Below, piece after piece: positions 1 through 32,000 of a stretch of 32,000 nt of DNA. The DNA comes from Dehalococcoidia bacterium. GTDB taxonomy: Bacteria > Chloroflexota > Dehalococcoidia > Lucifugimonadales > JAAXIE01. The stretch is taken from the NCBI GenBank assembly GCA_965263155.1, contig OZ253586.1:2499171-2531170 (forward strand), in the 5' to 3' direction. A program made the position numbers and the translations under genes. The notes below the pieces were generated by a model. It worked only from the letters and a program-made list of their open reading frames with translations. It ran no database searches and had not been told where the DNA came from. Each line of letters opens with the position of its first letter. Positions within the stretch are counted from its first letter, which is position 1.

Positions 1-312
1 TTCGGCGTCGCCCTTCCCTACGCCGTGAGCAAGGCCGGAATCATCCACCTGACCACAACGGCCGCAGCCCAATACACATCGCAGGGCATCCGTATCAACT
101 GCATCGCTCCAGGACCGACGGACACGCCACAGATGCGTGGCAGCACCGCCAGCTTGGAGGGGTTCCAAGCCAGCCAGCAAGCGCACCCAATGGGCCGCGT
201 CGGTCGCCCCGAGGAAATCGCCGCCGCCATACTGTTCCTAGCCTCCGACGAGGCTTCCTTCGTCAGCGGGAGCACCTTCATCGTGGACGGAGGACAGCGG
301 GCCTCAAGCTAG
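1..312 (+). CDS. Short-chain dehydrogenase/reductase (SDR), C-terminal part; 5' end lies outside the window
   Basis: The frame is open from nt 1. The translation FGVALPYAVSKAG... carries the SDR catalytic YxxxK (YAVSK), then IRINCIAPGP and the typical C-terminal FLASDEASFVSGSTFIVDGG. Stop TAG at 310-312. Confidence 0.9.
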   Translation, partial: FGVALPYAVSKAGIIHLTTTAAAQYTSQGIRINCIAPGPTDTPQMRGSTASLEGFQASQQAHPMGRVGRPEEIAAAILFLASDEASFVSGSTFIVDGGQRASS

Positions 313-327
313 GCCCGTCTCCAGCGC

Positions 328-570
328 ATGAGCAATTTAACGGAAATAGTGAACCGCGCCATTGCCGATTACGGCTTCCGGCAAGGTGTACTTTGGGGGG
401 CCACGGATGTGGCCCGCCAGTGGCAGTTAAGTCCCCAAGAACTGTCCGTACTGCAAGACACGCTCATACCTGCGCTGGAAGCCCTGCCCATACCGGTGGA
501 ACCTGCCGACATCCCAGCTGAGCAGGAGCGCTTCGCTGCCTTGGTGAGGGGCGCCGGGCTCGAGCCCTAG
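328..570 (+). CDS. Small hypothetical protein (80 aa), possibly NHLP/LigA-like helical domain
   Basis: ATG lies 16 nt after the SDR stop. The N-terminal pattern IVNRAIADYGFRQGVLWGATDVARQWQLSPQELSVLQD resembles the (A)xxDxxFRxxLxxDPxxALxxYxLSxEExxxL pattern of NHLP/LigA-type small proteins. No clear Shine-Dalgarno sequence. Confidence 0.5.
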   Translation: MSNLTEIVNRAIADYGFRQGVLWGATDVARQWQLSPQELSVLQDTLIPALEALPIPVEPADIPAEQERFAALVRGAGLEP

Positions 571-589
571 ACTAGCCTGCCCACTTAGC

Positions 590-1693
590 CTATAGCACGT
601 AGTGGGAGTGGGCCCGCGCGAAGTCTGGATCGTCGCGCCGGAAGCGGTCAGGCTGGCAGTTCTTGGCCAAGGCCAGATAGTACGTCAGTAGCTGCAGAGG
701 TAGCACGTACACGAAGGGACTCCAGATTTCTTGCACCGTTGGCAGGGTCATCGCCTCGTCGGCCAACGAGGCCAACTCCTCATCCCCCTCTTGCAGCAAC
801 GCCCACACTGGAGCGCCAATCTCCGCTGCGGCATGCGCGATCTCCACGGACCGGCGATAGCCCGGACCCGGCGGCGCGATCAGCGTCAGCAACGAGTTGG
901 ATGGGGTGGCGATGAACGGGCCGTGGAGCAGCTGCTCTACTTGGAACCCCTCGGTGGAAGAGAAGCTGGTCTCCTTGATTTTCAGTGAGACCTCCAAGGC
1001 TTGGGCGGCGTTGGGCCCCCAGCCAGTGAACAGGTAGCGGTCCCGGTCGCGGTAGCGCTCCACTAGCTCTGCCACCTCTTGTTGACGGTCCAGCACCCCT
1101 TGCATGAGTGAGGGCACGCGCTCCAGCTCAGCACGCGCTCCGCTGGCAACAGGAACATTCCCCATCAGCCCCAATTCAATGGCGATCTGCGCCATGACTG
1201 CCAGAGCAGCGGTATAGCTGACGGTGAAAGCAGCCGACTTCTCTTGCTCCACGGTCTGGAACTTTATGTCGGCAGGACCCAAACGAGGACCTGGGCTGGT
1301 GGAGCTGATGGCAACGGTCAGCGCGCCGCGAGCCTTGGCCACGTCCAGAGCCTCAAAGGAGTAGGTCTTGGTGCCGCGGTGGCTGATGATAATCACAGCG
1401 TCGTCGGGGCCCAAGCCGGGAGGCGGGTAGGCCACGAACTCGAAAGAGTGCCACGCTTGGGCCTCAGGATGGATGCCCGCCAACTGGCGGAACCAGTGTT
1501 CAGCAGTCAAGGCGGCGTGCCACGAGGTGCCGATGCCGACGAGGAAAAGGCGGCGTTTACCTGCCAGTTGTGTCGCTGCCTCTCGTGCACCAACGCTGTG
1601 ACTCTGCAGCATGGCCGCCACTGCCTCCGGCTGCTGGTGCACCGCATCGTACATGTAGTAGGGATGGGCTGTGCGAACATCGGGTTGTACCAT
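590..1693 (-). CDS. SIS-domain phosphosugar isomerase/deglycase-like protein (GlmS isomerase-domain / AgaS / FrlB type)
   Basis: The 398-aa ORF is trimmed to the ATG at 1693, which is preceded by AAGGAGG. HPYYMYDAVHQQPEAV matches the start of GlmS-type isomerase domains. LFLVGIGTSWHAA and IIISHRGTKT are SIS motifs, and the protein has two SIS halves. Confidence 0.8.
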   Translation of the reverse strand: MVQPDVRTAHPYYMYDAVHQQPEAVAAMLQSHSVGAREAATQLAGKRRLFLVGIGTSWHAALTAEHWFRQLAGIHPEAQAWHSFEFVAYPPPGLGPDDAVIIISHRGTKTYSFEALDVAKARGALTVAISSTSPGPRLGPADIKFQTVEQEKSAAFTVSYTAALAVMAQIAIELGLMGNVPVASGARAELERVPSLMQGVLDRQQEVAELVERYRDRDRYLFTGWGPNAAQALEVSLKIKETSFSSTEGFQVEQLLHGPFIATPSNSLLTLIAPPGPGYRRSVEIAHAAAEIGAPVWALLQEGDEELASLADEAMTLPTVQEIWSPFVYVLPLQLLTYYLALAKNCQPDRFRRDDPDFARAHSHYVL

Positions 1694-1835
1694 AGCTCGC
1701 CTCCTTGCCGTGCAGTATAACCCAATCTTCGACCGCCGCACTGGCATTGCCTGCCCGTGGCGGGTAAACTTCGGCGAGAACGCCATCTATGTCTGCACAC
1801 TGAACCTAGGGCAGAAAAGCACGAGAGGAGGCCCC

Positions 1836-2717
1836 ATGCCTAGCGCCGAGATAACCGCTTTCTGGGACAAGACCAAGGCTCAGTTGGACGAGGTGCCCAT
1901 CGACGCATCGGTAGAGAAGGTCGACTCCATGTCCGACCTGCACATCGTCACCCACCGCGTAATCATGAAAAGCTTCGGCCAGCAGCAGATACGTGGTTGG
2001 TTCACCGTACCGAACGGCAAGACGCCAGACCGTGGCTGGCCCGCGGTGATGGTTGTGCCGGGGTATGGGGGCACCTTGGTCCTGCCGGGCTTCCTAGCCC
2101 GCTTTGGCTATGCCACCCTTAGCCTCTTCCCACGTTCCCAAGGCGAGAGCTTGGAGGAGTGGCAGATTGAGCATGATACCCGCGTCACCTACAACCTGAC
2201 CGACAAAAACGAATACTACTACCGCGCAGCCTACATGGACTGCGTACGCGGTCTCGATTTCCTCAGCAGCCGCCCCGAAGCCGACGACGATCGGCTCGCG
2301 GTCTGGGGTTCCAGCCAAGGCGGAGGGTTGGCGTTGGCCACATGCAGCCTCGACAACCGCCCCAAGGCTGGCGTAGCGGGTGTGCCTTGGCTGTGCAACT
2401 TCCCTGTGGCCGCGGAGGTAACCGCCAACCCTTACATCGAGCTCAACACCTGGCTTGCCAATCATCCCGATGAGCGGGCCAAGGCGATGGACACCCTTAC
2501 CTACTTCGACCAACTCAGCTTGGCCGACGGCATCGACTGCCCCGTCATCGTCAGCTGCGCAGTCATCGATGAGGTACACCCGTATCGCACGGTTATGCCG
2601 GTGTTCGAGAAAATCAAGAGCCTGAAGTCAGTGGTGGTCTACCCCGACACCGAGTTGGCCCACGGCGTTGACTTTGGCATCCACGGCCTCGACTGGCTGA
2701 AGAAGTACGTCTGCTAA
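1836..2717 (+). CDS. Alpha/beta hydrolase, acetyl-xylan esterase / cephalosporin-C deacetylase (AXE1/CE7)-like
   Basis: ATG at 1836 follows GAGGAG. The N-terminus ITAFWDKTKAQLDEVPID, the RSQGES motif and the nucleophile elbow GSSQGG are typical of CE7 esterases. The stop overlaps the convergent Lhr stop. Confidence 0.8.
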   Translation: MPSAEITAFWDKTKAQLDEVPIDASVEKVDSMSDLHIVTHRVIMKSFGQQQIRGWFTVPNGKTPDRGWPAVMVVPGYGGTLVLPGFLARFGYATLSLFPRSQGESLEEWQIEHDTRVTYNLTDKNEYYYRAAYMDCVRGLDFLSSRPEADDDRLAVWGSSQGGGLALATCSLDNRPKAGVAGVPWLCNFPVAAEVTANPYIELNTWLANHPDERAKAMDTLTYFDQLSLADGIDCPVIVSCAVIDEVHPYRTVMPVFEKIKSLKSVVVYPDTELAHGVDFGIHGLDWLKKYVC

Positions 2718-5700
2718 CGCAGGGTGCCCTTGAGTCTCTTATGCCCGTTTTGCAACGAGACGGCCAAGGCTTGCCGGGCCTCGGCACTGGGGGTTGGCTC
2801 AGAGGGCAGCAGAGACTGCACTTCCTTGCCGACGCGGGCTGCCACCGCAACGCCGTCGCAGTAGACTACCCGATTACTGGCGATGGCGGGAACCCTTTGG
2901 TCTGGGCTGGTGATGCCCGCCAAGTTCAGGGGATCGGCAGCGCTGATGACTATGTGCATTCCGTCGACCGCAGAGCGCCGCGCTGCCCGCACCTGCTGTA
3001 CCGCATCGGGCAGGGCATACTGCTCGCCAGAAAAACCCGCCACGAACCGCCCGCCGCGCACTTCGCCACGGGCCTCCAGCCTGCGGTACACCTTCAGCAG
3101 TTCGCGGTAGGGGGGCAGCCCCTCTTCGCGCAGCAACAGCCGGTGGAAAACGACGCCGTAGCGGGCCAGCAGTTGCCTCGCCACGCCTTCCACCGCCCTG
3201 TCCTTCCTGCCCGTACCGTTCCCTTCTAGGCCATCTATGTCATCAAGGTCCTGCTGGAACAGGGACCACCTGCCGGGCGCAGCCCGGCTGGGCTGGAAGG
3301 CGCGGGAGTAGCTGCCCGGCACCCTGCCATTGCCCCTAGCAGTACGATCACGCGAGGGCTTGAGCAGACCGCGCAGCCCCTCGAACCCGTCACCGGTCAC
3401 CAAGCCCTGCGCCACCAGTTCTCCCAAAGCCTTCTCTACTTGGGCGGGGAGGCGGCCCGTGTGGCGCGCCAAGTCCTGCAGGAAGCTGGCCCCGCGCTGG
3501 GTCAGGTGGTCCAACACCTGCTTGGCGGCAGCCGACAAACGGGGCCCCGCGGCTTCATCGAGGACAGGGGCATAGCAGGACAGCTTCTCCCGAAACATCA
3601 GGGTCACAGGGACCGAGCCGATGAGGCCACTCGAGCGTCCTTCGGGGTTGGATGACGGGAGCAGCCTGCCCCAAGCGAGCTCGCCCGACAGGCACAGGTG
3701 GTCCAGCCACGCCGGGTCGTAGCGCCTGAGGCGCGCCTGCAATACCTGCCACTCCCAAGCAGCCGCGGGCAGGTGGGAGCCTTGCAACTGCTCCAGCACC
3801 GCAACCAGCCCTAACGGACCTTCCAGCTGGTGATCGGGGTGGGCATGCTGCCACACGAACAGGAAGCGCATGAAATCGGCGGCCGACACTGGCTCGATTT
3901 GCTGGCGCAGTCGGTCTAGGGTATAGCGCTGGATGCGAGCCAGCAGCCGACGGTCGCAGAACTCGGTAGCGCCGCGCCCTGCAAAGCGGCCCCGTATCAC
4001 CGATCCGTTCCGCTCCAAGGCCAAGAGGGCCACCGACACCTCGCCTTCGTCTACGCCCAACGGCCCAGCGATATCGGCTGCGGTGACCGGTCCCAAACCT
4101 TCCAGCCTAGCCCGCACCAGCTCAACCAGCGCCTCGTCACGCTGATAGGGGCAACCTGCCCCTTCCGGTATGGCCCGGGGCATGGGCTCCATCGGTGCAC
4201 TGGAGAACAGCACTCGCACCAGCGCGGCCCGCTCGGCAGCGAACCAGAAGGGTTGGCCAGTCTCGGCTATACGCCCTACCCTTCCTTGGGCTACCAGCGA
4301 GGGCAGGTGGCTCTGCCACGGCACCATCTCCACCTCGGTGACGAATCCCAGCAGCAATAGAGCATCGTGCAGCTCGTCGTCGTCCTCTACCGCGGGCCAA
4401 GCCTCCTCGCGGACTCGTAGGATGGCCTCTGGGTCCAGATCGGCCATGCCGTCGGCGGGTTGGACATCCAGAGTGCGTCGGGTGAGCACTGCTTGGGTGC
4501 GCCTCTCCTCCAGCGGCGCGTCGTCCAGAAAGGCGTATGGCTTGACGTTGAGTATCTCATGGCAGAAGGGAGACGGCTCCAAGGTGTCGCAGGCCACCAG
4601 TTTCAGCTTGCCGGCTTCCATGCTCTGTAGCAGGGCACGAAAGCCGTCAATATCCATGGCTTCAGTCAGGCAGTCCTTCACGGTCTGCTGCACCAACGGG
4701 TGATCGGGTAACTTCACGTCGCCTGCCAAGTTTTCCGGGCAAGCCATTTGGTCGGGGAACACCGATGTCAGCAGATCGTCGGAGCGCATCCGCAGCAACG
4801 GATGGGGTACCCTCCGGCTGCCCTCTTGTCTAAGGATGGCAAGGGCCCGCATGGCGTTCCACCGCCAGCGGGTGGCGAACATGGGGGCCGCTAGCAGTGC
4901 CTGCACCAATACTGGCTCGACGGTTGGCTCGCGCAGGTATGAGAACACCTCGTCCAGCGGGAAACTGTGCTGTGGCCCCAGTGACAGCACTATCGCATCC
5001 TCGTTGGCCGCCGCTTGCAATTCGAAATTGAAGGTGCGACAGAAGCGCTTGCGCAGGGCCAGCCCCCACGCCCGATTGATCCGGCCGCCAAAGGGCGAGT
5101 GAACCACCAACTGCATCCCGCCCGCCTCGTCGTTGAACCGCTCCAGCACAATCGTGTTCTGGCTCGGAATCACGCCTAGTGCCTTCTTCTCCGCAGCCAA
5201 GTATTCCGACAACTGTTCAGCTGCCGAGAGAGTGAGGCCGCCCTCCTCGACCAGCCAGCCAACGGTGCCGCGTCCCTCCTCTAGGAGGGCATCGACTTGC
5301 TCACGGAGTCGAGAGACGGCTGACGACAGCTCGGCGGTGCGCGCAGGGGCCTCGCCCAACCAGAAAGGGATGGTGGGTGGCAGCCCGTGGGCGTCTTCCA
5401 CCCGCACTACACCCGACTCCACACGCAGGATGCGCCAAGACGATATGCCCAACTGAAAGATGTCCCCCGGCATGCTCTCGATGGCAAAATCCTCGTTCAG
5501 TGTACCCACTAGAGTGCCTTGGGGTTCCAGCACCACCGTGTAGTCGGCGTTGTCAGGAATGGCCCCCCCGGAGGTCTGCGCGGCCATACTGGCACCACGC
5601 CGACCCTTGATGCGCTTGCCCACGCCGTCGTAGAAGATGCGCGCACCACCCCGGCCATTGCGCGTGGCGTATCCCTCAGCCAGCATGGTTACGACTTGGT

Positions 5701-7069
5701 CAAACTCGCTTCTCTCCAAGTTGCGGTAGGGGTGCGCGCCACGGAACAACTGAAAGAGATCATCAGCCTGCCACTCCTGTTGAGCGGCGGATGCCACTAT
5801 TTGCTGAGCGAGGATATCCAAGGGTTTTTCGGGGATGGAGAGGCGGTCCAAATCGCCCTGTCGCACACACGCGAGGAGCGCGGAGCACTCCACCAACTCG
5901 TCACGAGTCAGAGCGAACAGTTTCCCCTTGGGGGTCGCCTGCATAGTGTGGCCCGAACGTCCCACTCGTTGCAGGAAAGAACTGATGGACCTTGGCGACC
6001 CAATCTGGCATACGAGGTCCACGGTGCCGATATCGATGCCCAACTCCAAGGACGCCGTCGCCACAAGTGCCCGCAATTCGCCTGCCTTCAGTTTCTGCTC
6101 CGCCGACAGGCGCTGCTCTCGCGACAGGCTCCCGTGATGGGAGGTTACGAGTGCCTCACCAATCCTGCGCGCCAAATGGAACGTCAGACGCTCAGCGAGG
6201 CGTCGCGTATTGACGAACACCAGAGTGGTGCGCTGCTCCTCAATTAGCTGAGCAATGCGGTCGTATATGTCCTCCCAGGTTTCGTTGGAACACACCGAGG
6301 CCAGAGGCGTGCCCGGCAGTTCTATGGACAGCTCCATGTGGCGGCGGTGTCCCTCATCCACGATATGGCAGTATGGTGTGCCATTGTCGTCTTGGTTGTC
6401 GGCTCCCACGAGAAATCGGGCCAATTCCTCAATGGGACGCTGGGTGGCCGAAAGCCCGATGCGCACTGCTGGGCTGTCAGTCAGGGCGTCTAGGCGCTGC
6501 AGGCTGAGAGCGAGATGTGAGCCCCGCTTGTCCCGCGCCACGGCGTGAATCTCGTCCACGATCACCGTCTTCACCGTGCGCAGCATTGACCTGCCCTTGC
6601 CCGAGGTGAGCAGGATGAACAGGGACTCAGGGGTTGTGACCAGAATGTGCGGCGGTTTGCGGGCCATGCTCTGGCGCTGTGACTGCGGGGTGTCGCCGGT
6701 CCGCACCATGACGCGCACCTCCGGCGGCTCGTGGCCCCCTTCCCACAGCACGGCACTGATGCCCTCCAAAGGCTCGGCCAAGTTCTTCTGTACGTCGTTG
6801 CTCAGCGACTTCAGCGGCGAGATGTAGAGCACCTGGGTCTGGTCGGGCAGGCCGTCTTCCAGCCCTTGGCGCATCAGGTCATCTATACAGCACAGGAAGG
6901 CCGCCAGAGTCTTGCCTGAGCCAGTGGGCGCAGCAATAAGTGTGTTCCGGCCCGACCGGATGGCAGGCCAGCCTCGCACCTGCGGTAGTGACGGCGAGTC
7001 GAAAGTGGCCCCGAACCACTGGGCTACAGCCGGATGGAACTGTTCAAGCGGTTTCTGACTGAGAGACAT
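2714..7069 (-). CDS. lhr: ATP-dependent helicase Lhr (long form, about 1450 aa)
   Basis: FHPAVAQWF...QVRGWPAIRSGRNTLIAAPTGSGKTLAAFL (motif I), VIVDEIHA (motif II, DEIH) and GLSATQ (motif III), followed by a long Lhr-type C-terminal extension. The ORF opens at a TTG (7108); I prefer the first ATG at 7069 (MSLSQKPLEQFHP). Confidence 0.9.
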   Translation of the reverse strand: MSLSQKPLEQFHPAVAQWFGATFDSPSLPQVRGWPAIRSGRNTLIAAPTGSGKTLAAFLCCIDDLMRQGLEDGLPDQTQVLYISPLKSLSNDVQKNLAEPLEGISAVLWEGGHEPPEVRVMVRTGDTPQSQRQSMARKPPHILVTTPESLFILLTSGKGRSMLRTVKTVIVDEIHAVARDKRGSHLALSLQRLDALTDSPAVRIGLSATQRPIEELARFLVGADNQDDNGTPYCHIVDEGHRRHMELSIELPGTPLASVCSNETWEDIYDRIAQLIEEQRTTLVFVNTRRLAERLTFHLARRIGEALVTSHHGSLSREQRLSAEQKLKAGELRALVATASLELGIDIGTVDLVCQIGSPRSISSFLQRVGRSGHTMQATPKGKLFALTRDELVECSALLACVRQGDLDRLSIPEKPLDILAQQIVASAAQQEWQADDLFQLFRGAHPYRNLERSEFDQVVTMLAEGYATRNGRGGARIFYDGVGKRIKGRRGASMAAQTSGGAIPDNADYTVVLEPQGTLVGTLNEDFAIESMPGDIFQLGISSWRILRVESGVVRVEDAHGLPPTIPFWLGEAPARTAELSSAVSRLREQVDALLEEGRGTVGWLVEEGGLTLSAAEQLSEYLAAEKKALGVIPSQNTIVLERFNDEAGGMQLVVHSPFGGRINRAWGLALRKRFCRTFNFELQAAANEDAIVLSLGPQHSFPLDEVFSYLREPTVEPVLVQALLAAPMFATRWRWNAMRALAILRQEGSRRVPHPLLRMRSDDLLTSVFPDQMACPENLAGDVKLPDHPLVQQTVKDCLTEAMDIDGFRALLQSMEAGKLKLVACDTLEPSPFCHEILNVKPYAFLDDAPLEERRTQAVLTRRTLDVQPADGMADLDPEAILRVREEAWPAVEDDDELHDALLLLGFVTEVEMVPWQSHLPSLVAQGRVGRIAETGQPFWFAAERAALVRVLFSSAPMEPMPRAIPEGAGCPYQRDEALVELVRARLEGLGPVTAADIAGPLGVDEGEVSVALLALERNGSVIRGRFAGRGATEFCDRRLLARIQRYTLDRLRQQIEPVSAADFMRFLFVWQHAHPDHQLEGPLGLVAVLEQLQGSHLPAAAWEWQVLQARLRRYDPAWLDHLCLSGELAWGRLLPSSNPEGRSSGLIGSVPVTLMFREKLSCYAPVLDEAAGPRLSAAAKQVLDHLTQRGASFLQDLARHTGRLPAQVEKALGELVAQGLVTGDGFEGLRGLLKPSRDRTARGNGRVPGSYSRAFQPSRAAPGRWSLFQQDLDDIDGLEGNGTGRKDRAVEGVARQLLARYGVVFHRLLLREEGLPPYRELLKVYRRLEARGEVRGGRFVAGFSGEQYALPDAVQQVRAARRSAVDGMHIVISAADPLNLAGITSPDQRVPAIASNRVVYCDGVAVAARVGKEVQSLLPSEPTPSAEARQALAVSLQNGHKRLKGTLR

Positions 7070-7223
7070 GTCGCCAGCGAGTGTACTTGGCACAACCCCT
7101 GCCCGCAACGAGAAAATGCGATGTCTGCGGACGTACCCCGGACCCGCTTAGTCTTCCAAGTCAGTCAATTGCCGCGTGGTCGGCTTGAAGCCCCAGCCCA
7201 CATTTGCTAAAGTAAGGCTCCAC

Positions 7224-7299
7224 GGGGCTGTAGCTCAGCTGGGAGAGCGCTTCAATGGCATTGAAGAGGTAGGGGGTTCGAGTCCCCCCAGCTCCACCA
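7224..7299 (+). tRNA. tRNA-Ala (anticodon GGC), CCA encoded
   Basis: GGGGCTGTAGCTCAGCTGGGAGAGCGCTTCAATGGCATTGAAGAGGTAGGGGGTTCGAGTCCCCCCAGCTCCACCA. The cloverleaf folds by eye: acceptor GGGGCTG/CAGCTCC with the G3:U70 alanine identity pair, anticodon loop AT-GGC-AT, T arm GGGGG-TTCGAGT-CCCCC. Confidence 0.95.
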
Positions 7300-7786
7300 A
7301 ACTGGGGCGAGTTGCGGTCGTCATCTGATATACTTCCGACTAGTAGGAGTATACCCAACGCCATGCCGGTATGCTCCGCACCAACTCAGTTGGAGTGTAG
7401 CGACATGTCGCTTCAGGCCATCTACTAGTAATTCTGATCGTCCTTCTTGGCTCGCTGGTTGCCGCCCGCCAGGGAACCTCGACGCAGGAGGCCCGAGATG
7501 GTCACGACGTGTTTCACTGAATGATTAGCGCCTTCCAGGACCCTGATATAATGCAGCAGGTGCACGATATACACCACGAAGTTCATTCCATTTTCGAGGC
7601 CGAAATCGCCAAGCTCAGCGGTCTCCAGAAGGTTTCTTCAACTGGAGGGAAAATGGACAGCGAGTTTGATGGCCAGGACCGGATGGCCCTGCGGGCTGCG
7701 TGGAAGTTGCAAGGGATACTGGCTCTTCGCCACCGCGGACGGGTACATCATCTCCATCCAATAATCACTATTTTGAAAGGGGGTTC

Positions 7787-8815
7787 GTGCAACTCCGCAA
7801 ACTATCCAAGGGGCTGAAGGCCTCGTACTATGGGTCGGAGGTCGCCAGTCGCGTGCAACACTTCAATGGATGGAGCGACAGAGCGCTTGCACGGGATGTC
7901 GGCGCGACAGGCTACGACCATACCGAAACCGTCAAGGAATACTACGACCTTTGCGGCGAGTTCATGTTGCTCTCCTGGGGCGAATCCCTGCACTTCGCGC
8001 CGCTATCGCCGCAGGAGAGCCTGGAGGACTCCAAGACCCGGCATCAGCGACTGATGATCGCCAAGCTGGAGTTGCGCGAGGGGATGAGGGTGGTCGATAT
8101 TGGTTGCGGGATCGGCGGGCCGATGCGGCGTGTCGTCCGGGACGCCGGTGTGAGGGTCGTAGGGGTCAACAGCAACGAAATCCAGATCGGCCATGCGAAA
8201 TCGTTGAACGCCGAGGCGGGGCTCGACCACATGGTCGGCTACGTTGCGTGCAGCTTCATGAACATGAGCGCCATCGCGGACGACACATTCGACCGCGGTT
8301 ACGCGATCGAATCGACGTGTCATGCGCCGGACAAGGCGGGCGCGTTCGCCGAGATTTACCGTGTGCTGAAACCCGGAGCCCTTTTCTGGGGGCAGGAAAT
8401 GTGCATGACGGACAAGTTCGATCCCAGTGACAATCGGCACCGGGCCATGAAGCAGCAACTGATGCGGGGCATCGCGCTCCAGGATATCGCAACGATGGGA
8501 GAGGTGAACCGGGCGGTCGAAACGGCGGGGTTTCAGATCATCGAGGGAATGGACCGGGCGGTGGAGGAGAACGGTCCGACCACGCCATGGTATCGGGCCA
8601 TAGAGACCCAGCAAAGAAGGCTGGCCACTGGCCTTCCGTTGGGCCGCAAGGCGCTCTTCGGGGCATCCAGGCTGGCCGAGGTGTTTGGGGTGTTCCCGAA
8701 GGGCTCGACGGGCGTCGTCAGGCTGCTGGACTTGGCGGCCAACGCCATTGTGGCGGGCGGCAGGGCCGGGATCTTCACGCCGTTGTACTGTTTCCTGGCT
8801 CGTAAACCTCTTTGA
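7787..8815 (+). CDS. Sterol 24-C-methyltransferase (ERG6/SMT1) family SAM-dependent methyltransferase
   Basis: Collinear by eye with yeast ERG6 over the whole length. Matches are WGESLHFAP (region I), VVDIGCGIGGP (SAM motif I, 8090-8122), YAIESTCHAP vs YAIEATCHAP (8300-8329), EIYRVLKPG, MTDKFDPSDNRHR vs MTDKYDENNPEHR, PWY, and the C-terminal AIVAGGRAGIFTPLYCFLARKP vs GLVAGGKSKLFTPMMLFVARKP. The ORF opens at 7700; I prefer the GTG at 7787, which lies 3 nt after GAAAGGGGG. Confidence 0.85.
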   Translation: MQLRKLSKGLKASYYGSEVASRVQHFNGWSDRALARDVGATGYDHTETVKEYYDLCGEFMLLSWGESLHFAPLSPQESLEDSKTRHQRLMIAKLELREGMRVVDIGCGIGGPMRRVVRDAGVRVVGVNSNEIQIGHAKSLNAEAGLDHMVGYVACSFMNMSAIADDTFDRGYAIESTCHAPDKAGAFAEIYRVLKPGALFWGQEMCMTDKFDPSDNRHRAMKQQLMRGIALQDIATMGEVNRAVETAGFQIIEGMDRAVEENGPTTPWYRAIETQQRRLATGLPLGRKALFGASRLAEVFGVFPKGSTGVVRLLDLAANAIVAGGRAGIFTPLYCFLARKPL

Positions 8816-8838
8816 CAAGCCTCGGAGGAGAGGTTTTT
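8804..8838 (+). terminator. Weak candidate intrinsic terminator after the methyltransferase
   Basis: AAACCTCT (8804-8811) pairs with AGAGGTTT (8829-8836) and is followed by T-rich TTTTCC. The loop is 17 nt, which is long for a terminator. Confidence 0.25.
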
Positions 8839-8990
8839 CCGATGACCAGACCTGTCTTCTCGGATGCTCAGTATCGATGATTGTGGCCGGAGTGCATCTC
8901 CCTGTTGGTGAAAGGAAGTGCGCCCGGCCATGCTTGGGCGAGCACTTGCGCCTATTTAGGGTGGCGTGCCCATTTCCTTACATATTTGGA

Positions 8991-9123
8991 CCTCCCACCG
9001 AAAAGTTCGCAGTACAGTATGCTCCGGCCCACCTGAGAAGGCTCGAACCGATCATTCGGGCCGACTTGGGACACCCAACCACATCTCGAAGATGGTACCA
9101 CCTACCATCCACTTAGGCCCACC
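8991..9123. repeat. Intergenic repeat family, copy A (longest)
   Basis: CCTCCCACCGAAAAGTTCGCAGT...GGCCCACC...ACACCCAACCACATCTCGAAGATGGT...TTAGGCCCACC. The 5' part recurs at 9439 and the 3' part at 12614. Confidence 0.8.
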
Positions 9124-9226
9124 ATGACGTAGTGAACTCCGCCGCTCAAAGCGACCTCAGCGTTGTCCAGAGCGCCATTCTCTACAAAGACGTGTGTTAC
9201 ACCATCCCCGACGTAGGGAACACAGC

Positions 9227-9382
9227 ATGCGCGCAAATAAGAAGATGGGTTTAGGCATCGCTCTCGAAGTTGGAGCAGGCGTAGGCATAGGCGCGGCACT
9301 CGGCAACATCGGCGTCGGTTTGGCAATAGGATTTGCCGTGGGCGTAGCGCTCGGTGCAAGTTGGGGCCGACATCGTCGCTAA
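9227..9382 (+). CDS. Small glycine-zipper membrane protein (51 aa)
   Basis: MRANKKMGLGIALEVGAGVGIGAALGNIGVGLAIGFAVGVALGASWGRHRR has a basic N-terminus, GxxxG-rich hydrophobic segments and a basic tail. The ORF is trimmed to the ATG at 9227. The Shine-Dalgarno sequence is weak. Confidence 0.5.
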   Translation: MRANKKMGLGIALEVGAGVGIGAALGNIGVGLAIGFAVGVALGASWGRHRR

Positions 9383-9438
9383 GGCTGGTGTTAGCATCCC
9401 CTAGTCCAAGGCACCCTCACTGAATCCTCATAGCAGCA

Positions 9439-9514
9439 CCTCCCACCGAAAAGTTCGCAGTTCGGTACGCCCTGGCCCACCAAAAAAGAACTCTGGACAG
9501 GGCCGGACACCCAA
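9439..9514. repeat. Intergenic repeat family, copy B
   Basis: The first 43 nt match copy A at 38 positions by my count (CCTCCCACCGAAAAGTTCGCAGT identical). A looser match follows through GGGCCG..ACACCCAA. Confidence 0.8.
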
Positions 9515-9583
9515 GCGCGGTGGGGTCCTTACTCTCCTACTGTGTTCGGGTATAGGGACCGTGTGAGGGTTGGCGGCTCTATC

Positions 9584-10729
9584 CTAGCCAACAGGCTCGC
9601 CCAAAGACATGGGATTGATTGGCGTGGGCATCGCCTGCACCTCCGGCAGCACCTTCTCGGCAAATAGCCTCAGGCTTCGTTCCGCCTTGTCCCTGGGCAT
9701 CCCGCCGTAAAACATGTGGATCACGACCTTTTCCAGGCTGATGGTTTGCTGCAGGGCGTGGATCCTCTTGATGATCTCCTCAGGCGTGCCGATGGGTTGG
9801 GTCGCGCGCCGCGCCGCGAAGCTGGCATCCGCCGTACCCACATCGGCATTCTGGCGTATCAGGTACTCCTCATATCCATGAATGCCCTCGTACCCTGGAT
9901 TGTTCCATTCGAAGTAGTGATGCTGGGCTGCGGTAAGCTGGTTGTGGAAGTACTCCCACCCCTCTTCGGCTTCCGCCGCGGTCTCGGCGCAGTACATCCA
10001 CAAGAGGGTGGTGGGCTGGTCCGGCGGAAGGCCTAGCCCGTGGCGAATCTTGTTGAACCTTCGTACCTTATCCGTCATCTCGCGCACGTCGTCGCCCGCA
10101 ACAAACATCTGCCCAAGACCGTTCTCGGCAGCCATCCTCGCTGACGCCTCCGTGGTGAACGCGGCTTTGATGTTGTTAGTCAGTTCACCTTTGTGGCGGG
10201 CTTGGGGCCGGATACTGGTGGGCGGTATGTTGTAGACCTCGCCCTGGAACTCAAACCGCTCTGCGCCGTCGGCAGCCTTGATGGCGTTAACTACATCGTA
10301 GAAGTACTTGTGCGATTGCTCTATCGGGTATCCCAGCGAAGCATATTCGTGCGGCGCGATTCCTCGGCCGATTCCTAGGTGCAGGCGCCTACCCTGCAGC
10401 AGGATGTCAAGCATGGAGATCTCCGACGCTAGGCGTACCGGATTCCACCACGGGGCGACGATTACTGCAGTGCCCATGTCGACCCGGCGGGTCCGACCTG
10501 CCCAATAGGCTAGGTATTGCAATGGGTTCGGCTGCATCGAATAGGCCGACCCGTAGTGCTCGGTAGCCCAGATCGAATCGAAGCCCAGAGGCTCGACCAG
10601 TTCCCCCATATAGAGCGTGTCATCCATATTCTTGGCGTCCGGTATCGTCGGAGGGCGATCATAACCTCCCTCCATCAAACGGCTCCAGTCACCCTGGTTG
10701 TAGCCAGTGACCATCACTCCACAATGCAT
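9584..10729 (-). CDS. LLM-class (luciferase-like) flavin-dependent oxidoreductase
   Basis: LGFDSIWATEHYGSAYSMQPNPLQYLAYWAGRTRRVDMGTAVIVAPWWNPVRLASEISMLDILLQGRRLHLGIGRG is a typical LLM TIM-barrel N-terminal half. ATG at 10729 is preceded by AGGAGG with a 9-nt spacer. Confidence 0.9.
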   Translation of the reverse strand: MHCGVMVTGYNQGDWSRLMEGGYDRPPTIPDAKNMDDTLYMGELVEPLGFDSIWATEHYGSAYSMQPNPLQYLAYWAGRTRRVDMGTAVIVAPWWNPVRLASEISMLDILLQGRRLHLGIGRGIAPHEYASLGYPIEQSHKYFYDVVNAIKAADGAERFEFQGEVYNIPPTSIRPQARHKGELTNNIKAAFTTEASARMAAENGLGQMFVAGDDVREMTDKVRRFNKIRHGLGLPPDQPTTLLWMYCAETAAEAEEGWEYFHNQLTAAQHHYFEWNNPGYEGIHGYEEYLIRQNADVGTADASFAARRATQPIGTPEEIIKRIHALQQTISLEKVVIHMFYGGMPRDKAERSLRLFAEKVLPEVQAMPTPINPMSLGEPVG

Positions 10730-10854
10730 CCGCGGTTTCCTCCTCTAGGCCATGGGGCTGTAGGTCTGCGGGGCTCTAGGTGCGTCAGGCTCGCGCAGGG
10801 CCAGTCCATCTTTCAGATGGCGGCCTGCCGTACAAGTATAACTCTAGAGTTGGC

Positions 10855-10883
10855 TGACACTGGCGCTTGGGGGTGACACTGGC
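10855..10883. repeat. Perfect 10-bp direct repeat TGACACTGGC x2 (19-nt period) upstream of the LLM gene
   Basis: TGACACTGGC occurs at 10855-10864 and 10874-10883, about 125-155 nt upstream of the LLM start codon, in the 238-bp spacer between two minus-strand genes. Confidence 0.6.
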
Positions 10884-10967
10884 TAGGTCTGGTGGCGGCA
10901 ACCGCTACCAGGCCCTCTACAGCTCCTCATGGTTGATGGTGAGCATGTGGCCCCGCAAGACCGCAGC

Positions 10968-12005
10968 CTATAGCGGCAGGTAGACCGCCTGCCCCGACAT
11001 CGAGCTGTGGTGCACCGCCTCGGACCATTCCATGTAGTGGACCCCTGTCTCGAAGGGCACCATGTCCACCTTCTCCGTGCCACGAATGGCGTTGGTGAAC
11101 TGCTCCTCAACCCGGTACTTGGCCTGACCCTCCGGAGGGTTGGGGACCTCGTGGAGCTCCCGGTCGCCCCGTTTGCCAGCCCAGACCTTGCGCTGGCGGT
11201 CGACGTGGATCGTGCCCTCGGTGCCGAATATCCATATCTGGCTGCCACCGTTCAGTCCGGAGGTGGCGCTCATCTTCATGTGCACCTGGGCCCCGTTAGC
11301 CAGCTCGTACAGGATGTCGATGTGGTCGGGGATGGAAATCGAGACGGGATACCCGTCCTCGCCCTTGCGGTAGGGCACATGCACCTTGGACATAGCCATC
11401 ACCCGATTGCCCCGGCCCAGCCAGCGCATCATCGACTCATAGCCTGCACCGATGTTCAGGGTGTTGTAGCCGCTAAGGGAGCGCTCGTGGCGCCAATGGA
11501 GGGGGCCGTCGAAATCGGCAAAGCGGTTCTGCAAGGATGTGAAGTCCACCGATAGCACCTCCCCCAAGTGCCCCTGTCCCACCAACCCCATAATGGCGTT
11601 ATCGATGCCGTACGTCGTGGAGGTGGGAGTGAGCTGGCACACCAGGTCGGGGTGCGCCTTGGAGGCGTTCAGCATATCGTGGGCCTCGGCAGCGGTGGAG
11701 GCCAGCCGAGCCTCGGTAAGCACATGCTTGCCCGCATCCAAAGCAGCCAACGTGAGGGCGCGGTGCATATAAGGCCAAGTGCCGATGCACACCGCGTTGA
11801 TGCTCTCGTCCTCCAGCAACTCCTGCCAGGTGCCATAAACCGTCGGAATGTTGAACTGGTCGGCAATCGCTCTGCCTGACTCAATGGTACGGTTGGCCAC
11901 CGCAACGATCTCGCAGTCCTTCGCTGCCTGGAACCCAGGAATGTGTCGCTCCCGTACATTGCCTCCCGCGCCAATAAGCCCCACCCGGATCTGCTGGTCA
12001 GCCAT
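10968..12005 (-). CDS. Gfo/Idh/MocA family NAD(P)-dependent oxidoreductase
   Basis: MADQQIRVGLIGAGGNVRERHIPGFQAAKDCEIVAVANR is the Rossmann GxGxxG N-terminus of this family, and the C-terminal alpha/beta domain is present. The ORF is trimmed to the ATG at 12005, preceded by GAGGGGG. Confidence 0.9.
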   Translation of the reverse strand: MADQQIRVGLIGAGGNVRERHIPGFQAAKDCEIVAVANRTIESGRAIADQFNIPTVYGTWQELLEDESINAVCIGTWPYMHRALTLAALDAGKHVLTEARLASTAAEAHDMLNASKAHPDLVCQLTPTSTTYGIDNAIMGLVGQGHLGEVLSVDFTSLQNRFADFDGPLHWRHERSLSGYNTLNIGAGYESMMRWLGRGNRVMAMSKVHVPYRKGEDGYPVSISIPDHIDILYELANGAQVHMKMSATSGLNGGSQIWIFGTEGTIHVDRQRKVWAGKRGDRELHEVPNPPEGQAKYRVEEQFTNAIRGTEKVDMVPFETGVHYMEWSEAVHHSSMSGQAVYLPL

Positions 12006-12236
12006 CTGTTGCCCCCTCGTCGAATGGTCTGAAACGTACGTCCGAGAACACGTCCGCTCTCGCACCCGGTAATTCTAGCAAGATATCTATAGAAGCTGTG
12101 CAGTCCACACCCTCTTCGAGAGAAGCCTCGGGCCTTTTGGGGGGGGCGGGTCTCATGCGGGACAGTACGGGGCTGGCTCTCAGAGCGAGAGCTCCATCGC
12201 CGACGCTGCGGCGCCGGACAAGTTCTCCTTCGAGGC

Positions 12237-12503
12237 TTGCTGCGCCTTGCTGACCTCCTCAATGGGCGTGCGAAGCAGATTCCTGCCACGCCCCCATCGA
12301 TGGGTCTCGCTTTCACCGCACTGGTGGGCCTGTTGATGCGCGACGTGGCGCTCACCCGCGACGAGGTTGACGCCCTGATGGCTGGGTTGCTCACATTCGC
12401 CGAACCGCCGACCGGCGCGACCAGGTTGGCCGACTGGCTTGGCGACAATTTGGACGGCCTGGGACACCGGTACCTGTCCGAGCTACGGCGCAACTACCGC
12501 TAG
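12237..12503 (+). pseudogene. 3' remnant of an NAD(P)H-binding (atypical SDR / NDUFA9-like epimerase) gene
   Basis: ...LLNGRAKQIPATPPSMGLAFTALVGLLMRDVALTRDEVDALMAGLLTFAEPPTGATRLADWLGDNLDGLGHRYLSELRRNYR matches only about the last 90 residues of roughly 300-aa NAD(P)H-binding proteins. Only about 230 nt separate it from the divergent gene, so the Rossmann domain cannot be present. Confidence 0.6.
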
Positions 12504-12613
12504 TAGTCGCCGTCGTGACGAGCCGTGTCAGAGTCGGGTTGCGCAGGCATGGGTGACAGTTGCCGCCGCATATGCCATCCTGTCAAAACGATAGGCTAGC
12601 AGACTTTGGTGAG

Positions 12614-12671
12614 CCTCCCAGGCCCAGCCACATCTTGAAGATAGTTCTCTCTATCGTCAAAATAGGCCCAC
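12614..12671. repeat. Intergenic repeat family, copy C (collapsed)
   Basis: CCTCCCA-GGCCCA-GCCACATCTTGAAGATAGT...AATAGGCCCAC reads like copy A with internal deletions. CCACATCT(C/T)GAAGAT(G/A)GT and TAGGCCCAC are shared. Confidence 0.6.
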
Positions 12672-13034
12672 TTTTTACGGCCTAGCTGACTGTAGGTGTT
12701 ACTAGAGTTCGGTGTAAGGCGTCTCAAACTGCCACGCGTTATCCAGATCGGTGACCCCCGACTCGCATGTGTAGGGTAGCTTGCTTGTGGACAATTGGGC
12801 CGCCATATTCGCAGAAATCCTCAGTGCTTTGCCGAGGCGCGGTTGCTATTCTTTGTTGTCCTCTATCGAATGGCGACCCAGCTGGCTTGAGTCTGACCAG
12901 CTGTTCATTGTCCATGGTGCCATGCGAGCGGGACATAGAGGCACCCTAGGAATGGAACAGTGTCCCGTCCGTCAAATGAATTGGGCGAGTAGGTGGATGC
13001 GCGCTAACCAGACCGATCACGCGGTATATCAAGT

Positions 13035-14089
13035 TCACGTCGAGGTGCTGCGGACGACCGCGACCAGCTTGTCGAACTCGGCATTCTGGTCGATGTCCTG
13101 GCGGGTCGCTGGCAGGTCCATACCCTTGCGCGCTGCGACGTGCTCCAGTATGAAGCGGCGCAGTGGGCGGTTGTGGAAGAGCCCGTGCAGGTACATCCCA
13201 AAGTCAGCCCGTCGCTGTCCAAGGCTCCTTCCGGCGAATTTGCTCGATGACCGGAGCGCCACTCCACCAAGAGGGGGCTGGTCAGCCCTTGCACCGATGT
13301 AAGTCCCATATGGATTTCGTAGGCGGTCAACTGTGCGCCTTGGCATGCTCCCAAGAGGCCCTGGCCTTCCGTTACCCGACCTGTTGCTCGATGCGCGGCC
13401 TTCTCCTTCAGGAAGATAGCCCCAGACCGCGCGTTTCAGGCGTGGGCGACTCCACGCCATCGGGATCCGAGAGGACAGTACCCAGCATTTGGTAGCCAGC
13501 CCAGACACCTATCACTGGCGTACCATCTCTACGGGCGCAAAAGATACGTTTTGAGAGTCCTTGCTCCCGAAGCCAGTCCGTATCCCGCACAGCGGGATCG
13601 TTGAGTAGGTGGTCGAAGCTGTCGAAGTGGGGCAGGCGCACCACCGCGATGTGCACAGCCACGTCATCGTCCCCGATGACACCCGATCGCAGTGCTAGAG
13701 AGTTCTCGTCGGGTATGTGGATATTGAAGAAGTAGGGTAGGACTGTGGCAACCGGGACCGCTGGATGTTAATGCGGCAGGTCAATGCCCGACGTGAACAG
13801 CGACGGTCTCCGCGAACACTTGTTCACTGCGAGTCCCTTGACTAGGGCACTCTCATAGGTGTTCAAGAGCAACATAGTGCCGATGAAATGCGCGGAACCT
13901 CCGCCCCGGTCGATGTCTCCCACGAGTGGCACAGGTGCATCGGCATGGCGGGCCACACGCATGTTGACGATGTCGTGCTCTTCCAGGTTGATCTCGGCTG
14001 GGCTGCCCGTCCCCGGTCACCACTCCGGACACCGACAGAGAGGCAGTTGCAGCTATTGGGATGGACTTCAGGTCTTCCGACCTAAGCGA
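13035..14089 (-). pseudogene. cobQ: Cobyric acid synthase (cobQ) pseudogene, 5'-truncated with four lesions
   Basis: CobQ-like pieces are collinear but broken. They are VVTGDG / GSPAEINLEEHDIVNMRVARHADAPVPLVGDIDRGG, then PVATVLPY...VAVHIAVVRLPHFDSFD...PVIGVWAGYQMLG (GATase part), then LTAYEIHMGLT, then GMYLHGLFHNRPLRRFILEHV. Lesions are a frameshift near 14008, an in-frame TAA at 13768-13770, a frameshift near 13408 and a frameshift near 13192. The N-terminal P-loop region is absent (stop at 14090-14092). Confidence 0.8.
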
Positions 14090-14102
14090 CTAGCACAAGG
14101 CC

Positions 14103-14345
14103 ATGTTGACCTTCGCTGAGAAGCTGACTTTCGACCATGCTCGCGTGACGAAGCAAGACGTGTAGGGATTGAGAGAGGTTGGTTTCACTGAGGAGAATAT
14201 CCTAGAGATTGTTGCCTCCGTTGCTTTCAGCAATTTCAGTAATCGACTGAATGTCTCTTTGGGCCTAGATGATCCCGTCAACCTGCCCGAGTTAGACCCA
14301 GACCTAGACGGAATGCTGAAGGCACGAGCATCTGTAGCCACCTAA
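14103..14345 (+). pseudogene. C-terminal fragment of a carboxymuconolactone decarboxylase (CMD/AhpD-like) family gene with an in-frame TAG
   Basis: MLTFAEKLTFDHARVTKQDV*GLREVGFTEENILEIVASVAFSNFSNRLNVSLGLD matches the C-terminal half of peroxidase-related CMD proteins (xxLxFAEKLTxxxxxVTxxDVxxLRxxGFxDExIxEIxxxxAxFNxxNR). TAG at 14163-14165. An upstream stop at 14091 removes the N-terminal half. Confidence 0.65.
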
Positions 14346-14499
14346 CGCTCTGAGCGCCCTAGGAAGCGACCCTACTCGTCGTCTCTTGAAATCGTATTGA
14401 TTGTTCAAGGGTGGCTCTACGTATTCCAAGGGGGGTCTGGCGCGGTCAGCAGGTAATCGCGCCTAGTAGCCTCTCCGGGGACAAGTTCCACCATCCCGC

Positions 14500-15534
14500 T
14501 TATGGAATGGCGCCCACCTCCCGCAGCAGCGCAACCGTGCCCCGCAGGTCGCTTAAAGACCCAAGGTCGAGGTCAGGGGGGGCCAATGACGAAAGGGGAG
14601 GCAGCCCCGCATCGGGGGCTACGCCAAGTACAAGAGGATACTCTTTGGTGTTCTGGGAGAAGTAGGCTTGGGCCTTATCGGATAGTAGGAACTCCACGAA
14701 CTCCTCTGCCCCGCTTGAGTTATCGCTCCCCTCGATGATCCCAGCCCCAGCCACTAGCACCAGTGCTCCTGGGTCCCCTGCACCTAGGAAGTGGTTCCGC
14801 GCCCCGAAGCCTGTTCCCTCTTCTTCCAGGAACCGCTGCAAGTAATAGTGGTTCACGAACCCCACGTCCACCTCGCCTCTGGCCACGGCCTCGACAATGG
14901 AGGTGTTGTTGGGGTATTCCCGTGGCTCGTTGGCCCTGATACCCTCCAGCCAAGCCCGGGCTGCATCCTCGCCCCACTTGACGCGGAAGGCAGTGACAAA
15001 AGCCTGGAAGGAGCCATTCGTAGGGGCCCAGCCGACCCGGCCACGCCATTCAGGCTCAGTGAAGCCGAGTATGGAATTCGGCAAGCCGGTGTTGGGGTCA
15101 ACTGTCGAGGTGTTGTACACCACGGTGCGGGCACGACCCGATGTCCCTACCCAATGGCCCACGGGCGAGCGAAATGCCGGGTCCACGTTGTCCAAAAGGT
15201 CTTGTGGAAGTTCGGAGAACATCCTGGCGGCCGCCAGGATGCCCAAGGAGCCTGGGTCCTGAAGGAACACCACGTCGGCTGGCGTGTTTTTCCCTTCTTC
15301 AAGGACAGTGGCGGCGATGGAGGCACTGCCAGCGTACTTGACGCGCACATCCATGCCGCTCGCCTCCTTGAAGTCTTGCAGCAGGGGATTGACCAAGGTC
15401 TCGGACCGCCCGGAGTAGATGATGAGAGTGTCGTCACCACCCCCACAAGCGAGGGGGGCGATGATCACCGTTGCCAATATTGCGACGGCAATCAGCATTT
15501 GGGGATTGAGATTCTGCCAACGGGACCTTGTCAT
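14500..15534 (-). CDS. ABC transporter substrate-binding lipoprotein, Fe(3+)/FbpA-AfuA-like
   Basis: Lipoprotein signal ...IIAPLAC|GGGD. LIIYSGRSETLVNPLLQDFKEASGMDVRVKYAGSASIAATVLEEGKNTPADVVFLQDPGSL is typical of ferric-iron type SBPs. No permease or ATPase gene is adjacent. Confidence 0.8.
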   Translation of the reverse strand: MTRSRWQNLNPQMLIAVAILATVIIAPLACGGGDDTLIIYSGRSETLVNPLLQDFKEASGMDVRVKYAGSASIAATVLEEGKNTPADVVFLQDPGSLGILAAARMFSELPQDLLDNVDPAFRSPVGHWVGTSGRARTVVYNTSTVDPNTGLPNSILGFTEPEWRGRVGWAPTNGSFQAFVTAFRVKWGEDAARAWLEGIRANEPREYPNNTSIVEAVARGEVDVGFVNHYYLQRFLEEEGTGFGARNHFLGAGDPGALVLVAGAGIIEGSDNSSGAEEFVEFLLSDKAQAYFSQNTKEYPLVLGVAPDAGLPPLSSLAPPDLDLGSLSDLRGTVALLREVGAIP

Positions 15535-16012
15535 ATCTCCTACCCTGCCATGACCGCATTGTCGCGGGCGGATACCACCTAACGAGCGCCTTCTCTAGAC
15601 ATTCTACGCGACTATGTACAGACTAACTATATGTTTGAGCAGAGGATACATCACGATGTTATTACGCCGTGTCAACGAGACATTATGGTCAGGCCCATAG
15701 CCCACGGATGCAGAGCCAACCCTTTCCGAGCTTGTTGCTCGGAAACCGGCTCCGTCTCGGATATATAGCCTAGGGCATGGCCAATGCCAAGTCTAGAATA
15801 ATGAGGAAGCAGCCAGAGGCAGCCGCTCATGCTATGTAATAGCCATGCCCTTGGCCCCGGTCATTCGAGAGAGAAAAACGAGAAACCAAGGTTTGACCGC
15901 CTCCCAGTGTCGGGCTAGAGTGTTGCGGGGCCTTTGAACCAGCCCGGCACCTGCGGATTCCAATCACTGCGATCTCTCTTGGTTTCACGCTAACGAAAGG
16001 GACCTAACGGAT

Positions 16013-17068
16013 ATGTTGCGGTGTTTCATCCTTGCTTCAGTTCTGCTAACGACCGCACTCGCCTGCGCCCAAGTCACCGTTGATCGTGGCCACTCGCGGC
16101 TGGACGCGGTTCATGATCGAGGGCAAGTAGTCTGCGCTACGCTGGACGACACACCGGGTTTCGGGTTCATAGACAAGGCTGGAAACCATGTGGGCTTCGA
16201 CATCGACCTATGCCGCGCGGTTGCGTCGGCCACTCTTGGCGACCCGGACGCGGTCGAGCTCCGCAGGATTGACGCGGCCGAGCGCGGGCCTGTCATGCAG
16301 TCAGGCGAGGTGGATATGCTGGTCTTTGTCACAACGTGGACGAGCTCTCGTGACGCGGCATGGGGAGACTTCGTACCACCCATGTTTTACGACGGCCAAG
16401 GGTTCATGGTACCGGCGAACTCAGGAGTGAACAGCGCCTACGAGTTGAGAAGCGCCTCTGTGTGCACCGTAGCAGGCACTACCAGCGAGCTCAACATGGA
16501 AGACTTCTTTCGTCAAAACGGCCTCGACTACTCTCCCATCATCTTTGAGGACAGCGAAATCGGGTTTGACGCCTACATCAACGGCAATTGCGACGCGTTC
16601 ACGTCCGACCGCTCAGCCCTCGGAGCTCTACGAAGCAGCCTGCCCAGTCCCGACCAGCACATGATCCTGCCTGAAGTAATATCTGAGGAGCCGTTGACGC
16701 CCCTTGTGCCACACGGCGATAGCCAGTGGTTCGACATTGTAAAGACCGTGATGAGCATCCTGATTTATGCCGAGGCATTTGGCGTGAGTTCGGACAATGT
16801 CGATGCGATGACGGCGAGCGAGAACGTGAAGGTAAAGCGACTGCTGGGCGTCGAGGGTTCTTGGGGTCAAGACCAACTAGGCTTGGACCAGACAGTGGCG
16901 CAGACTGTGATAGCCTCGGTGGGCAACTACGGGGAGATATACAGCCGCTACTTGGGGCCGGACGGGATAGGACTGCCGCGAGAAGGCGGCCGGAACGCGC
17001 TTTGGGCTGAGGCCCCATGCACGGACTGTCCCAAGGGCGGGCAGATATACGCAGCTCCATTGCGGTAG
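16013..17068 (+). CDS. ABC transporter substrate-binding lipoprotein, general amino-acid (AapJ/BztA)-like
   Basis: Signal LLTTALAC|AQ. GFGFIDKAGNHVGFDIDLCRAVASATLGDPDAVELRRIDAAERGPVMQSGEVDMLV...DAFTSDRSALGALRS...ILPEVISEEPLTPLVPHGDSQWFDIVKTVMSILIYAEAFGVSS matches AapJ-type family-3 SBPs. No partner transporter genes are adjacent. Confidence 0.8.
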   Translation: MLRCFILASVLLTTALACAQVTVDRGHSRLDAVHDRGQVVCATLDDTPGFGFIDKAGNHVGFDIDLCRAVASATLGDPDAVELRRIDAAERGPVMQSGEVDMLVFVTTWTSSRDAAWGDFVPPMFYDGQGFMVPANSGVNSAYELRSASVCTVAGTTSELNMEDFFRQNGLDYSPIIFEDSEIGFDAYINGNCDAFTSDRSALGALRSSLPSPDQHMILPEVISEEPLTPLVPHGDSQWFDIVKTVMSILIYAEAFGVSSDNVDAMTASENVKVKRLLGVEGSWGQDQLGLDQTVAQTVIASVGNYGEIYSRYLGPDGIGLPREGGRNALWAEAPCTDCPKGGQIYAAPLR

Positions 17069-17109
17069 CCGTCCGGAAGACGCCATTTCAGACTATGTGG
17101 CAGGCGACA

Positions 17110-18246
17110 TCAGCCGAGAGTGGCGACCACCTCCTGGAGCGATGCGCTGAATTCGCGCTGCTGCCACTCGCGGACCTCGGCGCTGGCTAACTCCGCCTCC
17201 AGACTTTCGGGGTATCGGGCCAGTCGTTCCAAGCTCGCCGCTGGCCATAGCAATCCCGGATTAAGTCCCAGATCCTCGCCCACCTGATTGCGCCATCCCT
17301 TCAAGCTTCGCAGGCGGACCTCCACCCTCTTGCGCTCCTCCGGGCCCAACGGATCTTCTGTCATTACCCGCTCCGGTCTCTTGACCGGCTCCGACTTAAG
17401 CCCGCTATCGATCGCGTCCTTCAACGCCCTGCTGCTTGGCGGGCGGGCAAACCGGCCCAACCCTTTGATGTTCGATAGTTCGCAGGTAGGGTCTGCGGAA
17501 AGCTGTACCAGTGTGGCATCCGGGACGACCCTGAAGACGGGGCGGTCCAGACGTCGGGCCTCTTGGTCCCGGAACTGATATAGCGATCGCAGAATAGCCA
17601 AACCCTTTTCACTCAGTTCCCGGCTGCCCTTGATGGAAAAGAAGGCCATCTCTCTATCGGGAGGCGCGTACCTCGCGTCCTGCAAGCGGACGCACTCCTC
17701 CATTACCCACTCCAGACGCGACAGCTCCCTTAACTTCTCGTCAAGGACTTCGCGGACCCGCGAAAGATGCAGTACGTCGTCGGCTGCGTAGATCAAAGCC
17801 TCCGGGCTTAGAGGGCGCAATGTCCAATCGGAGCGCTGCAGGTTCCGGGGCTTGGCCAACGCTACTCCAGCGTGTTCCTTCAGCACCGCCTGCATACCCA
17901 GCTGCGTGGAGCCAACGAATGCGGCAGCGATGCTTGTGTCGAATAAATTGTCGACGCTGAAGCCCCAGTCGCGATGCAGGCTACGGACATCGTTGCCCGC
18001 AGCATGGAAGAGCTTCTCCAGTGATCCGTTCGCGAGAAGAACGCCAAGAGGTCGGAGATCGTCGATAGCCAGCGGGTCGATGACGAATGCGGTATCGCCA
18101 GCAGCAAGCTGCACCAAGCAGATGCGTTCGTGGTACCGGAAGAAGCCGTTGGACTCCATATCAACGGCGACACGCCGCTCGTACGACAGCAGACTGACAG
18201 CTTCAGCGAGCCCAGCATCGGTATCAATGAACTCAATTTGGCCCAT
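17110..18246 (-). CDS. rnd: Ribonuclease D (3'-5' exonuclease domain plus HRDC domain)
   Basis: VAVDMESNGFFRYHERICLVQLAAGDTAFVIDPLA (ExoI), LFHAAGNDVRSLHRDWGF (ExoII), SDWTLRPLSPEALIYAADDVLHL (ExoIII), then an HRDC-like LRSLYQFRDQEARRLDRPVFRVVPDATLVQL. Confidence 0.9.
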   Translation of the reverse strand: MGQIEFIDTDAGLAEAVSLLSYERRVAVDMESNGFFRYHERICLVQLAAGDTAFVIDPLAIDDLRPLGVLLANGSLEKLFHAAGNDVRSLHRDWGFSVDNLFDTSIAAAFVGSTQLGMQAVLKEHAGVALAKPRNLQRSDWTLRPLSPEALIYAADDVLHLSRVREVLDEKLRELSRLEWVMEECVRLQDARYAPPDREMAFFSIKGSRELSEKGLAILRSLYQFRDQEARRLDRPVFRVVPDATLVQLSADPTCELSNIKGLGRFARPPSSRALKDAIDSGLKSEPVKRPERVMTEDPLGPEERKRVEVRLRSLKGWRNQVGEDLGLNPGLLWPAASLERLARYPESLEAELASAEVREWQQREFSASLQEVVATLG

Positions 18247-18506
18247 CAGTGTCTGGCGAAGCCGTACACCAGTATTGAACTCGATCTAGCAGCTTTTGGA
18301 CCGCCATTCACCATCAGGCAGAGCTGCTCCGTCATCTCACAGCTAAAGGGTTGCTCACCACGGCGCGTGCATACCACAGCCGAGATGCCTCCCTCCAAGA
18401 TGTGCCGGGCTTCCAGGCTAAAGCCTCGTCTACCAGTTCCGCTCGGGGTCTCATCAGCATGACTCGCCGCGCACACAGGCATGCTATCGCCTGGTAGCGT
18501 GGTCAA
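18246..18506 (-). CDS. Hypothetical protein (up to 86 aa), possibly translationally coupled to rnd
   Basis: Its TGA overlaps the rnd ATG (TGATG). I recognise no motif. Start is TTG at 18506 or ATG at 18482. It could be a spurious high-GC ORF. Confidence 0.25.
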   Translation of the reverse strand: MTTLPGDSMPVCAASHADETPSGTGRRGFSLEARHILEGGISAVVCTRRGEQPFSCEMTEQLCLMVNGGPKAARSSSILVYGFARH

Positions 18507-18607
18507 ACTACTCGTCGGGAGTGTATCACACCACCGTCACCGGGTTGGTTCCAGCCCTCTAGCCTGCGTCACGTCGAGATGCCAATGATTCAAGATGCAC
18601 CTCTTCC

Positions 18608-20044
18608 CTAAGTTGAAGGAGGCAGGACCCAAGGTTTGGAGCGGATGCCTCTGTCTATCGTGACAAGGTTGACTGTCGGGTCGATGAGGCGGGTTGCCGG
18701 GCGGCCGTTGAAGGCGACGTGGACATCGGCACGGACTTCGACGTCGCGATGGCCACGGTTCGTGAGGTCATCTCGGATGATGTGGGCCGTTGCCAGCACC
18801 AAGTCGGGCTGGTATGCCATGCGCTCGACCTGTGTTGGCGTCAGGTATTCTTCCGGGTAGATGAGGCGCTCCCCGTCGGTGGCAGAGCTTTTCATGCGGA
18901 AACGCACGAGTCCTGTCTTCTCCGTGACCAGCACCCTCCACGAGAAACGATAGCCCTCTTCCGTCCATTGCACGTCTCCAGCGTAAGCCAAGTGTCGCAG
19001 GGGCACGAGCACTTGTACTACGAAGAACAAGGCAGCGAGCACGAGCGCAACCCGGACAGGCCACGCTGGAGGACATCCGTGAGACCCCGCTCGTCCTAAG
19101 AGAGGGGGCTCGGGTGGCAGGTGATGCGGTCCACGCAACCGGCTAGCTACACGAGCGGGCCAGTCAGAATCAAAGAAGATGAGGGCCGCCCCAATCATTA
19201 TCCAGGGGAACATGCCAATGGCAGGGAACAGCAGTGCCGTTGCCATGTGGAACAGCACCAGCACGCCATAGGCATAGGGGCGTGACCTGCGCCACAACAG
19301 CCACCCCACGATTGTCAGGTCGAAGAGGGCCCCAGCCCAACTCATCGCGTATGCAACCCACTGCTCGCGGACAAACGCGCCGACCAGATGTACGTCAGCG
19401 CTGTTATATAACCATATAGTCAGAGGCTGGGCGTCAAACAACCAATCGGGGTTCAACTTGGCAAGGCCAGCAAAGACGTACATCAAGCCCAATTGCGCCT
19501 GCAGCACCCACAATGTTGCCCGGGGAACCACCGGAGGGTGCACGTCAGCTGGGGTCTTACGCGAATCCAACGAGGCCACTCGCGCCATGGGCAGGAACGC
19601 CATGATGAGGCTGAGCAGACTCACCAAGTAGTAGTGATTGAGGTAGGTCGTTTGGTCAATCAGCTCCAAGTAGGTGAACAGCAGGAAGAAGGCAATGATA
19701 GACCGCCGGTAGCGGTACCCCAGCGCTACACCAAGGCTGGCCAGCCCAAGGAGGGCGAAATGGACGTACATCCCCCAAACGGGCCAAGGCTGCACCCATC
19801 CGAACCCGGCATAGCTGAAATGGTAGGTGGGCTCGAGGTACACCTCTGAGATCCAACCGTTGGCCACGAACCGCACCACAGCGATAAAGCCAAGCAGGCC
19901 GAAGATGACGCGGAAAGCGGCCAGCGAGGCTGGCGACACCGGCTGGCGTCCAGCTTGGATAAGCCGGTCGAGTGGGCTAGAGACTGCTGTTGGGGCACGT
20001 TGTGCAGAGGCTATTCGTGCAGCGGAAAGGGACGGCACTACCAT
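18608..20044 (-). CDS. Vitamin K-dependent gamma-glutamyl carboxylase (VKGC)-like protein with N-terminal HTTM domain
   Basis: SLAAFRVIFGLLGFIAVVRF...YRRSIIAFFLLFTYLELIDQTTYLNHYYLVSLLSLIMAFLP is the HTTM domain. VFAGLAKLNPDW aligns with human GGCX FFAGLKKLDADW, so the catalytic-base Lys is conserved (codon 19457-19459). The C-terminal GYRFSWRVLVTEKTG...VHVAFNGRP...LIDPTVNL parallels the GGCX lumenal region GYSWDMMVHS...WVSINDR...IFDPRVDI. Confidence 0.85.
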   Translation of the reverse strand: MVVPSLSAARIASAQRAPTAVSSPLDRLIQAGRQPVSPASLAAFRVIFGLLGFIAVVRFVANGWISEVYLEPTYHFSYAGFGWVQPWPVWGMYVHFALLGLASLGVALGYRYRRSIIAFFLLFTYLELIDQTTYLNHYYLVSLLSLIMAFLPMARVASLDSRKTPADVHPPVVPRATLWVLQAQLGLMYVFAGLAKLNPDWLFDAQPLTIWLYNSADVHLVGAFVREQWVAYAMSWAGALFDLTIVGWLLWRRSRPYAYGVLVLFHMATALLFPAIGMFPWIMIGAALIFFDSDWPARVASRLRGPHHLPPEPPLLGRAGSHGCPPAWPVRVALVLAALFFVVQVLVPLRHLAYAGDVQWTEEGYRFSWRVLVTEKTGLVRFRMKSSATDGERLIYPEEYLTPTQVERMAYQPDLVLATAHIIRDDLTNRGHRDVEVRADVHVAFNGRPATRLIDPTVNLVTIDRGIRSKPWVLPPST

Positions 20045-20053
20045 GGAAGCCAG

Positions 20054-21139
20054 CTAACGCAGGCTGTCGCCGTCAGTGTCGGTGAACCCCACCGACACGC
20101 CGAGAAGGCTCACCAACTCCGTCGCCATGGTGCGCTGCAACTCCGCGAGCCTGTCGTAGGCCTCGATCACCTGACTTGGCCTCTCAGCTATGGCAACACG
20201 TAGCTGCCCTTCTACCGCGTCGAGGGCCCCTATGGCGTCGGCGAGTTGCTCCCGCAGGCGCTGGTCGGTATCTTCCGACAGCGGGCGTACCAAGGCCGAG
20301 ATGCCCAAACTGTCCGAGCCAGCTCCTTCGTAGATGCGCTGCACGCCCTGCAGTTCGTTGCGCAGGTCTGCCAAGCCGTTGTCGGCAGCGGTGCCGGGGA
20401 TGGCCGATGGGTCGGCCCCGCCATCCCGCAGCCCCAACGCCGACGCCAAACGCATGTCGACGATATCCCGAATCAGGAAGACCTGAGTCCGCACCACCTC
20501 GGCCACTCCTTCGCTGGCTAGTAGCGCTACCTCCGACCGACCGGTCAGGTAGTCACGGTACGGTGGCCCTCCGTCACCCTCGACCCACGCCGATAGAATC
20601 GCGTCGGCCTCCTGACTTGCGACGGATGTGAGCGCGGACAAGAAGGCGCATCTTGGCGAGGGACCCTGAAGAGAAGCAGTCGCTTCTTTGTCGAATAAGA
20701 CATACTCCATGGCCCCGAACCCTCTCTGATTGGAGGCAAGCGCCTCGCGGATGTCAGTGGCCGTTGGCGCACGTCCTTGGGCCAACAGTCCCTCAATGCC
20801 GTCAATGTCAGTAGGCGACCAGTCCAGCAGGCTGCGGGAACGCCTCTCCATCACCGGCCCAAACCACATCGCCCCCGATGCCATCCAAGATGCGCGGGCG
20901 GCGTGCCACGCTTGTCGGGCCGCCTCCACGGATACGTCGTCAGGATTCTGGCATACGGACTGTGTGGCCTCATCCAGCCGGGCTATATCTTCAGCAACGG
21001 CTTGGAAGGCGGGGACGGCGACCTCGTCGGCGAGGCTGATCAAGACGTCGGCGTCCGAAGGGCCTCTCGGTCCACAAGCAGCAGACAGCAGCGCCAACGC
21101 AGCCAGAATCGGGGCCAGCGACGCTAGGACGGGCCTCAT
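20054..21139 (-). CDS. Imelysin-like lipoprotein (paralogue lacking the His of GxHxxE)
   Basis: Signal LALLSAAC|G. ARQAWHAARASWMASGAMWFGPV is imelysin-like. The motif position reads GFGAMEYVLFD (Gly instead of His). The ATG lies 1 nt after the upstream stop. Confidence 0.8.
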   Translation of the reverse strand: MRPVLASLAPILAALALLSAACGPRGPSDADVLISLADEVAVPAFQAVAEDIARLDEATQSVCQNPDDVSVEAARQAWHAARASWMASGAMWFGPVMERRSRSLLDWSPTDIDGIEGLLAQGRAPTATDIREALASNQRGFGAMEYVLFDKEATASLQGPSPRCAFLSALTSVASQEADAILSAWVEGDGGPPYRDYLTGRSEVALLASEGVAEVVRTQVFLIRDIVDMRLASALGLRDGGADPSAIPGTAADNGLADLRNELQGVQRIYEGAGSDSLGISALVRPLSEDTDQRLREQLADAIGALDAVEGQLRVAIAERPSQVIEAYDRLAELQRTMATELVSLLGVSVGFTDTDGDSLR

Positions 21140-21140
21140 G

Positions 21141-22559
21141 CTACAGCGACTCCAGGAATCTCAAGAGAGCCTCGCGCTTCTCGGCGGTAAGACCCATGAA
21201 GCGTTGGCGAGAGCCCTCGGCCTCGCCGCCGTGCCACAGAATGGCTTCTTCAAGGCTGCGAGCTCGTCCGTCATGCAGAAACATGGTGTGGCCGTTGACC
21301 GTTTCAACAAGGCCTATGCCCCACAGAGGCGGGGTGCGCCACTCTGTGCCCGAAGCTTGGCCGTCGGGCCGATGGTCCGCCAAGCTGGGACCCATGTCGT
21401 GCAGCAGCAGGTCGGTATAGGGGAAAATCGCCTGGTCCCTCAAGGGGGTCAGCGGGTGGGTATCTCCGGTCTCGTGCCTAGTAGTGTGGCACAGGGAGCA
21501 TTGAGACTGCACGAACAGGCGGGCGCCCTGTTGCACCGTCTTGTCTTCAGGGTCACGCATCGCCGGTACCGCCAAGGTCTGCACGTAGACGGTTACCTTG
21601 TCCAGCCTGCTGTCGGGTATTTCCGGCGCGCCCCCGTTGCGGGCTTGCCGGCACTCCTCTTGGCTGGACGGGCAATTCTCGTTCGGGAACAGGCTGGAGG
21701 TGATACCGATGTCTCCCAGAAAGGCTCCAGCCGACTGCTGCTCGACAGTAGGCTGATTTGCCTTCCACCCGAAGCGTCCGAGGGCCAACTCTCCCTTCCT
21801 GATGTCCCAGACGTAGTTGGGGCGACCGGATATACCGTCTCCGTTGGCGTCGTCGGGGTCGGCTTGGGCTAGAATGCTTGCTTCGGGAATGGCTTCCAGC
21901 AGCCCCATGCCGATGGTGGCGGGAGCGATACGCGGCGAGACCTGCACCTGCGAGTGCACCGGGCCGAAGGCTAGGTCGCCGATGCTGTAGGTAGGCTGCC
22001 TCAGGCTATATTCCGTGCCGTCGGGGTACTTGCCGGGTAATTCTTGGTAGCTGATAACAATGCGCCCTTCTACGGGCACACCCAAGACCGCGCGGTCCTG
22101 CAACTGCCCGCCGTAGCTAGGCTCGTCGATGGGGCCATCAAGCCCAGGTATGCTGAGGCGGAGAAGCAGGCCCCTTTCCGAGTCGTCTGGTCCGTCTGGT
22201 GGCTTGCCTCTGCCGTCGTGGCCGTGGCACGAGGAGCAGGATACGGCGTTGTGAGTGGGACCCAACCCGTCCCTAGCCTTGGTGCTGGCAGGGGCTGTCA
22301 CCCAGTTCTGAGTAAAGAAGCTGTCGCCTACCTCGAATACCCGGCGCAGTTCATTGTCCAAGTTACGCGCCGATAGCTCAAAGGCGTTGCCGCTTCGTGA
22401 GAAAGCCGTGGTGTCTCCCCCCAAGCGCACATCGTAGACCGTGCGCAGATCGATGTTATCGCCTCCACCGCAAGCCACGATGGCTAACAACACAACCGCT
22501 GGCAGCAGCGATGCCAGCGGTTGTGTCCATGGCCTGACCGTAAGATTGGAACGACGCAT
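21141..22559 (-). CDS. DUF1111 di-haem cytochrome c oxidoreductase/peroxidase-like lipoprotein
   Basis: Signal LLAIVAC|GGGD. FEVGDSFFTQNWVTAPASTKARDGLGPTHNAVSCSSCHGHDGRG and QSQCSLCHTTRH supply two CxxCH haem-binding sites in the DUF1111 pattern. Confidence 0.85.
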   Translation of the reverse strand: MRRSNLTVRPWTQPLASLLPAVVLLAIVACGGGDNIDLRTVYDVRLGGDTTAFSRSGNAFELSARNLDNELRRVFEVGDSFFTQNWVTAPASTKARDGLGPTHNAVSCSSCHGHDGRGKPPDGPDDSERGLLLRLSIPGLDGPIDEPSYGGQLQDRAVLGVPVEGRIVISYQELPGKYPDGTEYSLRQPTYSIGDLAFGPVHSQVQVSPRIAPATIGMGLLEAIPEASILAQADPDDANGDGISGRPNYVWDIRKGELALGRFGWKANQPTVEQQSAGAFLGDIGITSSLFPNENCPSSQEECRQARNGGAPEIPDSRLDKVTVYVQTLAVPAMRDPEDKTVQQGARLFVQSQCSLCHTTRHETGDTHPLTPLRDQAIFPYTDLLLHDMGPSLADHRPDGQASGTEWRTPPLWGIGLVETVNGHTMFLHDGRARSLEEAILWHGGEAEGSRQRFMGLTAEKREALLRFLESL

Positions 22560-22565
22560 GTAACC

Positions 22566-23732
22566 TTAGCTGACGTTTATGGTGATACCCACCTTTTGGG
22601 CCGCGACCACGATGGTATCGGTCTGGTTCTCCAGCGCAACGATTGTGTCGAGGACGGCCCGGCGTCCAGGGTCGCCATCCGCGCGCCCCTGCTTTAGCAG
22701 GTCGTCAAAGGGGGTGGGGATAGACTTGGCTAGTGACACTGAGCGGTTGATCTCGGCCTCCAACAAAGCCGCCAACTCCTCGTCCTCGGAAGCAATCAGG
22801 TCTCGTATGCCGGGGCCGGAAACATCGCCGTAGTCGCCCGAATAAACCCTCTTCACTCCTAGTGCGTTGGCAATGATATCAGCGTTGGTGTTGTCGGAAA
22901 AGCAGGAGTGCTCGTCTTCTTGCGACCGTTCCTCGTAGGCGACGGTCATACGCTCACCAGCCAACTCACCTCGGCTCATCTCGCCGATGCCGGTAATTAT
23001 GTCGGTGATGGCGTCATCCGAATCCTTGCCTACGAATTGGGAGCGGTAGTTGCTCTGGCCGGGGGCCCAAGCTTCCACCATATCTCGCAGGTGCCCGATC
23101 AGGACGTCGGACGCGACGGCGAGGTAGGCGCTGCGACGGTCGGCGTTGGAGTTAGCGGTGTAGTCTTCTACAGGACGGTAACCTGGCCCGTCGGGGTTGA
23201 GGTCCTGCCCCCAGAGCAGGAATTCGATAGCATGCCATCCAGTGGAGACATTCTCCTCTGCGCCTTCTTCATTGATGGAGACCAGCAGACCGGCATCAAT
23301 GGTCGGGAACTGATCGGGATTGTTGATGACCCCAGCACTGGCGTTGCCTTCCACGTAATCGATGTAGGACTCGTCCAAGGGCCAAGCGTTGACAAGCCCT
23401 TCGGGACCGTCTTCCTCATTGTCGATAGGGCCGTTGTAGAAGCGGTATATCTCGGTGACTCCATAGTCGTCTCTAGCGTAGAGCCAAGCCCGCTTGGCGG
23501 CGTCGAGCCTCGGCTGCGACGGGGCAGCGAGGAAATTGTCTATCGCAGCGTCCAGAGTTGTGGCAGAGTTCAGGCTCCTGACGTAGGAGGCGTGGGCTCC
23601 GGCCGCGTAATTCTCGACGACTGACGCCTTGAGTTCGTCGCTTGCACCACCCCCGTCGCCTGAGCAAGCCGCCAAGGCTAGACCCGATATAAGGACCGAC
23701 AGGACCAGCAGACCAAGTGTTCTCTTCCTCAT
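22566..23732 (-). CDS. Imelysin (peptidase M75 / IrpA / EfeM-like) lipoprotein
   Basis: MRKRTLGLLVLSVLISGLALAAC|SGDGG lipoprotein signal. The GxHxxE signature TGWHAIEFLLWGQD is present. The ORF opens at 23765; I prefer the ATG at 23732 (AAGGAG lies 13 nt upstream), but either start is possible. Confidence 0.85.
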   Translation of the reverse strand: MRKRTLGLLVLSVLISGLALAACSGDGGGASDELKASVVENYAAGAHASYVRSLNSATTLDAAIDNFLAAPSQPRLDAAKRAWLYARDDYGVTEIYRFYNGPIDNEEDGPEGLVNAWPLDESYIDYVEGNASAGVINNPDQFPTIDAGLLVSINEEGAEENVSTGWHAIEFLLWGQDLNPDGPGYRPVEDYTANSNADRRSAYLAVASDVLIGHLRDMVEAWAPGQSNYRSQFVGKDSDDAITDIITGIGEMSRGELAGERMTVAYEERSQEDEHSCFSDNTNADIIANALGVKRVYSGDYGDVSGPGIRDLIASEDEELAALLEAEINRSVSLAKSIPTPFDDLLKQGRADGDPGRRAVLDTIVALENQTDTIVVAAQKVGITINVS

Positions 23733-23807
23733 ATGCTTTCCAGTGCTCCTTATCGAAATCTGCATGTCTACAGTATACTCACCATGACAGTTAGTGTACT
23801 CATAGTA

Positions 23808-23835
23808 TTCACAGATGGTGAGTCGATGCTATATT
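23808..23835 (+). promoter_or_regulatory. Candidate sigma-70-type promoter for the lipoprotein/giant-protease genes
   Basis: TTCACA (23808-23813), a 16-nt spacer, then TATATT (23830-23835), inside the AT-rich divergent region. On the opposite strand a perfect TTGACA (complement of 23849-23854) faces the imelysin operon. Confidence 0.3.
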
Positions 23836-23839
23836 CCTC

Positions 23840-23858
23840 GCAAATGATTGTCAATAGC
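23840..23858. promoter_or_regulatory. Fur-box-like site in the divergent control region
   Basis: GCAAATGATTGTCAATAGC matches the enterobacterial Fur consensus GATAATGATAATCATTATC at 13 of 19 positions by my count. It overlaps the minus-strand TTGACA and sits just downstream of the plus-strand -10 candidate. Confidence 0.25.
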
Positions 23859-23981
23859 GCTTAGTATAACTACGCCCCAGCAGTAGGCAACTCCCATTGG
23901 AGGTGCCCGGAAAGCCGTTCTCCGCCCGTATGACAGGACGCGACGCGCAGGTGATAACATTGCTTAGGGTTGGTCCGTACC

Positions 23982-24017
23982 CCGACTCCGGGAGTCGGCT
24001 ATACCCAGATTCTGGGT
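23982..24017. promoter_or_regulatory. Two adjacent near-perfect palindromes in the leader of the lipoprotein gene
   Basis: CCGACTCC-G-GGAGTCGG (23982-23998) and ACCCAGA-T-TCTGGGT (24003-24017), 45-80 nt upstream of the ATG at 24062. Confidence 0.4.
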
Positions 24018-24061
24018 CAGATCACGTCCAACCTGGAAGGATGCAAAGTAGAGGTAGGAAC

Positions 24062-24979
24062 ATGAGAAGGCACTTAACGCGGATAGCCATCAGTGCGAGC
24101 CTGGTCCTACTGCTGGCCCTCAGCTTGATCCTCACTGGCTGTGGCGGTTCCCGCGATGAGGTTGAGACCACAGATGTGACGTCCAGTACACCCACGAAGG
24201 TTTCCCCAGCCCAAACACCTACCTCCGAAAGTCTGGTGAACGAGGCCCCTACTGCGCCCATACCCGCATTTCCTCCATCCGAATCCTCTCCAGAGGCCTC
24301 ATATAGCCCGCAAGCGGCTTTCCCAGACGCGACACCCAGCCAAGCTGTCACCGTTCCCAGCGCCAAGGCTTCTGGGACGAGCGAAGAGCCAGTGTTGACG
24401 GAAAAGGCCCCCTTGGCTCAAATCGCAATTGTGCCCGCCTTCAACCCCCAAGACGAGCCTCCCGGTCAGGGCTTGGCGGCCCGTGACTCCGAGCCGAAGG
24501 GCATCCCCGACTCCAGGCAGCCCGTGCAGGGTACGCCCTACACTTGGCAGGACGGAGACAGGACCTTGAGTGTGCACCTGCAGGAGGACTTGGTCGTCGA
24601 AGGGGACGGCAGCAACTCAGCTGCAAACATTGTGCGAGCCCAGCCGGGAGGCAGTAGCATCGTGGCTAAGGGGGACGGCTACGTCCCCAGCAACGATGAC
24701 CTTCCGGTCTTTCGCTCCCCGTCGGGTTCGTTGATGACCTTGCCAGGTGGAGTCCTACTGGCCCTGAACGAACAATGGACTCAAGCGCAGACCAACTCAT
24801 TCTTTGCCGACAACGGCATAAAGATGGACCGAGTTTCGGAGTTGGGCTACATCACCAACGGTTTCTTCATTACAACAGACCCAGGGTTTCCCTCGCTGAA
24901 TCTGGCCAACGAGCTGGCGGCCTTTGATGGGGTGGAGGTTTCCAGCCCCAACTGGTGGAGTGAGGCAGTGACGCGGTGA
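24062..24979 (+). CDS. Lipoprotein with P/S/T/E-rich linker and a C-terminal propeptide-like (beta-alpha-beta-beta-alpha-beta) domain
   Basis: MRRHLTRIAISASLVLLLALSLILTGC|GGSRDE lipobox, with GAGGT upstream of the ATG at 24062. A low-complexity linker (about 110 aa) follows. The C-terminal part ends in ...NLANELAAFDGVEVSSPNWW. The TTG at 23897 that opens the ORF is rejected as the start. Confidence 0.75.
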   Translation: MRRHLTRIAISASLVLLLALSLILTGCGGSRDEVETTDVTSSTPTKVSPAQTPTSESLVNEAPTAPIPAFPPSESSPEASYSPQAAFPDATPSQAVTVPSAKASGTSEEPVLTEKAPLAQIAIVPAFNPQDEPPGQGLAARDSEPKGIPDSRQPVQGTPYTWQDGDRTLSVHLQEDLVVEGDGSNSAANIVRAQPGGSSIVAKGDGYVPSNDDLPVFRSPSGSLMTLPGGVLLALNEQWTQAQTNSFFADNGIKMDRVSELGYITNGFFITTDPGFPSLNLANELAAFDGVEVSSPNWWSEAVTR

Positions 24980-25039
24980 CGCGACGATGCCGGTCCATCC
25001 CATCTCACCGGAACTAAGCTTGCTTGACCGATTGACCCG

Positions 25040-28000
25040 ATGACCGGGGTACTGCGCTTGCCAAGAAAGCTTTTGTCCGCAGGCATCGTTTGGGCTCTAC
25101 TCTTGCTGTTGCTGGCCTCAGGTGACGCTCGGGCCCAGAGCGTGCTCGCAGCGCCCACCATCGATTCGGTCACTGCGGGCGACAGCCTGCTTACCGTTGC
25201 TTGGACGGCCCCTACGGGCGAGTCGGGCATCATCGCCTACGACTTGCGTTACATCCAGACCTCCGCTGCGGACAAAGCCGACGACAAGTGGAGCATATCG
25301 CAGGACGTTTGGGCCACGGGTGCCGGGGATCTACAGTACCGCATCCTCCCATTGGAAAACGTTGGCTACGATGTGCAGGTGCGAGCCATAAGGGGAAGCA
25401 CCGACGGCATGTGGTCGCCTACCTTCATTGGCACGCCTACTGATCATGGAGACAGCCGTGGAGGAGCCACAGAGCTGGCCCTGAACGCGTCAGTCGTTGG
25501 CTACATCGACTCAACCAGCGATGACGACTACTTCAGCATCACGCTGTCGGAGGAGTCCGGCGTCTTCATCTATACCACCAGCTACATCACCGGGTTTCTT
25601 GCGACGACCGGGGAACTCCAGAACAGCGTCGGTACGACGATCAAGTCCGACGACAACGACTCCCTGTTCAGGCAGCACGGGCAGCAACTCTTTCTATGGG
25701 ACACGCTATCCGCTGGGACCTACTTCGTCAAAGTCGAAGCCTCTGAGACGGGGTATTACACCCTGCACACGCAGACCGTCCCCGATGGGAGCAGTAAGGA
25801 TGAGGCGGTCGATGTGAGCCTCAACGGCTTTGCCAACGGGATCTTGGACCCAGCGGCAAGCGATAAGGACTGGTTTAAGGTCGAGATCTCCCAGACCACG
25901 GACTTGATGCTCCGGGTGACCCGCGCCAATTCAGGAGTAGATACCGAAGGGACGTTATTTGACAGCGACGAAAAGGAGATCGCCGTCCACGATGACAGCT
26001 TCCTTGAAGGTGATTTGCGCTGGCAGTTCATCATCCGCGAGAAGCTGGACGCCGGGGTGTATTACCTCAAGGTCAGGAGTTCCCCCGGAGGGTCCTATCG
26101 CAGTTGTGACGAAGATGCGAAGTGCTCCGAGGAGATCTCCAAGAGCGCCGCGACTGACCCCGGACCCTACATGATGCACGCCGAGGCCGTGACGGCTCCC
26201 GGCAGTTCCACCGGCTCGGCCCGTGCCCTCACTTTAGGCCAGAACGAGGTGGCGGGCGGAAGAATAGACCGGGCCAACGATACGGACTATTTCAAGATAA
26301 CCGTGAGTGAGACTACCCATGTCCGTGTGCGGGTCGCAAGTGCGACTCTCGAGACCGACGTGGCGCTGCTAGACACCAGTCGCCGCGAGGTTGGCACGCT
26401 CCAGTCAGAAAGCGATTACGTTCCTGGGAGACTCGGAGGCCTTCTCTACGGCACCCTCAAGACGGGTACCAGCTACATCAATGTGACTGCCGAAGACCGC
26501 AAGGAGACGGGGGCGTATGCCATAGTGGTGTACGAAGACACGCTGTATGCGGGATTCTTGGACCGCTGCAGCGCCATCTCAGCCAACTACAGCGACCCCC
26601 TTTATGGGTGTCAATGGCACCTGAACAACACGGGCCAGAACAGCGGGGCTGGCGCGGGCACCGAGGGCGAGGATATCAATGTGGAGGAAGTGTGGGACGC
26701 TGGCAACCTTGGCGAGGGCATCAATGTCGCAATAGTCGACAACGGCTTGTACTACGAGCACGAGGACCTGACTGCCAATGTCAATCGCTCACGCAACTAT
26801 GACTACACTGGGGAGGGCGACGTATTCGAGCGCTACCTCACCCATGGTACCCGTATAGCCGGCATCATTGCTGCCCGTGACAACAGTATCGGCGTCCGTG
26901 GAGTGGCGCCGCGGGCCACGGTGTACGCCTACAACTGGATTCGCAATCCGACTTTCGCCAACCTCGGCGATGCGATGACCCGCAATATGTCCGACACTGG
27001 TGTGTCCAACAACAGCTGGGGTCCCCTAGCGTCTCCCAGACCGGCCCGTGTCCCCAGCCTCTGGGAGCTAGCGGTGGATGCTGGCGTCTCCAAGGGCTTT
27101 GGTGGCAAGGGGGTCTTCTACGTCTTCTCGGCGGGCAACGGGGGGCGAAGCAGTACGGGGGACTACTCGAACCTCAACGAGTACGCCAACTACTACGCCG
27201 TGACCGCGGCCTGCGCAACCGACAACTTGGGAGAGAGGGCCGCCTTTTCTGAGGAAGGTCCCAATCTTTGGGTCTGTGCTCCATCAGAGGGCGACGGGCG
27301 TCAAGGCATAACCACCACCCAGAACTACAACCGCTATGACGGGTCTACCGGGGGCACCTCATCGGCCGCTGCCATCGTGTCGGGTGTGGCTGCCTTGGTG
27401 CGCAAGGCTAATCCCAACCTTACTTGGCGGGACGTGAAGCTGGTCCTGGCAGGTTCCGCCCGCAAAAACGACTCCACTAATTCCGGCTGGGAGACGGGTG
27501 CCACTAAGTACGACTCTACCACCGACACTGACACCTATAACTACAACCACGAATACGGCTTTGGTGTAGTCTACGCCAAGGCGGCGGTGGACTTGGCCGA
27601 AGGCTGGACCTTGCTGCCTCCCATGAGGGAGGTCACCGGAGGTACCGTCGACGACCTTGACCTGAGCATTCCCAACACCAACTCGGCCGTCCCTAGCGCT
27701 GTGACCGTCGGGGCTGGAGTCGACTTCATTGAGTTCGTGGAGGTCAACGGTGTTTTCGACCACCTGTCCTTCCGAGACCTGAGGGTGGAGTTGGTGTCAC
27801 CTTCCAACAAGACATCCGTGCTGAGTGTACCCTTCACCTCTGACGAGAATTATCCCTTGACCACCAGTTTCCGTTTCGGCTCCGCACGTCATTTGGGAGA
27901 GAGCGCGACAGGCACTTGGACTCTACGCCTTACCGATACAGAATCTGGCAGTGAAGGCTCCCTCCTCTCCTGGAGCCTTACCGTTTATGGCCATTCAGAC

Positions 28001-31000
28001 CCCTTGGCAGCCCCGACCGCCACCTCGGTCACTCCCGGCAGTAGTTCCCTCACTGTCGCTTGGGACGTCCCAGACGGAGCAACGGGCATCACCGCCTATG
28101 ACGTGCGCCACATCGCCAGCGATGCCACAGACAAGGCCGATGACCAGTGGACCGTGATCTATGACGCATGGGCATCCGGGTCCACCAGCCTGCAGTACAC
28201 CATCACCAGCCTCACTGATGGGACTGGCTACGACGTACAGGTGCGGGCGGTGAAGGCGGGCGTGGATGGTGATTGGTCGGATACGGTCGTGGGTACATCG
28301 GGAACCTCGGCGGCCACGGTACCGACCATCGGCTCTGTGCGCCCCGACGACAAGGCCATCCTCGTGTCCTGGTCTGCTCCCACCAGTACCACGTACACCG
28401 TCACGGCCTACGATGTACGCTATATCCGCAACGATGCCACCAGCAGGACGGATAGCGATTGGAAGGTGGAGGACGACGCGTGGACCACCGAAGACGGTGA
28501 CCTGTGGTACGCCATCACTGAATTGGACAACGGGGTGATGTATGACGTGCAGGTGCGGGCCGTCACAACCAGTGACGGAGATTGGTCACCGCCTTTTAGC
28601 ACGAGCCCCTCTGACTATGGCGGAAGCTTGGACACGGCAACAACTCTTGTGCTGGAAACTACTTCTTCAGGGCGGATTGCCCCACTTGGCCACAACCGTT
28701 ACTGGGGTGAGCTGGAAGATGGAGGCGACACCGACTATTTCAAGTTCGAGCTCACTTCCACACAGGTTGGAACCGGTGCCGGGTTCTGGCTGTACACCAC
28801 AGGCGACTTGGACACTGTGGGCAACCTGCTCGATAGCAACGGTCTGCTTATCGAGGCCAATGACGATGGCAGGGTGTTGCCGAACCCAAGGGACTTCTTC
28901 ATGTGGCGCACCATGACAGCAGGTACGTACTACCTCAAGGTCAGCGGCTACGAAGGCGCCCAAGGGCCCTACACTCTCAGGCTGCGAACATTCACCGACA
29001 CTAGTAGTCGGAGCAATGCGGTCGAACTACCCTTGGACGGCTCAGCAAGAGGCATGCTGGACCCTGAGGGTGACGAGGACTACTTCAAGCTAGTAGTGCC
29101 CTCGGACGACACCGAGGTGGTTCTTCGTAGCAGCGGCTTTTTCGATTCGGTAGGCGAGTTGCAGAACAACTCCGGCCGCTCCTTGGAGGTGAACGACGAT
29201 GGTTACCTTACAGGTGGTCTGGTTCGCCAGTTTCTAATACGCACGGAACTCGACACCGGCACCTACTACCTCAAAGTCAGAGGTTTCGACAGCATCATCG
29301 ACGAGAACATCGGCCCCTTCAGCGTCTACGCCACAACGGTGACGAAGCCCGGCAGCGACACCGCTAATGCCCAGGCCCTGACCCTCGGCCGTCCCGCTGG
29401 AGGCAGCATAGACCCAGCGGGAGACGTGCACTACTTCAGCATTACCCTCTCGGATCAAACCTATGTGTACATACGGGCGGTAAGCGAAGACCTTGACGTG
29501 GACGGCGCACTGCTGGACAGCAGCAACAACGCCGTCACCCCGGCCTCGGACCAAGACGGCAGTGGTAACGTAGGCTTCACCATCCGACACCGCCTCGATG
29601 CTGGCACCTACTACATCAAGGTCACTGCCGATAGTGGCGCCGACACCGGGAGTTACACCATCATGGTTATCGAAGAGACCGTCTTCAGTAGGCTGGTCGA
29701 CGAATGCACCGAGATCGACAGAAATGCCGGCATCAATGACCCTCTATACGGCTGCCAGTGGCACCTCAACAACGATGGGCAGTTCCGCGGCGGGGCTAGG
29801 CAGGACATTAACGTAGAGGACGCGTGGTCCAGCAGCTACAACGGGACAGGAATCAACGTAGCTGTGGTGGACGATGGGATGCACTACGCCCACGAGGACC
29901 TGATGCCCAACGCAAACACAGCTCTGAACCACGACTACACTGGCAACAGTGAGATATACGATCCCCTCGAAACCCACGGCACGGCCGTGGCCGGCATCAT
30001 TGCGGCCCGGGACAACGACAAAGGAATGCGTGGGGTAGCCCCTAGGGCCACCATCTACGGCTACAACCTTCTCATTAGCAACGAGGACAAGGACGAAGGT
30101 GACGCCATGTCGCGGAACGCGAGTGTAACCGCGATCTCCAACAACAGTTGGGGCCCTGGGGACTCCGGAGCGCCAGAAGCCACGAACACTTTCTGGACTG
30201 CAGGGGTCCAAACAGGGATCACCGATGGCTTCGGGGGGAAAGGCACTTTCTATGTCTGGGCAGCTGGCAACGGAGGCCGCTGGGGCGACTATTCCGGCCT
30301 AGACGAATACGCCAACTACTACGCCGTGACAGCGGCTTGCGCCGTCAACCACCTCGATGTCCGGAGCAGCTACTCCGAGCCGGGCTCCAACCTGTGGGTT
30401 TGCGCCCCCTCAAATAACGGGGGTCTATCTAGTCTGCCCGGCATTGCCACTACGGACAACGGGAACCGTTACAGGGATGACTTCGGCGGCACCAGCGCCG
30501 CTGCTCCCATCGTTTCAGGCGTAGCTGCCTTGGTGCGTGACGCCAACGAAAACCTGACATGGCGTGATGTGAAGCTGATCCTAGCTGCGTCCGCCCGCAA
30601 GAACGACCCAACTGATTCTGGATGGGAGGAAGGCGCCCCGAAGTATGGCTCCACCACGGACCGCTACAACTTCAACCACGAGTACGGCTTTGGCATGGTG
30701 GACGCCAAAGCAGCAGTAGACTTGTCAAACGGCTGGGCCAATGTCCCAACCTTTCGGAATATGAGCGCCGAGTCCGGCAGAATTAACCTCACCATCCCTG
30801 ACGCCACATCTACCCTGCCGGGCGCTAGGGTGACCAGCACACTGACGCTCCAGCCATTCGTGGGGTTCGTCGAGTACATCGAAGTGAAGGCCCACTTTGC
30901 CCACACCTCTTTCCGGGACCTGGACGTGGAACTGGTTTCCCCCACGGGCGCAGTCTCCAAGCTGGTCCCCCACTACGAAGCCCCACCCGAAGGCCGACGG

Positions 31001-32000
31001 ATGTGGGATTCCGAATTTCGCTTCGGCTCGGCCCGGCACCTCGGCGAGGACGCAGCCGGTGTCTGGGCACTTCGGATTGCCGACCACATCGCGTCGGATC
31101 GGGGCACCCTCAAGTCGTGGGAAATCACTGCCTACGGCCATGGCTACGTGCCCACTAGGCCCGATATCGATGAAGTGACCCCTGGCCAAGGCACGCTGAC
31201 CGTCACCTGGAAAGAGCCGGACGACGCGGGAAGCTCCTCGGTTACGCGGTACGACCTCAGGCACATTCGCAGCGATACCACCGACAAGTCGGACGACCAA
31301 TGGACTGTCGTTGAAGACGTGGGCATCCCCGGAAGTGCCCTCAGCAACAACATTTCAGACCTCCAAGGTGGCGTGGACTACGATATTCAGTTGCGGGCGG
31401 TGAACAGCAGAGGCCCCGGCCCGTGGTCGGCCAGCTGGAAAACGCAATACGACATTGTGGCCCCCTTAAAGCCTTTCATAACTTCCATCACCCCAGGCGA
31501 CCGAGCGCTCGCCGTCACTTGGAGCGCGCCCACCGACACCGGTGGTGAGGATCCTACTTCCTACGACGTACGCCACATCGAGACGAGCGCCACCGACAAG
31601 ACTGACGACGAGTGGACTGTCGTCGGCAGAGCTTGGATCAGCGGCGACCTGCGATACACCATCACCGGTCTCACCAACGGCACGGAATACGATGTACAGG
31701 TGCGAGCTGTCAACTCAGGAGGCAATGGCACCCGGTCTGACACTATGACGGGCACGCCTGAGCAGGCCCACACGCCGGTCACCCTGTCGGTTGAACAGCC
31801 GACGGTCTCCGTCAGCGAAGATGGAGGGAGCGCCACAGTTACCGTGTTCCTCACGACAACTGTGGCCCACGCACCGCGCTCCGACTTCTCCGTAGATATC
31901 AGGGTGACAGTAACCGACCGCTACGAGACCCAGTCTACTGACTATGGGGACCCTTCGGAGTCGACCCTCAGCTTCGAGGCCACCGATTTCGCCCAGACCA
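25040..32000 (+). CDS. Giant secreted multidomain protein with two furin/kexin-type (S8B) proprotein-convertase units; 3' end outside the window
   Basis: In-frame TGA at 25025-25027, ATG at 25040, then no stop up to nt 32000 (2320 codons). It is absent from the supplied track because no stop closes it in the window. All listed ORFs in this span are in other frames or antisense. The Sec signal is MTGVLRLPRKLLSAGIVWALLLLLLASGDARA|QS. Domains are listed in the following features. Confidence 0.9.
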   Translation, partial: MTGVLRLPRKLLSAGIVWALLLLLLASGDARAQSVLAAPTIDSVTAGDSLLTVAWTAPTGESGIIAYDLRYIQTSAADKADDKWSISQDVWATGAGDLQYRILPLENVGYDVQVRAIRGSTDGMWSPTFIGTPTDHGDSRGGATELALNASVVGYIDSTSDDDYFSITLSEESGVFIYTTSYITGFLATTGELQNSVGTTIKSDDNDSLFRQHGQQLFLWDTLSAGTYFVKVEASETGYYTLHTQTVPDGSSKDEAVDVSLNGFANGILDPAASDKDWFKVEISQTTDLMLRVTRANSGVDTEGTLFDSDEKEIAVHDDSFLEGDLRWQFIIREKLDAGVYYLKVRSSPGGSYRSCDEDAKCSEEISKSAATDPGPYMMHAEAVTAPGSSTGSARALTLGQNEVAGGRIDRANDTDYFKITVSETTHVRVRVASATLETDVALLDTSRREVGTLQSESDYVPGRLGGLLYGTLKTGTSYINVTAEDRKETGAYAIVVYEDTLYAGFLDRCSAISANYSDPLYGCQWHLNNTGQNSGAGAGTEGEDINVEEVWDAGNLGEGINVAIVDNGLYYEHEDLTANVNRSRNYDYTGEGDVFERYLTHGTRIAGIIAARDNSIGVRGVAPRATVYAYNWIRNPTFANLGDAMTRNMSDTGVSNNSWGPLASPRPARVPSLWELAVDAGVSKGFGGKGVFYVFSAGNGGRSSTGDYSNLNEYANYYAVTAACATDNLGERAAFSEEGPNLWVCAPSEGDGRQGITTTQNYNRYDGSTGGTSSAAAIVSGVAALVRKANPNLTWRDVKLVLAGSARKNDSTNSGWETGATKYDSTTDTDTYNYNHEYGFGVVYAKAAVDLAEGWTLLPPMREVTGGTVDDLDLSIPNTNSAVPSAVTVGAGVDFIEFVEVNGVFDHLSFRDLRVELVSPSNKTSVLSVPFTSDENYPLTTSFRFGSARHLGESATGTWTLRLTDTESGSEGSLLSWSLTVYGHSDPLAAPTATSVTPGSSSLTVAWDVPDGATGITAYDVRHIASDATDKADDQWTVIYDAWASGSTSLQYTITSLTDGTGYDVQVRAVKAGVDGDWSDTVVGTSGTSAATVPTIGSVRPDDKAILVSWSAPTSTTYTVTAYDVRYIRNDATSRTDSDWKVEDDAWTTEDGDLWYAITELDNGVMYDVQVRAVTTSDGDWSPPFSTSPSDYGGSLDTATTLVLETTSSGRIAPLGHNRYWGELEDGGDTDYFKFELTSTQVGTGAGFWLYTTGDLDTVGNLLDSNGLLIEANDDGRVLPNPRDFFMWRTMTAGTYYLKVSGYEGAQGPYTLRLRTFTDTSSRSNAVELPLDGSARGMLDPEGDEDYFKLVVPSDDTEVVLRSSGFFDSVGELQNNSGRSLEVNDDGYLTGGLVRQFLIRTELDTGTYYLKVRGFDSIIDENIGPFSVYATTVTKPGSDTANAQALTLGRPAGGSIDPAGDVHYFSITLSDQTYVYIRAVSEDLDVDGALLDSSNNAVTPASDQDGSGNVGFTIRHRLDAGTYYIKVTADSGADTGSYTIMVIEETVFSRLVDECTEIDRNAGINDPLYGCQWHLNNDGQFRGGARQDINVEDAWSSSYNGTGINVAVVDDGMHYAHEDLMPNANTALNHDYTGNSEIYDPLETHGTAVAGIIAARDNDKGMRGVAPRATIYGYNLLISNEDKDEGDAMSRNASVTAISNNSWGPGDSGAPEATNTFWTAGVQTGITDGFGGKGTFYVWAAGNGGRWGDYSGLDEYANYYAVTAACAVNHLDVRSSYSEPGSNLWVCAPSNNGGLSSLPGIATTDNGNRYRDDFGGTSAAAPIVSGVAALVRDANENLTWRDVKLILAASARKNDPTDSGWEEGAPKYGSTTDRYNFNHEYGFGMVDAKAAVDLSNGWANVPTFRNMSAESGRINLTIPDATSTLPGARVTSTLTLQPFVGFVEYIEVKAHFAHTSFRDLDVELVSPTGAVSKLVPHYEAPPEGRRMWDSEFRFGSARHLGEDAAGVWALRIADHIASDRGTLKSWEITAYGHGYVPTRPDIDEVTPGQGTLTVTWKEPDDAGSSSVTRYDLRHIRSDTTDKSDDQWTVVEDVGIPGSALSNNISDLQGGVDYDIQLRAVNSRGPGPWSASWKTQYDIVAPLKPFITSITPGDRALAVTWSAPTDTGGEDPTSYDVRHIETSATDKTDDEWTVVGRAWISGDLRYTITGLTNGTEYDVQVRAVNSGGNGTRSDTMTGTPEQAHTPVTLSVEQPTVSVSEDGGSATVTVFLTTTVAHAPRSDFSVDIRVTVTDRYETQSTDYGDPSESTLSFEATDFAQT
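25148..25440 (+). other. FN3 domain 1 (approximate bounds)
   Basis: APTIDSVTAGDSLLTVAWTAP...IIAYDLRYI...W...LQYRILPLENVGYDVQVRAIRGSTDGMWSP. Confidence 0.7.
25441..26540 (+). other. Three PPC (bacterial pre-peptidase C-terminal)-like domains, set 1 (approximate bounds)
   Basis: Each unit has the pattern G.I....D.DYF.I.. (DDDYFSITL, DKDWFKVEI, DTDYFKITV), then D..G.L.D, then GTY(F/Y/I).V, then Y.(L/I).V. Confidence 0.65.
26594..27607 (+). other. S8B (kexin/furin-like) catalytic domain 1
   Basis: DPLYGCQWHLNN. Asp in VAIVDNG (codon 26738), His in THGTRIAGIIAA (26843), NNSWGP, SAGNGG...EYANYYAVTAACA, Ser in GGTSSAAAIVSG (27359). Confidence 0.85.
27608..27994 (+). other. Proprotein-convertase P domain 1
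   Basis: FIEFVEVNGVFDHLSFRDLRVELVSPSNKTSVL...FRFGSARHLGESATGTWTLRLTDTESGSEGSLLSWSLTVYGH parallels the furin P domain (...DLAIHLVSP.G..S.L...GEW.L.I.......G.L..F.L.LYG). Confidence 0.8.
28001..28608 (+). other. FN3 domains 2 and 3 (approximate bounds)
   Basis: SLTVAWDVP...ITAYDVRHIASDATDKADDQW...GYDVQVRAV and ILVSWSAP...VTAYDVRYIRNDATSRTDSDW...MYDVQVRAV. Confidence 0.7.
28609..29680 (+). other. Three PPC-like domains, set 2 (approximate bounds)
   Basis: DTDYFKFEL...GTYYLKVSGY...YTLRL; DEDYFKLVV...GTYYLKVRGF; DVHYFSITL...GTYYIKVTAD...YTIMV. Confidence 0.65.
29738..30736 (+). other. S8B (kexin/furin-like) catalytic domain 2
   Basis: DPLYGCQWHLNN. Asp in VAVVDDG (29870), His in THGTAVAGIIAA (29975), NNSWGP, AAGNGG...EYANYYAVTAACA, Ser in GGTSAAAPIVSG (30494). 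Confidence 0.85.
30737..31141 (+). other. Proprotein-convertase P domain 2
   Basis: FVEYIEVKAHFAHTSFRDLDVELVSPTGAVSKL...FRFGSARHLGEDAAGVWALRIADHIASDRGTLKSWEITAYGH. Confidence 0.8.
31142..31750 (+). other. FN3 domains 4 and 5 (approximate bounds)
   Basis: TLTVTWKEP...VTRYDLRHIRSDTTDKSDDQW...DYDIQLRAV and ALAVTWSAP...PTSYDVRHIETSATDKTDDEW...EYDVQVRAV. Confidence 0.7.
31771..32000 (+). other. Start of a Calx-beta-like domain (truncated by the window end)
   Basis: VTLSVEQPTVSVSEDGGSATVTVFLT......TQSTDYGDPSESTLSFEATDFAQT resembles the Calx-beta pattern (V.V.E..G.A.V.V....... ...DY......L.F..G). Confidence 0.45.

What the first reader, a model, noticed from the sequence alone, without database searches (positions are those of the whole stretch)
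7787..8815. Bacterial homologue of eukaryotic sterol 24-C-methyltransferase (ERG6/SMT1), isolated and next to a tRNA gene
The protein is collinear with yeast ERG6 through both the SAM-binding core and the family-specific C-terminal domain. Diagnostic matches are YAIESTCHAP, EIYRVLKPG, MTDKFDPSDNRHR, PWY and AGGRAGIFTPLYCFLARKP. Sterol side-chain methylation is classically a eukaryotic trait, and only a few bacterial SMTs have been reported, mostly from uncultured lineages. Such genes matter for interpreting sterane biomarkers. Two details are odd. First, no sterol-synthesis gene (squalene epoxidase, oxidosqualene cyclase, demethylases) is anywhere in the window. Second, the aromatic sterol-binding region I reads FMLLSWGESLHF rather than FYEYGWG(E/S)SFHF. 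The Tyr-Glu-Tyr residues implicated in sterol binding and deprotonation are therefore replaced, so the substrate or product may differ.
Basis: partly seen in the sequence, partly recalled or inferred. Interest (0 to 1): 0.75.

Follow-up and report, generated by a model that had tools for sequence, protein, structure and literature searches.

The report
Divergent sterol-methyltransferase-like gene on mobile cassette
The gene is a real relative of the enzyme that methylates sterol side chains, but it belongs to a large, untested branch found in bacteria living in marine sponges, has a rebuilt substrate pocket, and here sits as a stray, recently transferred copy.

Summary
Window 7787-8815 (+) encodes an intact 342-aa protein with a class I SAM-methyltransferase core and a Sterol_MT_C domain scoring above Pfam's cut-off. 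It is 35% identical to yeast ERG6, and tRNA-Ala lies 487 nt upstream.

It is not a rarity. It belongs to a tight clade (bootstrap 100/100) found in at least 283 species-level genomes, nearly all Dehalococcoidia/Chloroflexota MAGs, many from sponges.

The clade has a remodelled sterol-binding Region I. The consensus is EFMVFGWGESLHF against the canonical DFYEYGWGxSFHF. M81, L89, I249 and A250 are invariant or nearly so. The SAM-binding and catalytic residues are kept.

In about two thirds of loci the gene lies in a conserved cluster:
- an MMPL/sterol-sensing RND transporter
- the SMT
- a GPP34::P450 fusion
- a KshA-like Rieske oxygenase
- an FAD oxidoreductase

In one Binatia genome this module is fused to a complete sterol pathway.

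The window copy is a dispersed one. It lies on a ~1.7-kb segment, 92-96% identical in nucleotides to copies in unrelated contexts. It shows relaxed constraint (dN/dS 0.3-0.57 against ~0.16).

The most likely function is SAM-dependent C-methylation of a sterol side-chain olefin at a non-canonical step. The substrate is untested.

The parts
7224..7299 (+). tRNA-Ala (anticodon GGC). Its 3' end (..CTCCACCA) is the left junction of the shared segment.
   Evidence: ARAGORN. In L003 the same tRNA precedes the segment. In L002 and L036 only a ..CCACCA end precedes it.
7300..7786 (+). Conserved non-coding leader of the segment. No conserved ORF and no Rfam match. An SD-like AAAGGGGG lies just before the start codon.
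   Evidence: 92-93% nucleotide identity to L002/L003/L036 while the flanks are unrelated. A 1-nt indel breaks the 98-aa + strand ORF in L002/L003. Rfam scan negative. ORF list.
7787..8815 (+). CDS of the SMT-like SAM-dependent C-methyltransferase (342 aa, GTG start, TGA stop).
   Evidence: Homologues start with ATG at the same position.
7961..7996 (+). Region I (residues 59-70, FMLLSWGESLHF). This is the divergent version of the sterol-binding motif FYEYGWGSSFHF.
   Evidence: Alignment to ERG6 and to 120 family members.
8090..8122 (+). Region II (residues 102-112, VVDIGCGIGGP). The SAM-binding motif DxGxGxxGP is intact.
   Evidence: D125, G127, G129 and P133 are invariant in the family; G132 is kept in 119/121.
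8300..8329 (+). Region III (residues 172-181, YAIESTCHAP), containing the equivalent of essential E195.
8468..8476 (+). Residues 228-230 (G-I-A), equivalent to yeast 248-250 (G-D-G). This is the second wall of the modelled side-chain pocket, changed to aliphatic residues.
   Evidence: I249 and A250 are invariant in 121/121 family sequences. Position 249 lies within 5 A of docked sterol in most published models.
8639..8809 (+). Sterol_MT_C domain (residues 285-341).
   Evidence: Pfam PF08498, 55.6 bits, cut-off 21.7.
8816..9037 (+). 3' part of the shared segment. It has a hairpin followed by a T-run straight after the stop codon, then the REP-like repeat CCCACCGAAAAGTTCGCAGT... (8994-9037), where similarity to the other genomes ends.
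9442..9481 (+). Second copy of the REP-like repeat, beyond a 62-aa glycine-rich ORF (9194-9382). Inverted partner arms lie at 9113-9142 and 9197-9226.
   Evidence: The pattern occurs twice against 0 expected in shuffles.

Best explanation
The gene encodes an intact, probably active member of a sponge-symbiont-specific, divergent branch of the sterol methyltransferase (ERG6/SMT) family.

Proposed mechanism (inferred from family chemistry, not shown):
- SAM binds in the conserved Rossmann-type site.
- Its methyl group is transferred as an electrophile onto an isolated C=C of a sterol or sterol-like triterpenoid side chain.
- The carbocation is quenched by deprotonation, with H69 (=H90) and E175 (=E195) retained.

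Both walls of the side-chain pocket have been rebuilt with aliphatic residues: Y81M, E82V/L, Y83F/L, F89L and D/G249I, G250A. I therefore expect a substrate or regiochemistry other than the canonical first C-24 methylation of a delta-24 sterol. One example would be an already alkylated side chain or a differently placed double bond.

In most genomes the enzyme works within a conserved module of MMPL/sterol-sensing RND transporter, SMT, GPP34::P450, KshA-like Rieske oxygenase and FAD oxidoreductase, sometimes with MFS and LprG-like lipid carriers. This module tailors and moves a sterol-type lipid.

The window copy is a displaced paralogue on a ~1.7-kb segment recently exchanged between distantly related Dehalococcoidia. 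It is under weaker constraint than cluster-embedded copies.
For: Shown:
- Family membership at sequence level: Sterol_MT_C above cut-off, 35% identity to ERG6, 41-42% to a rice cycloartenol C24-MT-like protein and to a sponge Acidimicrobiia 'sterol methyltransferase'.
- It keeps 22 of the 25 residues conserved in all experimentally functional SMTs, including H90, D125, G129, P133 and E195.
- Clade-wide fixed substitutions M81, L89, I249 and A250 (119-121 of 121), so the pocket change is selected, not decay.
- The clade has 100/100 NJ bootstrap. Its sisters P0122, P0124 and P0129 share the 'SLHF' form of the motif.
- Positions 81 and 249 flank the docked sterol side chain in published models.
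- Conserved neighbours occur in most loci: GPP34::P450 in 74, RND in 60 and Rieske in 60 of 112 sequences.
- Nearest solved relatives of the neighbours are CYP51, KshA and MmpL/Patched/HpnN.
- In Binatia locus L074 the same module is contiguous with a fused squalene epoxidase-oxidosqualene cyclase, SdmA/SdmB-like genes and a canonical-type SMT.
- Four Dehalococcoidia clusters carry a canonical-type SMT as well as the divergent one, which argues for non-redundant roles.
- Window copy: the ORF is intact, with dN/dS 0.30-0.57 against 0.14-0.18 for most cluster-embedded pairs (0.29 for one).
- The gene is 96% identical in nucleotides to the L001 genome's copy, and the 1.75-kb segment is 92-93% identical to L002/L003/L036. 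No flanking similarity exists.
- RNase D of the window and of the L001 genome are only 70% identical.
Against: - No biochemical data exist for any member I could identify.
- None of the 31 metagenome contigs carrying the clade is a contig tested by Brown et al.. I cannot exclude that some of their inactive proteins belong to it.
- By the published 25-residue rule, deviations at T78, G84 and F89 predict no activity on desmosterol or 24-methylenecholesterol. That could mean an inactive enzyme rather than a different substrate.
- The window has no cluster genes, so context evidence is borrowed from relatives 71-78% identical.
- Raised dN/dS and variable residues 82-84 within the window's subclade (LLS, LHY, VLG, VLS) fit relaxed constraint.
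- The structure model was too poor to inspect the pocket (pLDDT 57.7).
- I could not test whether the source genome has a cyclase.
Confidence: 0.5

Rival explanations
1. It is an ordinary sterol C-24 methyltransferase. It methylates delta-24 sterols made by the bacterium's own pathway encoded elsewhere, and the Region I changes are neutral.
For: - Full collinearity with ERG6 and retention of all residues shown to be essential in yeast: H90, D125, G129, P133, E195.
- E82 and Y83 vary among functional SMTs and 50%-identity representatives.
- Sponge Dehalococcoidia are reported to carry ERG24-CYP51-LSS clusters, with SMT genes scattered on the chromosome.
Against: - F89 and T78 are conserved in every functional SMT tested, yet they are replaced clade-wide.
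- M81, I249 and A250 are fixed on both sides of the modelled side-chain pocket.
- The clade sits on a long stem apart from canonical SMTs.
- It co-occurs with a canonical-type SMT in five loci, which makes redundancy unlikely.
Confidence: 0.2
2. It is an SMT-fold enzyme that methylates a non-sterol olefinic lipid, such as a squalene-like triterpene, polyprenyl or other membrane lipid. The lipid would be exported by the MMPL and MFS/LprG-like systems.
For: - The aromatic sterol-binding motif is replaced by aliphatic residues.
- Equally strong Pfam hit to the CMAS lipid methyltransferases.
- No cyclase lies within 10 kb in any of the Dehalococcoidia loci.
- The neighbours include mycobacterial-type lipid exporters (MMPL, LppX/LprG-like) and an FAD oxidoreductase related to LkcE and to fatty-acid isomerase.
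- From my own knowledge, Botryococcus triterpene methyltransferases show that the SMT fold can take squalene and botryococcene.
Against: - The neighbours' closest solved relatives are steroid enzymes, CYP51 and KshA.
- The transporter carries a sterol-sensing-domain signature.
- In L074 the module is embedded in a bona fide sterol pathway.
Confidence: 0.13
3. The window copy is a decaying, functionally redundant paralogue on its way to loss, carried along by a small mobile segment.
For: - dN/dS is 2-3 times that of cluster-embedded copies.
- Residues 82-84 of Region I differ even between 92-96% identical copies.
- G84, retained in every SMT tested by Brown and Welander, is S here.
- There are no partner genes nearby.
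- Related loci show cluster erosion (L005/L006, L112).
Against: - The ORF is intact in all six members of the subclade, with dN/dS well below 1.
- All SAM-binding and catalytic residues are kept.
- The start codon, SD-like motif and terminator-like hairpin are conserved.
- The segment has spread to several genomes, and twice within one contig (L002/L003), which suggests it is retained.
Confidence: 0.12

Closest known systems
Eukaryotic sterol C-24 methyltransferases (S. cerevisiae ERG6, plant SMT1/SMT2; EC 2.1.1.41)
   Same: Same two-domain architecture (class I SAM-methyltransferase core plus Sterol_MT_C). It is 35% identical to ERG6 and 41% to a rice cycloartenol C24-MT-like protein. Regions II, III and IV and the residues H90 and E195 are conserved.
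   Different: The Region I aromatic triad Y81-E82-Y83 and F89 are replaced (M-L-L...L). T78 becomes G and G84 becomes S. Positions 249-250 become I-A. The host is bacterial and no sterol pathway lies in the window.
Experimentally active bacterial SMTs from sponge symbionts and environmental MAGs (Brown et al. 2023, PMC10070321; Brown & Welander 2025 preprint)
   Same: Same habitat (Aplysina, Petrosia and Sarcotragus metagenomes). Same protein family by their own search criteria (E <= 1e-50, >= 30% identity to ERG6).
   Different: - Their active enzymes all keep GWGxxFHF and T78, and sit in SE/OSC-CYP51-ERG24-SdmAB clusters.
- This clade has L89 and S/G/N78.
- Outside Binatia locus L074, its neighbours are RND, GPP34::P450, KshA-like Rieske and an FAD oxidoreductase, with no cyclase within 10 kb.
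- None of the contigs I recovered matches a tested one.
SMT1/ERG6-annotated genes enriched in Ircinia sponge MAGs (Kelly et al. 2022, PMC9531527)
   Same: They report sterol genes, including SMT, enriched in sponge symbionts. They report ERG24-CYP51-LSS clusters in classes including Dehalococcoidia and Binatia, with SMT often scattered on the chromosome.
   Different: Their annotation is at KO level only. In the passages I searched (terms: sterol, Dehalococcoidia, methyltransferase) I saw no distinction of a divergent subfamily, its pocket signature or its own gene cluster.
GPP34_L (GPP34::cytochrome P450 fusion), a protein reported as exclusive to sponge symbionts (PMC11706023)
   Same: The same fusion protein is the commonest neighbour of this SMT clade, convergent and immediately downstream in most loci.
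   Different: That study proposes a phagocytosis-evasion role through PI4P binding. Its main text does not mention methyltransferase, sterol or lipid. The window itself lacks the fusion gene.
Botryococcus braunii triterpene methyltransferases (TMT-1/2/3), SMT-like enzymes acting on squalene and botryococcene (recalled from the literature, not tested here)
   Same: A precedent that the SMT fold with its C-terminal domain can methylate a non-sterol isoprenoid olefin.
   Different: They are eukaryotic. I made no sequence comparison here, so this is a lead only.

Membership tests
Sterol C-24 methyltransferase family (ERG6/SMT) | Sterol_MT_C C-terminal domain scoring above the Pfam gathering threshold | tested here: met
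   PF08498, 55.6 bits against 21.7, residues 285-341. A canonical-type SMT from L016 scores 85.6 bits, so this one is more divergent.
Sterol C-24 methyltransferase family (ERG6/SMT) | Class I SAM-binding motif (Region II, DxGxGxxGP) | tested here: met
   VVDIGCGIGGP at residues 102-112. D125, G127, G129 and P133 are invariant in 121 family sequences; G132 is kept in 119/121.
Sterol C-24 methyltransferase family (ERG6/SMT) | Full-length collinear similarity to ERG6 (criterion of Brown et al.: E <= 1e-50, >= 30% identity) | tested here: met
   35% identity over 307 aa, E = 5e-65.
Sterol C-24 methyltransferase family (ERG6/SMT) | Region III YAIEATCHAP with E195, and H90 (residues essential in yeast) | tested here: met
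   YAIESTCHAP and H69. Both are invariant in the family.
Sterol C-24 methyltransferase family (ERG6/SMT) | Aromatic sterol-binding Region I (F80-Y81-E82-Y83-G84-W85-G86-x-x-F89-H90-F91) | tested here: not met
   The window has F-M-L-L-S-W-G-E-S-L-H-F. Y81, E82, Y83, G84 and F89 are all replaced. Clade consensus is F-M-V-F-G-W-G-E-S-L-H-F. Nearly all other 50%-identity representatives keep the canonical motif.
Sterol C-24 methyltransferase family (ERG6/SMT) | All 25 residues conserved among experimentally functional SMTs (2025 preprint) | tested here: not met
   22 of 25 are kept. The deviations are T78G, G84S and F89L.
Sterol C-24 methyltransferase family (ERG6/SMT) | Catalysis: SAM-dependent methylation of a sterol side chain at C-24 | not testable with these tools
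   Needs an enzyme assay. No solved SMT structure exists to model against.
Sterol C-24 methyltransferase family (ERG6/SMT) | Genomic association with sterol synthesis genes (cyclase, epoxidase, demethylases) | tested here: inconclusive
   None in the 32-kb window. None within 10 kb in the Dehalococcoidia loci. Present in Binatia locus L074: SE-OSC fusion, SdmA/B-like genes and a second SMT. The rest of the source genome could not be read.
Sponge-symbiont divergent SMT clade (defined here) | Signature M81, L89, I249, A250 and placement inside the clade | tested here: met
   The window has M, L, I and A. NJ bootstrap is 100/100 for the clade and 100/100 for the window's subclade.
Sponge-symbiont divergent SMT clade (defined here) | Embedded in the cluster of RND, SMT, GPP34::P450, Rieske oxygenase and FAD oxidoreductase | tested here: not met
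   No cluster gene is in the window. 76 of 112 related sequences have at least one of RND, P450 or Rieske.
Integron gene cassette | attC site (RYYYAAC ... GTTRRRY) at the 3' end and an integron integrase nearby | tested here: not met
   The flanking palindrome reads GTTCGCAGT...ACTGCGAAC, the opposite polarity to attC. It folds convincingly only in L004 (z = -4.0). No Pfam hit among the window's large ORFs is an integrase or recombinase family.
tRNA-targeting integrative element | Integrase gene plus duplication of the tRNA 3' end at both element ends | tested here: inconclusive
   The left junction is always ..CCACCA, either tRNA-Ala or a repeat ending in GGCCCACC. No integrase was detected, and the right end is a REP-like repeat rather than a tRNA copy.

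The most novel reading that the evidence does not exclude
This clade could be the missing methyltransferase for a side-chain position other than C-24/C-28, for example the long-sought '26-SMT'. That enzyme would make aplysterol-type and 26-methylstigmastane-precursor sterols, or act on already alkylated sponge sterols. It would be encoded by bacterial symbionts and work together with the sponge-symbiont-specific GPP34::P450. If so, a sterane biomarker currently read as evidence for Neoproterozoic demosponges could have a bacterial enzymatic origin. The GPP34_L hallmark of sponge symbiosis would then be a sterol-tailoring enzyme.
Probability: 0.1. Interest if true: 0.9.

Novelty: new variant of a known kind. 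Interest (0 to 1): 0.6.

Why it matters
Side-chain-alkylated steranes (24-isopropylcholestane, 26-methylstigmastane) are used as the oldest chemical evidence for animals. The literature states that the enzymes for C-26 methylation are unknown. It is also unsettled whether the relevant methyltransferases reside in sponges or in their bacteria.

This gene points to a very large, symbiont-restricted and so far uncharacterised branch of the SMT family. Its side-chain pocket is rebuilt in a fixed way. The branch is physically linked to the GPP34::P450 fusion, itself a hallmark of sponge symbiosis.

That gives a concrete set of candidates to express and assay. It also suggests that the 'symbiosis' P450 acts on a sterol-type lipid.

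The window copy adds evidence that such genes move between symbiont lineages on a small segment.

Tried and rejected
1. **Structure route.** AlphaFold2 with a 44-sequence family alignment gave pLDDT 57.7 and pTM 0.55. That is too poor for a fold search or pocket reading, so none was run. Only proteins from the search for homologous proteins could be added, so a deeper alignment was not possible.
2. **Solved structures.** No SMT structure exists in the PDB. The best hits are generic methyltransferases such as 3bus and MitM.
3. **NCBIfam.** No curated SMT model matched; only weak hits far below cut-off appeared.
4. **Does the lineage have a cyclase?**
   - A motif scan of 111 loci found one only in L074.
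   - A search with the L074 SE-OSC fusion returned named hits from Nitrospira, Acidimicrobiia and Rhodospirillales, none from Chloroflexi.
   - No hit shared a contig with the SMT clade, but only the top 120 of 788 are visible, so this is inconclusive.
5. **Was any clade member tested by Brown et al.?** The contig names do not overlap.
6. **The 487-nt leader.** No conserved ORF, no Rfam family and no promoter-like site was found.
7. **Integron attC reading of the flanking repeat.** Rejected on polarity and on the lack of an integrase.
8. **Exact-sequence look-up of the window protein.** It is not on record.
Full report
**1. Observation**

The ORF exists as described. The longest frame runs 7700-8815 on the + strand. 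The GTG at 7787 is the real start. The three closest homologous loci have ATG at exactly that codon, and an AAAGGGGG motif precedes it. Homologues are 342-345 aa.

Pfam gives three main hits:
- Sterol_MT_C, 55.6 bits against a cut-off of 21.7, residues 285-341
- Methyltransf_11, 56.6 bits
- CMAS, 55.9 bits

BLASTP against yeast ERG6 gives 35% identity over 307 residues, E = 5e-65, collinear through both domains. Its numbering reproduces the residue list published for ERG6.

tRNA-Ala(GGC) lies at 7224-7299, 487 nt upstream. Nothing in the 32 kb encodes a sterol-pathway enzyme. The genes present are:
- a SIS-domain protein and an AXE1 esterase
- an Lhr helicase
- a luciferase-like monooxygenase and a GFO/IDH/MocA oxidoreductase
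- two solute-binding proteins
- RNase D
- an HTTM/VKGC-like protein
- imelysin-DHOR-imelysin
- a giant subtilase/FN3 protein

**2. Family placement**

The protein is unquestionably in the ERG6/SMT family. A scan of 1.84 billion representative proteins found 252 with E < 1e-30. Outside its own clade the best full-length matches are 35-42% identical. They include a sponge Acidimicrobiia protein named 'sterol methyltransferase' (42%) and a rice cycloartenol C-24-methyltransferase-like protein (41%). No SMT structure has been solved, and no NCBIfam model claims the protein.

**3. A rebuilt pocket that is fixed across a whole clade**

I aligned the window protein and 120 close homologues to ERG6. 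In yeast numbering:

| Position | ERG6 | Clade | Count |
|---|---|---|---|
| 81 | Y | M | 119/121 |
| 82 | E | V | 102/121 |
| 83 | Y | F | 115/121 |
| 89 | F | L | 121/121 |
| 249 | D | I | 121/121 |
| 250 | G | A | 121/121 |
| 78 | T | S/G/N | all |

These residues are invariant or nearly so: Y74, W85, H90, F91, D125, G127, G129, P133, G147, Q154, D189, E195, G217, G268, W286, G333, G352, F357 and P359.

The clade consensus is EFMVFGWGESLHF against the canonical DFYEYGWGxSFHF. Almost every other 50%-identity representative keeps the canonical form.

The 2025 preprint of Brown and Welander lists 25 residues conserved in all SMTs that worked in vitro. The window protein keeps 22 and deviates at T78, G84 and F89. 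In their docking models the sterol side chain lies between residues 81 and 249. Both are changed here to aliphatic residues. Because these changes are fixed across the clade while the catalytic and SAM residues are kept, they look like adaptation of the pocket, not decay.

In a neighbour-joining tree the clade is supported 100/100. The clade plus three 'SLHF'-type sisters (P0122, P0124, P0129) is also supported 100/100.

**4. Distribution**

- 283 species-level genomes of GTDB encode a relative. The best 80 are almost all Dehalococcoidia/Chloroflexota MAGs. A few are labelled Acidimicrobiia, Rhodospirillaceae or Binatia, at 71-96% identity. A Dadabacteria-labelled protein appears in the protein search.
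- Bin names such as SB06xx, COS3 and APA, and the SAR202 bin90, are sponge-microbiome bins. I recall this; it is not stated by the tool.
- All 31 hits in metagenome contigs that can be identified come from sponge metagenomes: LXNI Sarcotragus, LXNJ Petrosia, and JGIcombinedJ30088/Ga0209021 Aplysina.
- The window itself is from a Chloroflexota, probably a Dehalococcoidia. Its RNase D is 70% identical to that of the Dehalococcoidia chromosome OZ240229.1 and 57% to a protein named 'Chloroflexi bacterium'.
- Kelly et al. (2022) had already reported SMT1/ERG6 genes enriched in Ircinia MAGs. They also reported ERG24-CYP51-LSS clusters in Dehalococcoidia and Binatia, with SMT genes often scattered. 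The absence of pathway genes next to an SMT is therefore not unusual for this habitat.

**5. The clade's usual neighbourhood**

I clustered the ORFs of 80 genomic loci and found a conserved gene set.

| Gene | Size | Position and features |
|---|---|---|
| MMPL-family RND transporter | 827 aa | Directly upstream on the same strand; sterol-sensing and Patched signatures |
| SMT | 342-345 aa | The gene in question |
| GPP34::cytochrome P450 fusion | 692 aa | Convergent, immediately downstream |
| Rieske oxygenase | 350 aa | KshA_C domain |
| FAD amine-oxidase-like protein | 452 aa | |
| MFS transporter plus LppX/LprG-like lipoprotein | 487 and 255 aa | Present in many loci |

A tblastn census over 112 sequences found the P450 fusion in 74, the transporter in 60, the Rieske protein in 60 and the FAD protein in 39.

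The nearest solved relatives of the neighbours are:
- CYP51 for the P450
- 3-ketosteroid 9-alpha-hydroxylase KshA for the Rieske protein
- MmpL5, Patched, Dispatched and HpnN for the transporter
- LkcE for the FAD protein

The GPP34::P450 fusion was recently described as exclusive to sponge symbionts and given a phagocytosis-evasion hypothesis. That paper's text does not mention methyltransferase, sterol or lipid.

Two observations tie the module to sterols.
- In the Binatia locus L074 the module is contiguous with a fused squalene epoxidase-oxidosqualene cyclase (1269 aa), SdmB-like and SdmA-like genes and a canonical-type SMT.
- Four Dehalococcoidia clusters (L016, L017, L030, L067) carry a canonical-motif SMT grouping 100/100 with the Acidimicrobiia 'sterol methyltransferase', in addition to the divergent one. 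Two SMT types side by side argue for different steps.

**6. The window copy is a displaced, recently moved one**

- Nucleotide similarity to the closest genomes is confined to the gene and its immediate flanks. Window 7735-8830 is 96% identical to L001. Window 7283-9017 (7203-9017 for L003) is 92-93% identical to L002, L003 and L036. Window 7788-9033 is 88% identical to L004. No similarity exists beyond these limits, and no shared flanking gene families were found.
- L002 and L003 are two copies on one contig.
- The left junction is always ..CCACCA. In the window and L003 it is the 3' end of tRNA-Ala. In L002 it is a tRNA-like remnant. In L036 it is a repeat ending in GGCCCACC.
- The right end coincides with a REP-like repeat, CCCACCGAAAAGTTCGCAGT... 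It occurs twice in the window (8994, 9442; none expected by chance). It also flanks the gene in L002, L003, L004 and L036. It forms a convincing hairpin only in L004.
- It is not an attC site, because the polarity is wrong, and I found no integrase. The mobilisation mechanism is unknown.
- Transfer is supported by discordant divergence. The SMT of the window and of OZ240229.1 are 96% identical (dS 0.065), while their RNase D proteins are 70% identical.
- Pairwise dN/dS in the window's subclade is 0.30-0.57, against 0.14-0.18 for most pairs of cluster-embedded copies (0.29 for one pair).
- Residues 82-84 differ even among near-identical copies: LLS, LHY, VLG and VLS.
- All six ORFs are intact.
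- Related 'solo' loci show eroding clusters. L005 and L006 have fragmented RND and P450 genes. The P0001 contig (L112) has MMPL fragments downstream.

**7. How it most likely works**

*Shown:* an intact SMT-family protein with complete SAM-binding and catalytic residues and a clade-specific aliphatic pocket.

*Inferred from established SMT chemistry:* SAM donates a methyl cation to an isolated side-chain double bond, and the carbocation is then resolved by hydride shift and deprotonation.

*Inferred from context in relatives:* the substrate is a sterol-type lipid that is also oxidised by the P450 and Rieske enzymes and handled by an SSD-type transporter.

*Inferred from the pocket changes and from co-occurrence with canonical SMTs:* the step differs from the first C-24 methylation.

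I put about 0.5 on this package. The rivals are a plain C-24 SMT (0.2), a non-sterol lipid methyltransferase (0.13) and a decaying paralogue (0.12).

**8. Novelty and interest**

Bacterial SMT homologues in sponge symbionts are known, and some are biochemically proven. SMT genes in sponge Dehalococcoidia were noted at KO level.

I did not find the following described in the papers I read:
- this clade as a distinct entity
- its fixed pocket signature
- its dedicated gene cluster with the GPP34::P450 fusion
- the small mobile segment carrying the window copy

I rate it a new variant of a known kind, interest 0.6. It offers a defined candidate set for the still-unknown methyltransferases of unusual sponge sterols. 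The literature explicitly says that C-26 enzymes are undiscovered. However, the window gene itself is a stray copy under relaxed constraint, and nothing is known of its activity.

Noticed in passing
window 25028-31999 (+), runs off the window end: A single open frame of more than 2324 aa. It has two subtilase S8 domains, P-domains, a PPC domain and at least four fibronectin type III repeats, so it looks like a giant secreted protease or adhesin. It was missed by the ORF list because it has no stop codon inside the window.
   Followed up: partly
window 18608-23765 (-): A bacterial homologue of vitamin-K-dependent gamma-carboxylase (HTTM plus VKGC lumenal domain, 478 aa) lies directly next to an imelysin / di-haem oxidoreductase (DHOR) / imelysin trio. 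The pairing looks operon-like. I did not explore its role.
   Followed up: no
window 8994-9037, 9113-9142, 9197-9226, 9442-9481: A REP-like palindromic repeat (CCCACCGAAAAGTTCGCAGT... with inverted partner arms) brackets a 62-aa glycine-zipper ORF (9194-9382). It also marks the end of the SMT segment. The same repeat flanks the SMT gene in L002, L003, L004 and L036. It is not in Rfam and is not attC-like.
   Followed up: partly
L074 1938-19236 (Binatia MAG OZ242288.1): A compact sterol cluster containing: a KshA-like Rieske oxygenase, two GPP34::P450 fusions, an FAD oxidoreductase, an SdmB-like gene, an SdmA-like gene, a canonical-type SMT, the divergent SMT, and a fused squalene epoxidase-oxidosqualene cyclase (1269 aa).
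   Followed up: yes
L008 7506-17468 and about 57 other loci: A conserved cluster of MMPL/sterol-sensing RND transporter, SMT, GPP34::P450, KshA-like Rieske oxygenase and FAD oxidoreductase, sometimes with MFS and LprG-like genes. The link between the sponge-symbiosis hallmark GPP34::P450 and an SMT-like gene is not mentioned in the main text of the paper describing the fusion.
   Followed up: yes
L005 7468-13272, L006 9141-11895, L112 10158-11938: The RND transporter and GPP34::P450 genes are broken into fragments around an intact SMT gene. This suggests the cluster erodes in some lineages while the methyltransferase is kept.
   Followed up: partly
L010, L035 (Acidimicrobiia), L063 (Rhodospirillaceae), L074 (Binatia), P0070 (Dadabacteria): SMT-clade proteins 71-77% identical to the window protein occur in MAGs assigned to other phyla. 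This points to inter-phylum transfer within sponge microbiomes, or to binning errors.
   Followed up: no
window 7300-7786: The 487-nt leader between tRNA-Ala and the SMT start is as conserved (92-93%) as the coding region in L002, L003 and L036. It has no conserved ORF, no Rfam match and no sigma-70-like promoter. Its role is unexplained.
   Followed up: partly

What the first reader, a model, noticed from the sequence alone, without database searches (positions are those of the whole stretch)
18608..23732. Full-length vitamin-K-dependent carboxylase homologue as the last gene of an imelysin / di-haem DUF1111 / imelysin-like operon
Four minus-strand genes are separated by only 6, 1 and 9 nt. 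Three encode lipoproteins and the fourth is a polytopic membrane protein. Imelysin with DUF1111 clusters are linked to iron acquisition in the literature. The fourth gene is more than a bare HTTM domain. It aligns with human GGCX through the lumenal part and keeps the catalytic-base lysine (GLAKLNPDW vs GLKKLDADW, codon 19457-19459). As far as I recall, the one bacterial orthologue studied (Leptospira) showed quinone epoxidase activity without detectable carboxylation, so the bacterial role is open. The operon context suggests a quinol- and oxygen-dependent reaction coupled to the haem and imelysin proteins. That could be oxidation or modification of a periplasmic substrate or of the partner proteins themselves.
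Basis: partly seen in the sequence, partly recalled or inferred. Interest (0 to 1): 0.65.

Follow-up and report, generated by a model that had tools for sequence, protein, structure and literature searches.

The report
Vitamin-K-carboxylase-like enzyme tied to imelysin iron operon
A bacterial relative of the human blood-clotting enzyme gamma-glutamyl carboxylase sits next to an imelysin-like lipoprotein gene in iron-uptake gene clusters of three bacterial phyla, which gives a concrete, testable candidate for what these bacterial enzymes act on.

Summary
Four minus-strand genes lie 6, 1 and 9 nt apart. They encode a canonical imelysin, a di-haem DHOR/DUF1111 protein, an IPPA-type imelysin-like protein and a 478-aa HTTM+VKGC-lumenal membrane protein. 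K196 aligns with human K218.

"Full-length" overstates it. The protein matches human GGCX residues ~49-491 only and lacks the C-terminal ~270 residues. K217 is Ala and N290 is Thr. All other active-site residues checked are kept.

- 77 of 80 related Dehalococcoidia loci keep the neighbourhood. In 46 of them the HTTM gene is convergent, so it is not co-transcribed.
- Polyangium, Haliangium and Nannocystaceae have the identical four-gene operon.
- In a Bacteroidota-like lineage the order is DUF4856, M75, HTTM, TonB receptor, with M75 directly upstream in 64 of 65 loci. DHOR is usually absent there.
- The constant partner is therefore the imelysin-like lipoprotein.

Linked HTTMs carry a T/[YF]/V signature; unlinked ones carry N/H/M. 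A published Riemerella Fur RNA-seq table shows such a cluster induced by iron restriction.

The chemistry is untested. Carboxylation or modification of the partner lipoprotein is the leading inference. No paper found discusses the pairing.

The parts
23826..23854 (-). Promoter-like site TTGACA-17-TAGCAT, about 95 nt upstream of the first gene
   Evidence: 10 of 12 consensus matches. This is a consensus match only, not proof of function.
23840..23858 (-). Candidate Fur-like box GCTATTGACAATCATTTGC overlapping the -35 hexamer (tentative)
   Evidence: 14/19 matches to GATAATGATAATCATTATC. A score of 14 or more occurred in 3 of 1380 random 200-nt segments of related loci. The region is AT-rich, so this is weak.
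22566..23732 (-). Gene 1: canonical imelysin lipoprotein (Peptidase_M75; GWHAIE = GxHxxE at 23223-23240; EHSCFSDN at 22890-22913)
   Evidence: NCBIfam gives a sub-threshold match to imelysin LruB, 2.7e-46. Lipobox LAAC lies at 23664-23675.
21141..22559 (-). Gene 2: di-haem DHOR/DUF1111 lipoprotein (CSSCH at 22224-22238, CSLCH at 21486-21500)
   Evidence: (DHOR 6e-103). Lipobox-like IVAC lies at 22470-22481.
20054..21139 (-). Gene 3: IPPA-type imelysin-like lipoprotein (GFGAME = GxxxxE without His at 20705-20722; DTDGD three residues from the C-terminus at 20066-20080)
   Evidence: M75 9.5e-36. (phmmer to IPPA 3pf0, 7.6e-9, end to end); the Cys and the D-x-D-G-D motif are invariant in 141 HTTM-adjacent partners.
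18608..20044 (-). Gene 4: GGCX-like polytopic membrane enzyme (HTTM + VKGC lumenal domain), 478 aa
   Evidence: (human GGCX 2e-33). (AF2 pLDDT 88.9, pTM 0.89). (only GGCX chains match, E 1e-22).
19457..19459 (-). Codon of K196, the equivalent of the human K218 catalytic base
   Evidence: It is invariant in 97/97 homologues and in 80/80 metagenome homologues.
19634..19639 (-). Codons of N136 and H137, the equivalents of human N159/H160 in the glutamate-carboxylate pocket
   Evidence: Residue roles come from PMC12647623.
19238..19240 (-). Codon of T269 (human N290). With Y365 and V371 it forms the signature of the imelysin-linked clade

Best explanation
The four genes form an extracytoplasmic, probably iron-responsive, imelysin-type module: a canonical imelysin, a di-haem DHOR and an IPPA-type imelysin-like protein, all lipid-anchored on the outer face of the cytoplasmic membrane. 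A distinct clade of GGCX-like membrane enzymes is functionally tied to this module.

Shown:
- The enzyme's constant genomic partner across three phyla is the IPPA-type lipoprotein encoded immediately next to it.
- The enzyme keeps the GGCX fold and the following residues: the quinol-deprotonating Lys (K196) with D242 and W201, the carboxylate-pocket residues N136/H137/Y365, and the CO2-stacking F279.
- It lacks the propeptide-binding C-terminal region and the K217 'substrate-activation' lysine.

Inferred:
- The enzyme oxidises menaquinol with O2 on the outer face of the membrane. It uses the resulting strong base to carboxylate, or otherwise modify, an acidic residue of its membrane-tethered partner lipoprotein or a ligand that partner holds.
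- Lipid anchoring of the partner would replace propeptide docking.
- The modification would create or tune a metal-binding site used in iron capture.
- The invariant D-x-D-G-D C-terminal tail and the GxxxxE acid of the partner are the most concrete candidate target sites.
For: Adjacency:
- 77/80 Dehalococcoidia loci keep it, in two orientations: 31 co-directional and 46 convergent.
- The identical M75-DHOR-M75-HTTM order, with overlapping genes, occurs in Polyangium, Haliangium and Nannocystaceae.
- A Bacteroidota MAG has DUF4856-M75-HTTM-TonB receptor. In 80 metagenome loci M75 is directly upstream in 64/65 and the TonB receptor directly downstream in 65/66.

Clade specificity:
- Linked enzymes have T269/[YF]365/V371.
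- Unlinked ones (Anabaena, Verrucomicrobiota, Thermodesulfobacteriota and others) have N/H/M and no M75 nearby.

Catalytic residues and fold.

Partner features: the lipobox Cys is invariant in 141/141 partners and D-x-D-G-D sits at the C-terminus.

Iron context:
- FecCD, Peripla_BP_2, ferritin, DtxR-like and ABM genes lie near the cluster in related loci.
- An Fe-type solute-binding protein recurs in 11 loci and is present in the window.
- The Riemerella cluster RAYM_09779-09794 is induced 2.1-3.1 by iron restriction and raised in a fur mutant.
Against: - No biochemical datum exists for any member of this clade.
- From my recollection of Rishavy 2005, the Leptospira orthologue epoxidised vitamin K without detectable carboxylation. 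A preprint links the absent K217 to loss of substrate-activated epoxidation. K217 is Ala here, which fits an uncoupled epoxidase as well.
- IPPA-type proteins with the same C-terminal motif, such as Psychrobacter IPPA, occur in operons not known to hold an HTTM gene. The motif is therefore not HTTM-specific.
- R408 (human R436) is not conserved outside Dehalococcoidia.
- Whether these organisms make menaquinone, or have an epoxide reductase to recycle it, was not tested.
- Iron regulation in this organism rests only on a weak Fur-like match.
Confidence: 0.5

Rival explanations
1. Uncoupled menaquinol epoxidase or oxygen activator. The enzyme only oxidises menaquinol with O2 and carboxylates nothing. 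It would feed a reactive oxygen species or redox equivalents to the haem and imelysin proteins for Fe2+/Fe3+ interconversion, or consume O2 locally.
For: - K217 is Ala in 95/97 family members. A preprint ties absence of K217 in Leptospira homologues to loss of substrate-activated epoxidation.
- As I recall, the Leptospira enzyme had epoxidase but no carboxylase activity.
- Giant-virus homologues are read as epoxidases coupled to another enzyme.
- DHOR is a putative peroxidase that needs an oxidant.
Against: - The Bacteroidota-like version of the module usually has no DHOR (4/80 loci), so the haem protein is not the constant partner.
- The carboxylate-pocket and CO2-pocket residues N136, H137 and F279 are invariant. 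A pure epoxidase would not need them, and the viral epoxidases lack the 374-418 region.
Confidence: 0.2
2. Small-molecule carboxylase. The enzyme modifies a metallophore-like metabolite, as MloH does for malonomycin. The imelysin-like protein binds that metabolite and the TonB receptor imports it.
For: - MloH shows that bacterial family members can act on non-protein-bound Glu or Asp chemistry.
- A TonB-dependent receptor lies directly downstream in 65/66 Bacteroidota-like loci.
- Siderophore-type ABC transporter genes lie near the cluster in Dehalococcoidia.
Against: - No biosynthetic genes (NRPS, PKS or siderophore synthetases) were seen in any of the clusters.
- The strictly conserved neighbour is a lipoprotein, not a biosynthetic enzyme.
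Confidence: 0.1
3. Non-catalytic or transport role. The polytopic protein is the membrane dock or permease that receives iron from the imelysin-like protein, as EfeU does for EfeO.
For: - It is the only integral membrane protein of the cluster.
- M75 next to a membrane protein mirrors EfeO/EfeU adjacency.
Against: - Active-site residues are invariant across hundreds of sequences, which argues for catalysis.
- The predicted fold matches only GGCX and no transporter.
Confidence: 0.1
4. The adjacency has no functional meaning and reflects inherited gene order only.
For: - All 80 genome loci belong to one class, so synteny there could be inertia.
- One locus (L032) has the HTTM gene without the partners.
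Against: - Adjacency survives an inversion within Dehalococcoidia.
- It recurs in Myxococcota and Bacteroidota with different surrounding genes.
- It tracks a residue signature of the enzyme.
- The genes are co-regulated in Riemerella.
Confidence: 0.03

Closest known systems
Fur-regulated imelysin operon of Pseudomonas aeruginosa (PA4370-PA4373) and Vibrio cholerae (VC1264 onward), as described by Xu et al. 2011 (PMC3143127)
   Same: Same first three genes in the same order: canonical GxHxxE imelysin, DUF1111/DHOR di-haem protein, and IPPA-type GxxxxE imelysin-like protein. All are exported lipoproteins and are linked to iron.
   Different: The fourth gene here is a GGCX-like membrane enzyme. 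From memory and not checked here, the proteobacterial fourth gene is a DUF1513 protein. Fur control is not shown for the window.
Human gamma-glutamyl carboxylase GGCX (PDB 9bvk, 9l21, 9wfc and others)
   Same: - HTTM plus the first part of the lumenal domain, with 24-25% identity.
- TM-score 0.8 over the whole bacterial protein.
- K218, W223, D263, N159, H160, F299, Y395 and R436 equivalents are present.
   Different: - It lacks about 270 C-terminal residues, including the propeptide-binding part.
- K217 is Ala, N290 is Thr and M401 is Val.
- No propeptide-bearing substrates are known in bacteria.
Leptospira vitamin-K-dependent carboxylase orthologue (Rishavy et al. 2005, recalled; mentioned)
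   Same: A bacterial GGCX homologue in which K217 is not conserved. Its role in protein carboxylation is doubted.
   Different: It is thought to have been acquired from an animal host. Its gene context was not examined here, and the window protein belongs to a large native bacterial family (4551 representatives at 50% clustering).
MloH of Streptomyces (malonomycin biosynthesis, Law et al. 2018)
   Same: A bacterial GGCX-family enzyme with demonstrated carboxylase activity on an aspartyl substrate. This shows the family can carboxylate in bacteria.
   Different: MloH sits in a PKS-NRPS antibiotic cluster and acts on a biosynthetic intermediate. No such genes occur here.
Riemerella anatipestifer cluster RAYM_09779-09794 (PMC5609570, Table 4)
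   Same: An imelysin lipoprotein gene lies next to a 'vitamin K-dependent gamma-carboxylase' gene, in the same layout as the Bacteroidota-like loci. The cluster is induced by iron restriction and raised in a fur mutant.
   Different: It has a TonB-dependent receptor and a hypothetical protein in place of DHOR and the canonical imelysin. The paper lists the genes but does not discuss the pairing.
EfeUOB iron transporter
   Same: An M75-domain protein works with a peroxidase and a membrane protein in iron uptake.
   Different: There is no Ftr1/EfeU permease here. As I recall, EfeB is a DyP-type peroxidase, whereas Xu et al. call it a di-haem DUF1111-family peroxidase, so I make no claim on that difference. 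Pfam detected only the M75 domain in the two imelysin proteins. EfeO's N-terminal cupredoxin-like domain was not seen.
Giant-virus VKGC-like epoxidase-desaturase modules (PMC13486548) and DUF5819-HTTM complexes (bioRxiv 10.64898/2026.08.19.745780)
   Same: These are other cases in which an HTTM enzyme that keeps K218 is paired with a specific partner protein.
   Different: The partners differ (desaturase, DUF5819). The viral proteins lack the 374-418 region, which the window protein keeps.

Membership tests
GGCX / vitamin-K-dependent carboxylase family (Pfam HTTM + VKGC_lumenal_dom) | HTTM domain and lumenal domain detected above the curated thresholds | tested here: met
   HTTM 262 bits (cut-off 27.7) and VKGC_lumenal_dom 148 bits (cut-off 27.7).
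GGCX / vitamin-K-dependent carboxylase family (Pfam HTTM + VKGC_lumenal_dom) | Fold matches solved GGCX structures | tested here: met
   pLDDT 88.9. Only GGCX chains match, with E 1e-22. TM-score is 0.78-0.81 on the query and 0.55-0.59 on the target.
GGCX / vitamin-K-dependent carboxylase family (Pfam HTTM + VKGC_lumenal_dom) | Catalytic base K218 with W223 and D263 | tested here: met
   K196, W201 and D242. K and W are invariant in 97/97 sequences and D in 95/97.
GGCX / vitamin-K-dependent carboxylase family (Pfam HTTM + VKGC_lumenal_dom) | Glutamate pocket (N159, H160, Y395, R436) and CO2-stacking F299 | tested here: met
   N136, H137, Y365, R408 and F279. In the wider linked clade Y is Y or F, and R is not conserved.
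GGCX / vitamin-K-dependent carboxylase family (Pfam HTTM + VKGC_lumenal_dom) | K217 (coupling of epoxidation to substrate) and N290 (quinol hydroxyl contact) | tested here: not met
   A195 and T269.
GGCX / vitamin-K-dependent carboxylase family (Pfam HTTM + VKGC_lumenal_dom) | C-terminal lumenal region that binds the substrate propeptide | tested here: not met
   The protein ends at the equivalent of human residue ~491 of 758. TM-score on the target is only 0.55-0.59.
GGCX / vitamin-K-dependent carboxylase family (Pfam HTTM + VKGC_lumenal_dom) | Vitamin-K-hydroquinone- and O2-dependent carboxylation or epoxidation activity | not testable with these tools
   This needs an enzyme assay.
Imelysin (Peptidase_M75), canonical ICMP/IrpA type: gene 1 | M75 domain, GxHxxE motif and lipoprotein signal | tested here: met
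   (231.8 bits). GWHAIE and the LAAC lipobox.
IPPA family of imelysin-like proteins: gene 3 | M75 fold with GxxxxE (no His) and similarity to IPPA (3pf0) | tested here: met
   (124 bits). (3pf0, 7.6e-9, query residues 31-358). GFGAME.
DHOR / DUF1111 di-haem oxidoreductase: gene 2 | DHOR domain and two CxxCH haem-binding motifs | tested here: met
   (345 bits, profile positions 7-499 of 499). CSSCH and CSLCH.
Fur-regulated imelysin operon (PA4370-4373 type) | Gene order imelysin, DUF1111, IPPA-like | tested here: met
   Compared with the description in PMC3143127.
Fur-regulated imelysin operon (PA4370-4373 type) | Repression by Fur or induction by iron limitation | tested here: inconclusive
   - The window has only a 14/19 Fur-like match at the promoter.
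- Some related loci have IdeR/DtxR-like boxes and DtxR genes.
- Expression evidence exists only for the Riemerella cluster.
EfeUOB | Ftr1-type permease EfeU and an EfeB-type peroxidase | tested here: not met
   The four-gene cluster encodes only two M75 proteins, DHOR and the HTTM protein. None of the other window ORFs scanned is an Ftr1/EfeU permease. The EfeB type was not tested.

The most novel reading that the evidence does not exclude
The imelysin-linked clade of HTTM enzymes are true vitamin-K(menaquinone)-dependent protein carboxylases, and their natural substrates are the adjacent IPPA-type imelysin-like lipoproteins. This would give the first bacterial gamma-carboxy-Glu or beta-carboxy-Asp proteins. 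The malonate-like side chains would serve to capture iron outside the cytoplasm. It would also explain why imelysin-like proteins showed no metal binding when made in heterologous hosts.
Probability: 0.25. Interest if true: 0.9.

Novelty: new variant of a known kind. Interest (0 to 1): 0.68.

Why it matters
Two unsolved questions meet here. The first is what the thousands of bacterial GGCX homologues do. The second is how imelysin-like proteins take part in iron uptake.

A clade-specific pairing that is conserved across phyla and responds to iron names a candidate enzyme-substrate or enzyme-partner pair. That pair can be tested directly by genetics, mass spectrometry and enzyme assays in culturable hosts such as Riemerella, Flavobacterium and Polyangium.

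If carboxylation is found, vitamin-K-dependent protein modification would extend from animals to bacteria. It would also show an older use of the chemistry in metal capture.

Tried and rejected
- **Operator search upstream of gene 1.** IdeR/DtxR-like boxes appear in a subset of loci, and a Fur-like 14/19 match appears in the window. The regions are AT-rich and the loci are related, so I treat this as a lead only.
- **All-against-all clustering of raw ORFs in the 80 loci.** Spurious overlapping ORFs in GC-rich DNA fused into one giant cluster. Only the clearly separate families were used, after Pfam confirmation.
- **A second conserved partner upstream of the HTTM gene in the convergent arrangement.** None was found; the neighbours vary.
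- **A hidden imelysin next to 'unlinked' HTTM genes.** An HMM built from 141 partners found none.
- **Leptospira context.** The link between LruB imelysin and the Leptospira carboxylase could not be examined. No Leptospira protein was returned by the searches, and the literature search gave nothing.
- **Complex prediction of enzyme plus partner.** This was not attempted.
- **Literature on the pairing.** No paper holds both HTTM and imelysin. For imelysin plus carboxylase, the only relevant paper found was the Riemerella table.

Full report
**1. The observation**

The region holds four minus-strand ORFs: 22566..23732, 21141..22559, 20054..21139 and 18608..20044. The junctions read TAA-ggttac-ATG, TAG-c-ATG and TAG-ctggcttcc-ATG, so the gaps are 6, 1 and 9 nt as stated.

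Pfam assigns the following:
- Gene 1: Peptidase_M75, 1.6e-68.
- Gene 2: DHOR (the former DUF1111), 6e-103.
- Gene 3: Peptidase_M75, 9.5e-36.
- Gene 4: HTTM 7.2e-78 plus VKGC_lumenal_dom 2.3e-43.

The first three proteins begin with signal peptides that end in a lipobox-like Cys (LAAC, IVAC, SAAC). DHOR has two CxxCH motifs. Gene 1 has the canonical GxHxxE motif (GWHAIE). Gene 3 has GFGAME, which is GxxxxE without His, and it aligns end to end with the IPPA structure 3pf0. These three genes therefore reproduce the imelysin / DUF1111 / IPPA-like order that Xu et al. 2011 described for PA4370-PA4372.

A promoter-like TTGACA-17-TAGCAT lies about 95 nt upstream of gene 1. The simple scan found three terminator-like matches inside the genes, fewer than the 3.5 expected from shuffles. 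It found no promoter-like site between the genes.

**2. The fourth gene compared with GGCX**

phmmer against PDB sequences finds only human GGCX (2e-33). Query residues 26-463 align to human residues 49-491. An AlphaFold2 model built on 97 homologues is confident (pLDDT 88.9, pTM 0.89). Foldseek against the PDB returns only GGCX chains at E about 1e-22. The TM-score is 0.78-0.81 on the query and 0.55-0.59 on GGCX. The bacterial protein therefore corresponds to the N-terminal two thirds of GGCX and lacks the C-terminal ~270 residues. 'Full-length' is not correct.

I mapped the alignment onto the residues that recent structural papers define as catalytic:

| Human residue | Window residue |
|---|---|
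| W223 | W201 |
| D263 | D242 |
| N159 / H160 | N136 / H137 |
| F299 | F279 |
| Y395 | Y365 |
| R436 | R408 |
| K217 | A195 |
| N290 | T269 |
| M401 | V371 |

In 97 homologues N, H, K, W and F are invariant, D is present in 95/97 and the K217 position is Ala in 95/97. A preprint links the absence of K217 in Leptospira homologues to loss of substrate-activated epoxidation. This is a caveat for any carboxylase reading.

**3. Is the neighbourhood conserved?**

The family is large: 4551 representatives at 50% clustering with E ≤ 1e-3.

*Dehalococcoidia.* A scan of one genome per species returned 80 loci, all from Dehalococcoidia or Chloroflexota MAGs. tblastn with the window's proteins shows the three partner genes next to the HTTM gene in 77 of them. 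Two layouts occur:
- 31 loci are co-directional, as in the window.
- 46 loci are convergent, with the HTTM gene tail to tail with the IPPA-type gene, mostly about 10-40 nt apart.

In the convergent layout the gene upstream of HTTM varies. Adjacency is conserved, but co-transcription is not.

*Other phyla.* Look-ups for homologues from other phyla gave the following:
- The identical M75-DHOR-M75-HTTM order, with overlapping genes, occurs in Polyangium aurulentum, a Haliangium and a Nannocystaceae MAG.
- A Bacteroidota MAG has DUF4856-M75-HTTM-TonB-dependent receptor.
- There is no imelysin near the homologues of Anabaena, a Verrucomicrobiota MAG, a Thermodesulfobacteriota MAG (two tandem HTTM genes) and one further genome.

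*Metagenomes.* A metagenome scan centred on the Bacteroidota protein gave 80 loci:
- M75 lies directly upstream on the same strand in 64/65 loci with enough sequence.
- A TonB receptor lies directly downstream in 65/66.
- DUF4856 lies upstream in 49/51.
- DHOR is present in only 4/80.

**4. A distinct linked clade**

The linked enzymes share 47-57% identity across phyla. The window protein is 35-42% identical to the unlinked homologues that were looked up.

At the positions of human N290, Y395 and M401:
- Every linked enzyme has T, Y or F, and V. This holds for the window, Polyangium, Haliangium, Nannocystaceae, Bacteroidota and all 80 metagenome loci.
- The four unlinked homologues have N, H and M. 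So does the Thermomicrobiales homologue, whose context was inconclusive because its contig ends just after the gene.

The association therefore belongs to one orthologous clade, and that clade differs near the quinone pocket.

**5. The constant partner**

Across the three lineages the gene immediately next to the HTTM gene is always an M75 protein of IPPA type. In 141 such partners:
- The lipobox Cys is invariant.
- The Gly of GxxxxE is present in 140/141, and the His position is Gly or Pro.
- A D-x-D-G-D motif is invariant. It lies exactly at the C-terminus in Myxococcota and the Bacteroidota-like set, and three residues from the end in Dehalococcoidia.

The same ending is seen in Psychrobacter IPPA. 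It is thus a family trait rather than an HTTM-specific one.

**6. Iron context**

- Genes found repeatedly within 10 kb of the cluster in the Dehalococcoidia loci include a FecCD permease (22 loci), a Peripla_BP_2 binding protein (19), ferritin (9), a DtxR-type iron-dependent repressor (8) and an ABM monooxygenase (9).
- An Fe-type solute-binding protein recurs in 11 loci and is present in the window at 14500..15534.
- The strongest evidence is published. [quoted passage not shown] Their ratios are 2.1-3.1 on iron restriction and 1.4-1.9 in the fur mutant with iron (PMC5609570). That paper does not comment on the pairing.
- In the window itself I found only a 14/19 Fur-like match overlapping the -35 hexamer. 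Some related loci have IdeR/DtxR-like boxes. This is suggestive, not proof.

**7. Mechanism**

*Shown:*
- There is a conserved, clade-specific genomic pairing of a GGCX-like enzyme with an exported, lipid-anchored IPPA-type protein, in iron-related clusters.
- The quinol-deprotonating and carboxylate/CO2-pocket residues are kept.
- The propeptide-binding region and K217 are lost.

*Inferred:*
- By analogy with GGCX topology, the active site faces the outside of the cytoplasmic membrane. The N-terminal region carries R10, R16, R27 and R33, and the C-terminal beta-rich domain follows the last helix. This is the side where the lipoproteins sit.
- The most economical reading is that the enzyme uses menaquinol and O2 to modify the partner lipoprotein or what it holds, most likely by carboxylation. 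Membrane tethering of the partner would replace propeptide docking.

I put this reading at about 0.5 overall. Specific carboxylation of the partner is at about 0.25.

*Rivals:*
- An uncoupled epoxidase or oxygen activator. The K217A substitution and the Leptospira precedent favour it. The usual absence of DHOR in Bacteroidota and the retained carboxylate/CO2 residues weaken it.
- A small-molecule carboxylase like MloH. No biosynthetic genes are present.
- A non-catalytic dock or permease. The invariant active-site residues argue against it.
- Chance adjacency. This is effectively excluded.

**8. Known or new?**

Each gene family is known, and the three-gene imelysin operon is known.

The searchable literature holds no paper with both HTTM and imelysin. 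For imelysin plus carboxylase, the only relevant paper found was the Riemerella table. Structural papers on GGCX note conservation of catalytic residues in bacteria, including Kordia and Chondromyces, without considering gene context.

I therefore rate this as a new variant of a known kind: an imelysin-type iron module whose membrane component is a GGCX-like enzyme.

The window organism is a Dehalococcoidia MAG. Its closest relatives show 67-69% identity for the enzyme and up to 88% for the imelysin. Several related MAG names suggest sponge metagenomes, but that is my reading of isolate labels and is not verified.

Noticed in passing
window 25028..32000 (+), preceded by 24062..24979 (+): A giant ORF of at least 2324 aa runs off the end of the window. 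It has a signal-peptide-like start, and a 305-aa lipoprotein-like gene with no Pfam match lies just upstream, divergent from the imelysin operon. Both are conserved next to the cluster in L001 and L032 only.
   Followed up: partly
window 7700..8815 (+): A methyltransferase with a Sterol_MT_C domain (6.5e-15) plus a CMAS/Methyltransf_11 core, which is unusual for a Dehalococcoidia genome. A 68%-identical copy lies in L008. It may bear on bacterial sterol methylation in sponge-associated bacteria.
   Followed up: no
L001-L080 (Dehalococcoidia loci): The HTTM gene occurs in two orientations relative to the imelysin genes: 31 co-directional and 46 convergent. It always abuts the IPPA-type gene. 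This looks like an ancient inversion of a single gene that kept adjacency.
   Followed up: yes
L032:5020-11389: This is the one locus where the HTTM gene lacks all three partners. It sits directly beside homologues of the window's lipoprotein and giant gene, as if the M75-DHOR-M75 block had been deleted.
   Followed up: partly
window 20066..20080 (-); partners in L082, L088-L170: IPPA-type partners end in an invariant D-x-D-G-D. It lies exactly at the C-terminus in Myxococcota and Bacteroidota-like sequences and is followed by three residues (SLR in the window) in Dehalococcoidia. No function is known for this motif.
   Followed up: partly
L084:6639-9822 and L085:2635-5818: Two tandem 505-aa HTTM+VKGC_lumenal genes lie side by side in a Thermodesulfobacteriota MAG, with no imelysin nearby.
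   Followed up: no
L154:11830-13155: A second, divergent HTTM gene (34% identical to the first) lies downstream of the TonB receptor. In L136, L154 and L133 a canonical imelysin lies divergently upstream, and in L136 and L154 a DHOR gene does too.
   Followed up: no
window 14500..15534 (-): A lipoprotein solute-binding protein of the SBP_bac_6/8/11 type (Fe3+-like) lies 3 kb from the cluster. Homologues 67-73% identical recur within 10 kb of the cluster in 11 related loci.
   Followed up: partly
L001, L041, L044, L057, L059, L076, upstream of gene 1: IdeR/DtxR-like palindromes (for example TTTAGTTAGGCTAGACTAA and TTAGTAGAGACTAAC) lie between the promoter-like site and the imelysin start. DtxR-family repressor genes lie near the cluster in 8 loci.
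   Followed up: partly
window 2714..7108 (-) and 7224..7299 (+): A 1464-aa Lhr-type helicase with a weak AlkZ-like glycosylase region, followed by tRNA-Ala(GGC). Both are unrelated to the finding.
   Followed up: no

Follow-up and report, generated by a model that had tools for sequence, protein, structure and literature searches.

The gene described here, from the genome of an uncultured Dehalococcoidia bacterium, encodes two complete kexin/furin-type serine protease units in a single giant polypeptide that is predicted to be secreted. The DNA examined, hereafter the window, was the 32,000-nt stretch from 2,499,171 to 2,531,170 (forward strand) of contig OZ253586.1 (assembly GCA_965263155.1), and it contains the first 2320 of a total of ~3400 codons of this gene. 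The explanation that we favor as a whole, with a probability of roughly 0.6, is a secreted tandem kexin-type protease in which the second unit would be the canonical enzyme and the first a retooled one, the accompanying domains would hold the protein on a matrix, and a lipoprotein encoded just upstream would serve as a propeptide-like partner in trans.

Gene and domain organization

Translation of the plus strand in frame 2 revealed no stop codon from position 25028 to the window end at position 32000. The first ATG of this frame is located at 25040, and the N-terminus that it opens resembles a signal peptide, in agreement with the preliminary description of the product as a secreted polypeptide. 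From there, the frame is open over 6960 nt, with no stop and no frameshift dividing the giant gene, and the same gene is uninterrupted in a syntenic relative, where it encodes 3396 aa (P0002); so, a split of the frame into separate genes found no support. P0002 is the orthologue of the window protein, with 91% identity, and the close relatives are of ~3400 aa. The giant protein is very acidic (pI 4.4) and, as judged from its sequence, is a secreted, multi-domain polypeptide that contains neither a second signal peptide nor a membrane anchor of its own.

The Pfam scan detected Peptidase_S8 (PF00082) in two stretches (E 2.5e-76; 257 bits against a cut-off of 21.8) and two P_proprotein (PF01483) matches (E 5.4e-34; 116.6 bits against a cut-off of 21), each directly C-terminal to a catalytic domain, together with fn3 and PPC domains. 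Thus, the S8 and P domains were called at both positions where the preliminary description had placed them. At the same time, the NCBIfam matches of the giant protein all stayed below threshold (mycosin, 195 bits against a cut-off of 279), and it can therefore be assigned to no named bacterial family. The resulting domain map is presented in Table 1.

Table 1 Features of the giant protease gene and its upstream neighbor in the window
Feature	Position (nt)	Strand	Basis
Partner gene, lipoprotein (MRRHLTRIAISASLVLLLALSLILTGC...)	24062..24979	+	Probable start at ATG 24062; mechanical open reading frame from TTG 23897
Start codon and putative signal peptide of the giant protein (MTGVLRLPRKLLSAGIVWALLLLLLASGDARAQ)	25040..25138	+	Translation; N-terminus kept in orthologues
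FN3 domain a	25139..25438	+	Pfam fn3; YDVQVRA motif at aa 110
Array 1, three PPC/collagen-binding-domain-like beta-sandwiches	25439..26581	+	Motif positions; Pfam PPC
Catalytic unit 1 (S8, kexin-type)	26582..27619	+	Pfam; triad location; PDB alignment; dN/dS
P domain 1	27620..28009	+	Pfam P_proprotein aa 898–981; Kex2/furin P-domain alignment reaches the domain end
FN3 domains b and c (inter-module linker region)	28010..28615	+	Pfam fn3; motifs at aa 1064 and 1168
Array 2, three PPC/collagen-binding-domain-like domains	28616..29719	+	Pfam PPC aa 1462–1530, E 1.9e-06; motif positions
Catalytic unit 2 (S8, kexin-type)	29720..30754	+	Triad location; alignment; PDB match
P domain 2	30755..31147	+	Second Pfam P_proprotein stretch; Kex2 alignment runs to ...WEITAYGH
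FN3 domains d and e	31148..31774	+	Pfam fn3, best stretch aa 2152–2237; motifs at aa 2114 and 2217
First Calx-beta-like domain, beginning only; the gene leaves the window	31775..32000	+	Comparison with P0002

The PPC-like domains of array 1 were delimited by the paired motifs DxDYF ... GxYYxKV (aa 161/226, 275/339, and 414/476), and Pfam PPC matches were obtained in both the window protein and P0002. A phmmer search of the PDB with the PPC array gave no match; the equivalent PPC-like domains in the AF2 model of a homologue superposed on the ColG collagen-binding domains 5iku, 2o8o, and 1nqd, with a TM-score on the target of 0.76–0.78 and an rmsd of 2.5–2.8 Å. The downstream part of the protein, as seen in P0002, consists of five Calx-beta domains, DUF11, FN3, and two cadherin domains.

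Kexin-like character of the two catalytic units

When the two units were compared with the PDB, yeast Kex2 was the best match for each (E 2.5e-42 for unit 1 and 2e-56 for unit 2), followed by furin, and the best subtilisins were reached only at 5e-22 and 6e-18, respectively. The Kex2 and furin alignments cover the catalytic and P domains of both units in full, so the S8B feature of being nearer to kexin and furin than to the S8A subtilisins holds for both. The preliminary claim of two complete S8 and P units in one frame is therefore borne out by Pfam, the reading frame, and these alignments alike. Both catalytic triads are intact, as had been claimed, together with the oxyanion Asn: Asp567 (26738), His602 (26843), Asn700, and Ser774 (27359) in unit 1, and Asp1611 (29870), His1646 (29975), Asn1744, and Ser1819 (30494) in unit 2. 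The triad codons and the offsets between them (3132, 3132, and 3135 nt for Asp, His, and Ser) had been given exactly.

In Kex2, D277 and D325 form the acidic S1 pocket for Arg/Lys, and D320 and E350 belong to the Ca-site. Unit 2 contains the DDG motif and all four acids, D1708 (Kex2 D277), D1750 (D320), D1755 (D325), and a Glu at the E350 position. Among the 31 tandem proteins compared, Asp, His, and Ser of unit 2 were found in every one, as were the acids at D277 and D325, and the whole D, D, D, E set was kept in 27–31 of the 31 depending on the position. The conserved "canonical" enzyme of the pair is unit 2, in which the triad, the oxyanion Asn, and the Kex2/furin S1 acids have been preserved throughout the family and which should therefore cleave after Lys/Arg.

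The upstream lipoprotein gene

A conserved gene located directly upstream of the giant gene had been overlooked in the preliminary description. Its stop codon is separated from the giant-gene start by a spacer of 60 nt, in which no terminator-like site was found. The encoded protein consists of a lipoprotein N-terminus, a Pro/Ser/Thr-rich linker, and a conserved C-terminal domain of ~150 aa (nt 24521–24976) ending in ...SSPNWWSEAVTR immediately before the stop. Conservation of the lipobox Cys reaches at least 90%, and a long disordered stalk follows it. This C-terminal domain was found directly upstream of the protease gene in ~70 of the 77 related loci, distributed over several phyla, and its last residue is Lys or Arg in ~90% of the paired loci (62 of 68). 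Moreover, in six distant representatives of 50%-identity clusters, the domain is fused N-terminally to PPC-S8-P proteases, and the Lys/Arg is kept at the partner–protease junction in five of them.

From this arrangement, we infer that the partner is a propeptide-like protein encoded in trans. The Lys/Arg at the end of the partner and at the fusion junctions, as well as the N-terminal position of the domain in the fusions, are consistent with such a function, and the AF2 models point in the same direction, as they contain a predicted beta-alpha-beta-beta-alpha-beta subdomain (pLDDT 73–92 in two independent models, with an overall pLDDT of 55) followed by a disordered tail. In addition, neither the window protein nor P0002 offers another propeptide candidate: no match to an I9 or S8_pro-domain was obtained in either of them, and PPC domains directly precede both catalytic domains. 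A Lys/Arg tail also tended to go with a protease that is acidic at S1 position 277 (Fisher p = 0.019, uncorrected for phylogeny); this association is only suggestive, because the loci are not independent phylogenetically and exceptions are evident, namely Lys/Arg tails with a non-acidic S1 and Glu/Gln tails with an acidic S1.

Alternatively, the partner could be unrelated in function to propeptides and be just an anchor or adaptor in the membrane, a substrate of the protease, or its inhibitor of the immunity type, with the S8 domains folding by means of the P domains or the flanking PPC domains. The lipobox and the long disordered stalk suit an anchor, which the giant protein itself does not have, and no sequence or significant fold match linked the partner to the known propeptides or to ORF2, the partner of the Aeromonas sobria protease ASP. 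In particular, no Pfam match was obtained at E ≤ 10 with the single sequence or with 65 members, no significant match to PDB sequences, and none to ORF2 (3WQB chain B) at E ≤ 10, was obtained with the partner-family profile, and hhalign comparison with approximate propeptide sequences of proprotein convertases and subtilisins gave a probability of at most 3%. Foldseek with the partner model resulted in weak, generic ferredoxin-like matches (RRM, HMA, and S6-type), all with E > 0.02. The natural fusions also differ from classical propeptides in that at least three PPC domains separate the partner domain from the catalytic one. The AF2 model of one such fusion (P0271, residues 126–1286) had its S8 part unfolded (pLDDT ~30), probably due to a poor mixed alignment. 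Weighed against the terminal Lys/Arg, the fusions, and the modeled topology, this alternative seems to us possible but rather doubtful.

Distribution of the tandem architecture

Two S8 units were present in 33 of the best 120 cluster representatives. The tandem architecture was found in at least 31 protein clusters and in at least 14 species-level Dehalococcoidia genomes, closed chromosomes among them, and the fusion is retained over deep divergence, down to 44% identity. Single-unit paralogues are abundant, with several per genome, and most of the paralogues in the same genomes are of this type. The 77 related loci listed belong nearly all to Dehalococcoidia MAGs, and the rest to four or five other lineages, some of them named as sponge symbionts; all of the sequences come from uncultured MAGs. 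Besides many Dehalococcoidia MAGs, relatives were found in Ca. Poriferisodalis and Ca. Spongiisociaceae, and the sponge habitat is deduced from organism names only. Literature searches returned no paper describing tandem kexin units or sponge-symbiont convertases. So, of the two parts of the novelty question raised in the preliminary description, the tandem arrangement proved to be common in uncultured Dehalococcoidia genomes, but no paper describing it was found.

The giant protein could also be a polyprotein precursor, cut between the modules after export with the release of two independent proteases and adhesin fragments, in the way that clostridial CspBA yields CspB and CspA by cleavage at its inter-subtilase junction (PMC3567191). 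The flexible FN3 linkers between the modules and the predominance of single-unit paralogues would fit this reading. At the same time, the module boundary is devoid of a conserved dibasic or otherwise recognizable cleavage motif, dibasic sites are fewer than expected in the 2320 aa (7 against ~12) and absent from the linker between P domain 1 and the following FN3 domains, and the fusion has stayed intact over the divergence given above. We therefore regard such processing as unlikely, and note that it would be compatible with the main explanation.

Divergence of the two catalytic units

The acidic S1 pocket, which is a further feature of S8B and is present in unit 2, is absent from unit 1, where Kex2 D277 is replaced by Ala and D325 by Asn; D176 is also replaced by Asn. 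So, the S1 pocket of unit 1 has been rebuilt as a non-acidic one. Among the 31 tandem proteins, D277 is kept in unit 1 in 7 and D325 in 3, the catalytic Ser is lost in 12 (being Gly, Ala, or Phe), and the His is lost in 5. In the window protein and its closest orthologues, the unit 1 triad and oxyanion Asn are intact. The dN/dS values relative to four orthologues were 0.11–0.16 for unit 1 and 0.10–0.19 for unit 2, so that in this clade purifying selection acts on unit 1 no less strongly than on unit 2. The earlier statement that both copies have been kept is thus valid for this clade, but elsewhere it fails because of the losses of Ser and His in unit 1.

Dual specificity, put forward in the preliminary description, is therefore plausible for the window protein, because unit 1 retains its triad under purifying selection in this clade and carries other residues in place of the S1 acids of unit 2. 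The opposite reading is that unit 1 is a pseudoprotease here too, a binding, regulatory, or folding scaffold for unit 2, its triad being a leftover and the protein having a single specificity. As unit 1 loses catalytic residues in ~40% of the tandem proteins, with unit 2 never affected, its role may be non-catalytic even where the triad is present; the loss of the S1 acids from unit 1 of the window protein is in line with this, and a tandem subtilase half acting in such a manner has a precedent in CspBA (PMC3567191). However, the intact Asp, His, oxyanion Asn, and Ser of the window protein and its closest orthologues argue against a leftover, as does a dN/dS as low as that of unit 2, although a binding module would also show purifying selection. 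For the window protein, we consider a purely non-catalytic unit 1 quite improbable.

Internal duplication

The repeated module of ~1000 aa consists of FN3, three PPC-like domains, S8, and P, and is thus larger than S8 and P alone. Self-BLAST of the whole protein gave only the identity match; after the protein was split into halves, aa 34–1000 aligned with aa 1090–2049, with 46% identity over 1001 columns. All six peptides that had been listed as identical between the copies (GVAPRAT, NNSWGP, NLTWRDVKL, and NHEYGFG among them) were found once per unit. At the DNA level, only the catalytic domains align, with 65% identity over 920 nt and a longest shared word of 23 nt. Therefore, the copies are old and not an assembly duplication, as the preliminary description had also concluded with regard to age. 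A recent duplication was rejected on the same 65% identity. In a tree, the unit 1 sequences form one clade, and the unit 2 sequences cluster with the single-unit paralogues; a single ancient internal duplication gave rise to both modules.

An assembly or gene-calling artefact, in which two adjacent single-unit genes of the abundant kind present in several copies per genome were wrongly joined, is refuted by the continuous frame, the absence of a second signal peptide, the divergence of the copies, the intact syntenic relative, and the fact that 31 proteins from independently assembled genomes, some of them complete chromosomes, share the architecture position for position; its probability is practically nil.

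Proposed mechanism and significance

According to the favored explanation, unit 1 of the tandem protease would be a second active site with a non-basic P1 preference, unlike that of unit 2, and in other lineages it would have decayed repeatedly into a pseudoprotease. The FN3, PPC, Calx-beta, and cadherin domains may hold the enzyme on the host extracellular matrix or cell surfaces. The lipoprotein encoded 60 nt upstream would supply, in trans, a propeptide-like domain of ferredoxin-like topology, whose C-terminal Lys/Arg would fill the S1 pocket of the kexin-like unit. The partner would thereby aid folding of the protease, maintain its inhibition, and hold it at the membrane until it is released.

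Extended to the whole set of loci, this mechanism leads to a more tentative picture, which we think has clearly less than an even chance of being correct: a "split zymogen" system of two genes that would be common among bacteria associated with sponges, across several phyla, and in which the propeptide would be a separate membrane lipoprotein ending precisely at the P1 Lys/Arg (in effect pre-cleaved) that folds and blocks the giant matrix-binding protease and tethers it at the cell surface. In the tandem branch, the second, retooled site might add a different specificity, and extracellular matrix or surface proteins of the host (sponge) might be processed or remodeled as they are by the host convertases.

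Kexin/furin-type convertases are the enzymes that animals use in maturing secreted proteins. A large undescribed family of bacterial look-alikes carrying matrix- and cell-adhesion domains is a concrete candidate for symbionts cutting, or mimicking the cutting of, host proteins. The tandem forms appear to constitute a natural series, with both units active in some lineages and a pseudo/active pair in others, which suits the study of a duplicated protease domain being retooled or decaying. If the partner is a true trans propeptide, it would represent a novel way of folding subtilases and keeping them latent and would suggest a ready-made scaffold for specific inhibitors.

Comparison with known systems

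The window protein is like the kexin/furin convertases (S8B; Kex2 1OT5, 1R64, and 2ID4; furin 1P8J) in the end-to-end alignment of the catalytic and P domains, the DDG, HGT, and GTSAAAP motifs with the oxyanion Asn, and the D277, D320, D325, and E350 equivalents of unit 2. Enzymes of this subfamily characteristically depend on Ca2+ and cut behind paired basic residues, and their N-terminal cis propeptide is taken off autocatalytically, following a basic site. The window protein differs from them in having two units per chain and no N-terminal cis propeptide, in the missing S1 acids of unit 1, and in the S2 acids D210/D211, which are mostly not conserved. Moreover, it carries PPC, FN3, Calx-beta, and cadherin domains and has no TM segment, cytoplasmic tail, or Cys-rich region.

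Kexin-like enzymes with P domains had been regarded in the preliminary description as eukaryotic, which does not hold, because prokaryotic Subt-P_proprotein architectures were already listed in a 2008 catalogue (PMC2605481) and the A. sobria ASP has been characterized as a propeptide-less bacterial kexin-like S8 and P protease that needs the adjacent gene product, the external chaperone ORF2, for folding (PMC13492141). ASP (PDB 3HJR and 3WQB) was the next-best PDB match after kexin and furin, and it shares with the window protein the S8 and P domains without a propeptide and a partner encoded by an adjacent gene. However, ORF2 is encoded downstream, whereas the partner gene here is upstream and encodes a lipoprotein without detectable similarity to ORF2; besides, ASP is a single unit without PPC/FN3 arrays.

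Clostridial CspBA is a characterized tandem subtilase fusion, one half of which is triad-less in some species (PMC3567191), and the likeness, two S8 domains per chain with one prone to triad loss, concerns the architecture only. Unlike the window protein, the Csp proteases are not of the kexin type, contain an inserted jellyroll instead of a P domain as well as a cis prodomain, and act on SleC inside spores; in the tandem Dehalococcoidia proteins, it is the N-terminal unit that degenerates. Because both the jellyroll insertion and the cis prodomain are absent, the window protein lies outside the Csp family.

With the PPC/collagen-binding domains of the clostridial collagenase ColG (5IKU, 2O8O, and 1NQD), the likeness consists in the superposition of the modeled PPC-like domains of the homologue and in the Pfam PPC matches of the window protein, but here these domains are N-terminal to a serine protease, three per module, and their collagen binding is putative. 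An enrichment of the fn3, Calx-beta, and cadherin classes has been reported for sponge symbionts (PMC11706023), and the same domain classes as in the eukaryotic-like proteins of these symbionts (fn3, cadherin, Calx-beta, and LRR classes) occur in the protein described here; literature searches returned no paper tying the fn3, cadherin, or Calx-beta domains to kexin-type proteases. Taken together, the kinds of system to which this protein can be compared are known, a bacterial kexin-like protease, ASP, with its ORF2 and a tandem subtilase, CspBA, and the window protein is a variant of these.

Architecture of the giant protease

The reading frame of the protease gene (frame 2, forward strand) remains open from its last stop to the end of the window, giving 2320 codons there, and it begins with MTGVLRLPRKLLSAGIVWALLLLLLASGDARAQ, a signal peptide by inspection. 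A Pfam scan of the translated frame, proposed in the preliminary description, called Peptidase_S8 (E 2.5e-76) and P_proprotein (E 5.4e-34) in two stretches each, plus several fn3 and PPC domains, and no NCBIfam family reached its cut-off. All six triad codons lie exactly where that description had placed them, each of its six quoted identical peptides occurs once per unit, and its central claim of two kexin-type units in one polypeptide is correct, the gene being real and conserved.

For both units, the closest solved structure is yeast Kex2 (E 2e-56 for unit 2, 2.5e-42 for unit 1), with furin next, in alignments that extend over the full catalytic and P domains and score far above those with subtilisins and also above that with the bacterial kexin-like ASP. 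The kexin-like assignment with a P domain holds for both units, but its reading as a eukaryotic hallmark does not, because prokaryotic S8 + P_proprotein architectures have been catalogued since 2008 (PMC2605481).

Features of the protease locus and its surroundings
Feature	Position	Strand	Remarks
Lhr-type helicase gene	2714-7108	-	1464 aa, AlkZ-like glycosylase region; ordinary, unrelated to the protease
Sterol-methyltransferase-like gene	7700-8815	+	SAM-methyltransferase domains; Sterol_MT_C 55 bits (cut-off 21.7); CMAS match
Four-gene cluster	18608-23765	-	imelysin, di-haem oxidoreductase (DHOR), imelysin, HTTM / vitamin-K-carboxylase-lumenal-domain protein
Promoter-like site	23808-23835		upstream of partner
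Partner ORF	23897-24979	+	same strand as protease, 60 nt upstream of it; probable start ATG 24062, then lipobox LILTGC
Last stop in protease frame	25025	+	
First ATG of protease frame	25040	+	
Unit 1 triad codons (Asp/His/Ser)	26738/26843/27359	+	
Unit 2 triad codons (Asp/His/Ser)	29870/29975/30494	+	

The intact gene at the syntenic locus of a close relative (L078) encodes a 3396-aa orthologue, whose C-terminal part adds five Calx-beta, DUF11, FN3 and two cadherin domains; no membrane anchor was found in this full-length protein. The C-terminus of the closest orthologues is a Trp/Leu-rich tail (...LLVWLRNVLTLWLDRACA), whereas two more distant tandem orthologues (P0008, P0012) terminate with a dockerin/EF-hand-like motif, YDxxNNxxIDRDEVxAAxGDYF...LYFAG. 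With a pI of 4.4 the giant protein is very acidic; its dibasic sites are few (7, where about 12 would be expected) and absent from the module boundary.

An old duplication with asymmetric fates

The duplicated module is larger than S8 + P alone and comprises FN3, three PPC-like domains (by motif scan), S8 and P, with 46% identity between residues 34-1000 and 1090-2049. The DNA of the two modules is alignable only in the catalytic domains (65% over 920 nt), and their longest common word is 23 nt, so the duplication is old, as had been proposed, and not an assembly error. A neighbour-joining tree (151 S8 + P units, Kex2 root, no bootstrap values) places all unit-1 sequences in one clade and clusters unit-2 sequences with most single-unit paralogues, a topology in agreement with a single ancient duplication after which the N-terminal copy diverged.

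The units of 31 tandem proteins were mapped onto Kex2 numbering, with residue roles (for example, S1 position 277) following the known structures of Kex2 and furin. Unit 2 carries D175/H213/S385 in 31/31 proteins and N314 in 30. The acidic character of its D277 and D325 is preserved throughout (D in 30 and 27, E in one and four, respectively), and D320 and E350 are retained as well. In unit 1 the Ser has been replaced by Gly, Ala or Phe in 12/31 and the His lost in five; D277 survives in only seven and D325 in only three. The window protein combines a fully canonical unit 2 with a unit 1 that has the full triad and oxyanion Asn but carries Ala at 277 and Asn at 325, and DNG in place of DDG. 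Catalytic-domain dN/dS against four orthologues is 0.11-0.16 for unit 1 and 0.10-0.19 for unit 2, and both are constrained in this clade. From these patterns we infer that unit 2 cleaves specifically after basic P1 residues, that unit 1 probably provides another active site of different specificity, and that unit 1 has turned pseudoprotease in other lineages. The proposal that both copies have been kept is therefore valid for the clade of the window protein but not for lineages that have lost the unit-1 Ser.

Along the gene, synonymous divergence between 25040-31999 and L078 10001-17000, which encodes the orthologue with 91% identity, varies in a strongly mosaic fashion: dS is 0.65 in FN3-a, 0.46 in S8-1, 0.10 in S8-2 and only 0.007 across FN3 d,e. 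This pattern suggests recombination or gene conversion within the gene, between strains or paralogues.

The upstream lipoprotein partner

Domain scans of the window protein and its orthologue found no I9 or S8 pro-domain ahead of either unit, both catalytic domains being directly preceded by PPC domains. No terminator-like site separates the partner gene from the protease gene. In about 70 of 77 loci, among them those of single-unit proteases and other phyla, the sequence immediately 5' of the protease gene encodes the partner's C-terminal 150 aa, and the family (at least 760 members; 899 in the 50% library) has neither a Pfam domain nor a name. In most loci the partner ends in ...SSPNWW-x-E-x-x-x-K/R-stop. 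The tail is basic in 62 of 68 partner-protease pairs, and S1 position 277 is acidic in 51/62 of these against 2/6 of the others (Fisher p = 0.019, phylogeny ignored, with exceptions).

Two independent AF2 models give the partner a beta-alpha-beta-beta-alpha-beta subdomain (local pLDDT 73-92) and then a disordered tail. This topology is found in subtilase propeptides and equally in many other ferredoxin-like domains. Foldseek returned only weak RRM, HMA and S6 matches, and the partner profile matched nothing in Pfam, in PDB or among approximate propeptide sequences. In the natural fusions, which make up six of the cluster representatives at 50% identity, the partner domain precedes the PPC domains, S8 is also detected in the four chains reaching that far and the P domain in three; K/R still occupies the junction in 5/6 (...WWREIEAR/QDPGE..., slash at the junction). 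The S8 part of the modelled fusion was unfolded, so partner-protease docking was not visible. By analogy, with ASP-ORF2 as precedent, we hypothesize that the partner, encoded in trans, would act like a propeptide as chaperone and inhibitor of the protease and would also anchor it, its terminal Lys/Arg filling the S1 pocket.

Putative binding domains, distribution and genome setting

The PPC-like domains were confident in the AF2 fusion model and matched ColG collagenase structures of collagen-binding domains: 5iku (E 7.6e-08) and 2o8o, 1nqd and 5sv5 (TM 0.76-0.78). Together with FN3, Calx-beta and cadherin domains, these modelled folds suggest matrix or cell-surface binding, and a function at the host interface is hypothesized.

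At E <= 1e-10 the protease has 435 relatives, none of them named (best 93% identical). Two S8 units at conserved positions occur in 33 of the 120 best cluster representatives and one unit in 86; 15 of 78 fetched loci, L078 among them, are tandem, representing at least 14 species-level genomes. Relatives are encoded in 443 stretches of species-representative genomes, and of the best 77 loci nearly every one belongs to a 'Dehalococcoidia bacterium' MAG, in many cases a complete chromosome, with a few from Ca. Spongiisociaceae, Ca. Poriferisodalis, Binatia, Ca. Multivorans and Acidimicrobiia. These organism names suggest a sponge habitat. Sponge symbionts are reported to be enriched in the fn3, cadherin, Calx-beta and LRR classes (PMC11706023).

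Several genomes have more than one copy of the protease locus, the protease-partner pair being multi-copy in, e.g., OZ244559, CBDHDD01 and OZ252245. Some loci (L018, L073, L077) contain two partner-like ORFs or two protease genes, and some paralogues carry additional LRR, cadherin or other adhesion domains; these sequence features point to a rapidly diversifying family.

The neighbours are ordinary chromosomal genes, among them those for an Lhr helicase, a luciferase-like monooxygenase, solute-binding proteins and an RNase D-like protein. They also include an HTTM / imelysin / di-haem peroxidase / imelysin cluster, which lies just upstream of the partner-protease pair in divergent orientation and has the same gene order in L078. 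The domain matches of a further gene mark it as sterol-methyltransferase-like in a Dehalococcoidia genome. Bacterial sterol methyltransferases of sponge symbionts are relevant to the sponge sterol biomarker debate.

Comparison with known systems

The literature searched contained no description of tandem kexin + P modules, of asymmetric evolution of such units, of this very large protease family of uncultured genomes or of a conserved upstream lipoprotein with a Lys/Arg end. The presumed lack of precedent for the kexin + P tandem thus stands in that literature. Among tandem subtilases, clostridial CspBA is a characterised example, with the CspA half lacking the triad in C. difficile (PMC3567191); like it, the present tandem family has one unit prone to decay, here unit 1. 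Aeromonas ASP is a kexin-like protease without propeptide that has an adjacent external chaperone, ORF2 (PMC13492141), and it resembles the present system in both the missing propeptide and the neighbouring partner gene. The giant protein is best described as combining kexin-like S8 + P units, as in ASP, and a decay-prone tandem subtilase arrangement, as in CspBA, with matrix-binding arrays.
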